Positions 1-39,912 of a stretch of 39,912 nucleotides of DNA are shown one piece after another. Origin of the DNA: a virus. Position 1 is the first letter of the stretch; the number at the start of each line of letters is the position of its first letter. The DNA is taken from positions 1 to 39,912 of IMG/VR virus record IMGVR_UViG_3300045988_081371. One strand, 5' to 3'. The notes under the pieces were generated by a model. It searched no databases. It had not been told where the DNA came from and worked only from the letters and a program-made list of their open reading frames with translations. Both the position numbers and the translations under genes were made by a program.

Positions 1-76
1 CAGCAGCGGCGCTCGGCCTCCATCTTGACCGCGTCAAGCGCTTCCTTGCGGACAGACTCGACGTCCTGCTTGACCA
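1..76. repeat. Terminal direct repeat, copy 1 (identical to 39837-39912)
   Basis: Read by eye: cagcagcggcgctcggcctccatcttgacc...gacgtcctgcttgacca occurs at both ends of the window. Confidence 0.9.
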
Positions 77-497
77 GCGTGAAGCTGTCCTCGGTGCGCT
101 GGTTGTGGACGGCCTGCTTGCACAGCGCTTCACGGACGTCCTTGAGCTGCCCGTCGATATAACCGTACATCTCCAGCATTTTCTGGTCATTGTAGGTGTT
201 GGCCTTAAGCAGTGCGATTTCGCTGTCCTTTGCGGCCAGCTGCTGCTCACGGTCGAGTTCGTAGCGCGTCACGCGCATATTCTCGCTGCACGTGGGCTCC
301 TGCTGCCGCGCGGCGAGCATGGCAGCGACCGTCATGGCAGGCGTAACCGCCGCAGCGACGTCAGCAGCTTCCGATCTCTTGTTCTGGTTGAGGCCGCCCA
401 GCAGATTGCCGAGGCCGCCGTTTGCCAGACCCAGCGCGGCGCCGCCGATGCCAAAGCCAAGGGCAGTGCCCGCAAGGCCTTTGCTTGCGTACTCCAT
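1..497 (-). CDS. Hypothetical protein, N-terminal part of a 211-aa ORF crossing the circular junction (Gly-rich hydrophobic N-terminus, charged helical middle)
   Basis: ATG at 497-495 lies 8 nt downstream of GGAGG (revcomp of 506-510). Hand translation MEYASKGLAGTALGFGIGGAALGLANGGLGNLLGG... stays open to nt 1. 497 + 139 nt = 636 nt = 212 codons when joined to 39836-39698. Confidence 0.75.
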   Translation of the reverse strand, partial: MEYASKGLAGTALGFGIGGAALGLANGGLGNLLGGLNQNKRSEAADVAAAVTPAMTVAAMLAARQQEPTCSENMRVTRYELDREQQLAAKDSEIALLKANTYNDQKMLEMYGYIDGQLKDVREALCKQAVHNQRTEDSFTLVKQDVESVRKEALDAVKMEAERRC

Positions 498-544
498 AAA
501 AAGTACCTCCGTAGTAATTAGTAAGCTGGCCAGCTCCTGCTATT

Positions 545-608
545 ATTATGGCATACTCAAAAAATCTTTGTGCTGCATTTGTGTGCATTTATGCGGCATT
601 TGTGTGCA
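545..608 (-). promoter_or_regulatory. Candidate promoter/operator region of the junction-spanning cargo operon
   Basis: On the minus strand there is an extended -10-like TGcCATAAT (revcomp of 545-553). Two identical 13-bp direct repeats GCATTTGTGTGCA sit at 575-587 and 596-608, exactly 21 bp apart. Confidence 0.4.
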
Positions 609-640
609 ACTTTTCGGCAGATAGATAAAAAGTGTGACAT

Positions 641-674
641 ATTTAAAAGCCCGAGGCATAATGCCCCGGGCTTT
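641..674 (-). terminator. Rho-independent terminator closing the late operon
   Basis: Stem aaagcccgaggc / gccccgggcttt with one mismatch and loop ataat. On the minus strand it is followed by TTTTAAAT. It lies 7 nt downstream of the stop of the 681-929 gene. Confidence 0.6.
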
Positions 675-680
675 GCCGTA

Positions 681-929
681 TCATATCAAATTCAGCCGTT
701 GCGCCGTCCGCTGCGCCTCTTTCAAAATCTCACCCATGCGGCGGGATACCGTTGACCTATCCATATACAGCGCATCCGCAACATCCACCTGCGGCAGGCG
801 CTCCACGATGTATAGCCGCACGATCTCCCGATCCTCCGCTCCCAGCATTGCCTCGTCTATCACGCGCTCCCAATCGCCCGCCAGCAGGCCTTTAAGCTCT
901 CCCGGCAGATTTACACGTGATCTGGCCAT
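681..929 (-). CDS. Small sigma-70 region-4-like HTH protein (82 aa)
   Basis: Segment EDREIVRLYIVERLPQVDVADALYMDRSTVSRRMGEI resembles the region-4 HTH of ECF/sigma-like phage regulators. SD is AGAGGGGG upstream of the ATG. Confidence 0.55.
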   Translation of the reverse strand: MARSRVNLPGELKGLLAGDWERVIDEAMLGAEDREIVRLYIVERLPQVDVADALYMDRSTVSRRMGEILKEAQRTAQRLNLI

Positions 930-967
930 GTGCCCCCTCTCCGGCGCGCTGGGCGGCGCTGGCGGCT

Positions 968-1639
968 TTATTTGCTTGTCAGTGCGGCAATGTTACCCTT
1001 GTTGCCAACATCCAGCTTGCACACGCCTGCGGCCTCAAGTGCCGCCGCAATGTCGCGTAGTTTGATGTAGTTCACGCCGCCTTGCAGAACGCGATCCACG
1101 CCGTACTCCTTGCCATTGATGATGATCTTGCTATTCTTCTCGCCAAGCAGGCGCGCGACCTGCTGGCGGAAGTTTGCAAGGCCGTCACCCTGTACCCAGT
1201 ATGCCGGGCAAAGCTTCCCCGTCACGTCATAGTGCCGGATAATCCGATCTGTTGTCAGCCCGTATTTTTTGCACAGCTGCGCGGCCAGCTCTGCCGCATT
1301 GGCGATGGTTTTATCCGTTGCCTGCACTTTTCCATCGCGCCGCGCGTCGCACATCTCAATGCCGATGCTGTTTGCATTCCGGCAGCTCGGGTGCCGGTAC
1401 GTCTGTGCGCCGCAGTGATACGCCACATAGTCCTCCGGCACGCTGCATGTGATCGAATCGTCATCCACAAAGTAGTGCGCCGATGCAACCGGATTGAGCG
1501 GCTGCTGGAAATACTTCGCATTGCTCTCGTCGCTGTCGCCGTCGTTGGCCGTGTAGTGCATCACAATCCATTCGACTTTCTGCGTGCGCTTTCCGCCATA
1601 ATTCTGCCTGTTGGCAAGATTCTGCTTGATCGGTACCAT
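968..1639 (-). CDS. Endolysin: N-acetylmuramoyl-L-alanine amidase (Amidase_2/PGRP type) with a C-terminal Cu-amine-oxidase-N1-like wall-binding domain
   Basis: Motifs WIVMHYTAN, IGIEMC and IRHYDVTGKLCP, and a C-terminus INGKEYGVDRVLQGGVNYIKLRDIA. Start moved to MVPIKQN (ATG 1639) behind AAGGAGGG. Confidence 0.9.
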   Translation of the reverse strand: MVPIKQNLANRQNYGGKRTQKVEWIVMHYTANDGDSDESNAKYFQQPLNPVASAHYFVDDDSITCSVPEDYVAYHCGAQTYRHPSCRNANSIGIEMCDARRDGKVQATDKTIANAAELAAQLCKKYGLTTDRIIRHYDVTGKLCPAYWVQGDGLANFRQQVARLLGEKNSKIIINGKEYGVDRVLQGGVNYIKLRDIAAALEAAGVCKLDVGNKGNIAALTSK

Positions 1640-1640
1640 A

Positions 1641-1865
1641 TCAGCCCTCCTTACCCGTGCCCGAATCGGGCACATTGTCCACCGCGTCCTGAATTTTCTG
1701 GCTCTGCGTGCCAAAGTAAAAGGCGATGATCACGGCGTAGATCGTCATGAAATCCTGACTGATCTTCCCGACGATCGCCATGTACGCAAATACGCCAGTG
1801 AGCACCAGCGTGACAAGGCTTTTTACACTCAGCAGATTGCCGAGCCGCTTCTTGATGTTGTCCAT
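1641..1865 (-). CDS. Holin-like membrane protein (74 aa, two hydrophobic segments)
   Basis: MDNIKKRLGNLLSVKSLVTLVLTGVFAYMAIVG...IYAVIIAFYFG. SD is AAAGGAGAA. Its stop lies 1 nt before the amidase ATG. Confidence 0.65.
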   Translation of the reverse strand: MDNIKKRLGNLLSVKSLVTLVLTGVFAYMAIVGKISQDFMTIYAVIIAFYFGTQSQKIQDAVDNVPDSGTGKEG

Positions 1866-1879
1866 ATGTAGTTCTCCTT

Positions 1880-2137
1880 TCAGTCTTTCAGCACGATCTC
1901 TGCGATACGCGCCGCTGCTTCCGAGCCGTAGTCTTTGGCCCACTTGTCCATAAATTTCTGCGCGTACTTCGCGCGGTTCTCGTTTTTCGCTTTCCACTCG
2001 TACAGCCCAAAAGCTGTAGCGAGCAGACCGATTGCCGCCAGGGTGATGCTCTCCAGCGGCAGGCCGCACGCGCAGCCGATAATCAGCAGCAACGTGACCG
2101 CCGTCATCATGTTAAGCCATCGCTTGGAGTATGGCAT
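1880..2137 (-). CDS. Small membrane protein (85 aa, two hydrophobic segments), second holin-like candidate
   Basis: MMTAVTLLLIIGCACGL and ITLAAIGLLATAFGLY are followed by a charged tail. SD is GGAGGG. Confidence 0.55.
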   Translation of the reverse strand: MPYSKRWLNMMTAVTLLLIIGCACGLPLESITLAAIGLLATAFGLYEWKAKNENRAKYAQKFMDKWAKDYGSEAAARIAEIVLKD

Positions 2138-2138
2138 A

Positions 2139-2420
2139 TCAGCTGCCCTCCTGTCCGTGCGCTGCCTGATTGAGGTGTTTTTCCATTTTGTTGAGTGCCT
2201 CCGTCACCTGGCCGTTACAGCCAAGCTCTCGAAGCCCCCGCAGGCAGGCCATTTGGCCATAGCATATCATGGTCTGCTCCTTTTTGATGGTCGCAATTTC
2301 TGCCTGCTGTCGCTTGTCACGTTCAATAAATTTAAAAATGCCCACAAAAAGGCCTGCAATAACGCCCAGCGCACTGATCACCTTGCCCACATTGATGATC
2401 GTATCCCAATCTACATACAC
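2139..2420 (-). CDS. Single-pass membrane protein (about 93 aa; start uncertain, could be TTG at 2504)
   Basis: The ORF-track frame contains VISALGVIAGLFVGIFKF followed by a charged helix. GTG at 2420 lies 9 nt after GGGGGAA. Confidence 0.5.
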   Translation of the reverse strand: MYVDWDTIINVGKVISALGVIAGLFVGIFKFIERDKRQQAEIATIKKEQTMICYGQMACLRGLRELGCNGQVTEALNKMEKHLNQAAHGQEGS

Positions 2421-2433
2421 CCGCTTATTCCCC

Positions 2434-2529
2434 CTATTCAGTTTGTACTTCTGGCCGCTTCTCCGCCGCCGTGTTCGGCTTGCACCACGCGTCCAGTGAA
2501 GCAAGCTGTGCCTGAATTCCGTCTTTCAT
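2434..2529 (-). CDS. Possible 31-aa ORF (MKDGIQAQLASLDAWCKPNTAAEKRPEVQTE)
   Basis: Strong SD GAAAGGAGA lies 5-6 nt upstream of ATG 2529. Hand translated and below the ORF-track size cutoff. Confidence 0.3.
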   Translation of the reverse strand: MKDGIQAQLASLDAWCKPNTAAEKRPEVQTE

Positions 2530-2547
2530 CTTTGGTCTCCTTTCAGT

Positions 2548-2721
2548 TTACTTTTCTTTTGCAGAACTTATATCAACGCCGTACGCTTCAAAGATCTGCC
2601 GCACCTTTTCGTTGCGCAGGATCTTCTTCTGCTGGCCTTGGTTTAGCTCATCGAATACGGTTTGCAGCGCATTTCGCGTCAGGTTGACATGCTCACGTGC
2701 GCGTTCGATGCAGTTCTCCAT
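2548..2721 (-). CDS. Small hypothetical protein (57 aa, MENCIERAREHVNLTRNALQTVFDELNQGQQKKILRNEKVRQIFEAYGVDISSAKEK)
   Basis: TAATG stop/start overlap with the upstream gene at 2721-2723. Hand translated and below the ORF-track cutoff. Confidence 0.5.
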   Translation of the reverse strand: MENCIERAREHVNLTRNALQTVFDELNQGQQKKILRNEKVRQIFEAYGVDISSAKEK

Positions 2722-3032
2722 TACGATTCCTCCAAAAGCAGAATTCTTGTCGCGCGTTCCGAGTCCGTCAGCGCCGCCGCCCCGCTAATTTCCTCGTAGC
2801 TGCCCTCCGGCTCCGTGCCTTTCAGCGCGTGTCCGGTCAGGCGGAAGACTGTGTCGGCCAGTCCCTGATACTCGTTCCCGTCCTCGTCCTGCATCGTCAC
2901 CGCCATCTTCGCACAAAACCCCTCGGCCTCCGCTTCCTTGCACGGTACATAGCAACCGTTGCCGTGCAGTCGGATGAGCACAATGCTGTCCGCATACCCG
3001 GCAAATGCGCCGTCCTGTTTTACTGCATACAT
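2721..3032 (-). CDS. Hypothetical protein (103 aa)
   Basis: Start moved to MYAVKQDGAF (ATG 3032) behind GGAGGGACACC. It overlaps the upstream stop by 13 nt. Confidence 0.6.
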   Translation of the reverse strand: MYAVKQDGAFAGYADSIVLIRLHGNGCYVPCKEAEAEGFCAKMAVTMQDEDGNEYQGLADTVFRLTGHALKGTEPEGSYEEISGAAALTDSERATRILLLEES

Positions 3033-3406
3033 GGTGTCCCTCCAAATTTCTCTTGATAGATTTTCTCCAATCGTTCTGTGCTTGCGGTACGCAGTCGATT
3101 TTTCCAGTAGCCATTTTCCTGTCCCGGCCATTTGTCATCCGTAAAGTCTTCGCCGCAGCCGTTTTTTTCATACCAGCGGTAGAGGCGTTCAAGCATTTCT
3201 TGCCGCATCGCGCCCTCTTGTGTATTCTGCCTGAAATGCGTCCATCCGTTTTCAGACGTTGCGGCGCAAATTTTCCGTCCGTCAGCGGCAAAGAGAAATC
3301 CGTCCCGCTCCGTTACGGTCGTACCGTATCGGAGATTAAATTCTCCATCAATACCATGCCCACGGAACCGCTTATACACGATATACTCCATGCTTGTGCC
3401 ACTCAT
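3020..3406 (-). CDS. Hypothetical protein (128 aa)
   Basis: ATGA start/stop overlap with the 413-aa fibre gene. Begins MSGTSMEYIVYKRFRGHGIDGEF. Confidence 0.6.
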   Translation of the reverse strand: MSGTSMEYIVYKRFRGHGIDGEFNLRYGTTVTERDGFLFAADGRKICAATSENGWTHFRQNTQEGAMRQEMLERLYRWYEKNGCGEDFTDDKWPGQENGYWKNRLRTASTERLEKIYQEKFGGTPCMQ

Positions 3407-4644
3407 ACGCAAAAGCCGGGCGCGAAGCCATATGAGGTTCTTGGATAGCTGTTGCCGGAAGCGCCGGTAGTATTTACAATCATGAAAATAGCGGAATTGC
3501 TGGCATACGGGGAACGGAGCCACCAAATAGCGTTTGCACTTGTCAAGTTGTGTTTGTGGTTAATCTTGTTGTTTCCGGCGCTGTAATACGAATACTGCGC
3601 CTGTTTGCGGGCTTCGTTGCTGTTTGCGCTACCGGTAGACCCGAATACTTCGTATTGCGATAACAGGAAAAAGTAATCTGTGGTTGCCGTCACCGCGCTT
3701 GCGTCGCTGCTGAAGCCTGTGTTGTTTGTGTACTTCGTCACGGATTTCAGCACCGCGCGGAGCGCTGCCGGGATGACCGCAATGATCGTGCCGGAATAGT
3801 TTGATAGGCTTGTGCCGCAAATTGCCGTTCGCATATTTGATGATGCCCAGCCACCGGAATTCGTGTTACTGGTATTCATGCAGAATCCGTCGCCGGCATT
3901 GTTGTAATAGTTGTCGCATAGCGCAACGGATATGCCGTTGGACAGCGCCGTTTTGCCCAACTGGAAATGAATGCGGTTTGCGCCCTCGACGCTTGCGTTA
4001 TGGTTAAACCCGATAATGAACGCATACATCGTGAAGTTGGATAACGTCAGTGCCCCAACCGTGCCGTTCAGCGTGACCGCCTTGCAGTCGCCAATGCTCC
4101 AATAGTTCTCGCCCTGTCCCGCGTCGGAAACGGACTTGATGACGCTCCATTCGTTATTGTTGAGCGTAGAGCTCACGAAAGAGAGCGTCAGCGCGTAGGA
4201 GGTCGTGGAGGATACGACATTGACCGAGCCGCTCACGGTCTGCCCGTCCTTTGTCGCCTCGACGGTGTACGCCCCCGTCTCCGTGACGGTGAAAACCGCC
4301 GTCCCGTTGCTCGTCTTTGTGGCGATAGTCGTCGAGCCTTTTTTCAGCGTAACGGATGCGCCGGAATCAACCGTTACCGTGATCGTCGCGTTAAAGAACG
4401 ACAGGGACACGGCGTAGCTGTCTTTTACGGACACGCTTTGCGTGTTGGAGGTCTTCCCATTCAGTGTTGCAGATACACTCCATGTACCCGCCTCCGGCAG
4501 TTTCAGAACGCAAGAGCCGCTCGCCGCCGTGCCGTTTACCGTTTTTGAGCCATTTGTCGCCGTGACCGCCGCACCGCTCGTAACGGATACCACAAGGGAT
4601 CGTTCGACGCCGGGCTTGCTGACTGCGTTTGTTCTACCAATCAT
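3403..4644 (-). CDS. Receptor-binding/tail fibre protein (413 aa): two N-terminal Ig-like beta repeats plus a C-terminal domain ending in a WWLRSP motif
   Basis: Repeated TVT/SVS-rich beta segments. The C-terminal part has GGWASSNMR, YFFLLSQYEVFG and IWWLRSP, which I recall from DUF6273-type domains of gut Firmicutes. Position is directly after the fibre gene. Confidence 0.6.
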   Translation of the reverse strand: MIGRTNAVSKPGVERSLVVSVTSGAAVTATNGSKTVNGTAASGSCVLKLPEAGTWSVSATLNGKTSNTQSVSVKDSYAVSLSFFNATITVTVDSGASVTLKKGSTTIATKTSNGTAVFTVTETGAYTVEATKDGQTVSGSVNVVSSTTSYALTLSFVSSTLNNNEWSVIKSVSDAGQGENYWSIGDCKAVTLNGTVGALTLSNFTMYAFIIGFNHNASVEGANRIHFQLGKTALSNGISVALCDNYYNNAGDGFCMNTSNTNSGGWASSNMRTAICGTSLSNYSGTIIAVIPAALRAVLKSVTKYTNNTGFSSDASAVTATTDYFFLLSQYEVFGSTGSANSNEARKQAQYSYYSAGNNKINHKHNLTSANAIWWLRSPYASNSAIFMIVNTTGASGNSYPRTSYGFAPGFCV

Positions 4645-4646
4645 TT

Positions 4647-6062
4647 TCAGCTCACCACCTTAATACAAGTAATGCTCTGCACCGTGATAGCCGCCGTCGG
4701 CTTTGTCGCGGCGTAGATTTTGACCGTACCACTGCCGGACAGCGCGACGGGTGCGTAGATGCCGGATGCGGCTTCCGTTGCCCCGAACGCAACCTCCGGC
4801 ACATGGCTTGCGGTCACGCCCGTCAGCGCCAGTGTCGCCGCGTACGGGTATGCTGCATACGTGCTGTCGCTGCTCCACGCGGACGCTGCAACGCTGACAT
4901 TCTGGAAAATAAGCGCCTGCGCATACCCGCTGTGTGAATGGCTGGCAGCGGCGAAATCTCCCGGCTTTTTGCCGCTGTCTTTCTGCTTGCCGGTCGTGCC
5001 GTCGAACGCGACGAGGTTGCCGGAAACCGGGGACGAAACCTTTTCGACGTACCCGCTGTGTGAATGGCTGGCAGCGGCAAAGTCGCCAGGCTTTTTCCCG
5101 GAGTCGGTGAGGTTGCCGTTTGCATCGAGTCCGGCGAAGTGCCCCGCCGTGGCACTCTTTACCTTGTCCGCCTTGTCGCTTGCGGCGGCGGTGATCTCTT
5201 CAAGGGCGCTGTCCTTGGCCGCGTCCACGTCTGCCACGGCGGCTGCCGCTGCAGCTGCGGCAGCGTCGGCGACGGCCTTGGACTGTGCCGCCCCTGCGTC
5301 GTTTACGGCTTTTGCCTGCGCCTTGCCCGCGTCCTCCACGGCCTGCTTTTGGGTGCTTCCCGCCGCGTTGATGGCTTCCAGCTGCGCCGCGCCTGCTGAC
5401 TCTAGTGATTCCTTGGATCCCACCGTCACCTTGTCAACGATTTCCTGCTTGTTCGATTCGGTAAAGTAGTCAACTCCAACTACCGGAGTCTTTCCGTCAG
5501 CGCCGCTGGATGGCTTTCCGGTATCTTTTCCGTCAATGTACCAGTTTCCATTTTTGCCAATTTCTGGCGTTGAACCGTCGAAATCTCCGTTTGCAGCCGC
5601 CTGTTCAAGCGTATTCTTTGCGTTAGTAGCAGCCGTTGCCGCATTATTCGCTGCGGTCGCAGCGCTGTTTGCAGATTCTGCAGCTGCCGTTACCTGCTGT
5701 AATAGCTGCGGCGTTGGCGCTGCAGAAGCGTCGCCATTCGGTGTTCCGTTCTGCACGATATTCCATCCGGTTTCAGACTTTGCCGTCGTCATGACCTTTT
5801 CTTCACCAACAAAGCCTGTAACCGACAAAATAAGTGACCCGGTTGACGCTAGACACTCCCACGGGACGGTAAGCGTGTTTCCAAAGGTATGTAGCACTTG
5901 CTTTGCAACTTCGCCGTTTGTGAACACACAAACAATGGAGGTCATTTCTTTCCATTCTTCGTCCATGTCCAAAATCAGCGTATCAACGTTCACGCCGTTT
6001 TGAATAACTGTAACCGGTGATTTCACATAGATTTTCCGTTGCCTGACCGTTGCATAAAGCAT
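4647..6062 (-). CDS. Tail fibre protein (471 aa) with an Ala-rich coiled region and duplicated SHSHSGY motif
   Basis: GNWYIDGKDTGKPSSGADG motif, a long AAAAAAA/coiled stretch, two copies of DSGKKPGDFAAASHSHSGY, and SD GGAGGAA. Confidence 0.7.
   Translation of the reverse strand: MLYATVRQRKIYVKSPVTVIQNGVNVDTLILDMDEEWKEMTSIVCVFTNGEVAKQVLHTFGNTLTVPWECLASTGSLILSVTGFVGEEKVMTTAKSETGWNIVQNGTPNGDASAAPTPQLLQQVTAAAESANSAATAANNAATAATNAKNTLEQAAANGDFDGSTPEIGKNGNWYIDGKDTGKPSSGADGKTPVVGVDYFTESNKQEIVDKVTVGSKESLESAGAAQLEAINAAGSTQKQAVEDAGKAQAKAVNDAGAAQSKAVADAAAAAAAAAVADVDAAKDSALEEITAAASDKADKVKSATAGHFAGLDANGNLTDSGKKPGDFAAASHSHSGYVEKVSSPVSGNLVAFDGTTGKQKDSGKKPGDFAAASHSHSGYAQALIFQNVSVAASAWSSDSTYAAYPYAATLALTGVTASHVPEVAFGATEAASGIYAPVALSGSGTVKIYAATKPTAAITVQSITCIKVVS
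4925..5105. repeat. Intragenic direct repeat (two 55-nt copies, 126-nt period) inside the fibre gene
   Basis: acccgctgtgtgaatggctggcagcggc...ggcttttt at 4925-4979 and 5051-5105, with a few mismatches. It encodes GKKPGDFAAASHSHSGY twice. Confidence 0.8.
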
Positions 6063-6071
6063 AAGTTCCTC

Positions 6072-9000
6072 CTATCTAGCCCATTTCCAAGGACTGTTTT
6101 TCTCTGAATAGATGCAGCAGAACCATGCATCTTTTTCTTTGTCGCTCAAGTCTTTGCTGTCAATAAAAGCAATCACTTTGTCTTGCGTGGATTTTCCCTT
6201 GATCTTCTTGCCGTTCTCGTCCATCTCCGTTTTAGCATCGTCCGAATTTTTGAATTGAAGCAAGTCTAACACATCTCCCGCCGTAACTCCGTTCGATTTT
6301 CCATATTCAGTCCACCGGTCTACCGTTTCGGTCGGAAGCGAAGCAACTACAGTTGCTTCATTTACCTTTTTATTGTCGTACAGACTGTTAAGCTTGTCAT
6401 ATTTTCCGCCATCCATCCCGCTCATAAGCGATTCTGCGGCTTTTTCGACAAACAAATCTGCACGTTCACGCTGTGTCATATTCTTTGCTTCATTCATCCA
6501 CTGTGTTGTAATTTCTTTTCCATATTTTTCTTCGGCGATTGCTTCATAATACTTTTCCGCAATTTCGTTTGCCGTGTTCATGATATCCTTTGAAACGCCG
6601 GTGTAGGTTGGGTTCGCAAGCGATTTTCTCATGGATTCCAGCGCAGTTTGATCCGCCAGCTTTGTGCCAGATGCAGAAACCGCTTTCAGCGTAAAATAAT
6701 CTGCACGTTCTTTATCAGATTTGAGCTTTTCTGCCTCTTTTACCCATTCTGTTTCAATCTCGTACCCTAATTCTCGCTTTGCCAGCGCTTCTTCATACTG
6801 ATCTGCGTACGTTTTTGCCTTTTCGCTCACATCCGCAGGAAGTGATGCATACTTTGCTGACGAAAACATATCGTCTGACGCGCCGCTGGTCAATCCACCT
6901 ACGCTGTCAATAGCTTTTCCAAGAATCTCCTTTGCAATTTCATCGTCGCTTTTTCCGGCTAAATCAGTAATCCACTTGTCAGACGCAGAATATCCTACGC
7001 CAGCTGCTTCTTTGCCGATTTCGTTTGCATATTGCTGAGAAAGCTCCATTGCTTTAGACTTGATGCTGTCAGGCACTGATTTGTAAACATCACTGTTGAG
7101 CATCGTCTTTCGAATACTGTAATCAGTCTGTCCGCGAATTTCTGTGTATTTATCATACTGACCGGATGTGAGCTTTACATTTTCGCCGTCAACCGAAATC
7201 AACTTTTTGGGCTTCGTGTAAAAATTAGAGAAATCGGAATTTACGGAATGCAGTCTGGCAATTTCTTCTTCTACCGGGTCTGTTTTGGTTCTCGACGGAT
7301 ATACTGGCGTAACAGCCTTGAAAGCAGAATTTGCTATACCGCCAGCACCGTTCCCATCAACAGGTACGCCCCAGTTTCCGCGCGTAATTGCCATATCCTC
7401 ACGCCAACCTGGCACTTTCCGCTGCACGCCCTGAATGGCAGACTGCACAGGAGACCATGCGCCGTCCGGCTCAATGTAGGTGCTTCTCTGATTTTTATCT
7501 ACGCTAGACGCGATACGTCCAACAAGCGTCGGCACATATTGTCCAATATAGTTCCCCAAAATCTGAACACCCATTTTTGCCGCCAATTCACCATTTTTTT
7601 CATCATTTCTGGAATTTTGAATTGTCGAAATAACGCTGTCCAAGCCGGAAAGCATAGACTGTTCAAAGACGGGATCTGTGATCTTGCTCAGTGCATCCAT
7701 AATGTCGTTCAGCGAAATCGGTTCATCTCCGTTTCTCGCATTCTGCGCCGATTCCCAAATCTGCGCGCCTGTCAAGAGTCCTGTCCCGGTAAGCGTTAAA
7801 CTGTCGATCGGAACATATGTATCACCGATTAAGATCGAAAAATCCTTTGCACCAAACGCATTTTTTTGCTGCTCTTTCTCTTCATCATCACCTACGCCAG
7901 TCGCGCGAAGAATGCCTTGTTTTGCCATTGCAGCACCAATTCCAAGTAGAATTGTTCCGGTTGTTGCCGCCGCAAAATCATCAATTGTCTGTGCAACTGT
8001 GATATCTGTGTTCCCGCGCTGCATCTGAACAATGTCATACAGCCCCTTGACATAGCCAAGCGGTGAATATTCCACCGTCCGCACCATAACGTTTGCAGGA
8101 ACTTTTTTAAACGGATAAATAACCCCAGAAAGGAATCTCCCAATTTTGCTGTTATTCCCAAACCGTGTTGCCCACTTGGAAACGGTGTTCAGATCATTGT
8201 AAGTTCCTTTTTTTGCCTCGCTCATGGCATAGGTTCTGGCTTCGTCTGTGATTTCGGTCAAATGATTTGCTTTCATGTAGCTGGCCAATGACACAGTATA
8301 CATCGGCTTGCTGAACCACATATCTTCTGCTTCAAGGGCTTTGCTGTTAAGATCGTTCAGTTTTTCAGCCTTGGCAAGGAATTGATCAACGCCGCGCGCT
8401 AAAGCATTCTGCGGGTCGTTGATCTTCCAGTACCGCCGATAATCGTTAACGCCACCTGTAGATGTGCTGTATTTCCCAACGCTATCCTCATACAGGTCAA
8501 CAGCCGTATCGTAGTCTGCCCGTGCAGCATTCAAAAGGCTTCTATCCGCTTTCCTTAGTGGATTCAAAAAAGCCGTTGTTCGTCCCTCGTTGTTTCCGAT
8601 AACAATCATTTCGCCTAGCGCTTTCAAATTATCTTTTCCAATTTTTGCGATCGCGCCGCTGACGTTGCCCATTATATTCTTCAAATGCGTAGACGGATTT
8701 GCCAGCATGGAAAAATAGCGCCACTGCTGTAACCCCTCTCGAAGCGTGGCCGGAATCTGCTCTGCAACATTTCGATAGATGTTGTCCAGCGCCGCTTTCT
8801 GCGCGCTTTCCGTCTCTGCGTTTTGATAGGCATCCAAGAGGTTGTCCGGGACATTGAGTTCTTTCGGCTTCTTAAGGTTCTTGTTTACCTGCGCTTCCAG
8901 ATTTGATATCATCCGCTGAATCGTAAAGATTCTGCCCTCCGGAGTCATGGATTTCAAGAGCCGCGCTGCCTGCACAGATTGACCGGCGTTTGTTTCTACC

Positions 9001-11804
9001 GCTGTCAGCGCAACAAGGATATCAGAAGCAGCCTGATAATCCTTTGCGGCAATCGCATCGGCATACAGGGTTGTGCCTCTTGCTACCAGCTTTGCACCGG
9101 CTTTCCCCGCGTTTGCATCTCGTACAAATTCGCTGCGAATCTGTTCAATCGTCTTTCCTCTATCATATTGATTTACAATCTGCTGCGCGCCATCCTCCAG
9201 TGCCTGCTTATTGCTATAGACCTCGTGGCTTAATTTCCCATCTGTTACAAGCTGCTCGATTTTGCCGACCATCTCATCGGTCGTAATTTTTGCTTCCGCT
9301 GCGGTTCTTGCAAATTTGCTGACCTTGGTTTCACCATCCATGCTAACCGGCACGTCCACAACGCGAGCAGGATTTTCACCCGGCTCAATTGTTCCATACT
9401 GGTTTGCTGCATTTGTGTATGGATCGAATCCGTAAGCCGCAGCGCCAACGCTGGATTCTGCGTCCGGCCGCTCCGTGTTGCGTGAAATAGGGATATCATC
9501 AAGACCGTCAATCGCAGACTCTCTCTTATAATGACCAGATGCTCCCGGAATGTTGGATTTTGCCGCTATATACGCTTCATTTGGAGGAATAAAATAGCTT
9601 CCGAATTCGTTCCAGTTTGTCATTGAGCGATATCCATTTGTAAGCATATCATCAAGCAGCATTTCCACTCGATTTGCATCTGCGTAGTTTTCTGATCCCT
9701 CGTCTCGAATAATATCTTCCGCAGCTTTTGCAAGCCTGTCCCATGAAATTCCAAAATTATCTTTCAGGAAAGCAATTCCGTCTGTCGTTTCACGTTTTGT
9801 TCCAGTCCAGTGATAATATCCCCCATTATCCCCAAACTCGACAGGCGTTGCAAACCGTTCTCCTCTTGTTGAGTTTGAAATCTCATCAAGAAGATTTTCT
9901 GCCGCAAGCTTCATGTATTCGTGAATTTCCGGGTTATCATATTGGAACGAATGCTGTCCGCGCTTCATCCGCATATCTATATCGCGATTGTCAATATGAT
10001 CTTCTGGATTTACCTTGTGAATTCCACCAGCAGAATCATATTTGTACTGCGTTTTTCCATCTTGGATGTCGCTTAAATATTCACTCAGTTGCGCAGCATC
10101 CTCTGGATTAAGGGAATTTCCATAGTTCAGCAGCTTTTGAAAAGATAGGCTGCCGTTGTTCTGGTCGATCAATGCCTCAATATCGCCCTTGACCTTTCCC
10201 TTTGAATCACTTATATTAGTGGTGCCGGCTTCCGCTGCATCTGACCTTACAGACCCATCTAATGGCGAACCTGTTGTTTGTTCAGATGCAGCGGGATTTT
10301 TATATTGTTCAAACGTCTGCTGCATCACTCTGTCAAGGTTGCTGTCCTGTGTCTGACTGACATTCTCCTGCGTCTGTCTCCCCGCCATCGTGTCCATCAT
10401 GGCGCGGTCAAGCGTAGTAGCGTTTTCATCATACGGCTGATACTCGGTCGTATGACCCAGCTCCATAATGCCGGTTGAAATTGCCGTTGTGATGGCTGTA
10501 TCTACCAGTTCTTCAATGCTAGGTGCTTTATACTCTTCTCCAAAAATAACAGTTCGGAACAGTGGTTCAAGGAAATTCTGCACTTCCTCCTCGTTGATCT
10601 CCGAACCGATATTGACTGCACCGGTCAGCGCCCAGCGGGTAAGCCCGTTTTCAATGCCGGATACCTTTTCCAGAAGCTTATCTGCTACACTTGCGCCGCC
10701 TCTCAGTTCCGAGATACCGCCGAGAACTTTCTCTAACGCTGCTTCCGATGCGCCAATTAACGTACCATATGTTCTGGATTGAAGCTCGGAATAGCCTTGC
10801 CGTTTCGCCTCACCGTAAGCATTGCCGCCGGAGCCGAGCGCCGTTGTCAGACCGCTCGCAACATTCGTGACTGCCGCTGGTGCGCCGAGTCCGCCGGACA
10901 GCACGGAAACTGCGATGGACGGCAGCCTATTGCCGATATTTGTACCAGCTTGGAACAGGTATTTTTTTGCGCCCTCAAGATTGCTCCCGATCTGCTGACT
11001 TGTGATTGCCGTCGGGCTCGGGTCGTAGGCTTTGCCGTTTACAAACTGTGCAATGCCTTTCGACGCCTGATCCATTCCGCCGAAGATACTCTGCGCGCCA
11101 TACCGGAGCGCCTTTCCGACACCGCTCGGCATATTCTCGATTTCTTCCGCTTCCCGAAAACCGATTCTGGCATTAATCTGGTTGTTCAGCGACTGCATGT
11201 ACCGGTTCGCCGCGTCCTGCCCGTCCTTTGCCAGCCGGTAGAAATACACCCGCCGCTCATCGTTCGTCATCGCATCAAAGCGAATCTGATCGACGGAATT
11301 TGTTTCCGCTGCCTCTGTAGACTGGCCGCTTTCGCGGAACTGCTTCTGCTTCTTGATCTGCTGTCGTTCGTACAGCTGACGGCCTGCCTCTGCATAGTCG
11401 TTGAAGTCGCTTTTTTGCGTAACAGACCCCGCATTATCAAACGTGTTCTTTGCGCTGCGCTTTTGAAGCTGTCCATTCATAAGCAGCGGAGCAGCCGTTT
11501 CCGCCTGCTTCTGCGCGCGGCGCTGCGCCTGTGCCTGATTGCGCTGCTCACGGACAGCGCCGGAATTTTCCAGTGTATTGCGCGCGCTTTGCTTCTGCAA
11601 AGTCGTTGTCGGCAATACCTCATTTGAAATTTTTGTAACTTTTTCCTGAGTAGGAAGAGATTTTGCCGCCGTCGCTTTCTGCATTAGCGTGCTTCCGGCT
11701 TCTTGGTTTTTCCGCCGAATTTCCGCTTTCTGCGCCTGCGTCAAGACGCTGTTTCCGTTTTCTTTCTGTGTGTCGATAACCCAAACGCCATTTTTGTACG
11801 GCAT
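6072..11804 (-). CDS. Giant virion-associated protein (1910 aa): tape-measure-like or ejected multidomain (polyvalent-type) protein
   Basis: Uninterrupted ORF with SD AGGAGGAG. It has a Gly/Ala hydrophobic stretch (LSGGLGAPAAVTNVASGLTTALGSGGNAYGEA), an N-terminal duplicated LQK(Q/R)SA(R/K)NT motif and three C-terminal repeats of about 50 aa. No catalytic motif recognised. Confidence 0.6.
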   Translation of the reverse strand: MPYKNGVWVIDTQKENGNSVLTQAQKAEIRRKNQEAGSTLMQKATAAKSLPTQEKVTKISNEVLPTTTLQKQSARNTLENSGAVREQRNQAQAQRRAQKQAETAAPLLMNGQLQKRSAKNTFDNAGSVTQKSDFNDYAEAGRQLYERQQIKKQKQFRESGQSTEAAETNSVDQIRFDAMTNDERRVYFYRLAKDGQDAANRYMQSLNNQINARIGFREAEEIENMPSGVGKALRYGAQSIFGGMDQASKGIAQFVNGKAYDPSPTAITSQQIGSNLEGAKKYLFQAGTNIGNRLPSIAVSVLSGGLGAPAAVTNVASGLTTALGSGGNAYGEAKRQGYSELQSRTYGTLIGASEAALEKVLGGISELRGGASVADKLLEKVSGIENGLTRWALTGAVNIGSEINEEEVQNFLEPLFRTVIFGEEYKAPSIEELVDTAITTAISTGIMELGHTTEYQPYDENATTLDRAMMDTMAGRQTQENVSQTQDSNLDRVMQQTFEQYKNPAASEQTTGSPLDGSVRSDAAEAGTTNISDSKGKVKGDIEALIDQNNGSLSFQKLLNYGNSLNPEDAAQLSEYLSDIQDGKTQYKYDSAGGIHKVNPEDHIDNRDIDMRMKRGQHSFQYDNPEIHEYMKLAAENLLDEISNSTRGERFATPVEFGDNGGYYHWTGTKRETTDGIAFLKDNFGISWDRLAKAAEDIIRDEGSENYADANRVEMLLDDMLTNGYRSMTNWNEFGSYFIPPNEAYIAAKSNIPGASGHYKRESAIDGLDDIPISRNTERPDAESSVGAAAYGFDPYTNAANQYGTIEPGENPARVVDVPVSMDGETKVSKFARTAAEAKITTDEMVGKIEQLVTDGKLSHEVYSNKQALEDGAQQIVNQYDRGKTIEQIRSEFVRDANAGKAGAKLVARGTTLYADAIAAKDYQAASDILVALTAVETNAGQSVQAARLLKSMTPEGRIFTIQRMISNLEAQVNKNLKKPKELNVPDNLLDAYQNAETESAQKAALDNIYRNVAEQIPATLREGLQQWRYFSMLANPSTHLKNIMGNVSGAIAKIGKDNLKALGEMIVIGNNEGRTTAFLNPLRKADRSLLNAARADYDTAVDLYEDSVGKYSTSTGGVNDYRRYWKINDPQNALARGVDQFLAKAEKLNDLNSKALEAEDMWFSKPMYTVSLASYMKANHLTEITDEARTYAMSEAKKGTYNDLNTVSKWATRFGNNSKIGRFLSGVIYPFKKVPANVMVRTVEYSPLGYVKGLYDIVQMQRGNTDITVAQTIDDFAAATTGTILLGIGAAMAKQGILRATGVGDDEEKEQQKNAFGAKDFSILIGDTYVPIDSLTLTGTGLLTGAQIWESAQNARNGDEPISLNDIMDALSKITDPVFEQSMLSGLDSVISTIQNSRNDEKNGELAAKMGVQILGNYIGQYVPTLVGRIASSVDKNQRSTYIEPDGAWSPVQSAIQGVQRKVPGWREDMAITRGNWGVPVDGNGAGGIANSAFKAVTPVYPSRTKTDPVEEEIARLHSVNSDFSNFYTKPKKLISVDGENVKLTSGQYDKYTEIRGQTDYSIRKTMLNSDVYKSVPDSIKSKAMELSQQYANEIGKEAAGVGYSASDKWITDLAGKSDDEIAKEILGKAIDSVGGLTSGASDDMFSSAKYASLPADVSEKAKTYADQYEEALAKRELGYEIETEWVKEAEKLKSDKERADYFTLKAVSASGTKLADQTALESMRKSLANPTYTGVSKDIMNTANEIAEKYYEAIAEEKYGKEITTQWMNEAKNMTQRERADLFVEKAAESLMSGMDGGKYDKLNSLYDNKKVNEATVVASLPTETVDRWTEYGKSNGVTAGDVLDLLQFKNSDDAKTEMDENGKKIKGKSTQDKVIAFIDSKDLSDKEKDAWFCCIYSEKNSPWKWAR

Positions 11805-11827
11805 AATCTCCTCCTAATTTTCAGAAA

Positions 11828-13279
11828 TCAATACAGCGCATCTTTCCTCGCGCCCGATCCGCCGCTTCCAGAACTCTTCTTCGTTCCGCTGCTGGAACTA
11901 CTCCCGGAAGATTTGCTGCTGGAAGATTTACCAGAACCGCCAGATGAACCGCTGTTTTTGCTTGTCTTACCGGGTCTATTCACGCGGTTTCCGTGATTGA
12001 CAATAATCGTTCCGTCGTCCTGCATCGTCCACGTAGAGCCGTCAGAAACGGTCACAGAATCACCTGGGCGCATTCCAGATATAATTTCCTTTCCCTTTGC
12101 AGATCCAATGACATAATCTCTGGTCGCGTCGTTGTATTTCTCCAAATACGACTTAAGCTGACTATACGGAATACCAAGCTTCTTATAATTCGAAAGAATG
12201 TAGCTTCCGGCGTCTTGGCCATTTGCGCCGCTGCTATCCGTGATATAGTTGTACCAAGCATCTGACCCAAGCGCCGGAATTTCGCCGCTTGACGAGCCGC
12301 CAGAGCCGCCGCCGTAATATCCTCCATAATATCCGCCGGATGAACCCCCGGATGAGCCAGTGAGTCTGGATATTGCGCGATTGATTGCCACAATTCCCTC
12401 ATCTGTAATGCTGTTATCAAGCCGGACTGCCTCTTCATAGAGTGCTTTCGCAAGCTCCATGTCGTTATTGGCCTGTGCTTCCTGAATTGCGCTTTGATAT
12501 TTCTGCCCCAAAAGCTGACGCTGCCGCTCGATTTCAGCCCGCTTTTGCATTTCAACCTGATTCAGCGTATTCAGATTGCTTTGCAGCTGATTATTCATCG
12601 CAATCTGAGCCTGTCCCTGTGTACCGGAATTCAAGCCGTAGGCGTTCGCCGTCTCGTTCCAGTTCGCCCTTGACTTTGCCGCGTCTGCGGCCGTTCTTCT
12701 CTGCATCTCAGCATACTGAGCCGCAAGAGATTCCTTTTCCGCATCAAGGCCGGACAGGTTTTCGTTATAGCTGTTTTCCAGCCGCTCCTTTTGCGCCTTT
12801 AGGTTCGCTTCGTAGAGCTTTTTCAGCATTTCGGACTGGTCTGTAGCTGTTGAATACTGCCGCTTAAGCAGAATTTTCATCTGTTCAAGCGCGTCCTCCT
12901 GCGTATTCCCAGACCCTGTTGTGCCATTGGCCGCCGTGCCATTGGCAGCTGTACCATTTGCCGGTGTCACTGAACCTGCAGGCGTTTGCGCATTTCCGCT
13001 TGGCGTGGTCGTACCGCCAGCCTGAGATTGATCCTGCGTTGCCGGAGCGGTTGTAGTTGTCTGGTTCGCAGCCGGCGTTGTTGTTTCCTGCTGTGTCGTA
13101 CCAGCGGCAGGCACCGTCGCTGCTGTATCAGTTGTCGTTCCTCCAGCAGACATTGTAGAAACAGGGGGGACAACCGGCTGCGTCGTATAAATCGGTTCAG
13201 TGCGCTTTTTAACCGCTTCGTCGTATAAATCAGAAAGCATTTTTCTTCCGGATGCAACCGGCTGATTCAAATTTGCCAT
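11828..13279 (-). CDS. Low-complexity structural protein (483 aa): T/A/G/S-rich ends, Q-rich coiled middle
   Basis: SD AAAGGAGGG. It contains a TTTPAANQTTTTAP tract, an SSGGSSGGYYGGYYGGGSGG tract and an S/G/K-rich tail. Position is between the head and the giant protein. Confidence 0.6.
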   Translation of the reverse strand: MANLNQPVASGRKMLSDLYDEAVKKRTEPIYTTQPVVPPVSTMSAGGTTTDTAATVPAAGTTQQETTTPAANQTTTTAPATQDQSQAGGTTTPSGNAQTPAGSVTPANGTAANGTAANGTTGSGNTQEDALEQMKILLKRQYSTATDQSEMLKKLYEANLKAQKERLENSYNENLSGLDAEKESLAAQYAEMQRRTAADAAKSRANWNETANAYGLNSGTQGQAQIAMNNQLQSNLNTLNQVEMQKRAEIERQRQLLGQKYQSAIQEAQANNDMELAKALYEEAVRLDNSITDEGIVAINRAISRLTGSSGGSSGGYYGGYYGGGSGGSSSGEIPALGSDAWYNYITDSSGANGQDAGSYILSNYKKLGIPYSQLKSYLEKYNDATRDYVIGSAKGKEIISGMRPGDSVTVSDGSTWTMQDDGTIIVNHGNRVNRPGKTSKNSGSSGGSGKSSSSKSSGSSSSSGTKKSSGSGGSGARKDALY

Positions 13280-13291
13280 GTGTTCCCTCCT

Positions 13292-13819
13292 TTATTGCTT
13301 GATATACCAGTAAAGGCCATACGGGCCATTTTCGGGGTACATTTCCGAATTTTCAGATTCTACAAGCTCGATATAGTCTCCTGGAATTGCCATATCCCGC
13401 GCCGTCGCTTCCGTAATCGGGCCGATTGCCTCTTTTTTGATCTTATAGATTCGCATCGTAGTGCTTCCTGCGCCCGTGGATTCAGAATATTCCGTTGTAA
13501 TATTCTTGCTCGTGCCGTAATAGTACTGATAAGTATTTCCGGAGGCTGTCTGCCGAATAAGGCTTTTCTTTAGTGCAGTAACAGACGCAGCGCTATTGTA
13601 CGGAACAACAACTGTCTGTTCTCCCGTTATTGTCGGATTTCCTGTATTTGGAAAGTCAAAACCTGTATAGTAAACAACTTCGGGACTTGGAGGAGTATTG
13701 TATGAACTTCCAATTTGAAGATTAGTTGTATTCCCGGAATACGCAATACTGTATTTCTTCCAGACTGTTGAAACCGGCTTTTTCTTTCCGTTTCCGCCTC
13801 TTCGCATAAATACAGCCAT
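13292..13819 (-). CDS. Hypothetical structural protein (175 aa)
   Basis: TAATG overlap with the upstream gene. Beta-rich composition. No motif recognised. Confidence 0.6.
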   Translation of the reverse strand: MAVFMRRGGNGKKKPVSTVWKKYSIAYSGNTTNLQIGSSYNTPPSPEVVYYTGFDFPNTGNPTITGEQTVVVPYNSAASVTALKKSLIRQTASGNTYQYYYGTSKNITTEYSESTGAGSTTMRIYKIKKEAIGPITEATARDMAIPGDYIELVESENSEMYPENGPYGLYWYIKQ

Positions 13820-14541
13820 TACAGCACCCCCACATTGATTGGAATGTTCACCGTCGGCGCCTCATCGGCATAGAATTTCAGTGTGCCGTTGCCTTGTGTT
13901 ACCGGGTAAATACCCGCTCCGGCGTTCCATGCATCCAAAATCGTATCTCTGGCCGAAGCATTTGTCGGAAGCTGAACATCAATAATGACAACCGCTGTAT
14001 CCTCTCTCACTCCGTTGACCAGCAGCGTTTGCGTATACAGTCCAGCAGTCACATCCTGTGTCCAGTTTGTCGCAAGCAACGTATACAAATTAGCTGTTGC
14101 CTTGTTTTGCTTTTTTGCAATTTCTTCGTTCAGAGTTCCTATAATGGTTGCAAGCTGCGTTGAAAGCGTGTCTACAGATTCCGCAATTTCGGTATCTTTC
14201 TTCGCCAACTCCGCGAGCGTTGCTCTCACATCATCGGCCAGCTTCACAAGTGTAACACTACCGTTTGGAATTGCGCCTAGCACAAGACCTCGCAGTTGGC
14301 TGTACAGTGCCATAATCGCCGCCTGCACGGTATCTGCTTTGATTCCATCGGTCGATGCAAAAGGCGTATTCGCAGCAGTAATTGCCGGAAGCAGCGTTTC
14401 ATTCAGATATTCAGCGATTGTTTCGCCCGCTTCATCAAACTTGGCTTTCAATTCATCGGCGCTTAAACCGCCGACATCGTTTGGGTAATCATCCAGCTTC
14501 TGAATAATTTTCAGGTCGCTTGTAATTTTAGGAAGCGCCAT
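13819..14541 (-). CDS. Fibre/appendage-like structural protein (240 aa)
   Basis: The N-terminus KLDDYPNDVGGLSADELKAKFDEAGETIAEYLN resembles N-termini of Firmicutes phage fibre proteins (from memory). The ATG directly follows the portal stop. Confidence 0.5.
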   Translation of the reverse strand: MALPKITSDLKIIQKLDDYPNDVGGLSADELKAKFDEAGETIAEYLNETLLPAITAANTPFASTDGIKADTVQAAIMALYSQLRGLVLGAIPNGSVTLVKLADDVRATLAELAKKDTEIAESVDTLSTQLATIIGTLNEEIAKKQNKATANLYTLLATNWTQDVTAGLYTQTLLVNGVREDTAVVIIDVQLPTNASARDTILDAWNAGAGIYPVTQGNGTLKFYADEAPTVNIPINVGVL

Positions 14542-16224
14542 TTATACCACTCCTGTCTCGTTTAATGCTCTTTGAAGCTCTCCGTAGCCGCTGCCGCCCG
14601 CGACGGGAATTTCCGATGTCATATCAAGAATCTGGCTATTTGTTCCGCCAGAATCCACGGGCTGGCTCTGCATACCCTTTAGCTTTTCAATCAGTTCCTG
14701 CCGTTTTGAGACATATCCCTCCGGGATGCGTTCCAGATAGTCCACAATGTCCAATTTCCCATTCATCAGCAGATTATCAAGCGTCTGAACCGTCATAATC
14801 TCAGACCAATAGGCCGATGCACCCACATCCAGCTTTAAGCTCATCGGAACATCATTCAGAACGGAAAAATCGAACGGCGTATTTACATCGGAGTCTTGCA
14901 GTTTCATTCCAAGCGGTTGCTGTGCAAGCTGGTCTTTTGTCAGCAGTTTCACCTGTACATAACGGGTTCCGTAGTAAGCCCGCATCATGTCAAGATAAAT
15001 CCTGCCTAGATCCTCGATGCACTCATACATATTAAGCTTCACAAGCTCTAGCGGCGCATTTGAAGCCCGCTGCAAGGCAACAATTGCAGATGTGTTATCC
15101 GGCCTAGTGTCGCCCAACGCCGCGTCAGACGCGCCCATAAAGTTCTGTGTATAGTTCACAGCCAGATCAATAAACTGTGCAACCTGTGGTGAAATTGTGG
15201 CTGGATCCATGATCTTAGCCACCGTGTTCATATCGCCGCCGTTTATCCCGATTGCAGCGCCCACGCGGCTGTCCCAGCGTTTAATTCTTGTCTGATCGTA
15301 AATAATTTTGGGATACGCTGTTGTCATGAGCGAAATCATCGACATTGCAAACAGCTTATTCACAAAAATCTGGTTTGGAAGCAACTGTGAAATAAGTGCC
15401 TGCCCATGATAACAGTCTTGAACATAATCCCAGTTCATCCATGTAATAGGGTACAGCTTTAACAGCGTGTCCTTTTTCTTTTCGACAATAACGTTTCTGG
15501 TACACTTCATGCTCCAAATCGTTCCGGTTTCATCGTCCTTGTAGAAATACAAAAGAAGCGTAACCCGATCATCGGAAAGCTGATCCATTTTGGCGTTATA
15601 TTCCGTTTCGTCCGGCTGGATTGCCTCAATGTCACTCTTTGAAATGCCGTTTCGTTTTGCAAGCTTCTTGACATATTCAAGCTGCTTGCGCATCGGAATA
15701 ATAATCCATGGCTGGTCTTGGACGTGCTTATCATTCGGATTTCCAAAAATAACCCGGCTGTTTTCAATGATTTCTGTTACAATGCCACCTTTTGCATCCT
15801 GCCCGGTCTCCATGTCCGGGTCAAACCAAGAATATGTAGCACCATCTCCGTCTACGGCGGCATTCCGCATAAACTCGCGCGTTTTTGTTACAATTTTGTT
15901 TCTTTCGAACAATTCAGCGAACTGCTTATTGATCACATCACAAAATTGCTCCAAATCTCCAAGACTATTTTTGCCTGTAGAACTAAGCGGCGTTGCCTGC
16001 ATGGAAATATTGTCGGAAGAAATTGTCGCAATCTGAAACAGCGTGACACGTTTTAAGAAATTGAACACCGGCGTTGGAAGCCCATTTGCTTCCACGCCCT
16101 CCCACTGTTTACCGATAAAGAAATTTTCGTTTTTCTCTACGGTATCATATAGGCCGATTTGCGTATTAAACTGTACTCCATTGTCATAGAGTTTATAAAC
16201 GTTTTGAGGCGTTAGTTCTTTCAT
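14542..16224 (-). CDS. Portal protein (560 aa)
   Basis: Size, acidic composition and the motifs NENFFIGKQWEGV and GASDAALGDTRPDNTSAIVALQRASNAPLE are typical of portal wing/stem regions. Lies in the head module. Confidence 0.7.
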   Translation of the reverse strand: MKELTPQNVYKLYDNGVQFNTQIGLYDTVEKNENFFIGKQWEGVEANGLPTPVFNFLKRVTLFQIATISSDNISMQATPLSSTGKNSLGDLEQFCDVINKQFAELFERNKIVTKTREFMRNAAVDGDGATYSWFDPDMETGQDAKGGIVTEIIENSRVIFGNPNDKHVQDQPWIIIPMRKQLEYVKKLAKRNGISKSDIEAIQPDETEYNAKMDQLSDDRVTLLLYFYKDDETGTIWSMKCTRNVIVEKKKDTLLKLYPITWMNWDYVQDCYHGQALISQLLPNQIFVNKLFAMSMISLMTTAYPKIIYDQTRIKRWDSRVGAAIGINGGDMNTVAKIMDPATISPQVAQFIDLAVNYTQNFMGASDAALGDTRPDNTSAIVALQRASNAPLELVKLNMYECIEDLGRIYLDMMRAYYGTRYVQVKLLTKDQLAQQPLGMKLQDSDVNTPFDFSVLNDVPMSLKLDVGASAYWSEIMTVQTLDNLLMNGKLDIVDYLERIPEGYVSKRQELIEKLKGMQSQPVDSGGTNSQILDMTSEIPVAGGSGYGELQRALNETGVV

Positions 16225-16466
16225 CTACCGGCCTCCTTTTGCTTTGTGCCGTCATAATTCAGCAGATTCGCAAGCCCTGCGCTAAACTGCTGTTCAGTCG
16301 TTTTTGCCTGTTCGTCCACTGTAGCTGGCTTTGTTTGTACATCGTCGCTTGTTTCTTCCTTTGGCCGATCTTCCCTTTTTGATATCAGGAAAAACAGAAC
16401 CATAACATTGCAAGACGCAATAAGAAGAATTGCTGTAACAAGGCACATCATCAAAATTGTTTCCAT
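16221..16466 (-). CDS. Small membrane-anchored protein (81 aa)
   Basis: N-terminal hydrophobic MMCLVTAILLIASCNVMVLFFLI followed by an acidic tail. ATGA overlap with the portal start. Confidence 0.55.
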   Translation of the reverse strand: METILMMCLVTAILLIASCNVMVLFFLISKREDRPKEETSDDVQTKPATVDEQAKTTEQQFSAGLANLLNYDGTKQKEAGR

Positions 16467-16474
16467 GTTTCCCC

Positions 16475-18250
16475 CTATTTCACGTATCCGGTGTATCGAA
16501 CTCGGATATCTGCACCCAGAACCGTTGTGTCGTTCGCAACGCTGCTTGCTTTTACAATCAGTTTATAGTACACGAACTTCTTGATTTTCATCTTAATCTT
16601 TGTCATTAGAGGCTCGCGGCTCGTGCGGAACGTAAAGCTTCCGAAGCTCACATTCACAAAGCCAGTAACGTTTGAATAAATCGTTTTTGCAGCATATCCG
16701 GATTTCCGATCTGACCTTGCCGAAATTTCCACTCTTGCATTCTGTGCCGGTTTTACCGATACCCAGACAACAGAGCTATGTTTTTTCTGATAGTCAGCCC
16801 CGAAATCCATGCTTCCACTATAAAATTCAGCGTCAATGGCTTCTCCATCGTCGCTGTGAACCTCTTCCGAGAAAAGTGCAACCTTACCGTTTGATAGGCC
16901 AAAGTAGATGTCATTTCCATCTCTTGCCGCTGCAACAACCGGTAAATTGTCATATTTGTACCACGTATCTGTGATATACCCATTCACAAGGGCAGTTCCG
17001 GCATTATCATTCAAGAAAATGTAGTACTCTTGCTTGCTATCATCGTCAAAAGTAAACACTTTTCCGATGTCAACATCTTGCATTGAGTCTTGCACTCGTT
17101 CAGAAATAAACTTCGCGTTTCGCTCGTCTCTAACCGTTGCAGACGATGTTCTCCATTCATACACATTTCCTGCATGAATCGTTCTAGGATAGTTATATAC
17201 AAGTTGAACCTGGCCAAGGGCTTCATTGCCAATTTCTCTGTTCAGCGGATTTGTATAAAAACCAGCTGTTACTGTTCCATCCTCAAGTGTGACCGAAGAA
17301 TAACCTGTAGACCATGTGCCATCCGGCTTAAAAGACAAAAGCCGGTCATACTGCTTGACCATTCCTGTAATCGGCGTGTTGCTATTTCCAATCTGGATTT
17401 CATACAGATCCGGGAAATAATCAGCCGACGGCGTTCCAGCTTCTGTTACGCCGCAGTAGATTGTCTTTGCGCTTCCATCTCCGTATAAAAATACGCGCGT
17501 GTCTGTATAACCATTAAAGCTTTCACAGTATCGCATAGACTCGACCTGAGAACGGAGCAAATTTGTTACTGTGTATGTAATTTCAACGTTGTTGTTTCCA
17601 CTCTGCGGAGCTTTGGAAAACGTTACTGTTCCAGCAGAAAGCGAAACGCTATACTCAGCACTTCCGCCGCCGACTGTAACCCGGTCAATGCTTAAAAGAT
17701 TCTGCTCCGGCAAATGATATTCCGTCGATGTTCCATCTGCCGAAAACTGTACTCGTCTCTTTCCGGTCAGCCGGTTTACATTTTCAAGTATTGTTCCGCC
17801 TCCACCGGGCGCTGCTGCTGTCAAAATGCAAGGCACATACCCCTCAACAACATCAACAAAGCCGACCCCATCCCAAAACAGGTATTCATGACCGTTTAGG
17901 ATATAAACTTTATTATCAAAACCAAAAAAGGTTGTTTGATCGTCCCAAATATCGCCGATTCTTCTCGGCTCTTCCGTCAAATCCCATACGCCGCCATCTG
18001 CTGCGCACAAGATATGCTTTTTGCCTGCTACATATCCGCACCAAAGGCCGCGAACCGCTCCGGAAAATGCTTTTTTTGTCCGAATCCCCGGCCTCACCTT
18101 TAAATGGTACTGCGGCGTTATACGAAAGTTCTTCAAATCTGAAGCTTCGCCGTATTTCAGCTGTGTGTCGCCGTCTCTGCTTTCATTCAGTCCAAGGAAT
18201 TTCTGAATTTGGAAGATTTTAGTTGTATCTTTTGCTGAAATTGTTGCCAT
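16475..18250 (-). CDS. Large beta-rich virion structural protein (591 aa), possible tail knob/nozzle
   Basis: Start moved to MATISAKD behind AAGGAGGA. Lies between capsid and portal genes. Repetitive beta-strand-like segments. Function is inferred from position only. Confidence 0.5.
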   Translation of the reverse strand: MATISAKDTTKIFQIQKFLGLNESRDGDTQLKYGEASDLKNFRITPQYHLKVRPGIRTKKAFSGAVRGLWCGYVAGKKHILCAADGGVWDLTEEPRRIGDIWDDQTTFFGFDNKVYILNGHEYLFWDGVGFVDVVEGYVPCILTAAAPGGGGTILENVNRLTGKRRVQFSADGTSTEYHLPEQNLLSIDRVTVGGGSAEYSVSLSAGTVTFSKAPQSGNNNVEITYTVTNLLRSQVESMRYCESFNGYTDTRVFLYGDGSAKTIYCGVTEAGTPSADYFPDLYEIQIGNSNTPITGMVKQYDRLLSFKPDGTWSTGYSSVTLEDGTVTAGFYTNPLNREIGNEALGQVQLVYNYPRTIHAGNVYEWRTSSATVRDERNAKFISERVQDSMQDVDIGKVFTFDDDSKQEYYIFLNDNAGTALVNGYITDTWYKYDNLPVVAAARDGNDIYFGLSNGKVALFSEEVHSDDGEAIDAEFYSGSMDFGADYQKKHSSVVWVSVKPAQNARVEISARSDRKSGYAAKTIYSNVTGFVNVSFGSFTFRTSREPLMTKIKMKIKKFVYYKLIVKASSVANDTTVLGADIRVRYTGYVK

Positions 18251-18304
18251 TGATATCCTCCTTGGATGAAAACTAAGGGGCACATTGCTGTGCCCCTATT
18301 TGTT

Positions 18305-19378
18305 TTAGGTGTTCGTCTTGCTTGCAACCGCAGACTGATACATGCCATCTTTAATTGCAGCAGCCTTAATCTCTTCTCCAGACGCAAGCGTGGGCTTGCT
18401 GTCACCGCTGTAGATCTTCGCCGTAGAAGAATAGCGCGGATCAGAGCCGTCGGTGGTGTACTTGATCGTCGCGCCACTCGTTCCGCTTGCAAGAGTTGCA
18501 CTATTGGCTGCAATGGAAATCGTCGGCGTTTCGCATACTTTGCCGCTCGCAGTAGCAATGTAAATTCCGTCTGCCTTGGTCGGGATAACAAATGCGTCAA
18601 AAATTACGCGCCCCTCAACCAGCTGGCCAGAAATACCCTGCGGGTCAGTATGGATCTTGTATTCATTAAGCTTCATCGGGGAAATTGCAGAGCCCTTATG
18701 AATCAGCATGAAATACACGTTTTCCGGCATCCAAGAGTCAGGAATGGTCTTAATCGGAATACCGGCATATTTACCGACCACACCGGTTTCCAGAGCCTTA
18801 CTGCCGGTAGAGTCCAGCGCAATATACTCTGTTGAAAGCGCAAGCGTCGGCAGCAGGCTTTCTTTCAGGTACAAAGTACGGTTCGTTTTTGGCACAAACT
18901 TGTTGTTCATCTCAGCCTGTGCGTCAAAGATCATGCCGCCAATAGTGCCCTTTACTGGTGCTGCGCTCATAGCCTTGGCGATACCTGCGCCCTTTGCCCA
19001 GACTTTCATGCGGTAAATGTCGATGTACGGCGTTACAACCTCCCGCATCTGGCGTCTAAGGGAAGTTCCGGCCTGCTTGATATTGAACTGTTCTTTTGCG
19101 TTGCCCTTGTCAATGGTATAAGTGAAGCCCTTATCCATGTTCATGACAAACTCATAGATATTGTCTGTCAGCTCCTGCGGCGTGCCGTATCTGTTTGAAC
19201 CGGAACGGGTGTAGTCATTCAGCGGCGCAACCGCAACATCGTAGACCTTTACGGTTTTTACGCCGGTGAATTCCATATCCAGGTTTTTAGAGAACGCGCC
19301 CTGCGTGATCGAGTCATGATAGAAGCGTTCCTGTACCTGGCTGGAATATTTTTCTGCAAGATTGATTGTCTTTCCCAT
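18305..19378 (-). CDS. Major capsid protein (357 aa) with a C-terminal Ig-like (chitobiase/FN3-associated-like) extension
   Basis: Follows the scaffold gene. The N-terminal region EKYSSQVQERFYHDS...FTGVKTVKVYDV...LNDYTRSG resembles N4-gp56-type capsid proteins (from memory). The C-terminus reads GATIKYTTDGSDPRYSSTAKIYSG...IKAAAIKDGMYQS. Start at MGKTINL behind AAAGGAGA. Confidence 0.8.
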   Translation of the reverse strand: MGKTINLAEKYSSQVQERFYHDSITQGAFSKNLDMEFTGVKTVKVYDVAVAPLNDYTRSGSNRYGTPQELTDNIYEFVMNMDKGFTYTIDKGNAKEQFNIKQAGTSLRRQMREVVTPYIDIYRMKVWAKGAGIAKAMSAAPVKGTIGGMIFDAQAEMNNKFVPKTNRTLYLKESLLPTLALSTEYIALDSTGSKALETGVVGKYAGIPIKTIPDSWMPENVYFMLIHKGSAISPMKLNEYKIHTDPQGISGQLVEGRVIFDAFVIPTKADGIYIATASGKVCETPTISIAANSATLASGTSGATIKYTTDGSDPRYSSTAKIYSGDSKPTLASGEEIKAAAIKDGMYQSAVASKTNT

Positions 19379-19395
19379 ATAGTCTCCTTTCAGAT

Positions 19396-20259
19396 TCAAT
19401 CATCGTCGGCCAAAAAAGCAGCAAGGAACGGGTCTTTCCCGACCTCTTTCCCATCCGCCTTTACACTGCCGACCGATGCCTGTTTGTTCTTTTCGTTCTG
19501 CTCCATCGCCTTAATCTGGCCTTGGAGCCGTCTGTTTTCTTCAATTACTTGCTGTGTTTCGTATCTCCCGTATGCAGAAACAAGGCTTTCGCCGCCTCGT
19601 ACTGCGTCCCAGACCTCCTGCGGAATTGACTCCGGGTCAACGCCCTTGTATGTAGAAAGAAATTTTTCGATATCTTTCTTCTGCTCGTTTTGCCGTTCAA
19701 TTTCGTTTTTCTCCTGAGACTTTGCTTTCTTCTCTCTTTCCTGTGCCCCAGCAAGCTTTTTCTCGGCATCCTCACGCAAAACACGTTCTTTTGCCGTTTC
19801 CCGGCTCAAGCCTTGCGAAACATAAGCGTTTTCACGCAGTGAACGCAGGAATGTAGGAACATCAATTCCAGCTGCAGCCGCTGCTTCCTGCAATGCAGAA
19901 AATGATTCCGCATTTTCGTCCCTGTAGTGCCGCAACTCATCCAGTTCACTGCGCATTTCGTCACGCTGTGCAAGGATCCTGTCATGGTTCAGGCCTTTCT
20001 GCGCAAGCGTGGTCATTTCATCAAGGGTGACTTTCCGAGTTTCCTTATTGAATTTCAGTTCAAACGTTTCTGGCGGCGTGTCCTGCTGTGCTTCCTGCTC
20101 GCTTTCGTCGTGATGCTCCGTCTCATCCGGTTTTTCTTCCTGTTCTTCCTGCTGTTCATCAGTCTGGTTGCCGCTGTCCTCAGAAAGATCAAGGTCGGAT
20201 AAGTCAACATCGTATTCGTCGTCGAGCTCTTCGCTCATGGTCTGGGTCTCTTCATTCAT
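19396..20259 (-). CDS. Scaffolding protein (287 aa, acidic N-terminus, E/K-rich coiled coil)
   Basis: Immediately upstream of the capsid gene. DEYDVDLSDLDLSED acidic tract, long charged helices, SD AAAGGAGGAA. Confidence 0.65.
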   Translation of the reverse strand: MNEETQTMSEELDDEYDVDLSDLDLSEDSGNQTDEQQEEQEEKPDETEHHDESEQEAQQDTPPETFELKFNKETRKVTLDEMTTLAQKGLNHDRILAQRDEMRSELDELRHYRDENAESFSALQEAAAAAGIDVPTFLRSLRENAYVSQGLSRETAKERVLREDAEKKLAGAQEREKKAKSQEKNEIERQNEQKKDIEKFLSTYKGVDPESIPQEVWDAVRGGESLVSAYGRYETQQVIEENRRLQGQIKAMEQNEKNKQASVGSVKADGKEVGKDPFLAAFLADDD

Positions 20260-20278
20260 TGCTGTTTCCTCCTTTATT

Positions 20279-20313
20279 GGCTCTGGTAGGCCTTATGACG
20301 GCTCTGGTAGGCC
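20279..20313 (-). promoter_or_regulatory. Two 14-bp direct repeats GGCTCTGGTAGGCC (21-bp period) just upstream of the scaffold RBS
   Basis: Copies at 20279-20292 and 20300-20313, between the terminator at 20323-20365 and the scaffold ATG at 20259. Confidence 0.45.
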
Positions 20314-20322
20314 GCTACTTAC

Positions 20323-20365
20323 AAAAAAAGAGCTAACCGGCTACGAATCGTAGTCAGTTAGCTCC
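20323..20365 (-). terminator. Strong rho-independent terminator between the terL unit and the scaffold/capsid unit
   Basis: On the minus strand, GGAGCTAAC..CTACG.ATT.CGTAG..GTTAGCTC forms a nested hairpin followed by TTTTTTT (revcomp of 20323-20329). Confidence 0.7.
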
Positions 20366-20387
20366 AATTGCTCTTTCCTGCACCCAA

Positions 20388-20531
20388 TTATGCAGGAGAA
20401 ATATATTTGATTGTCTTTTTAACCTCTAAAACAACGTATCCATTGCCTTTTCTGCGAAGTTCAACGTCGTTCCCGCGCTTCAAGATGGCTTCCGCTGTCC
20501 GCATTGCTTCTGCAAATGTTTGTTCCGTCAT
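20388..20531 (-). CDS. Small hypothetical protein (47 aa, MTEQTFAEAMRTAEAILKRGNDVELRRKGNGYVVLEVKKTIKYISPA)
   Basis: ATGA overlap with the stop of the 138-aa gene. Hand translated and below the ORF-track cutoff. Confidence 0.5.
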   Translation of the reverse strand: MTEQTFAEAMRTAEAILKRGNDVELRRKGNGYVVLEVKKTIKYISPA

Positions 20532-20944
20532 ACGCTAAAGCCCCCATACGCCGGTAAAATATCTTCCCATTCAGCAGGTTTCCGCGCTCCAATCGAATTA
20601 ACAAGTTCCTGATATCTTTGAATAAAGAAGCTTGCCATTGTATCATTTTCACCAAGCAAAAGATGTGCAGCCAAGCCATAGGGAAGCACGCCCTGTGCCA
20701 GTGCATCATCAAGGCCAATATCTTCTTCGAAGCTTGTAATAAGCGGGCAAATTGACCGAACACCGTCAACCCCCGGCACGTATGTATCAGAATATGGGTA
20801 TAATTCATGCCGAAGTACATTCAAAATGGAGAGTGTACGCATTCTGTATTCGTTCGTATCGCTTGTTACAGCTGCGCCGCTTGATTCGCTTTGCTCATCC
20901 ATCAAGTGGATTGCTTTTTCAAAAACCCAATTTGCATTCGTCAT
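20528..20944 (-). CDS. Hypothetical protein (138 aa) downstream of terL
   Basis: SD TAGGAG lies 6 nt upstream of the ATG. No motif recognised. Confidence 0.6.
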   Translation of the reverse strand: MTNANWVFEKAIHLMDEQSESSGAAVTSDTNEYRMRTLSILNVLRHELYPYSDTYVPGVDGVRSICPLITSFEEDIGLDDALAQGVLPYGLAAHLLLGENDTMASFFIQRYQELVNSIGARKPAEWEDILPAYGGFSV

Positions 20945-20953
20945 TTCGTACTC

Positions 20954-22345
20954 CTATGCGCTGAAATTCATATAGCTGCTGTCGATTTCTCCGCCGGTCA
21001 TATAATCATCGTATTGCTCAAGATCGGCTTCCACATTGACCGTCTCTTCTATTTTCTCTGGTTTAAGCGTCCGAAGCTGACAATAATACCGAAGCGCGTC
21101 TGGCCGGTGTGTAATCTCATGCGGCTGTTTCGCACAGTCAGACGGGTTTTTATCGTCGTGCTGAATTGCCATGATATCATCAATCAAGCCCTTGCACGTC
21201 TCAAAAATAACCATTCCGGGCTTTCCGTCTGGCAGCAACTTGAAAAACTCTTTTACGGAAAGCCAGCCCTGCACGCGGCTATTGTTTGCTTTCAGCACCG
21301 GCAATCCAGCCTCCGAGAACAGCGCAGCCATTGTTTTACCGGTGTCTTTCTGCGTTGACCACATATCAGGCGGTGCTACCGTATACTCTATCCGTTCTCC
21401 TGCTGGCGTAGATACAAGCGCCGCCCTCGCAGCCTCTGAAACGATGAGCTTGCTTTCGGAATATTCTCTGTAAACGTAACATCTTCCGTTGAAGTCAACT
21501 GCAATCCACAGGCAGGCAAACATATCAAGGCCATAGTCAAACGTCCTATATTTCGCCCACGAATCCGGGATTGCAAACGGCTTTACAACGTGCGTTTTTA
21601 TTGTGAACTCTGGGAAATAACCGCCAGATAGTGCATCCCAATCACCATATCTGTGAGCCTGCCGAATATCTTCCGGCAGTAGGTCTAGCGCATTGATATA
21701 ATCCGGTGACCCCTCCAACAAGTCCTTGTTGTCCTCGACTGTGGCCTTGATAAACAGATAATCATCCGGGTTTTCATTTGGCAGGAAGTCTCTTGTAATA
21801 AAGATTCTCTTTACCCACTGATGCCCGATGCCGCCCGGGTTGCAGGTCAGATATACTCTCTTTGGAAACGGCGTCGCGCCGCGGCAGCAGCCCGCGATAC
21901 CACGAAATTCCTGCTCCGTAAATTGTGTTGCCTCTTCAATAAAAATCCAGTCGTATTCCTGACCTTGGTATTTACCTGTAACAGCTGCGCCATATCCGTC
22001 CATATTGCCGAATTTTATCGTGCTGCCGTTAGCAAATGTCAGAAGATGCTTTTGTACGTTATACGCCGCAAGGCTTTCTGGCACAAGCTTCAAAATCGGG
22101 TCTATAACAGAGTTTTCCAAGTCCTCATACCTGCGGCGAAGAATCAAAATCCGGATTCCCGGATATTCTATCGCCCCTCCTACAGGCTTTCTCTGAGTAC
22201 ACCAGCTTTTCCCTCCGCCGCGCGCTCCACCGTAACAGGTATATTTCACTCGGCTTGCAAAAAACTGATTCTGAGGCTCGGAGTTTGGCCGTCCAAGGTC
22301 AACCGTTATTGTTCCGCCTTTCTTTGGCGGCTTCACTCTCGCCAT
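20954..22345 (-). CDS. terL: Terminase large subunit (463 aa)
   Basis: Walker A-like CYGGARGGGKSW, Walker B-like DWIFIEEATQF, and a C-terminal RNaseH-like nuclease region (FDYGLDMFACLW). Confidence 0.9.
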   Translation of the reverse strand: MARVKPPKKGGTITVDLGRPNSEPQNQFFASRVKYTCYGGARGGGKSWCTQRKPVGGAIEYPGIRILILRRRYEDLENSVIDPILKLVPESLAAYNVQKHLLTFANGSTIKFGNMDGYGAAVTGKYQGQEYDWIFIEEATQFTEQEFRGIAGCCRGATPFPKRVYLTCNPGGIGHQWVKRIFITRDFLPNENPDDYLFIKATVEDNKDLLEGSPDYINALDLLPEDIRQAHRYGDWDALSGGYFPEFTIKTHVVKPFAIPDSWAKYRTFDYGLDMFACLWIAVDFNGRCYVYREYSESKLIVSEAARAALVSTPAGERIEYTVAPPDMWSTQKDTGKTMAALFSEAGLPVLKANNSRVQGWLSVKEFFKLLPDGKPGMVIFETCKGLIDDIMAIQHDDKNPSDCAKQPHEITHRPDALRYYCQLRTLKPEKIEETVNVEADLEQYDDYMTGGEIDSSYMNFSA

Positions 22346-22510
22346 AGCAAGCCCTTTCTGCGTATTCTCGCCTTGCCGCTTAGATTGTCACATTCTGATC
22401 TGCGGCGCATCCACGCTTTGACGCGATCAGAATAGTTTTCAGCGACCGTTGTCATTTCCATGTGAGGCCAAGCGATGCGCTCTCACAGTGCCCGGGCGCG
22501 ACCCGGATTC

Positions 22511-22597
22511 TGGCGGCAGATGGAGGTGTCGAGCCCCACGGCTTGCGCCGCTCACTGTTTTCAAGACAGGATTCAAGGCCGCTTGAATTCATCTGCC
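22511..22597 (-). tRNA. tRNA-Ser(UGA)-like, 87 nt, type II with long variable arm, degenerate T-arm
   Basis: Revcomp is GGCAGAT..ATTC/GAAT D-arm..anticodon loop CTTGAAA..variable stem GCGGC/GCCGT..T-loop CTCGACA..ATCTGCC-G-CCA. There is one mismatch in the anticodon stem and a weak T-stem. Confidence 0.6.
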
Positions 22598-22600
22598 ATA

Positions 22601-22694
22601 TGGCGAAGATGGCAGGACTCGAACCTGCACAGCGCCGTATGGCGCTTACTAGCGGTTTAGCAAACCGCTGCCTTACCGTTAGGCTTACATCTCC
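22601..22694 (-). tRNA. tRNA-Ser(GCU), 94 nt, type II
   Basis: Revcomp is GGAGATG...GCGGT-TTGCTAA-ACCGC (anticodon GCT), variable stem AGCGCC/GGCGCT, T-arm GCAGG-TTCGAGT-CCTGC, CATCTTC-G-CCA. Confidence 0.85.
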
Positions 22695-22697
22695 GTA

Positions 22698-22773
22698 TGG
22701 TGGGTCGTTTCGGATTCGAACCGAAATAATACCAGTCATGAGCTGGTTGCTCTAGCCGTTGAGATAACGACCC
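22698..22773 (-). tRNA. tRNA with CAU anticodon (elongator Met or Ile2-type), 76 nt
   Basis: Revcomp is GGGTCGT..ACCAG-CTCATGA-CTGGT..TTCGG-TTCGAAT-CCGAA-ACGACCC-A-CCA. It has a G1-C72 pair and no GGG/CCC anticodon stem, so it is not initiator-like. Confidence 0.85.
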
Positions 22774-22899
22774 TTATAGTTCTGTGCTCACCTTGACACC
22801 CAGTCGCCTGAGTGCCAAAGAGGATAACAAAAAATGAGCTTTGGAATGGAAACGGTTGGCATGAATGCCAAGGTCAGCACAGATTTTCTAAATTTTCAA

Positions 22900-23200
22900 T
22901 TGCCATTTCACAAATGGGGGGTGTCCCTTTTTCTGCTACCCCCTCTTTTTGTTGGGGCAATACAGGGGTCTGTATATAATCTATAGGTAATAGCGCGCGC
23001 GCCCCCTGTTTTTCCGCTACCCCGCCCTACCCCCTAGTGATAGTGATAGTGTGGGAGGGGATGCCCGCGCGCGCGCCTCCTTTAATGGCGCGTGCGGGCG
23101 GTGCATATGCAGCAGCAGCCAGGGCAGGCGCGCCCAGGAGCGCTGCACTATGCATCACTAGACATTGCATATATACATCGCCATGCGGTATATATGTAAA
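22900..23200. repeat. Repeat-dense non-coding block between terS and the tRNA array (candidate cos/pac or other cis element)
   Basis: Contains (GC)5 tracts at 22993-23002 and 23066-23076, GCTACCCC motifs at 22935-22943 and 23015-23035, GTGATA tandem at 23037-23051, a GGCGCGCC palindrome and the AT palindrome CATATATAC-N11-GTATATATG near 23168-23196. Confidence 0.5.
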
Positions 23201-23254
23201 AATGTTTTGAAATACCTCTTAATCACACAGTTTACGAAACATTTTGCGAAATAT

Positions 23255-23286
23255 GAACGCAACAAAAATTGGTTTTGGTTGCGTTC
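23255..23286 (-). terminator. Hairpin immediately downstream of terS (possible terminator/attenuator)
   Basis: GAACGCAAC ... GTTGCGTTC 9-bp arms, 4 nt after the terS stop. The downstream minus-strand sequence ATATTTCGCAAAATG is only moderately T-rich. Confidence 0.4.
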
Positions 23287-23289
23287 AAG

Positions 23290-23688
23290 CTATTTGAACG
23301 CATCTTTTGCCCCGCCAAAGCTCACTTGCAGCTTAATTTCACCGCTGGCCTGCTGCTCCACCTTATCTGTATAGGCAGATCCAAAGCCGAAATCTTGCTT
23401 ATGCAGAAATATTGATTTGCCGGTGCCGGGGCCATTATAACGAGGATCAATATCGTATTCGGCCTTGATCCAAGTATCAATGTTTTTTAGCAGTGCCGCC
23501 GTGGCTTTATTATGGGGATTCGGCATCTTAACGAATTGCCGCACATCATCAATGCTTACACCGATAAAGCGATAAAAATCAGCGTGTGACGCTCTGTAAT
23601 CTTTGCCTGTGCCGTGCTCCTGCTTGTACTGATCAAACAAATCAAAAACTTGCTGATATGTAAGCGGGAACTGCCGAACATTTGCCAT
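23290..23688 (-). CDS. terS: Terminase small subunit (132 aa)
   Basis: Size, an N-terminal HTH-like segment and the C-terminal GKSIFLHKQDFGFG motif resemble small terminases of Firmicutes phages (from memory). SD GGAGGAGGTG. First gene of the late region. Confidence 0.6.
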   Translation of the reverse strand: MANVRQFPLTYQQVFDLFDQYKQEHGTGKDYRASHADFYRFIGVSIDDVRQFVKMPNPHNKATAALLKNIDTWIKAEYDIDPRYNGPGTGKSIFLHKQDFGFGSAYTDKVEQQASGEIKLQVSFGGAKDAFK

Positions 23689-23974
23689 TTAAGCACCTCC
23701 TCCGGCAAAAAAGTTTGTGGAAAATCCTTTTACAGGTGAGATTTGCAACGGCAAACAGCAAGCGCAAGCGCTTGCTTTTGCCTTATGCAAATCTCTACAA
23801 GGTAAATATATCACGCCGAACTTATATTTTGATGGAAAAAGTGCGAAAACCTGCGAAAATATAAGTTCAAAATAGGCATTTTGCATATGCAAAAGTTGTT
23901 GATTTGCAACGGTTGCAATGCTGTTCACAAATTGTTTACTGAATTTTTACAAATGCCTATTGACAAGATTAAGA

Positions 23975-24031
23975 GTGCAAAAAAGGATTCCCGCAGATAT
24001 GGCAACGGCTGCCACGTCTGCGGGAATCCTT
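23975..24031 (-). terminator. Rho-independent terminator after the RHH gene
   Basis: 15-bp arms AAGGATTCCCGCAGA (23983-23997) and TCTGCGGGAATCCTT (24017-24031), followed on the minus strand by TTTTTTGCAC. Confidence 0.65.
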
Positions 24032-24084
24032 GCGTATAGCACTATTTGCAATTATTGATTACATATTAGGCAAATAATGCGCTT

Positions 24085-24264
24085 TTAATGCTCTCCGTCC
24101 ATTCGTGCGCGAATGGATTGATTGATATAAGCGTTGACGGACTGTCCAGCCCTGGCGGCCGCCTGCGCTATTTGCTCTTTGTCTCCCTTTGGTACTAGCA
24201 AATTGATTCGATCATAAGCTTTTGCAATATAATCATTTTGCCACTTTGCTTTTCGATTTGCCAT
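24085..24264 (-). CDS. Ribbon-helix-helix (Arc/CopG-like) DNA-binding protein (59 aa)
   Basis: MANRKAKWQNDYIAKAYDRINLLVPKGDKEQIAQAAARAGQSVNAYINQSIRARM shows the beta-strand plus two-helix pattern of Arc/CopG family proteins. SD AGGGGTGA. Confidence 0.6.
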   Translation of the reverse strand: MANRKAKWQNDYIAKAYDRINLLVPKGDKEQIAQAAARAGQSVNAYINQSIRARMDGEH

Positions 24265-24281
24265 AAAATCACCCCTGCGAC

Positions 24282-24388
24282 ATGATATCACGCGCAGAAA
24301 CGTTGCGCAACGTACAAAATCCACAAAAACACGTTGCGCAATTTGTTTATTCTGCCGCCTTGACTACGTTGCGCAACGACGCTATGAT
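24282..24388. promoter_or_regulatory. Divergent promoter/operator region: three CGTTGCGCAA(CG) operators and two sigma-70-like promoters
   Basis: Operators lie at 24301-24312, 24332-24341 and 24367-24378. The plus promoter is TTGACT (24360-24365), 17 nt, TATGAT (24383-24388), with operator 3 inside the spacer. The minus promoter is TTGCGC (revcomp of 24305-24310), 17 nt, TATCAT (revcomp of 24282-24287), overlapping operator 1. Confidence 0.65.
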
Positions 24389-24448
24389 TAAGGCACAAAA
24401 GCACAACACCGCAGGCCAACAGCCGCGGCACGCATGGAGGAACACACT

Positions 24449-24946
24449 ATGAAATACTTCACCAACATTACCACGCTGGACGAACTCAAGAAAGAATACC
24501 GCCGCCTCGCTTTTGCAAACCACCCCGACCGGGGCGGCGACGTTGCCACGATGCAGGCCATCAACGCCGAGTACGAGCAGCTGCATGAGCTGCTTAAAAA
24601 TCAGCACAACGCAGGCGCTGACGAATACCACCAGACCACCGAGACCGCCGCCGAATTTATCCATATCATTTCCGCACTTATCCGCTTGGGCGGGCTGGAA
24701 ATTGAGCTTTGCGGCTCTTGGCTTTGGATCGGCGGTAACACCCGCGAGCACAAAGAGGCTTTAAAGGCCGCTGGCTGCCGCTGGAGCAACGGAAAGAAGC
24801 TGTGGTACTGGCACCATGAAGAGGCTGGCCGCAAATGGCGCAAGGGTAACACCACAATGCAGGAAATCCGCCGGAAATATGGATCACAGGTTTATACCGC
24901 TTCTGGCGAATCCAGCAAATACGAAAAGATCGGGGCAACGGCGTAA
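24449..24946 (+). CDS. J-domain (DnaJ-like) protein (165 aa) with an uncharacterised W/K-rich C-terminal domain
   Basis: N-terminus LDELKKEYRRLAFANHPDRGGDVATMQAINAEYEQL carries the HPD tripeptide in J-domain helix II/III context. SD GGAGGAA. The C-terminus reads LCGSWLWIGGNTREHKEALKAAGCRWSNGKKLWYW. Confidence 0.8.
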   Translation: MKYFTNITTLDELKKEYRRLAFANHPDRGGDVATMQAINAEYEQLHELLKNQHNAGADEYHQTTETAAEFIHIISALIRLGGLEIELCGSWLWIGGNTREHKEALKAAGCRWSNGKKLWYWHHEEAGRKWRKGNTTMQEIRRKYGSQVYTASGESSKYEKIGATA

Positions 24947-24980
24947 GCCGTTCCCCCTCACAATGAAAGGAGTGCACATC

Positions 24981-25160
24981 ATGGCAAAAAACTTTAAGCT
25001 TGCAGACATCGACCGCAACGCGCTTTACACGGTATCCATCATTGACAGCTGGATTGACGACGCAAAGCAGCAGTTAATGACCGGTTCTGACTTGATCAGC
25101 TTTACAAATGCCGCTGCGCATCTGTACGACATCCACGCCGAAAGGGTGGACGCAGAATGA
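24981..25160 (+). CDS. Hypothetical protein (59 aa)
   Basis: SD AAAGGAG lies 9 nt upstream of ATG 24981. Begins MAKNFKLADIDRNALYTVSIIDSW. Confidence 0.55.
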   Translation: MAKNFKLADIDRNALYTVSIIDSWIDDAKQQLMTGSDLISFTNAAAHLYDIHAERVDAE

Positions 25161-25609
25161 GCTATCACAACCTTTTGCAGCAGTACGGCCACGAACAGCC
25201 GCAGGCAGAAACCCGCGTTTATATTTTTGCGCAAGCTCCCGCGAAGCTCTCCACGCCGTCAGAGGTGGCGTACAGAGACGCAGAAGCGGCGCGTATGATT
25301 AAGCGGCTGGAATCACTTGTTGACGATCTAAAGGACTATAGGCAGGCACTGGCGGCGCGATACGCGGAACTTGAAACGTTGCCGTATTGTTACGCCCTTA
25401 AGCTTGAGCGCGTCCCACACTGGAAAGGACATATTGAGTATATCATCACCATCAAAAAGACGCTTAGCGACGGCACAGGAACCGAGGAGCTGCGCGAGGT
25501 TTACCCCGGCAAAGAGCGCCGTGCAGCTTTTGCCCGATATGATGAGCTTAAACGCCAGCGTCCCGGCATTCCGGCAGAAATGGATATTGCAAAGCGCCCT
25601 TGGGAATAA
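25157..25609 (+). CDS. Hypothetical protein (150 aa)
   Basis: ATGA overlap with the preceding ORF. No motif recognised. Confidence 0.6.
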   Translation: MSYHNLLQQYGHEQPQAETRVYIFAQAPAKLSTPSEVAYRDAEAARMIKRLESLVDDLKDYRQALAARYAELETLPYCYALKLERVPHWKGHIEYIITIKKTLSDGTGTEELREVYPGKERRAAFARYDELKRQRPGIPAEMDIAKRPWE

Positions 25610-25644
25610 ACAACAGCACCCGGAAAAAGCCGGGTGCTGTTGTT
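25609..25644. terminator. Bidirectional terminator hairpin between convergent units
   Basis: Perfect 15-bp arms AACAACAGCACCCGG / CCGGGTGCTGTTGTT with loop AAAAAG, flanked by T-rich sequence on both strands. Confidence 0.75.
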
Positions 25645-25894
25645 ATTTAAGCCGTGTTTGTCTTTTGCTTTTTGCCTTTGCAATCGCCTCCCACTGCTTC
25701 AAAATATCCTCAATTTGCGGTTTGCATGCCGGATTTTTGATTTTTCCGGTGCAAATCCGGTTTATTGTCTGCTTATTCTTTCCGCAGGCTGCGGCAAGAT
25801 CCTCTTGCCGCTTTTTAAGCTTTTTGAGCCGGTGCTTTACCTGCTCACCGTATGTCTTTTTGTGGTATCGCTCGTCCGGATATGCCCGCGACAT
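25643..25894 (-). CDS. Small basic HTH protein (83 aa), last gene of the early operon
   Basis: RQEDLAAACGKNKQTINRICTGK is an HTH-like segment, with K/R-rich ends. SD AAAGGGGG. Confidence 0.55.
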   Translation of the reverse strand: MSRAYPDERYHKKTYGEQVKHRLKKLKKRQEDLAAACGKNKQTINRICTGKIKNPACKPQIEDILKQWEAIAKAKSKRQTRLK

Positions 25895-25895
25895 C

Positions 25896-26222
25896 TTAGC
25901 CCCCTTTTGCCGTTTCTGTCATTCGTGCAAATGCCGACATCCGTTCTTTAAGCCGCGCCAGCTTCTCCCGCCGCCAGCGCATAACATCCGCCCGGCAATT
26001 GTAAAGCATGATCATCTGCTCAAGCATGATTTGCACATCTGCGATTTCTTCGGCCAAATGGTTGTAGTCTCCCTCCAAGCGCAATGTTTTGCAAAGCTCT
26101 TTTTGCAGCTCGGCCATTTCTTCAATTGCCACAATTTTTTGATTTTTATCGCCGTAAACCGCCAGTGCATCCCGCAGGATTTGGCTTTCTGGCATTGCTT
26201 GGACTGATATTTCGATTTTCAA
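25896..26222 (-). CDS. MazG-like nucleotide pyrophosphohydrolase (108 aa)
   Basis: IEEMAELQKELCK...LAEEIADVQIMLEQM matches the EExxE...ExxD helix pair of all-alpha NTP-PPases. TTG start behind AAGGGGG. Confidence 0.6.
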   Translation of the reverse strand: MKIEISVQAMPESQILRDALAVYGDKNQKIVAIEEMAELQKELCKTLRLEGDYNHLAEEIADVQIMLEQMIMLYNCRADVMRWRREKLARLKERMSAFARMTETAKGG

Positions 26223-26725
26223 AATTTGACCCCCTTTATGTATTTGTCAAAATATGTGGCAGCGACCGCCATCGCCGCCCACATATCCGCAGAAAAGCCG
26301 TAGAAGAAGCCGGGATTCTTCTTCGTGCCCTTGCCGAAATTCGGCTGGCCGGGCGCGTAGCGGTCTACAAGTGCCTGCCGAATGTTTGCATCCTTTGCAC
26401 TCAAGCTTCCGCAAAGATGAAGCTTTTCTTCGCGGCGGTAGATTTTTGTCTGATTCGCCGCCTTGCTGTTGTCTATTGCATATTGCCAAAATCGGCCGAT
26501 CCAATAGCAGGTGTCAAACGTTTCTGCGCCTACGGCCATGCCCATTCCGGCAATCATTTCAATTGCCAAATCGTATCCGGTCGGCGTGCTTTTGATCACG
26601 TCCAAAACAATTCGGTTCGGCTCTTTTCCAACTTTCAGAACGCGCCGAATTTCTTCGCCGTCGTGCTCAACTACCACATAGCCAGATTCGATGTTTCCGG
26701 GATCAATAGCCAAGATTGTGCCCAT
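26219..26725 (-). CDS. RuvC-like Holliday junction resolvase (168 aa)
   Basis: N-terminus MGTILAIDPGNIESGYVV has the catalytic Asp in the AIDPG motif. Size and position are typical. SD AAAGGAGGTG. Confidence 0.7.
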   Translation of the reverse strand: MGTILAIDPGNIESGYVVVEHDGEEIRRVLKVGKEPNRIVLDVIKSTPTGYDLAIEMIAGMGMAVGAETFDTCYWIGRFWQYAIDNSKAANQTKIYRREEKLHLCGSLSAKDANIRQALVDRYAPGQPNFGKGTKKNPGFFYGFSADMWAAMAVAATYFDKYIKGVKF

Positions 26726-26939
26726 CAGGCCACCTCCTTTGTTCAAAGTCTTCGCATTCCTCGCCGGAAAAGCACATCCGTTCCAGTTCTTGTTCAGAAA
26801 ACCGTTCCGCCTTGTGTTTCAAGCACCGGTACGGATAAACGTAGTTCTTTCTATACTCCAGATGCTTGCAAGTCAGGCAGCAATCCTGCATCAGCTTTCC
26901 TCCTCCCAAACTACCGCGTGCAAACCGCAGCCCGCTCAT
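26703..26939 (-). CDS. Cys-rich hypothetical protein (78 aa)
   Basis: ATGA overlap with the upstream stop. Contains MQDCCLTCKHLEY...RCLKH... Confidence 0.55.
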   Translation of the reverse strand: MSGLRFARGSLGGGKLMQDCCLTCKHLEYRKNYVYPYRCLKHKAERFSEQELERMCFSGEECEDFEQRRWPDGHNLGY

Positions 26940-27205
26940 TCCGTCACGCCTCCCGTATTTGTCTGATACTCGCCGTAGCTGCAAAAATCCGTTTCCCTCC
27001 GCCAGAAGCCATCATTCGTTCTCAGGCAGACCATAGCGCCGTTCGGTTTGCTATCATAGGAACCGTATTTGCAGTCCTTGCAGCGCACCACCTCCGCAAC
27101 GTCAGCGGCGGGCAGCTTCCTGATTTCTGAAAACGCCGTAGCGTAATCCCCGCATGTCCGTGTCGTGATTTCAAGCGCATCATTGCGCCGGATATAATCA
27201 GTCAT
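26936..27205 (-). CDS. Cys-rich hypothetical protein (89 aa)
   Basis: VVRCKDCKYGSYD...MVCLR...FCSYGE motif. The start overlaps the upstream stop. Confidence 0.6.
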   Translation of the reverse strand: MTDYIRRNDALEITTRTCGDYATAFSEIRKLPAADVAEVVRCKDCKYGSYDSKPNGAMVCLRTNDGFWRRETDFCSYGEYQTNTGGVTE

Positions 27206-27398
27206 ACGCCATATACTCCCTTACGATTCTTCTTTGCATTTCCGGTTTAAAGGCATAAAGCGGCGTGCATCTACTCAGTATCTTTGCTTTCAAAAGCCGC
27301 TCCGCCTGCCTCTTGGTCAGCTGCCGCTCTCGCTTCTTCGGCGGCAGCTCGCCTTTTGCCGCCGCAATGGCGGTTGGGTTGTGCTTATGTTGCCCCAT
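27198..27398 (-). CDS. Small basic hypothetical protein (66 aa)
   Basis: Start moved to MGQHKHNP behind GGAGGTG. Confidence 0.5.
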   Translation of the reverse strand: MGQHKHNPTAIAAAKGELPPKKRERQLTKRQAERLLKAKILSRCTPLYAFKPEMQRRIVREYMAYD

Positions 27399-27618
27399 CG
27401 TACCGCACCTCCACGCCAGCCTCGTCCAGCAGGTCGTCAATATCGGTGTCCACGCTGCTACCAATAAAATCGCCATTTTCGTCGTAGTAGTTGTACTCCG
27501 TGGTCGGTCGGGATTCTATCCCTGCAAACTCTTTTAAAAGTCTCAGATATTCGTCGTTATCAATGAACAGAGCCTGATGGAGTTGTCTCAACTGCGCTTC
27601 GGTTATGTGCTTAGCCAT
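27385..27618 (-). CDS. Acidic hypothetical protein (77 aa)
   Basis: Start moved to MAKHITEAQLRQL. The ATG overlaps the stop of a 21-codon upstream mini-ORF. Confidence 0.5.
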   Translation of the reverse strand: MAKHITEAQLRQLHQALFIDNDEYLRLLKEFAGIESRPTTEYNYYDENGDFIGSSVDTDIDDLLDEAGVEVRYDGAT

Positions 27619-27676
27619 CTTTCTTGCCCTCCATTTCCTGCAGTGCCGCCTCGCGGCTGATGTATTTGTCAGCCAT
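27611..27676 (-). CDS. Possible 21-codon mini-ORF (MADKYISREAALQEMEGKKDG)
   Basis: Strong SD AAAGGAGGTG lies 5 nt upstream of ATG 27676, and the ORF overlaps both neighbours. Hand translated. Confidence 0.25.
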   Translation of the reverse strand: MADKYISREAALQEMEGKKDG

Positions 27677-27920
27677 GATTCACCTCCTTTAGACAAAGTT
27701 CACTCGCTGCCATCGCTCCCGCCCGGATTGCGGATTCCTCCGTTATTTTGCCCTCGTCCATTTTCTTCCGCATCAGCTTCGCGTACATGTTGATTATCAG
27801 CACGTCCTCTACCACACTTGCGTTTGTCTTCCAGCGCGGCTTTACCGTCAGCCCCCAGTTTGCATGGTTCCGGCTCGTGCCGATGGCCATAAGTATCTTT
27901 CTTGCACGTTTTCTGGTCAT
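27669..27920 (-). CDS. Hypothetical protein (83 aa)
   Basis: ATGA overlap with the upstream stop. Begins MTRKRARKILMAIGTSRNHANWG. Confidence 0.55.
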   Translation of the reverse strand: MTRKRARKILMAIGTSRNHANWGLTVKPRWKTNASVVEDVLIINMYAKLMRKKMDEGKITEESAIRAGAMAASELCLKEVNHG

Positions 27921-28459
27921 GCCTTGCCCATTTCTTCCAGCGCCTTTTCGGCCTCCTCGCGGGTTAAAAATACGGTTTTTCCAAATTCCCTTGCGTCCGT
28001 GCCAAAATATGCCTTGCACGGTCCGCCCGCACAGGTATCCTTTTGGCAATGAACCGGCATATCCGGGCACACTGCTGATAATGTTGGCGCAACAAAGTAC
28101 ATCGGCCAGACTTTATCATGCCGCGTTACCCATACCTCCGCGCCCGGCTTGCACGGCAGCACGACGCACCGCCCGTCCTTGTCGGCTTCGGCGAGTTCGC
28201 GGAGGCGGGTATAATTGCAAAAGCTTTCCAAATCTGCAAGGCGCATGAGTTTCAAAGTAATCTCGTCTGCCTTATCTTTCGGCAGGACTTCCTCCGGCTC
28301 ACATCCGCTGTCCTCGTAGGCCGCAAGTCGCTCACACACCGCTGTTTCAAACGGGCAATCCTTGATTTTGCACCCGCTGCCGTAGCACGGTCCTTTGAAG
28401 CAGCGCGGATAATAGGCATGACGGGTTTGTTCGTCATTCCATTCAGTCAGTCGTTCCAT
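27917..28459 (-). CDS. Cys-rich hypothetical protein (180 aa)
   Basis: SD GGGAGGAA. Contains CFKGPCYGSGCKIKDCPF and the RLAAYEDSG motif common in Firmicutes phage early proteins (from memory). Confidence 0.65.
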   Translation of the reverse strand: MERLTEWNDEQTRHAYYPRCFKGPCYGSGCKIKDCPFETAVCERLAAYEDSGCEPEEVLPKDKADEITLKLMRLADLESFCNYTRLRELAEADKDGRCVVLPCKPGAEVWVTRHDKVWPMYFVAPTLSAVCPDMPVHCQKDTCAGGPCKAYFGTDAREFGKTVFLTREEAEKALEEMGKA

Positions 28460-28471
28460 AGCTCTTCCTCC

Positions 28472-28828
28472 CTATTCAATCCAAAACGTCGCAACCGGAA
28501 CAAGCTCTTCATACCATTGCTGGAAATCATTCCAATCGTTAAGAATGTTCCGGAAAAATTGTGCTGTCCCTTTTACCGTTCCCCACCCGTTCGGTGCTTC
28601 GTATTCTTTGAAAGAATCTGGGTTCTGCTCCAACGTTCTCAAGCCAGCCTCGATTTTCGGAATTACGTCCACGCAAAGCCCGTTGTTCTGGCAGTTCCTC
28701 CATTCCAGCCCCGTCGACTTCTCTATAATTTTCCGGACGTTCCACGTTATATTTGCGTCGCACGTACCAACTGGGACGTAGGCATCAACCCCTTCGGCTT
28801 TGACCTTGAACGAAATATTGTAGCTCAT
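28472..28828 (-). CDS. Hypothetical protein (118 aa)
   Basis: ATGA overlap with the upstream gene. No motif recognised. Confidence 0.6.
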   Translation of the reverse strand: MSYNISFKVKAEGVDAYVPVGTCDANITWNVRKIIEKSTGLEWRNCQNNGLCVDVIPKIEAGLRTLEQNPDSFKEYEAPNGWGTVKGTAQFFRNILNDWNDFQQWYEELVPVATFWIE

Positions 28829-29328
28829 GCCTTGCCTCCTTCCTTCGGCGCTTCCGGCAGCGGCATCCAGTGGGTAACTACGCAGTCTACCGGATTGTTG
28901 TATACATCATCGGGATTAAACTGCCGGTTCTCCCACCATCCCTCCGGGATGTAGTAATCATCCGCCTCCTCGTCGTACAGGCCATAGCAGTAGATGTCGC
29001 TCCAGTTCCACGCACTGTCCTGCGTCAGCATCTTCCCGTCCTCGTAGATAGCCGGTATCACGAAAATGTATCCGTTTCGATTGCAAACGGCCAAAACATC
29101 TGTCTCGGGCTCCGGCAGCCGCTCCGCCACCGGAATCCACCTCTGTTTCTCCCGCAGCACCACATTCTCGGCGGTCAGGCGCTCGATGAGGTCAGCAGCT
29201 TCCGACATCACTGCCGTCAAGCAATATTCACCCTCCGATCTGCTTGCTGGGCAATTTTCACAGTCCCCGCCATCGTCTGGGTCCATGACGCACGTCCGCA
29301 GCGCCTGTACGATTTCCTTTTCCGTCAT
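28825..29328 (-). CDS. DUF551-like protein (167 aa)
   Basis: The C-terminal half WIPVAERLPEPETDVLAV...VVTHWMPLPEAP matches the DUF551 pattern as I remember it. ATGA overlap with the radical-SAM stop. Confidence 0.6.
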   Translation of the reverse strand: MTEKEIVQALRTCVMDPDDGGDCENCPASRSEGEYCLTAVMSEAADLIERLTAENVVLREKQRWIPVAERLPEPETDVLAVCNRNGYIFVIPAIYEDGKMLTQDSAWNWSDIYCYGLYDEEADDYYIPEGWWENRQFNPDDVYNNPVDCVVTHWMPLPEAPKEGGKA

Positions 29329-30194
29329 GTCGTCTCCCTCCAAAATTCGTTGAACTTCTTTCCTGTAATAATCGGGCGGCACCATTCGCGCTGGAATCGC
29401 CTCCACTCCGGATCGTACTTTCCATCCTCGTCCCGAAACAGCATGGCATACGGCACAAATCCTGCCTGCATGGTCTGCATCAAGCGCGTTTCTGCATCCT
29501 CAAAGCTATCTCCGTCGTAGCCGCACAGCACATAGCAGCACATGGTGTGGCTTGCCGGTCGAAATCCTGCCAATCGCAGTTTCTTGCCCATATCCACCAG
29601 CGGTTCCAGATCGTCACGAGTGTCATATGCCGTGTATAGCCTCGCCGGTTTTACTTCATGCAAAAGATCCGCCTGCCACTGTTGAAGCAGTGCCGGCTCT
29701 AATCCACCCGTAAAAACCGGTCTGTGTGGTTGTCTCTTGAGCATCTCACAGACTGCCCGAAAATGCGCTTCTGACGTTCCAAGAATGTTATCATCAAGGA
29801 TGTTCCAACCGTCCACAATCGGAAGCTCCTGAATTACGCCATGTGCGCAGCGCGGAACAGAGCAGAACCAGCATTCTTTCGTGCAACCGCGAGAAGTGAA
29901 GATCATGCCATCTCTCAGATACATTCCCGGCACAAAATCGCCCATGCGGTCATCGAACGCTGGGCCGCCGACCTCTACCGGTACACCGAGAATCTGCCAT
30001 GCGTCGTACAGCTCCTCCGCACGTTCCAAATCCCATGTAAAGGTCACGGAAATATGCACCGCCTCAACGCCTGCTTTGATGCAGTCTGCAATGTTCTCGA
30101 TCGTCGGCTCTCTGAAGAACGCCAGAGCATCAGTCGGCGAAGCGTTTGTCTTTCGCGGAAAAACACGGGCAATCGTGGTTTGTTCTAAGTCCAT
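29325..30194 (-). CDS. Radical SAM enzyme (289 aa) with a short N-terminal Rossmann-like (B12-binding-domain-like) region
   Basis: CxxxCxxC in FTSRGCTKECWFCSVP, a GGE-like VFTGGLEPALL about 55 residues later, and a further Cys cluster MCCYVLCGYDG. Start at MDLEQTT behind GAGGA. Confidence 0.75.
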   Translation of the reverse strand: MDLEQTTIARVFPRKTNASPTDALAFFREPTIENIADCIKAGVEAVHISVTFTWDLERAEELYDAWQILGVPVEVGGPAFDDRMGDFVPGMYLRDGMIFTSRGCTKECWFCSVPRCAHGVIQELPIVDGWNILDDNILGTSEAHFRAVCEMLKRQPHRPVFTGGLEPALLQQWQADLLHEVKPARLYTAYDTRDDLEPLVDMGKKLRLAGFRPASHTMCCYVLCGYDGDSFEDAETRLMQTMQAGFVPYAMLFRDEDGKYDPEWRRFQREWCRPIITGKKFNEFWRETT

Positions 30195-30237
30195 TGCCGT
30201 CCTCACTCCCGCAGCGCCTTTACAATTTCCTCACTTG

Positions 30238-30480
30238 TCATTTCCGTTTCCCCCTTTGCCTTTCTCGCTGCACGTGCCGCAGCGCCCTTTTTAGCCCCGC
30301 TGTTGGCATATAGCGATTTTCGTTTTCTGCGGCCATCCGTTTCCTTTCTGCGTATTCCGCTGTTTTTTCAGCTTCGTATTCCTTGTAGGCCGTACACGCT
30401 TTTCTGCATTCTGCGCTTCTTTTGGCGCAGTCCTTTTTACATGGGCAGCGCTCATCGAAGCGATCTGGTAATCTGCTCAT
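30238..30480 (-). CDS. Cys-rich basic protein (80 aa)
   Basis: DERCPCKKDCAKRSAECRKACTAYKEYEAEK followed by a K/R-rich tail. SD AAAGGAGG. Confidence 0.6.
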   Translation of the reverse strand: MSRLPDRFDERCPCKKDCAKRSAECRKACTAYKEYEAEKTAEYAERKRMAAENENRYMPTAGLKRALRHVQRERQRGKRK

Positions 30481-30653
30481 TTTCGCCTCCTTTTGGCAAG
30501 CAGCCGCCGGAATGGCTCACAGGTAGCTTCCCAGCTCTTGCAAAAAGCTTCCGCGCTTGATTCGCACTGTGCTTTTTTGTGCCCATACCCGCTGCATTTC
30601 CCAGCTTTCAAATCCTCACACTGCTGGCAAAAGCTTGTGCTCCATGTTTTCAC
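30477..30653 (-). CDS. Cys-rich small protein (58 aa, VKTWSTSFCQQCEDLKAGKCSGYGHKKAQCESSAEAFCKSWEATCEPFRRLLAKRRRK)
   Basis: GTGA start overlap with the upstream stop and ATGA overlap with the downstream start. SD GGGGAGA. Hand translated and below the ORF-track cutoff. Confidence 0.5.
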   Translation of the reverse strand: MKTWSTSFCQQCEDLKAGKCSGYGHKKAQCESSAEAFCKSWEATCEPFRRLLAKRRRK

Positions 30654-31411
30654 GTTTCATCTCCCCATCCGCCTTTCGGCGTTTCCTGCATCATGCGTTC
30701 CATGGCGCGGCGCTCAAATTCTCCGGGCGCGTCTCCGTGCTGGACAATCCGCTGCTGCGGGATTTGCCGCTGTCCGCCCTTTAGCCGATCAAATACAATT
30801 CCCTGATAGCCGCTTGCCATGCTGGTACGTATTACTTCAGCAACAGCCGATTCGCCGTATTTTTCCGCATTGTTTCGGATTTGAGATACAAGATTCCGTA
30901 GTCCCTCTTCCTTGTAGCTCTGCCGCTTTTCCTGCTTATATTTCAGCCATGACGTAACAGCTGAAAGTAATTCTCCGGAAAATGTCTCTTCCAAAAAAGA
31001 AGCAGGAATATTTCCATTTCCATTTCCATTTCCTAAAGGTAATACCACGGTATTACCATCTGGCATACCATCCGGTATACCAACACCCATACCACCGGTA
31101 TCCCTTTTCTTATTCCAGCGCTTTTCGATATTTGCTTTCTGCTTCAGACAATGCGCCGCTCTTGCGGCAATCTCCTTGTCCATTCTTACGTTAAAGTACT
31201 TTCCGTCCTCGTCCTGCTGAAACTTACCCATAACCTCGCTGGACGGCGTTTTGACCGCCCGTTTGATCTCCTGTATTGTCAAATGCCCGCGCTCTCTTTG
31301 GAGGCACAGGAGCGTGATATACTGCCCACGCTCCCGCATATCCATTAGAGATACGGCGGAGAGGAAATCCGAAGTGTAGAACAATACAGCTGGGTCTTTC
31401 CCGCCTGCCAT
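30650..31411 (-). CDS. DUF1376-type replication protein (253 aa)
   Basis: The N-terminus PAVLFYTSDFLSAVSLMDMRERGQYITLLCLQRERGHL matches the DUF1376 (YdaU-like) pattern. A low-complexity linker DTGGMGVGIPDGMPDGNTVVLPLGNGNGNGN separates two halves. SD TAAGGAGGTG. Confidence 0.7.
   Translation of the reverse strand: MAGGKDPAVLFYTSDFLSAVSLMDMRERGQYITLLCLQRERGHLTIQEIKRAVKTPSSEVMGKFQQDEDGKYFNVRMDKEIAARAAHCLKQKANIEKRWNKKRDTGGMGVGIPDGMPDGNTVVLPLGNGNGNGNIPASFLEETFSGELLSAVTSWLKYKQEKRQSYKEEGLRNLVSQIRNNAEKYGESAVAEVIRTSMASGYQGIVFDRLKGGQRQIPQQRIVQHGDAPGEFERRAMERMMQETPKGGWGDET
31011..31104. repeat. Iteron-like repeat cluster inside the replication gene (candidate origin)
   Basis: (TTTCCA)3 at 31011-31033, then GGTAATACC (31038), GGTATTACC (31049), GGCATACC (31062), GGTATACC (31074), CCATACC (31087) and GGTATCCC (31097). 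Confidence 0.5.
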
Positions 31412-31423
31412 CTACTCACCTCC

Positions 31424-31885
31424 TTAGAATAGAAGCTCGTCGTTCAGCGCGTCCGCATCCAGCTCCATCTGCGGCATATCCGAGCCTTTAAATGGAACTG
31501 GCGTCGAATCTGGCAGCTGGGAGAATTCTGCGCTCTTCGCCGCCTGCTGGCTCTGGTCGCTCTGCGGCTTGGAATCGCCGAAGTATACGTTTTCCACCAC
31601 AATCTCCGCCGAGCGCCGCTTGTTGCCATCCTTGTCCTGCCAGTTGCGGATCTGCAAACGGCCTGTGACGATCATCATCCGACCCTTTGAAAAGTACTTG
31701 TCGATCATCTCAGCAGTGCCGCGCCATGCGGTGCAGTCGATGAAATCAACCTCTCTTTCCTTGCCCGTTTCGCAATAGTCGCGTTCAACGGCCAGCGTAA
31801 AAGATGTGACCGCAACGCCGCTCTGTGTCCGGCGCAGTTCTGGATCTCTGACCAGACGACCCTGCACCTCAATTCGATTCAGCAC
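31424..31885 (-). CDS. ssb: Single-stranded DNA-binding protein (153 aa)
   Basis: OB-fold N-terminus MLNRIEVQGRLVRDPELRRTQSGVAVTSFTLAV and an acidic tail ending DELLF. GTG start behind GAGG. Confidence 0.9.
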   Translation of the reverse strand: MLNRIEVQGRLVRDPELRRTQSGVAVTSFTLAVERDYCETGKEREVDFIDCTAWRGTAEMIDKYFSKGRMMIVTGRLQIRNWQDKDGNKRRSAEIVVENVYFGDSKPQSDQSQQAAKSAEFSQLPDSTPVPFKGSDMPQMELDADALNDELLF

Positions 31886-32711
31886 TTTCTACCTCTGGTG
31901 CGCCAATCACCTCTCCGGTGCTTTCGTCAACGGCAACCGCTTCCGCATCTACGACAGCGACCGGGACGCTGAACATATCCTCGTCGATCTCCGTCTTGAC
32001 CGTGCTGTCCTGCGCAATCTGCCGGACAAAATCGGATTTCATAGGTGCATATTTCAGAACCTTTTTCAGGACGGTTTTCTTCGCCATTTCCTCGAAATTG
32101 GTCTGCCAAGGACCCGCGTCGTAAGCCTTGCTGTACTTCTGTGCATGGGCGCGAACGTCATCCAATGTCATGATCTCAAAGCCATACCCGCCGTCCTTTG
32201 TCTTAAACATTGCCCACACGTTCACAGGTTCGCCACGGTCGCCGTTCAGCTTCGGGATGAATTTCAAACTGCATTCCGTGCCATACTCGGCGACCAGCGT
32301 ATCATTTGCATGCCCGATCTGCGCCTGAATCGTTTGAATTTCTCCGGAGCGGTATGCAAGATCAATCATGCCTTTGTACCCAAGCTGGAACTGGCATTCA
32401 AGTCGGCGCTGCTTGCTGTTCCAGTACGGAATCAGATAAGCTTGTCCAAGCGGTGTGTTCGGCTCAAGTCCGAGCTGGGCGGCGGTCATCATCGCGCCCA
32501 AGAACGACTGTGGCGTACACTGTGCTAACTTCGGATTCGTTGACAGCGCGGAAAGCGTGATCCGCGTAAAACGTTCCGGTGTCATGACGGAGGGCAACGC
32601 CTTTTTGATCTCTCCCTCCATCTGCTTGATATACTGCTGCATGGTCGGCTGCGCCGAGCCTGTTTGCGCCTTAATGGCAGTCTGTGCTGCAGCCTGCTGG
32701 ATCTTGTTCAT
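31869..32711 (-). CDS. recT: RecT-family single-strand annealing protein (280 aa)
   Basis: AQLGLEPNTPLGQAYLIPY...QFQLGYKGMIDLAYRSGEI is a typical RecT core. TAATG overlap with the exonuclease gene. Confidence 0.9.
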   Translation of the reverse strand: MNKIQQAAAQTAIKAQTGSAQPTMQQYIKQMEGEIKKALPSVMTPERFTRITLSALSTNPKLAQCTPQSFLGAMMTAAQLGLEPNTPLGQAYLIPYWNSKQRRLECQFQLGYKGMIDLAYRSGEIQTIQAQIGHANDTLVAEYGTECSLKFIPKLNGDRGEPVNVWAMFKTKDGGYGFEIMTLDDVRAHAQKYSKAYDAGPWQTNFEEMAKKTVLKKVLKYAPMKSDFVRQIAQDSTVKTEIDEDMFSVPVAVVDAEAVAVDESTGEVIGAPEVESAESN

Positions 32712-33661
32712 TATTCATCCTCCTTGTTCATTTCTGTAATTTTGAATGGCCGGGCCTGCACCGTTTTATAGAACGGCGTCAAATCGATATCCGGGTATGC
32801 CTCTTTAAAGGCTTTGGGCTGGAACGTCTGCCGGTTTTGCTGCTTCCAAGAGACGTTGTAGCCGTTGCAGGCAGCCCGCTCTGCCGTGCCCATATCGAGC
32901 TTGATCGTGTTTTCAATCTCGCGGCTGTGCTCCGCCAGTGCCGCCGCCTGACGTTTGATCTGCATATACTCCGACAGCATTTGCTCACGTCCGAATAAAT
33001 CAAGCTGTTCGCCGTTGCTATCGGCATAAACCGTGCTGATCGCGTCCGTCGTCGCCTCCGAACCGTCCGGCGCAGGCGGGGCATCTTCCTCGACGCATCG
33101 CCAGAATAGCTTCTCCGCTTCCATCAGCGCGGAGATTTCTGCCTCATCGCGCTCTAGTGTATAGGTGAAAAAACCACGACCGAAAACCAGAACAGCAAGA
33201 TACCAACGCTTCATACCGGTAACAGCCAGATAATGCACGCATTGTGCGTAGTACTTTTCCGGAAACTCCACGCCGCGGAATTGCTTGATGTCCAGCGTCG
33301 AGGTTGTCTTGCATTCTAGCCCCGCGTCCTCGCCGATGATCTTCCGGTCAATGTCGGCGTGCGCCCACGGATACGCAGAATTCCGAATGATGTAGTTGCA
33401 GCGCCGCACCTTTTTCCCAGATGCTTCCTCAAACCGCTTCGCAACATACTCCTCAAGATCTCTACCAATCCGCATCGCTTCTGTTTCATCACGCTCTGCA
33501 AGCCGACCGGTTTTATCCATCCAGACGGTGTAAGGGCTTGCCCACCTGCTGAGTCCTACGATTGCGGCGGCATCGCTACCGCCAATGGACTTCCGCCGTT
33601 CGGCCAGCCATTCCTCTCGGCTCATGCCTGCTGTGCTGACGGTCTGCAATTTCCCACTCAT
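32711..33661 (-). CDS. YqaJ/lambda-Exo-type recombination exonuclease (316 aa)
   Basis: REEWLAERRKSIGGSDAAAIVGLSRWASPYTVW plus DID...ECK motifs of the PD-(D/E)XK YqaJ family, paired with recT. Confidence 0.85.
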   Translation of the reverse strand: MSGKLQTVSTAGMSREEWLAERRKSIGGSDAAAIVGLSRWASPYTVWMDKTGRLAERDETEAMRIGRDLEEYVAKRFEEASGKKVRRCNYIIRNSAYPWAHADIDRKIIGEDAGLECKTTSTLDIKQFRGVEFPEKYYAQCVHYLAVTGMKRWYLAVLVFGRGFFTYTLERDEAEISALMEAEKLFWRCVEEDAPPAPDGSEATTDAISTVYADSNGEQLDLFGREQMLSEYMQIKRQAAALAEHSREIENTIKLDMGTAERAACNGYNVSWKQQNRQTFQPKAFKEAYPDIDLTPFYKTVQARPFKITEMNKEDE

Positions 33662-33678
33662 TTCAATTCTCCTGTTTC

Positions 33679-33885
33679 TTAAGCTGTTTTCTTCTCATAA
33701 CCCAGCGAGTCTGCCGTCATATCGGCAAATCCGCCCGCCTCGCTGATCATCCATTTTAAAAATGCCGGTACGCAGCATTGATGAATGCAGCCCTCATCAC
33801 CTTTTCTGATGATTTCACCGGCGTAAATCTCGCCTCCACAGTATGCGCATTGCGCAACCGGCGCTTCTTGCTGTCTGTCCTCCAT
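33679..33885 (-). CDS. Small Cys-containing protein (68 aa)
   Basis: TAATG overlap. CAYCGGEIYAGE...CIHQCC is a zinc-ribbon-like spacing. Confidence 0.5.
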   Translation of the reverse strand: MEDRQQEAPVAQCAYCGGEIYAGEIIRKGDEGCIHQCCVPAFLKWMISEAGGFADMTADSLGYEKKTA

Positions 33886-34154
33886 TATCTGGCCTCCCAG
33901 ATAATGTATCCTCCACCGGCCGCAAGCAGAGCGACAATCAAAAAGATTGCCGGGGCGTGCGGGACGCCGATTGCCAAAAATGCAGCCGCTGCGCCCGCCG
34001 AGAACGCCGATGCAAAAAGGCTTACCAGCGCGCCGCTTCTCCGTGCCCTTGCCCGGATCTCTTTTAGATGCCGGAGGCGCGCCGCGCGTTCGCCAAGCTC
34101 CTCCGTGCGGGCGCGGTCGTGGTTTAGCCACGTCAAAATTTCTACATCACACAT
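33885..34154 (-). CDS. Small membrane protein (89 aa, two hydrophobic segments)
   Basis: Start MCDVEILTWLNHD overlaps the upstream stop. Contains LVSLFASAFSAGAAAAFLAIG and IFLIVALLAAGGGYII. Confidence 0.5.
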   Translation of the reverse strand: MCDVEILTWLNHDRARTEELGERAARLRHLKEIRARARRSGALVSLFASAFSAGAAAAFLAIGVPHAPAIFLIVALLAAGGGYIIWEAR

Positions 34155-34356
34155 AGTTCTGTTGCTCCTCCTTAATGTGCTTAAGATAAGCACTTAATTT
34201 TTCCAGCCGTGTGCGCCGAAGCGCCGCGGCGTTTACTTTTTGCGCGTCAGTCAGCGCAAACACCTCGCAAGTCTCCAATGCATCCGCCTGCGCGATATCC
34301 AGCGCATCGGCAATGTCCTGCATCTGCTGCGCGCTCAATGTGACGTCGTATCTCAT
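34147..34356 (-). CDS. Hypothetical protein (69 aa)
   Basis: ATGA overlap with the upstream gene. Confidence 0.55.
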   Translation of the reverse strand: MRYDVTLSAQQMQDIADALDIAQADALETCEVFALTDAQKVNAAALRRTRLEKLSAYLKHIKEEQQNYV

Positions 34357-34580
34357 ACCGGCGTCAGCGCTTTCAGCTTTTCGTGCAGCGCAGCGCAGGC
34401 CGCTTCTGCTTTTTTGTAAGATTCTGCAATTTCGCCACGCGCTTTCCGGATTTCTACATCTTTTTCTTTTTCTGCGTTGATCTCTTCCAAGATTGCCCGC
34501 TGGCGCAATCTGGCCTTTTCGTGGCCGAGCGCGATCATTAGGTCAAATCGCTCCAGCGTGGTTAGCTCTAGCTTGTACAT
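34353..34580 (-). CDS. Hypothetical coiled-coil protein (75 aa)
   Basis: SD GGAGGG lies 7 nt upstream of the ATG. Confidence 0.6.
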   Translation of the reverse strand: MYKLELTTLERFDLMIALGHEKARLRQRAILEEINAEKEKDVEIRKARGEIAESYKKAEAACAALHEKLKALTPV

Positions 34581-34758
34581 GGATTATCCCTCCAAAAATT
34601 TGATAAACGGCAGCCGGGGGATTTTCACCCGGTGGGCGCTGACGCAGCACACCGGGAAGCCAAGCTGCTCCGGCCGCTGCCGCGCCAGTAATGATAAGGG
34701 AGCCTCCGGTTTGCTCCATCATTTCTTTTGCCTTTTCAAGGCTCAATTTGTTTACCAT
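34543..34758 (-). CDS. Hypothetical protein (71 aa)
   Basis: SD GAGGA lies 7 nt upstream. The 38-nt overlap with the next gene makes the 3' end uncertain. Confidence 0.4.
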   Translation of the reverse strand: MVNKLSLEKAKEMMEQTGGSLIITGAAAAGAAWLPGVLRQRPPGENPPAAVYQIFGGIIHVQARANHAGAI

Positions 34759-34781
34759 TCCAAATCCTCACTTCTAAAGTT

Positions 34782-35021
34782 TTAATACGGATACGAGATT
34801 GCATCTCGCACCGTTTCGATTGGGATGTGCAGCCCGCGCATCAAGCGCAGAGCCTTATCCATGTACGCTGTAGGGCTGTCAAACAGCTTGTACAGCGTAT
34901 TTGCGCAGCAGCCCGCATATCGGCATGCCGTGGCAACCGGCACTGACTGCGCGGCCATCTCGCCGCGAATTAACGCAGTTAATCGGTAGTCGGTTGTTCG
35001 TTCGACTTTCATTTTCGGCAT
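34782..35021 (-). CDS. Small putative DNA-binding protein (79 aa)
   Basis: SD TAAGGAGGG. HTH-like VATACRYAGCCANTLYKLF. Second gene of the early operon. Confidence 0.55.
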   Translation of the reverse strand: MPKMKVERTTDYRLTALIRGEMAAQSVPVATACRYAGCCANTLYKLFDSPTAYMDKALRLMRGLHIPIETVRDAISYPY

Positions 35022-35034
35022 TCAAATGCCCTCC

Positions 35035-35244
35035 TTACATATCAGCCTCCCTTACAATGTCTGCAACCGTGACGTGATACAGTTCGGCAAGTTTTTCGTG
35101 ATACTTCTTTGATGGCTTGTCTTGCCCGGTTTCCCAATGACATATAGCCGTCTGCGATACTCCGAGTGCTCTTGCTACATCTAATTGCCGCAAATTAGCG
35201 GCATCTCGGAGCTTCCGCAAGTGTGATCGACGAATACAATAAAT
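35035..35244 (-). CDS. Cro-like XRE-family HTH protein (about 69 aa; non-canonical ATT start proposed)
   Basis: HTH LRKLRDAANLRQLDVARALGVSQTAICHWETGQDKP. The only strong SD (AAAGGAGGAA, revcomp of 35251-35260) lies 8 nt upstream of an in-frame ATT at 35244-35242. The nearest in-frame ATGs are over 300 nt upstream, within or beyond the divergent promoters. Confidence 0.6.
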   Translation of the reverse strand: MYCIRRSHLRKLRDAANLRQLDVARALGVSQTAICHWETGQDKPSKKYHEKLAELYHVTVADIVREADM

Positions 35245-35284
35245 TGCGCATTCCTCCTTTAAAAGCTTATAAATTAAGTTTTTG

Positions 35285-35313
35285 TTGACACCCACCAGGA
35301 AGCGCGTTAGAAT
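35285..35313 (+). promoter_or_regulatory. Sigma-70-type promoter for the repressor/lysogeny operon
   Basis: TTGACA (35285-35290), 17-nt spacer, TAGAAT (35308-35313). Confidence 0.65.
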
Positions 35314-35381
35314 GAAAGTGCTGAAATCATCAAAACCCGCTCCCCAGGTGGCTCTTTGCTGTACCTCTTGGGTACACTTAT

Positions 35382-35428
35382 ATAATAACTCATAAAATTC
35401 GGTTTGTAAATCTGTTTTGCCGAATTTT
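35382..35428 (-). promoter_or_regulatory. Early (Cro) promoter with a flanking 9-bp inverted repeat (operator candidate)
   Basis: On the minus strand: TTTACA (revcomp of 35405-35410), 17 nt, TATTAT (revcomp of 35382-35387). The inverted repeat AAAATTCGG (35394-35402) / CCGAATTTT (35420-35428) brackets the -35. Confidence 0.55.
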
Positions 35429-35467
35429 TTAGGTTTCGTATAACTGCACAAATTCAGAGGTTGAACT

Positions 35468-35821
35468 ATGGATATAACGCTAACAAGAATTCTCTCGTTG
35501 CTTCCGACTGACGATACCGGAAAATACCTACGTGGTTCAAAGGCCGAATTTGCTCGAAGCATCGGATATGGAAGTGGGGATATCGTCTCTATGTGGGAAA
35601 ATGGGACGAGCACTTCATATTTCAAAAAGTTGCATCAAATTGCTGCACAGTATAATGTGTCTGTTGAGTGGCTTCGAGGCGAGACGGATATAAAAAATCC
35701 TCCCAGCGCTGACGCTGAGAGGAAATTAAACGAAGAAATTATTTCAAGGCTTGTTTCGCTGTCTCCTGAAGAACTTGAGAAAGTGGACGCTTTTGTGCAA
35801 GGACTCTTAGCATCTCATTGA
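35468..35821 (+). CDS. CI-like XRE-family repressor (117 aa, no peptidase domain)
   Basis: SKAEFARSIGYGSGDIVSMWENGTSTSYFKKLHQIAAQYNVSVEWLRGE is a typical HTH_3 layout. It is divergent from the Cro-like gene. Confidence 0.75.
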   Translation: MDITLTRILSLLPTDDTGKYLRGSKAEFARSIGYGSGDIVSMWENGTSTSYFKKLHQIAAQYNVSVEWLRGETDIKNPPSADAERKLNEEIISRLVSLSPEELEKVDAFVQGLLASH

Positions 35822-36026
35822 GCTTGTACCGCTCTTCATAGCTCATGTTTTCAATGTATCGTTCTGCCTCTTCTCTTGTCATGATTTTTTCCTTTCTTCG
35901 TTTGTGTTGATATTATTTTAGAACTTTTGTTCTGCGTATTCAAGATGCTAGTTTCTACAAAATCCGGTTTCTTTTTTCTATACTCAATAATTTAGTAAGT
36001 CCGATTTATTGGACAGGAGATGTGCT

Positions 36027-36293
36027 ATGTTCTGGAAAGTTGTACTTTTTATAGCCATAGGATATGGAGCGTTCTTTGTCGGCATCTGGGGATTCGCTCA
36101 AATTGTGGGATCTTTGCAGAATATCAAGGAAAGAGGGGCAGCCCTTACAATCTCAACAATCGTCATACACATTGTGCTTTTGTCTGGAATTGCCTTTGTT
36201 GTAATCAGGTTTCTTCCGCTATATAAAACAGCTTTGTTCATTGGCTATGGAATTTCGCTGATAAAAATTCTTTTGTCTGGACGAATCAGGTGA
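36027..36293 (+). CDS. Small integral membrane protein (88 aa, three hydrophobic segments)
   Basis: Start MFWKVVLFIAIGYGAFFVGIWGF behind AGGAGA. Lies in the AT-richer lysogeny cargo. Confidence 0.6.
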   Translation: MFWKVVLFIAIGYGAFFVGIWGFAQIVGSLQNIKERGAALTISTIVIHIVLLSGIAFVVIRFLPLYKTALFIGYGISLIKILLSGRIR

Positions 36294-36299
36294 AGTGAC

Positions 36300-36875
36300 A
36301 TGAAACGTATTATACCGATTTTTGCAGCTCTGCTTTTAATTTTATCTCTGTCTGGTTGTGGTTACTCTGCAAAAGATCTTTCCAACGCGAAAGACACAGC
36401 GTATTCTGCTGGATACAGCGAAGCAGAGATCGCGCACAAGCTTGACTACGAAAACGGCTATGCTGCTGCGGAAGAGGAACACAAAGCTGATTATGATAAT
36501 GGATATAGAGACGGATATAGCGTTGGATATGAAGATGCGCTATCTGACAAAGAAAGTGTAGCTTCTCAGTACTATGATACAGGATACAATATTGGATACA
36601 GCGCCGGTGTCAGCGCCTCAAAAGGAGATAGTGCAGTAGATTCCGCTGCGCCGTCCGAACCATCCGTTTATGCTCCGGAAAATACATCCACTGCTGCAAG
36701 CTCCTCTAGCGCATCTCAAACCAGCTACATAGCAAATACTAGCACATATAAATTTCACAAGCCGTCTTGTTCCTCTGTAAAGCAGATGAAAGAATCAAAT
36801 AAATGGTACTACACTGGATCAAGGGATGATCTGATATCGAAAGGCTACGATCCATGCGGGCGCTGCCACCCTTAA
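36300..36875 (+). CDS. Lipoprotein (191 aa) with GY-repeat region and a C-terminal Cys4 domain; superinfection-exclusion candidate
   Basis: Signal peptide plus lipobox LSLSGC, repeats of the DYxNGY / GYSxGY type, and C-terminus YKFHKPSCSSVKQM...GYDPCGRCHP. Confidence 0.7.
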   Translation: MKRIIPIFAALLLILSLSGCGYSAKDLSNAKDTAYSAGYSEAEIAHKLDYENGYAAAEEEHKADYDNGYRDGYSVGYEDALSDKESVASQYYDTGYNIGYSAGVSASKGDSAVDSAAPSEPSVYAPENTSTAASSSSASQTSYIANTSTYKFHKPSCSSVKQMKESNKWYYTGSRDDLISKGYDPCGRCHP

Positions 36876-36902
36876 TTCTGGCGCATCCGGAAGTATGCAT
36901 TC

Positions 36903-36948
36903 AGTTCCCGCCGCTCCGTCAGAAGTCGGCGGGAACTTTTGCTTTTTG
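36903..36948 (+). terminator. Rho-independent terminator after the lipoprotein gene
   Basis: AGTTCCCGCCG / CGGCGGGAACT 11-bp stem followed by TTTGCTTTTTG. Confidence 0.7.
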
Positions 36949-37064
36949 CAGGCGATTGGGAGCGCTTGCAGGTATATATTAACAGTTTGCTGGAAAACAT
37001 TACAAGTTCATTGTGCAACATTTGATGTTGAGATCAAAACATTTTGTGAAAAGTTGGCGATTTT

Positions 37065-37553
37065 ATGAAGAATGCTCTTGTCGAAGCGTGCCGAAAAGCA
37101 AAGAACAGCGCAGACCCGAAAGTAACGAATCAAGATGTTTGTAATGCGACCGGACTTAGCGAGACAGCAGTAAACAATTTCTTGCGCGGGAGTACAAAAG
37201 ATCCTCCATTGGGCACTGCGGTTGCGATTGCAAAATATTTGGGCGTGTCCGTAGATTTGGCCTGCGGAATCAAAACAGACTCCATTGACGCAAAATTATA
37301 TACGGAGTTGCAGCGTACACAAGATGAGCTAGACGCAAAGAATCGCGATCTAACTGCGGCGCAGGAAAAGCTGGCATATCAGGAGCGCGCCTTGCGAATG
37401 CACCGCATCGTGACAATGATCCTGCTTGCGCTGCTGGCGATTGTAGTGATTGCGCTAATTGCCGATCTGATCAATCCAACTGTCGGCTGGATACGGCGAG
37501 CGCGCGGCTATCTTAGCGGCTTCCTGACAGCTTGGAAAGGAGGTGTCCTATGA
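37065..37553 (+). CDS. Membrane-anchored XRE-type HTH protein (162 aa): HTH, coiled coil, C-terminal TM helix
   Basis: TNQDVCNATGLSETAVNNFLRGSTKDPPLGTAVAIAKYLGVSVDL forms the HTH, ELQRTQDELDAKNRDLTAAQEKLAYQERAL the coiled coil, and IVTMILLALLAIVVIALIADLI the TM helix. ATGA overlap with int. Confidence 0.7.
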   Translation: MKNALVEACRKAKNSADPKVTNQDVCNATGLSETAVNNFLRGSTKDPPLGTAVAIAKYLGVSVDLACGIKTDSIDAKLYTELQRTQDELDAKNRDLTAAQEKLAYQERALRMHRIVTMILLALLAIVVIALIADLINPTVGWIRRARGYLSGFLTAWKGGVL

Positions 37554-38581
37554 AAGTACCAGAGCCGCGCAAACTGAGCAGCGGGACATGGTTCATACAA
37601 CTGCGCCTCTCCGGCCAGAGCATCCCTGTGTCTGCGCTTACGCGCAAGGACTGCATCCGGCAGGCCGAGATGATCAAGGCACAGCACCGTACCGGGAAAA
37701 TGGAGCAAAAATACAAGACGGACAAAACTGTGCGCGAGCTGATGGCCGACTACATCGAGAGTATCCGCGCAACGGCCTCGCCGTCGACGATACGCGGCTA
37801 TATCACGATCCGGGACAATCGCTTCCAGTCCGTCGCAAACAAGTCGGCGGACAGGATAAAAAACTGGCAGCGTGTGATCGACGCCGAGGCCGACCTCACA
37901 TCTGCCAAAACTTTAAAAAACGCCTGGGGCTTTTTGCGGACGGCCATGCGCCACGCGGGCATGACGCCGCCGGACGTGCGCCTCCCGCAGCTGGTGCCGC
38001 CTGACAAACTATGGTTGGAGCCGGACGACATCCTCCGCTTTGTAAAGCTCCTGCACGGCCAGCCTTGCGAGATCCCGGCGCTGCTGGCTCTGCACGGCCT
38101 GCGGCGCTCAGAGATCTTTGCGATGACCTACGGCAAAATCGATTTGCGCGCGCGGACGATTACGGTGCATGGTGCTGCCGTTATGGATGAGCATGATAAG
38201 CTCATCCAAAAACCGACCAACAAAAACGCCTCTTCTCGGCGCGTCGTCCCGATTATGATACCCACTCTTGTGGATGCCCTCCGCGCCGCTCCCGCGCATG
38301 GCCCTGACGATCTTATCTATACGGCCAACGCAAACACGCTCTATAATCAGATCAACCGCCTTTGTCGGGATAACGATCTGCCGGAGGTTGGCGTACACGG
38401 TTTGCGACATAGCTTTGCATCGCTGGCGTATCATCTCGGTCTGACGGAGCAGGAGACAATGGAGTTGGGCGGCTGGTCGGACTACAATACCATGCGCAAG
38501 ATCTATACACACCTCGCGGCGGCTGATCGCCTTAAGGGTCACAACAAACTTGCGGCGTTTTTTGATGATAATGCTAAATGA
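37550..38581 (+). CDS. int: Tyrosine recombinase/integrase (343 aa)
   Basis: C-terminal catalytic region LHGLRRSE...VHGLRHSFASLAYHLG...GGWSDYNTMRKIYTHL (R, HxxR, Y). Start MKVPEPRK behind AAAGGAGGTG. Confidence 0.95.
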   Translation: MKVPEPRKLSSGTWFIQLRLSGQSIPVSALTRKDCIRQAEMIKAQHRTGKMEQKYKTDKTVRELMADYIESIRATASPSTIRGYITIRDNRFQSVANKSADRIKNWQRVIDAEADLTSAKTLKNAWGFLRTAMRHAGMTPPDVRLPQLVPPDKLWLEPDDILRFVKLLHGQPCEIPALLALHGLRRSEIFAMTYGKIDLRARTITVHGAAVMDEHDKLIQKPTNKNASSRRVVPIMIPTLVDALRAAPAHGPDDLIYTANANTLYNQINRLCRDNDLPEVGVHGLRHSFASLAYHLGLTEQETMELGGWSDYNTMRKIYTHLAAADRLKGHNKLAAFFDDNAK

Positions 38582-38637
38582 TTTGCTAATACGTATTAAA
38601 AGTCATTGATATTACAGGCATTTTGCGCATTACATTA

Positions 38638-38664
38638 CGGGTTCAAGTCCCGCCTCGCGCACCA
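38638..38664 (+). other. attP core candidate: 3'-terminal fragment of a tRNA gene (T-arm, acceptor 3' strand, CCA)
   Basis: CGGG-TTCAAGT-CCCG-C-CTCGCGC-A-CCA lies 57 nt downstream of int. No complementary GCGCGAG 5' acceptor strand or D/anticodon arms lie upstream, so it is not a complete tRNA. Confidence 0.65.
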
Positions 38665-38673
38665 TAAAAGAAA

Positions 38674-38710
38674 AACCAGCAATCCGTTGAGATTGCTGGT
38701 TTTTCTTTGC
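38674..38710. terminator. Bidirectional terminator hairpin next to attP
   Basis: AACCAGCAATC / GATTGCTGGTT 11-bp stem with loop CGTTGA, and T-runs on both strands. Confidence 0.7.
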
Positions 38711-38797
38711 ATATCAACGCTTCCCGGCGTTTTCGGCATTCTGTGAACGTGCAATATGTTGCACATCTGTACAAGCAAAATTGCGCCCGCAGAACAC

Positions 38798-38821
38798 AAA
38801 ATGCTAACTAAAAATGCTAAC
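38798..38821. repeat. Direct repeat AAAATGCTAAC x2 (13-bp period); candidate integrase arm-type sites
   Basis: Copies at 38798-38808 and 38811-38821. Related TGCTAA motifs occur on the other side of the core at 38572-38577 and 38584-38589. Confidence 0.4.
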
Positions 38822-38825
38822 GAAA

Positions 38826-39305
38826 TCAGCTGTGCGACGCGATATGCTTATAGTACTCGCACAGCTTTTCTTCCGGCGCGGGTGCGTCCTTGTCCATCAA
38901 AAACGCCTGCGCCAGAGCTGCATAAAATTCCGGACGGTCAACGCCGAATTCCGCAGCCACGGCGTAATAGTCCGAGTACATCATATTCATTGTCACGCCC
39001 CACGCCCAGCGCGGGACAACAGATGTCTGAATGCCCATGCTCTCGGCAACGGCCGTCGTCTGCTCCATCGTCCAGTGCGGGCCGGTCGTGCCGTCGGCGT
39101 TTTGCATGTTGTCCATCCACGCTTTTGCATCGTCTTCGGTAAATTCCATCATTTTCGTGGACTCACGAAAATGATCGCCACTCAGCTTATGCAGCAAGCA
39201 GATAGCATCTGCATACACCGTAACTTCCTCCGCGCGTCCAAGGGTCACGGGCTTTCCCATGACCTTGTGCATCTCTTGATGCAGCTTGTCAATATACTCC
39301 TGCAT
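38826..39305 (-). CDS. Hypothetical protein (159 aa), third gene of the attP-proximal cargo operon
   Basis: Complete ORF. Motifs GPHWTMEQT and NMMYSDYYAVAAEFG look familiar from uncharacterised Firmicutes proteins, but I cannot name a family. Confidence 0.65.
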   Translation of the reverse strand: MQEYIDKLHQEMHKVMGKPVTLGRAEEVTVYADAICLLHKLSGDHFRESTKMMEFTEDDAKAWMDNMQNADGTTGPHWTMEQTTAVAESMGIQTSVVPRWAWGVTMNMMYSDYYAVAAEFGVDRPEFYAALAQAFLMDKDAPAPEEKLCEYYKHIASHS

Positions 39306-39307
39306 GT

Positions 39308-39646
39308 TTAAGCCTCCTGTATGTAGCGGTAGACCTTGTCAAGGTCGTTGACGTCAAATTTAAATTCGCCAAGCAGGGGAACCGTCACCGGCAACTTCTG
39401 CCCGTCCATCTTCGGACGGGCGATATTGTAGAGCCGGTCAAGGTCAATGTTGCCGGTATCATCCATGACGTGCATCATCTGCACTGCCGGATTGTCGCGC
39501 AGCTTAAGCACTTGCTCCTTGCCGCCGTCCATGATGAGCGCAAGCACGATTCCTGCGCCGATACCCTTTCCGGTTGGCAGGTGCGGAATGATCTCAGTAT
39601 CCGCAAAGCGCATAATGCCGCGCATCGCCTGATCTATTGTAACCAT
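39308..39646 (-). CDS. Hypothetical protein (112 aa), second gene of the cargo operon
   Basis: SD CAGGAGGA. One hydrophobic stretch GKGIGAGIVLALIM. The stop lies 2 nt before the next ATG. Confidence 0.65.
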   Translation of the reverse strand: MVTIDQAMRGIMRFADTEIIPHLPTGKGIGAGIVLALIMDGGKEQVLKLRDNPAVQMMHVMDDTGNIDLDRLYNIARPKMDGQKLPVTVPLLGEFKFDVNDLDKVYRYIQEA

Positions 39647-39671
39647 ATGGGAATCCTCCTGTTTAAGGTTT

Positions 39672-39691
39672 GGGGCGGCTAGTGCCGCCCC
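39672..39691 (-). terminator. GC hairpin between cargo ORF1 and ORF2 (attenuator or RNA-stability element)
   Basis: GGGGCGGC-tagt-GCCGCCCC lies 7 nt after the ORF1 stop. There is no clear T-tract on the minus strand, so full termination is doubtful. Confidence 0.35.
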
Positions 39692-39697
39692 TTGCGC

Positions 39698-39912
39698 TTA
39701 GTTGTTGCAGCAGCACCCGCACTTCGGGATCGGGTTGTAGAGCGACTGCGCTGTGGTCGCGGTGCCAGTGGTGACGTCGGCGACCTGCTTGGGGTAAAAG
39801 GTCGCGTTGACATACGTCACGATGGAATTGTCGCCGCAGCAGCGGCGCTCGGCCTCCATCTTGACCGCGTCAAGCGCTTCCTTGCGGACAGACTCGACGT
39901 CCTGCTTGACCA
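39698..39912 (-). CDS. C-terminal part of the junction-spanning 211-aa ORF (Cys-cluster tail)
   Basis: Hand translation ...AERRCCGDNSIVTYVNATFYPKQVADVTTGTATTAQSLYNPIPKCGCCCNN, with stop TAA at 39700-39698. The last 76 nt duplicate nt 1-76. Confidence 0.75.
   Translation of the reverse strand, partial: VKQDVESVRKEALDAVKMEAERRCCGDNSIVTYVNATFYPKQVADVTTGTATTAQSLYNPIPKCGCCCNN
39837..39912. repeat. Terminal direct repeat, copy 2 (identical to 1-76)
   Basis: Same 76-nt string as the window start. Confidence 0.9.

Follow-up and report, generated by a model that had tools for sequence, protein, structure and literature searches.

On balance, a cassette of four small genes in the window (the whole stretch of 39,912 nucleotides analysed here) is probably a repressed and insulated accessory unit of a temperate Oscillospiraceae-type phage, from which a pulse of expression on entry would redirect the DnaK of the host. 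The cassette combines a divergently transcribed gene for a ribbon-helix-helix (RHH) protein, a set of palindromic operators and an operon (J, orfB and orfC) headed by the gene for a J-domain protein (Table 1). The sequence features described in an earlier note on this DNA are all present, at the coordinates given there or a few bases off.

Table 1. Features of the cassette and its borders, in positions of the window.
Feature	Positions	Strand	Details
RHH terminator hairpin	23976-24031 (arms 24031->23983, 22 bp)	-	predicted from inverted repeat, fold and TTTTTT
RHH gene	24085-24264	-	59 aa, predicted Arc/CopG-class ribbon-helix-helix
Putative RHH promoter	24282-24310	-	inferred from sequence reading
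Operator O1 (predicted)	24300-24312		ACGTTGCGCAACG, perfect palindrome; overlaps -35 of RHH promoter
Operator O2 (predicted)	24331-24343		ACGTTGCGCAATT, imperfect copy; 31 bp from O1, 35 bp from O3
Operator O3 (predicted)	24366-24378		ACGTTGCGCAACG, perfect copy; fills spacer of P_J
P_J promoter (predicted)	24360-24388	+	TTGACT-17-TATGAT, 10/12 match
J gene	24449-24946	+	165 aa; GGAGG ribosome-binding site at 24437
orfB	24981-25160	+	59 aa
orfC	25157-25609	+	150 aa; start overlaps orfB stop in ATGA
Bidirectional terminator hairpin	25609-25644		15-bp perfect stem; between convergent orfC and HTH gene
83-aa HTH gene	25643-25894	-	convergent with orfC

The cassette has the replication/recombination module on one side and the packaging genes on the other. 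It runs on the strand opposite to both the early and the late operons and is outside the main immunity region (35-38.6 kb). Within the window, positive AT skew is limited to 24250-25600, which fits plus-strand coding there. The left end of the window is occupied by an endolysin gene on the minus strand, so the plus-strand open reading frames called there are spurious, and the cassette is therefore, as had been proposed, the sole plus-strand unit besides the lysogeny module. The two flanking terminators suggested earlier correspond to real hairpins. The one at 23983-24031 has a folding energy of -40.7 kcal/mol (z -8.1), is followed by U6 when read on the minus strand but not on the plus strand, and is taken as an intrinsic terminator belonging to the RHH gene; for the downstream one, which had been misprinted as 25609-24644, the energy is about -30 kcal/mol whichever strand is folded (z -6.3 and -6.2). 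Rfam gave sub-threshold matches only over the cassette region, driven by these terminators. The label terS given previously to a neighbouring gene is unconfirmed, its 132-aa product having no family match in Pfam or PHROG, and a nucleotide search of the cassette DNA against GenBank phages returned no match.

The product of the divergent gene matches phrog_13890 at E 3e-22. As a single sequence it stays below the Pfam thresholds for HicB (18.9 vs 21) and Arc (16.8 vs 20.4), with NikA also sub-threshold, whereas a family profile made from 11 homologues finds P22 Arc as its best match in the PDB (E 0.003), followed by TacA, CopG, VapB26, ParG and omega, and nearly all of its matches besides Arc are RHH proteins. 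This bears out the earlier description of the gene as Arc/CopG-like, and the protein can be assigned, at the level of sequence, to the Arc class of RHH proteins. An RHH homologue adjoins J in 85/144 loci, where it is either divergent or the first gene of the same operon. Such a pairing might also point to an addiction module of the toxin-antitoxin kind, in which the RHH protein is the antitoxin and J a toxin acting through DnaK. About 30 relatives have the RHH gene directly before J on the same strand, the usual antitoxin-toxin order, and the toxicity of the phage J protein Rki sets a precedent. However, the RHH protein, 59 aa long, is hardly more than its DNA-binding fold and lacks a C-terminal extension that could bind a toxin, and its gene in the window is divergent from P_J, monocistronic and followed by its own terminator. 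In addition, a hairpin separates RHH from J in one relative (locus L115), and searches of PADLOC and toxin-antitoxin families gave no match beyond generic RHH similarity, making this the least credible reading of the cassette and a highly improbable one. In the relatives with the same-strand order, RHH and J may still be co-transcribed in the antitoxin-toxin manner.

Promoter-like sites in 23000-27000 are not more frequent than expected by chance (5 found vs 5.2 expected), and the best of them is P_J (10/12), so that support for this promoter comes from the conservation of TTGACx-17-TATxAT in relatives. The putative RHH promoter has an extended -10 element (TGaTATCAT, 24290->24282), a 17-nt spacer and a -35 element (TTGCGC, 24310->24305) located inside O1. 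It was missed by the promoter scan because its -35 matches just 3/6, and with this match and a very short leader it is weak on paper. The relative locus L007 shows an analogous arrangement. Copies of a palindrome had been noted in the P_J spacer and upstream of it, one of them on the RHH -35, and these are confirmed as two perfect copies and one imperfect copy. Across the 39.9-kb window the exact operator 10-mer CGTTGCGCAA is confined to the operator region of the cassette; with one mismatch allowed, 11 copies are found vs 6.6 expected, which is not above chance. The operator signal thus lies in clustering and exactness, not in copy number.

The same layout is found in relatives with other palindromes. 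At least 10 lineages keep TTGACx and TATxAT with a palindrome in the spacer and upstream copies of it, and the palindromes differ between them, with lineage-specific versions at the O3 position in L007, L082, L064-68, L066, L102, L109, L033, L024 and L031. The operator sequence co-varies with the N-terminus of the RHH protein across lineages: L007, whose operator is ATGAGTTAACTCAT, has a common operator core with L082 (GAGTTAACTC) and also a common RHH N-terminus. This covariation is good indirect evidence that the RHH protein binds these sites, including those predicted at 24300-24378, and the autoregulated switch layout suggested for the window is conserved in relatives.

This architecture recalls the immI region of P22 (mnt/arc/ant), which is likewise a small self-contained unit outside the main immunity region, with an Arc-class RHH protein, divergent promoters, an operator within a promoter and transient expression after infection, the last of these being predicted for the cassette. 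The cassette may accordingly be imagined as a second immunity region, in which J (with orfC) is a DnaK-powered antirepressor of a CI-type repressor, gated by the RHH protein; a CI-like HTH repressor of 162 aa is encoded at 37065-37553. The nearest solved relative of that protein is Arc itself, the operator sits inside the promoter spacer, the cassette stands apart from the 35-38.6 kb region, and relatives show two layouts, with the RHH gene either divergent (Mnt-like) or first in the operon (Arc-like). The cargo, however, is J and orfC rather than an Ant-type antirepressor, and there is a single RHH protein. No similarity to antirepressor families was found, J, orfB and orfC having no Pfam or PHROG match to ANT, Bro-N, KilA-C or P22_AR. 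The J family is moreover abundant in lytic phages and in plasmids that lack a CI repressor. As the argument for a second immunity region is one of architecture, it is considered very unlikely.

The 165-aa product of the first operon gene is a class C (type III) J-domain protein. It comprises a J domain at about aa 1-57 (helix II 10-24, HPD 25-27, helix III 32-56) and a family-specific, beta-rich C domain at about aa 60-157 with a DUF5710-like motif (TREHKEALKAAGCRWSNGKKLWYW); as to the gene start, public homologues all begin MKYF. The protein matches phrog_15863 at E 2.6e-48, and its match to Pfam DnaJ (PF00226; E 3.3e-5, 24.3 bits) is under the gathering score of 27.8, while 96/150 diverse family members match the same model, the best at 1.2e-13. 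An alignment of 31 homologues shows no variation in H25-P26-D27 or in the canonical residues of KxxYRRLA...HPD, and HPD is kept in 141/144 locus homologues, with HTD, HLD or HKD in a few family members. Against solved J domains, the family profile gives E values from 2.8e-6 to 1e-4, with SV40 T antigen at the top (2.8e-6) and DnaJ at 3.7e-5. In the AF2 model (pLDDT 87, pTM 0.82) the N-terminal domain takes the form of a J domain, superposing in Foldseek on Tim14 with an rmsd of 0.8 A over 40 columns and matching the Euglena J-domain subunit NDUEG6 with a Foldseek probability of 0.99. The J-domain signature reported earlier is therefore well founded on the invariant HPD, the profile matches and the Tim14 superposition. 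For the C domain of the model, the Foldseek search of the PDB found no solved relative, the J domain alone being matched.

The similarity to SV40 large T antigen introduces another possible role. Polyomavirus T antigen contains a viral J domain that shares the HPD(K/R)GGD motif, and works as an adaptor steering host Hsp70 to specific complexes; it is eukaryotic, however, and the similarity covers about 55 residues, the remainder being unrelated. By analogy with it, with the disassembly of lambda O-P-DnaB and with the activation of P1 RepA, the J protein might recruit DnaK to the replisome of the phage or to some nucleoprotein complex, helping replication or packaging with orfC as a nucleic-acid-binding partner. 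The C domain would suit such a role in so far as weak matches to DUF5710 (PF18974) recur in 14/150 family members (E up to 0.01, best 1e-4), no other family besides DnaJ being matched by two or more members of that sample. In plasmid primases the DUF5710 motif is found at the N-terminus. The match of the window protein itself, on the other hand, has an E value of 0.1 (12.8 bits vs a gathering score of 26.5). The location between replication/recombination and packaging genes and the presence of ssb beside J in plasmids of E. faecalis are also in keeping with a replication role, as is a weak resemblance of orfC to Pur-alpha and RNase H-like nucleases (E >0.1), but the structural hints for orfC are all non-significant. 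Moreover, the cassette is transcribed separately, against the early and late operons, and half of the related phages, close ones included, do without it, which means that it is not essential for replication or packaging. A helper of this kind is thus improbable.

The other two genes of the operon differ in their conservation. The orfB product has no match in Pfam, PHROG, NCBIfam or PADLOC, and orfC likewise gave none in these four collections, in agreement with the earlier statement that neither has a recognisable motif. Homologues of orfC number 343, none of them annotated. In its model (AF2 pLDDT 93.6), residues 34-74 form a helix of 41 residues, after which comes a small beta-beta-beta-alpha-beta domain. 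A search of PDB sequences with the orfC profile found nothing under E 0.75, and Foldseek, run as the note had advised, found no significant fold in the PDB (nothing under E 0.1) and a single relative in BFVD, an uncharacterised protein. The resemblance to Pur-alpha has a probability of 0.9 with a TM of 0.46 over 55 columns; a Pur-alpha or RNase H-like function was dropped, the similarity extending over about 50-80 residues at low TM and E >0.1.

The three operon genes are not conserved together as a trio. orfB is present in 5/143 loci (5-6 of about 143) and is variable cargo, orfC is present in about 103/143, and the closest relative, with a J protein 91% identical, has neither. Where orfC occurs in these loci it is always downstream of J, and J lies upstream in 29/29 loci found via orfC. 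An absolute rule that orfC never occurs without J was discarded on account of a related phage (locus L189), which has a truncated orfC-like gene and no J; in the phage group of the cassette orfC is almost never found without J. It was absent from the plasmids and GenBank phages searched. Across loci, the identities of J and orfC to the window proteins are uncorrelated (rho -0.02), and variable small genes sit between J and orfC as well as after orfC. The lack of correlation and the genes inserted between the two argue against a tightly co-evolving physical pair. The clustering of these cargo ORFs is noisy in GC-rich DNA and shows variability only.

The cassette is accessory and not core to the phage: it is carried by 32/62 phages with related TerL, and close relatives with TerL 79-81% identical lack it. 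In some relatives (L001, L002) it sits at the prophage edge, beside host genes or the integrase. With its own promoter and terminators, its position between core modules, its orientation against the flanking phage genes, its patchy presence among closely related phages and the variable small genes within and after it, the cassette has the structure of a moron, and the prophage-edge loci are also in line with this. Such a unit might be expressed in the lysogen and help the host through conversion, superinfection exclusion or abortive infection, the RHH protein merely setting its level. However, none of the four proteins matched a PADLOC model (PADLOC-DB v2, E up to 1), and an operator in the promoter spacer together with two more sites predicts strong repression wherever the RHH protein is made. 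The J family is also found among the early genes of strictly lytic large phages and on plasmids, and expression of a J protein was toxic in the sole case tested, that of Rki. A unit serving the lysogen therefore appears unlikely.

To our knowledge, Rki of phage RB43 is the only phage J-domain protein that has been characterised. This protein (ORF057w of the T4-like phage RB43) is expressed early, and its toxicity depends on DnaK and on the J domain (PMC3486835). Like the window protein it is a class C phage J protein, in which the J domain comes first and the C-terminal domain is uncharacterised, and its gene is likewise followed by an ORF of unknown function; its toxicity requires both domains, and host DnaK is the expected route of its action. 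Rki differs from the window J protein in having no detectable homology to it outside the J domain and in coming from a lytic phage with no dedicated repressor. The Rki family is that of phages RB43, RB16 and RB42. There was no RB43-type phage among the tblastn matches of the window protein in 50,697 phage records, and T4-like Aeromonas phages were matched over J-domain residues 9-47 only. The stabilisation of sigma-32 by Rki is not transferable to the present case, because control through sigma-32 and DnaK is not used in that manner by Firmicutes-type hosts.

For the cassette we infer a mechanism that extends to RHH binding, DnaK stimulation, the kinetics of the pulse, a functional link between J and orfC, and the existence of a biological target. 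The monocistronic Arc-class RHH protein would bind the three ACGTTGCGCAACG-type sites, its presence on O1 over its own -35 resulting in autoregulation and its presence on O3 in the spacer of P_J resulting in repression by occlusion. P_J would drive J-orfB-orfC as one operon. The HPD loop and the basic helix II of the J protein would dock on the ATP-bound DnaK of the host and provoke ATP hydrolysis, while the C domain may choose the site or client for DnaK; orfC would most likely serve J as an adaptor or effector, or be its client. No RHH protein is present when the genome enters a cell, so that the operon would fire as a short pulse at that moment, after which the RHH protein would close it and keep it silent in the lysogen. 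This pulse logic would be that of P22 arc/ant and of the zygotically induced leading-region genes of conjugative plasmids, and tight repression would also spare the cell the DnaK-dependent toxicity known from Rki. As an autoregulated repressor has no obvious route of derepression at induction, this model does not account for a role in the lytic cycle that follows induction.

According to a 2026 review (PMC13254874), 137 phage genomes were found in a 2020 survey to carry J-domain genes, and hardly any of these encoded a further known domain. The J protein of the window belongs to a much larger family, one that is already annotated but functionally blank. The view that phage-encoded examples are rare is not sustained, since the architecture of J plus C domain accounts for no fewer than 1,943 clusters at 50% identity, and the family occurs in cultured phages, lytic and temperate (tblastn, 50,697 phage records), and in 2,740 plasmid records, of which 2,216 are conjugative. 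Its range thus extends from temperate gut phages to large lytic phages, in which it sits in early-gene clusters, and to thousands of clinically important conjugative plasmids. At locus L144, J is the first gene of an early operon. The plasmids are mostly conjugative, with IncX3, IncX4, IncI2 and Enterococcus types among them as well as plasmids of Acinetobacter, and their 'DnaJ' or 'J domain-containing' proteins are homologous to the window protein over both domains, with 32-50% identity over query residues 9-146 (1-165 for Enterococcus). The plasmid genes lie in accessory regions of mobile elements near transfer and establishment genes, but they differ from the cassette in lacking orfC and, at the two plasmid loci examined, in having no adjacent RHH gene. 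In the literature searched, the plasmid gene is labelled 'chaperone dnaJ' without functional data, and nothing was found there on what the gene does or on J proteins encoded in leading regions.

This distribution has led to a broader and more tentative proposal, which is rather doubtful as it stands: that the family of J plus C domain is a general establishment factor of phages and conjugative plasmids, pulsed on entry. DnaK would then serve as an unfoldase against a target of the host or of a resident prophage, for instance an immunity protein or repressor, with the timing set by escape from the RHH protein in the present phage and by early or leading-region expression in plasmids, and with orfC as a lineage-specific adaptor or client. 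If this were true, the hijacking of DnaK would be an entry strategy that is widespread but has so far gone unnoticed, and a redirection of DnaK during establishment would bear on phage host range and on plasmid spread. The phage version provides a genetic handle in the form of a dedicated RHH protein, defined operators and the orphan partner orfC, and through it the function of the family as a whole comes within reach of experiment. As regards the host-takeover or counter-defence role suggested in the note, no defence family was matched. In E. faecalis plasmids the J gene adjoins ssb and an AcrIIA9-family gene, neighbours which make a role in establishment plausible. IncX3 plasmids carry NDM-5, and IncX4 and IncI2 plasmids carry mcr-1; in IncX plasmids the J gene is located between the replicon and the relaxosome genes.

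The cassette between an 83-aa HTH gene and a 132-aa gene of this temperate tailed-phage genome (roughly 40 kb) encodes a class C J-domain protein of mobile elements (J), and is a probably RHH-gated, accessory unit with an orphan partner. Apart from the lysogeny genes and the cassette operon, nearly all window genes are carried on the minus strand, among them early genes for RecE/RecT, a primosomal protein, a RuvC-like resolvase and a MazG-like protein, and the sign of the AT skew reverses precisely across the J-orfB-orfC operon. Public homologues of J are annotated with an identical start and length, and the sequence features described in the earlier note were confirmed as a whole. The 132-aa gene, which had been named terS, has no match in Pfam or PHROG; its homologues occupy the equivalent position in 83 related loci.

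Coordinates of the cassette, its putative control sites and neighbouring genes in the window
Feature	Position	Strand	Remarks
TerL	20954-22345	minus	after the early genes; structural genes and endolysin also minus
132-aa gene	23290-23688	minus	
Hairpin	24031->23983	minus	-40.7 kcal/mol, z -8.1; followed by U6
RHH gene	24085-24264	minus	
Putative RHH promoter, extended -10 TGaTATCAT	24290->24282	minus	17 nt from TTGCGC
Putative RHH promoter, TTGCGC	24310->24305	minus	
Palindrome O1	24300-24312		ACGTTGCGCAACG
Palindrome O2	24331-24343		imperfect copy
Palindrome O3	24366-24378		ACGTTGCGCAACG, in the P_J spacer
P_J	24360-24388	plus	TTGACT-17-TATGAT
J	24449-24946	plus	ORF 1 of operon
orfB	24981-25160	plus	ORF 2 of operon
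orfC	25157-25609	plus	ORF 3 of operon
Hairpin	25609-25644	both	about -30 kcal/mol, z about -6.3
83-aa HTH gene	25643-25894	minus	last early gene, flanks cassette
CI-like HTH gene	37065-37553	plus	
Integrase	37532-38581	plus	

Searched alone, the window J protein matches Pfam DnaJ at E 3.3e-5, yet falls under the gathering score. Across the homologue alignment the HPD and the adjoining KxxYRRLA...HPDxGG residues show no variation, and when 31 homologues are combined into a profile, it hits solved J domains: SV40 large T with 2.8e-6, then DnaJ, DNAJA1 and others around 1e-5. The AF2 model (pLDDT 87, pTM 0.82) contains a helix II / HPD / helix III hairpin; the model and Tim14 can be superposed over 40 columns with an rmsd of 0.8 A. 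J-domain identity rests on this family evidence, which is decisive, and the earlier recognition of a J domain was correct. A few members of the J-family alignment (P0309, P0316 and three others) carry HTD, HLD or HKD at the position of HPD.

The C-terminal ~100 residues of J form a beta-rich domain in the AF2 model, for which a structure search with that model found no solved relative. In 14 of 150 diverse members its conserved motif, G-(N/D)-T-x-x-H-K-x-x-L-K-x-x-G-C-x-W-S-x-K-K-x-W-Y-W, produces weak matches to DUF5710 (best 1e-4), the sole Pfam family besides DnaJ to match more than one of the 150; this resemblance is a lead, not family membership. The same motif (FFGGDTVSHKDDIKSLGYRW) is borne by a 269-aa ORF 3' of orfC in the comparison locus L115 (5375-6184, plus), and a DUF5710-like element therefore recurs in a non-J neighbour protein. 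As a query, the C domain brings up at least 1,943 clusters at 50% identity, 784 of them with E <=1e-10; most are ~165-aa proteins with J and C domains. Some family members carry ~200-aa N-terminal extensions, and others, such as P0383 (91 aa) and P0267 (93 aa), lack the J domain and consist of a C domain only, so that the C domain has a function of its own.

The RHH protein matches phrog_13890, a PHROG of unknown function, at 3e-22, and Pfam RHH families weakly. A profile of 11 RHH homologues has P22 Arc as its best solved match (E 0.003), with nearly all remaining matches being RHH proteins, which bears out the assignment made from sequence. P_J, the promoter of the J operon, is the top promoter-like site of the surrounding 4-kb region, in which such sites are about as numerous as chance predicts. 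A palindrome fills its spacer; the spacings between the three copies are 31 and 35 bp, and the exact 10-mer core has no further occurrence in the window. The putative RHH promoter is weak on paper, and its TTGCGC sits within the first palindrome, in agreement with the proposed overlap of operator and -35. The hairpin beyond the RHH gene ends the RHH transcript, because U6 is present on the minus strand only, and the hairpin at the end of orfC is predicted to serve as terminator for the convergent orfC and 83-aa HTH genes. With this promoter, operator and two-terminator anatomy, the 1.6-kb cassette is therefore transcriptionally insulated. Rfam gives zero families above threshold within it.

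An RHH homologue adjoins J in 85 of 144 loci (143 plus the window; iterated search), placed either divergently, as in the window, or as the first gene of the operon, as in L115. Members of the divergent clade have in common TTGACx, a palindrome within the 17-nt spacer and TATxAT, with one to three extra palindrome copies toward the RHH gene. The sequence of the spacer palindrome varies by lineage: ACGTTGCGCAACG in the window, (A)TGAGTTAACTCA in L007 and L082, ATAACCGTTAAC in L064, L065, L067 and L068, ATATGCGTTACAAC in L066, ACGTTGCAACGT in L102, GTCATGGAAATGAC in L109 and CACGATATCGTG in L033. The N-terminal (beta-strand) part of RHH varies together with the palindrome, and both are common to L007 and L082. 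This covariation is the strongest computational evidence that RHH would bind these sites, and the switch layout described earlier is kept throughout the divergent clade. In L115, about five ATAGCTAT-type palindromes (3515-3590, ~14-16 nt spacing) lie upstream of the co-linear RHH-J-orfC operon, and a hairpin (AAGGG...CCCTT) stands between RHH and J; the same hairpin, positioned at -74/-55 relative to the J start, is present in many loci.

Conservation of the cassette was followed in 143 J-homologue loci (8 encoding contigs, 55 species genomes and 80 IMG/VR records), the species genomes being mostly Oscillospiraceae MAGs, with distant ones from Bacteroidota and Chloroflexota. The top genome-collection match (CAVGWF010000052.1, J 74% identical) carries an Escherichia coli label; its source is a metagenome 'cleanbin', the other close matches are all Oscillospiraceae, and it is probably a mis-binned contig. 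orfC lies downstream of J on the same strand in 103/143 loci, after 0-1.5 kb of variable genes, and orfB is found in only five. In the nearest relatives (L007 and L008, J 91% identical) RHH and J are followed directly by an HTH gene, without orfB or orfC, and the supposed co-conserved trio thus does not stand. A reverse search via orfC found J upstream in 29/29 IMG/VR loci. One exception to the J-orfC linkage is L189, a TerL-anchored locus from a close relative (TerL 79% identical) without J; its minus-strand segment 4091-4599 has an N-terminally truncated orfC-like gene of 97 aa with an RHH-like gene of 75 aa directly after it. Identities of J and orfC to the window proteins are uncorrelated (rho -0.02, n=103), and the pair is therefore mosaic, not tightly co-diverging. 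Among 62 TerL-related phage loci with sufficient upstream sequence, only 32 contain J, and several close relatives (TerL 79-81% identical) are without it; the cassette is accessory.

Full-length J homologues are encoded by one Enterococcus phage, by Fusobacterium phages of 111-131 kb and by Cellulophaga phages of 145 kb, where they are located among small early genes, and in a podovirus contig (L144) J heads an operon diverging from terS/terL. In PLSDB the family is present in 2,740 plasmids, 2,216 of them conjugative. In IncX3/IncX4 plasmids the homologue is first in a run of small unknown genes in the replicon-relaxosome interval. Also matched are Acinetobacter plasmids and E. coli plasmids of IncI2 size (about 60-65 kb), and IncI2 mcr-1 plasmids have been reported as dnaJ carriers. 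Neighbours on E. faecalis plasmids include DUF3850, ssb, thermonuclease, a RelB/YafQ pair and an AcrIIA9-family gene. In E. faecalis ATCC 29212 plasmid 2 (locus 952-6748) the run also includes DpnD/PcfM and PcfJ, and resembles a cluster for establishment or anti-defence functions. PADLOC defence models match none of RHH, J, orfB and orfC, and we doubt that the cassette is a moron or defence unit expressed in the lysogen. Searchable papers label the plasmid gene 'chaperone dnaJ' and nothing further, and the main text of a leading-region anti-defence study does not mention plasmid dnaJ. A 2026 review (PMC13254874) cites a 2020 survey of J-protein genes in 137 phage genomes and names Rki of phage RB43 as the sole characterised phage J protein. 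The notion that phage J proteins are rare is wrong for the J plus C-domain family. This family is large, unstudied and of medical relevance via plasmids, and the phage cassette offers a clean route to studying it.

orfB had zero matches in every search made. orfC has 343 homologues, all without annotation, and none in plasmids or GenBank phages. Its AF2 model has very high confidence (pLDDT 93.6) and consists of a 41-residue helix with a beta-beta-beta-alpha-beta domain after it; the PDB gave no significant structural neighbour of the model, and BFVD one relative only, an uncharacterised homologue.

The explanation towards which we lean, by a little, is an RHH-gated pulse at entry in which J directs DnaK and orfC acts as client or adaptor. 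RHH would occupy the P_J spacer and repress P_J, and at O1 would repress its own gene; when the genome enters an RHH-free cell, P_J would fire until RHH builds up. Such entry-pulse logic is that of P22 arc/ant and zygotic induction. Among the rival readings, a replication or packaging helper is unlikely, an immI-like antirepressor powered by DnaK is improbable, and a toxin-antitoxin-like module is highly improbable. Following the entry-pulse explanation, J may dock on DnaK via HPD, the C domain may pick the target to which J directs DnaK, orfC may be a lineage-specific client or adaptor, and tight repression in the lysogen may avoid Rki-type toxicity. The structural and regulatory part of this explanation stands on far firmer ground than the physiological one.

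Elsewhere in the window, tRNA-Ser(GCT) and tRNA-Met(CAT) genes (22601-22773, minus) lie between the 132-aa gene and TerL, overlapped by a probably spurious 95-aa ORF (22452-22739). Upstream of the 132-aa gene, an AT-rich (GC 0.37-0.38), repeat-dense stretch at 23700-23980 contains a palindrome with 28-nt arms (23738-23795), TTTGC(A/C)TATGCAAA-type palindromes at 23777 and 23880, two copies of GATTTGCAACGG (23740, 23901) and a 13-nt inverted repeat (23818/23856), and could be a late promoter, activator site or pac region. The early operon encodes a radical-SAM-like protein (29325-30206, minus), and the lysogeny module a 191-aa protein with an Ada-type zinc-binding domain (36300-36875, plus).

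Follow-up and report, generated by a model that had tools for sequence, protein, structure and literature searches.

A stand-alone phage radical-SAM protein in an exchangeable slot of an early operon, with a tentative role in DNA modification

What does a solitary radical-SAM enzyme do among the early genes of a phage? The window, as we call the whole stretch of 39,912 nucleotides that was analysed (IMG/VR virus record IMGVR_UViG_3300045988_081371), belongs to a tailed, temperate phage that has an integrase and is a prophage; its closest relatives are found in gut Oscillospiraceae. The original prediction, made from the letters of this DNA, had singled out a 289-aa ORF with radical-SAM motifs and placed it among replication genes of the early module; our analysis bore this out and located it in the early replication and recombination operon. 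The gene and the parts of its product considered here are as follows.

29325..30194, minus strand: radical-SAM gene, 289 aa (ORF list, family alignment, start position, PHROG 9298, AlphaFold2 model)
29862..29885, minus strand: CxxxCxxC motif (C-TKE-C-WF-C), predicted [4Fe-4S] cluster ligand (family conservation)
29697..29708, minus strand: GGLE (GGE-type) motif, putative SAM binder by analogy with other radical-SAM enzymes (family conservation)
29907..30179, minus strand: N-terminal mini-Rossmann domain, predicted to have three strands and two helices (Pfam PF02310, PDB profile search, AlphaFold2, conservation)

The longest ORF at this position extends over 29325-30206 on the minus strand and would encode 293 aa from a GTG at 30206. 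Because homologues in the family alignment start near 'IARVFPRKT', and because a GAGGA ribosome-binding site lies 5' of the ATG at 30194, the product is likely the 289-aa protein that begins at this ATG. All of the strings quoted earlier for the ORF were found (SRGCTKECWFCSVP, VFTGGLEPALL, MCCYVLCGY, and AVHISVTF...GGPAFD), with the Cys codons of SRGCTKECWFCSVP at 29883-29885, 29871-29873, and 29862-29864 on the minus strand. A promoter and terminator scan detected no autonomous transcription signals around the gene.

In an alignment of 41 relatives (A1), residues C108, C112, C115, G167, G168, and E170 are invariant. In members of only 31-50% identity, the Cys triad and the GG pair are conserved at 98-100%, and across the family as a whole the GG pair is conserved at 91-96%. 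This conservation upholds the canonical CxxxCxxC and the GGE-like motif that had been read from the sequence, and it argues that the ORF did not arise by chance. As in the PF04055 superfamily, an aromatic residue precedes the third Cys. The window protein scores 19.9 bits against PF04055 (gathering cut-off 29.5), the same profile is matched at E < 0.01 by 54 of 81 diverse members, and some close relatives carry a precomputed PF04055 match. The AlphaFold2 model (pLDDT 90.1, pTM 0.85), in which strands and helices alternate, retrieved radical-SAM enzymes as the top Foldseek matches at probability 1.0, namely AprD4 (6fd2) and phage COG1032 proteins. PHROG 9298 ('radical SAM domain protein') was matched at E 1.3e-15 by residues 101-276, corresponding to positions 100-277 of its 305-position profile; the match leaves out the N-domain, and no functional information is attached to this group. 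One of its members, from a Methanomassiliicoccales virus in which the gene stands at the end of the early gene block, shares 32% identity with the window protein in the core. Judged from conservation and from the predicted fold, the 289-aa ORF encodes a genuine radical-SAM enzyme.

The 'second Cys cluster' that had been noted at MCCYVLCGY fared less well. Only C224 is invariant in close relatives, the wider family has no conserved Cys there, and the alignment of diverse members contains no conserved Cys outside CxxxCxxC. Given this lack of conservation, the protein has neither a SPASM nor a twitch domain, and a search for one found no conserved C-terminal auxiliary-cluster Cys motifs. A search of the PDB with the single sequence gave no match, and a profile search gave matches only at E about 1, weak ones to cobalamin-binding proteins among them. 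NCBIfam, Pfam, and PADLOC returned no above-threshold match to any named subfamily, and no curated family (NrdG, QueE, MiaB/RimO, class B, or SPL) came near its threshold. The PADLOC anti-phage defence models, viperins included, matched neither the window protein nor two distant members, and no recognisable DNA-binding domain was found in the protein.

The mini-Rossmann domain of ~95 residues carries conserved RVFPRxTxxxPxD and S-x-T...GGPA motifs. PF02310 (B12-binding) matches residues 39-85 at E 8e-4, with 19.6 bits against a cut-off of 32.1, and the match spans only positions 43-94 of the 121-position profile, so that the first ~40 positions are missing. A single one of 81 family members matches PF02310 at E < 0.01. 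Together with the Foldseek matches to AprD4 and phage COG1032 proteins, these results support the earlier view of the first 100 residues as a truncated B12-binding-type Rossmann domain, and they suggest a weak resemblance to the central part of the B12-binding domain.

The phage-borne family to which the protein belongs is large and has no name. We found it to comprise 2844 clusters at 90% identity and, at 50% identity, 1719, of which 859 had E <= 1e-10. Among the matches listed, nearly all members stand alone, are 270-300 aa long, and match over their full length. They are carried by phages and prophages of several bacterial phyla under the database name "hypothetical protein", and the loci with taxon names come mostly from gut, rumen, or sediment organisms. 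Apparent fusion proteins (P0125, P0233, P0205, P0210, and others) have extensions without Pfam domains and look like gene-calling read-through; of such cases, one with an intein alone proved informative. We found no paper characterising this family in the literature. A tblastn search against annotated phages yielded one distant archaeal-virus homologue (two accessions) with uninformative neighbours, and megablast of window bases 20000-39912 gave short fragments only.

Charge varies within the family. The window protein is acidic (pI 5.0; median 5.3-5.8 in its own clade), and the majority of clades are basic, with a median pI of about 9. Inteins tend to occupy conserved active sites of nucleic-acid-metabolism enzymes, and one member of the family has an HNH intein inserted within its CxxxCxxC motif. 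We counted this intein and the basic median pI for an action on DNA and the acidic pI of the window's own clade against it.

The genes around the radical-SAM gene, and two repeats that bracket it, are listed here from the upstream side.

30650..31411, minus strand: replication/primosomal-type protein with a weak DUF1376 match, context only (profile searches)
30477..30653, minus strand: p58, a small basic orphan protein with 6 Cys, unrelated neighbour (0/86 loci; one homologue cluster)
30238..30480, minus strand: p80, a small basic protein with 5 Cys, not counted as a partner (tblastn, database clusters, clade survey)
30204..30244, no strand: 41-nt direct repeat, upstream copy, covering the mini-ORF MTSEEIVKALRE (repeat search; end of sister-phage homology)
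29291..29331, no strand: 41-nt direct repeat, downstream copy, the 5' end of the DUF551-like gene, overlapping the radical-SAM stop (repeat search)
28825..29328, minus strand: DUF551-family gene (Pfam PF04448, E 2e-11; homologues in 57/86 loci)

The two 41-nt copies are 76% identical and spaced by 913 nt. The p80 and radical-SAM genes, which had been described as chained by overlaps, are in fact separated by a spacer of 31-43 nt. Within it is a mini-ORF of 12 codons, MTSEEIVKALRE (30203-30241, minus strand), which resembles what might remain of a DUF551-like gene start. The DUF551-family gene is a frequent downstream neighbour of the radical-SAM gene in close relatives. Two sister phages define the same boundary. 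L242 is 90% and L243 91% identical to the window, with homology ending at 30248 in L242 and at 30209 in L243; both keep p58 and p80 and then have a C5 methyltransferase (PF00145, E 4.5e-12) in the radical-SAM slot. Thus, the slot is exchanged with a DNA methyltransferase in sister phages. The radical-SAM gene is a swappable accessory cassette of the early operon, and the upstream repeat copy marks its upstream edge.

Loci for a wider survey of gene neighbourhoods were sampled with a degenerate DNA pattern for RVFPRRTxxTPxD. Across 113 clades there is no obligate partner gene: in Pfam tallies of the first gene upstream (-1; 93 clades) and the first downstream (+1; 86 clades), no family exceeded ~6% of clades. 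PAPS reductase, a candidate for such a partner, is common in no clade but the window's own and lies within ±5 genes in 8 of the 113. The survey did reveal a position-specific linkage of the family to DNA methyltransferases. A methyltransferase stands at -1 in 16 of 109 clades (15%) vs 39 of 1289 (~3%) at positions ±2 to ±10, an enrichment of about five-fold (odds ratio 5.5, one-sided Fisher p = 1.5e-6) that is to be read with clades defined at 80% identity and mutually not fully independent. The tally used greedy longest-ORF calls and locally built HMMs, with a Pfam cross-check at -1 and +1 only. Every methyltransferase at -1 shares the strand of the radical-SAM gene, with overlaps of 1-4 nt in several cases. 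A first cluster analysis had pointed to C5 methyltransferases as the main neighbour and hence to a 5mC-specific hypermodification. Because wider sampling gave methyltransferases of all four classes at this position (C5, N6_N4, MT-A70, and D12), we dropped a strict dependence on 5mC.

Single loci can be more elaborate. In one (L099), the radical-SAM gene sits between two methyltransferases, of which the C5 one is three ORFs upstream, and in another (L103), it is flanked by a Dam gene and by a fusion of PAPS reductase with a C5 methyltransferase. PAPS-reductase-like and DUF5131 genes recur nearby. On the other hand, a methyltransferase is absent from -1 in 85% of clades, the window itself encodes none, and the co-location could reflect a shared accessory-gene hotspot.

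Taking these observations together, we assign a probability of roughly 0.4 to the reading that the gene encodes a self-sufficient radical-SAM enzyme that modifies DNA against host restriction. The same idea, part of the original prediction, gained circumstantial support from the methyltransferases at -1 and from the C5 gene in the sister-phage slot; the substrate, DNA, and the chemistry are what we infer. Such an enzyme would be compact, with one [4Fe-4S] cluster held by CxxxCxxC, a GGxE motif, a partial (beta/alpha) barrel, and the mini-Rossmann N-domain. The reduced cluster would cleave SAM to give a 5'-deoxyadenosyl radical, which would in turn abstract hydrogen from a macromolecule, most probably phage DNA or already methylated DNA. 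The outcome would be a covalent mark installed or reworked without oxygen, helping the phage to escape host restriction. Candidate chemistries are C-methylation, with or without cobalamin, or another radical transformation.

The radical-SAM enzymes known to act on DNA are spore photoproduct lyase (SPL) and phage M6 gp53 only (PMC8989533). Like the window protein, gp53 is phage-encoded, and it serves DNA hypermodification, which makes it a precedent for phage radical-SAM chemistry on DNA; however, it is SPL-like and acts on 5-hmdU within a cluster of kinase, transferase, and PLP-enzyme genes (PMC8989533), whereas the window enzyme stands alone. A weak SPL match was seen in just 2 of 81 family members. 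That gp53, the sole known radical-SAM installer of a DNA modification, acts as part of a multi-gene pathway counts against a stand-alone action on DNA.

It is a doubtful but worthwhile conjecture that we see here the first radical-SAM enzyme that, standing alone, writes or rewrites a covalent DNA mark without oxygen, either by C-methylation of bases or by processing the methylated bases made by the preceding methyltransferases. Processing of this kind would be the anaerobic counterpart of oxygen-dependent TET/JBP or AlkB chemistry. If true, the family would represent a new and widespread way in which phages of anoxic habitats modify or repair DNA, an oxygen-independent route in gut and sediment viromes, and a new enzyme scaffold. 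Radical-SAM chemistry on DNA is almost unexplored, and the family is large, phage-borne, and compact enough for biochemistry. The methyltransferase linkage and replacement yield a concrete and cheap hypothesis. If an action on DNA proves false, the family would still be a defined target and would offer a clean case of cassette exchange in phage early regions.

An unlikely alternative, yet one with several points in its favour, is that the substrate is a free nucleotide, an immune signalling molecule, or SAM itself, and that the enzyme serves replication or counter-defence while leaving DNA untouched, for example by an AprD4- or viperin-like radical dehydration or by SAM depletion. The best PDB match of the model in Foldseek is AprD4 (6fd2; E 1.5e-4, probability 1.0), the radical-SAM 1,2-diol dehydratase of apramycin biosynthesis, in which the radical-SAM core is likewise preceded by a Rossmann-type domain of the B12-binding kind. 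This domain of AprD4 is not known to bind cobalamin. A metabolite substrate would also suit a lone gene and the acidic window protein, a MazG-like NTP pyrophosphohydrolase is encoded in the same operon, and dNMP kinase and nucleoside 2-deoxyribosyltransferases are occasional neighbours of the family. However, the TM-score to AprD4, normalised to the query, is just 0.47 at 12% sequence identity, and the likeness is generic to the COG1032 clan. AprD4 has 454 aa, a C-terminal domain, and an aminoglycoside substrate within a biosynthetic cluster, whereas the phage protein is only 289 aa long, its N-domain has three strands, and it lacks pathway partners. In addition, there is no conserved nucleotide-pathway partner, and SAM depletion sits awkwardly beside tight coupling to SAM-dependent methyltransferases.

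Less likely still, the enzyme may be a minimal relative of MiaB/RimO or of the class B enzymes that alters host or phage tRNA, rRNA, or protein. In MiaB and RimO, too, a flavodoxin-like N-domain precedes the radical-SAM core, weak sub-threshold MiaB/RimO matches occur in 27 of 81 members, members also weakly match class B families that act on proteins or lipids, and the PDB profile search weakly matched RimO (2qgq). Most family clades are basic, and so small a partial barrel would be expected to stay open on one side, with room for a macromolecule. Whatever the substrate, class B (COG1032) enzymes with a B12-binding domain are among the closest known systems: their models are the commonest weak NCBIfam matches (TIGR04072 in 45 of 81 members, PhpK in 27, MJ0865 in 23, and HpnJ in 23), the S-x-T...GG motifs are conserved, and the best BFVD matches are phage COG1032 proteins. 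Nevertheless, these class B scores are ~10-25 bits vs cut-offs of 250-600, and the phage protein has about half the usual length, with neither a C-terminal domain nor the complete N-terminal B12-binding domain (PF02310) required of class B enzymes. Unlike MiaB/RimO, it has no three-Cys auxiliary-cluster motif in the N-domain (there is no conserved Cys in residues 1-100) and no TRAM match, and the NCBIfam scores are ~11 bits against a cut-off of 251. Moreover, the family is associated in genomes with DNA-acting enzymes and not with translation genes.

We give little credence to an NrdG- or PflA-like activase that would boost the host anaerobic ribonucleotide reductase. The small size of the protein, the mostly gut, rumen, or sediment provenance of the taxon-named loci, and the replication module fit this idea, and 4-6 of 81 members weakly match NrdG2, BssD-activase, or PflA models (E 0.005-0.03). 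Yet these matches span the Cys motif only, and scores are ~12 bits against cut-offs above 130 (131 for NrdG2), agreeing with the original prediction, which had judged the enzyme too different from NrdG-type activases to be called one; neither nrdD nor pfl was found among annotated window ORFs or -1/+1 neighbours. Known activases of this type lack a Rossmann N-domain, and their cluster motif is close to the N-terminus, which sets the window protein apart from them. The earlier observation that partners for 7-deazaguanine synthesis are lacking also held: there was no QueE match, and no queC, queD, folE, or dpdA was present among annotated window ORFs.

In contrast to the modification of DNA that we prefer, the minor suggestion of the original prediction, a RiPP-type maturase acting on the adjacent Cys-rich p58 and p80, is very unlikely given the comparative data, the least credible of these readings, despite the adjacency of the genes in one translationally coupled operon. 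Homologues of p58 occur in 0 of 86 related loci and in one cluster among 5.8 billion proteins. Those of p80 occur in 29 of 86 close loci (tblastn) and in two close clusters only of the large database, and a p80-like motif upstream of the radical-SAM gene is confined, among 113 clades, to the window's own 80% clade. The p58-p80 pair is also present without the radical-SAM gene, in the sister phages with the C5 methyltransferase, and the family has neither SPASM/twitch Cys motifs nor a recognisable peptide-recognition domain. We conclude that p58 and p80 are not part of the radical-SAM unit.

The predicted overlaps upstream were confirmed, GTGA at 30650-30653 between the 253-aa gene and p58 and ATGA at 30477-30480 between p58 and p80, although p58 has 6 Cys rather than the 7 first reported. 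The replication/primosomal-type gene is the upstream end of this coupled chain. Because coupling runs through the entire operon, including radical-SAM/DUF551, where the DUF551 ATG overlaps the radical-SAM stop codon (ATGA), and DUF551/p118, it does not single out the mini-proteins. Cys-richness is likewise general in the operon, with 7 Cys in the DUF551-like protein and 13 in p180.

The ORF list gives the radical-SAM gene as 293 aa from a GTG on the minus strand (29325-30206). Because homologues begin near "IARVFPRKT" and a GAGGA lies upstream of the ATG at 30194, the likely product is the 289-aa protein read in the original prediction. As an observation that prediction was confirmed with minor corrections, and all the sequence strings it quoted were found in the window. 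The cluster motif maps as follows:

29883-29885, 29871-29873 and 29862-29864, minus strand: Cys codons of SRGCTKECWFC, from the sequence

The proposed radical-SAM identity is reasonable, given a match to PHROG 9298 ("radical SAM domain protein", E 1.3e-15), the conserved motifs and the fold model; the protein falls within, or adjoins, that PHROG. Pfam matches were weak and sub-threshold (B12-binding, residues 39-85, E 8e-4; Radical_SAM, residues 103-185, E 9e-4). An NCBIfam scan returned class B families only, at E 0.09 or worse, a PDB sequence search gave no match, and a PDB profile search gave only E ~1 matches to cobalamin-binding proteins and RimO. The active site is that of a canonical radical-SAM enzyme. 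C108, C112, C115, G167, G168 and E170 are invariant in 41 relatives, and members 31-50% identical to the window protein conserve (289-aa numbering) R10-V-F-P13, T16, P20, D22, S49, F52, D55, W66, GGPA 76-79, F87, P89, G90, T-S-R-G-C104, C108, C111, G129, D134, N136, H144, GG 163-164, D191, R237 and P248. The proposed second Cys cluster did not stand: C224 is its sole invariant Cys in the 41 relatives, and none outside the cluster motif is conserved in the distant members. Since no further Cys is conserved, the protein has a single site for a [4Fe-4S] cluster and lacks a SPASM or twitch domain.

The AlphaFold2 model was confident (pLDDT 90.1, pTM 0.85), with an N-domain forming a mini-Rossmann of three strands and two helices ahead of an alternating beta/alpha core. 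Together with the partial B12-binding match, this bears out the suggestion of a truncated B12-binding-type N-domain, which keeps the S-x-T...GG elements without the first third of the profile. AprD4 (6fd2) was the top Foldseek match in the PDB (E 1.5e-4), but with a query-normalised TM-score of only 0.47; the remaining PDB matches were generic radical-SAM enzymes and TIM barrels, and the top BFVD matches were larger phage "COG1032 Fe-S oxidoreductase" proteins.

Relatives form 2844 clusters at 90% identity in a large protein database, and among the best 120 of these nearly all are ~285 aa and almost none is named. An exhaustive profile search found 1719 clusters at 50% identity, 859 with E <= 1e-10, and almost all the matches listed were full-length and of 270-300 aa. 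RefSeq members from Acetivibrio and Alistipes shahii are labelled "hypothetical protein"; other labels are "Radical SAM core domain-containing protein" and, in IMG, "YgiQ". The nearest NCBIfam families for 81 diverse members were MiaB/RimO and four class B B12/radical-SAM families, the latter matched by 45, 27, 23 and 23 of them, in every case far below cut-offs. The family is therefore distinct and uncharacterised, inside the B12-like/methylthiotransferase clan of the superfamily. The window protein works like a member of that clan, yet membership tests placed it outside the class B enzymes and MiaB/RimO, as well as NrdG, QueE, SPASM/twitch and SPL. Literature searches turned up no characterisation of the family. 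The window protein is best seen as a new and compact form of a known type of enzyme, standing for a large phage-borne family without assigned function.

One 550-aa member outside the window, P0128 (from the representative search), carries an HNH-endonuclease intein exactly inside CxxxCxxC (SRGCPNK|C...HN|CWFC), whose splicing would restore the canonical motif. Isoelectric points, compared over family alignments A1 and A2 and over the radical-SAM ORFs of 222 loci, set the acidic clade of the window apart from the remaining larger clades studied, which are basic (pI ~9).

PHROG and Pfam annotation shows the window to be a temperate tailed phage, with the following features:

37532-38581, plus strand: integrase
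35035-35625, minus strand: repressor-like protein
32711-33661, leftward early operon: RecE-like exonuclease, followed by RecT, then SSB
30650-31411, early operon after SSB: replication protein, weak DUF1376 match
26219-26746, early operon: Holliday-junction resolvase, followed by a MazG-like pyrophosphohydrolase
beyond the early operon: structural genes for large terminase, major capsid protein and portal

Between the replication protein and the resolvase the order is p58, p80 (the two Cys-rich mini-proteins), the radical-SAM gene, a DUF551-family gene, p118 and p180. No promoter or terminator flanking the radical-SAM gene was found in a scan, and local profiles run over the whole window gave no match for a DNA methyltransferase or a PAPS reductase. 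In the structural module, a 1910-aa ORF (6072-11804) and a 483-aa ORF (11828-13279) had no PHROG match at E <= 0.001; judging from where they lie, they presumably encode tail or tape-measure proteins.

Two sister phages show what can replace the radical-SAM gene. L242 and L243 match the window at 90% identity over 3.2 kb and at 91% over 1.65 kb, respectively, and their homology breaks off (window 30248 and 30209) precisely where the gene has its upstream edge. Beyond p58-p80, both carry a C5 cytosine methyltransferase in its slot (L242 3232-3789; L243 3002-3640; PF00145, E 4.5e-12), preceded in L243 by a DUF7694 gene. The gene is also flanked by a repeat:

29291-29331 and 30204-30244: 41-nt direct repeat, 76% identity, 913-nt spacing

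This sequence forms the 5' end of the DUF551-like gene, and its upstream copy persists as a 12-codon mini-ORF, MTSEEIVKALRE. Furthermore, the ribosome-binding site and first eight codons (MDLEQTTI; window 30170-30210) match the start of PAPS-reductase genes (92-95% over 41 nt) that precede the radical-SAM gene in L084 (5116-5156), L028, L040 and L042, so the window arrangement is a recombinant junction. The radical-SAM gene shows the behaviour of a mobile accessory cassette.

We extended the comparison with 120 IMG/VR stretches, retrieved by a degenerate DNA pattern for RVFPRRTxxTPxD, and 30 bacterial-genome loci (Oscillospiraceae, Bacteroidales, Synergistes, Lentisphaerae, Betaproteobacteria, Actinomycetota, Dehalococcoidia and others), giving 222 loci with a family member, or 113 clades at 80% identity. 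Pfam tallies of the genes directly upstream (-1; 93 clades) and downstream (+1; 86 clades) revealed no obligate partner. The commonest -1 families were DNA methyltransferases (C5, 5; N6_N4, 5; MT-A70, 2; D12, 2), followed by PAPS reductase, DUF5131 and nucleoside deoxyribosyltransferase (2 each). With local profiles, a methyltransferase occupied -1 in 16 of 109 clades (15%) and +1 in 6%, against 39 of 1289 (3%) at positions ±2 to ±10, a position-specific enrichment at -1 (odds ratio 5.5, one-sided Fisher p 1.5e-6). All the -1 methyltransferases share the strand of the radical-SAM gene, in several cases with an overlap of 1-4 nt. In a Rikenellaceae/Alistipes prophage (L103) the gene is immediately preceded by a Dam gene and immediately followed by a PAPS-reductase/C5-methyltransferase fusion, which is 880 aa long (6819-9458). 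In L099 the next gene downstream is an N6_N4 methyltransferase, and a C5 methyltransferase lies three ORFs upstream. The initial idea of a specific reworking of 5-methylcytosine was dropped, since the association takes in all four methyltransferase classes.

DUF5131 (phage Gp37/Gp68) lies within ±5 genes in 12 of 113 clades (e.g., L129 7563-8465). RadicalSAM.org treats it as its own subgroup of the superfamily, and thus two different genes of radical-SAM type may coexist in some phage modification islands.

We suggest, with a probability of roughly 0.4, that the enzyme acts on a macromolecule, most probably DNA, for restriction evasion. Reductive cleavage of SAM would yield a 5'-deoxyadenosyl radical that takes hydrogen from the substrate, and a mark so installed or reworked would help the phage to evade restriction. 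Phage M6 gp53, which its authors call the first radical-SAM enzyme installing a DNA modification (PMC8989533), is a precedent. Further hints are that most clades are basic (pI ~9) and that one member has an HNH intein inside its CxxxCxxC. Against DNA as the substrate, no DNA-binding module is evident, the clade to which the window protein (pI 5.0) belongs is acidic (median about 5.3-5.8), and in 85% of clades no methyltransferase adjoins the gene; a hotspot for accessory genes in general could also account for the association. An enzyme for a nucleotide or small molecule is the next candidate, a doubtful one. A modifier of RNA or protein is somewhat less probable again; MiaB/RimO was matched by 27 of the 81 diverse members (NCBIfam), far below cut-offs. 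A glycyl-radical activase is highly improbable: the protein falls outside NrdG, and the annotated window ORFs (PHROG, Pfam) include no nrdD. Nor, as predicted, do those ORFs include queC, queD or folE. The original interpretation is thus supported in part: its lean towards DNA modification, like the enzyme identity, is reasonable, and its peptide link, like the second Cys cluster, is unsupported. We regard the family as a well-defined lead that experiments can readily address, not as a new mechanism already demonstrated.

The peptide link would have the enzyme act as RiPP maturase on p58 and p80, the least probable reading of all. The predicted overlaps are present between the 253-aa gene and p58 (GTGA, 30650-30653) and between p58 and p80 (ATGA, 30477-30480), but p80 is separated from the radical-SAM gene by a 31-43 nt spacer containing the 12-codon mini-ORF (30203-30241), and p58 has 6 Cys rather than 7. 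Stop/start overlaps run throughout the operon, including radical-SAM/DUF551 and DUF551/p118, so translational coupling is not special to the mini-proteins. In 86 related loci (80 from IMG/VR, 83-92% identical, and 6 encoding contigs, 65-78% identical), p58 homologues occurred in none and p80-like proteins in 29, and of the 113 clades the window's own was the sole one with the p80 motif C-x3-C...C-x3-C ahead of the radical-SAM gene. Among 5.8 billion proteins p58 has one homologue cluster and p80 two close ones. In the 86 loci the -1 gene varies greatly even beside near-identical enzymes: p80-like, PAPS reductase, C5 methyltransferase, other DNA-methyltransferase-like, ASCH-like, RusA-like or replication protein, several labelled by sequence reading rather than profile search. 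The closest p58-p80 relatives, in L242 and L243, precede a C5 methyltransferase and settle the point: by sequence comparison, p58 and p80 are not partners of the enzyme.

Nor is Cys-richness special to the mini-proteins (30238-30653; p80 5 Cys, p58 6), because the DUF551-like protein (28825-29328) has 7 and p180 (27917-28459) has 13. These early-operon proteins may be zinc-binding modules. In L001 and other relatives, the genes on either side of the radical-SAM gene share an 'EIVxALRxC' N-terminal module.
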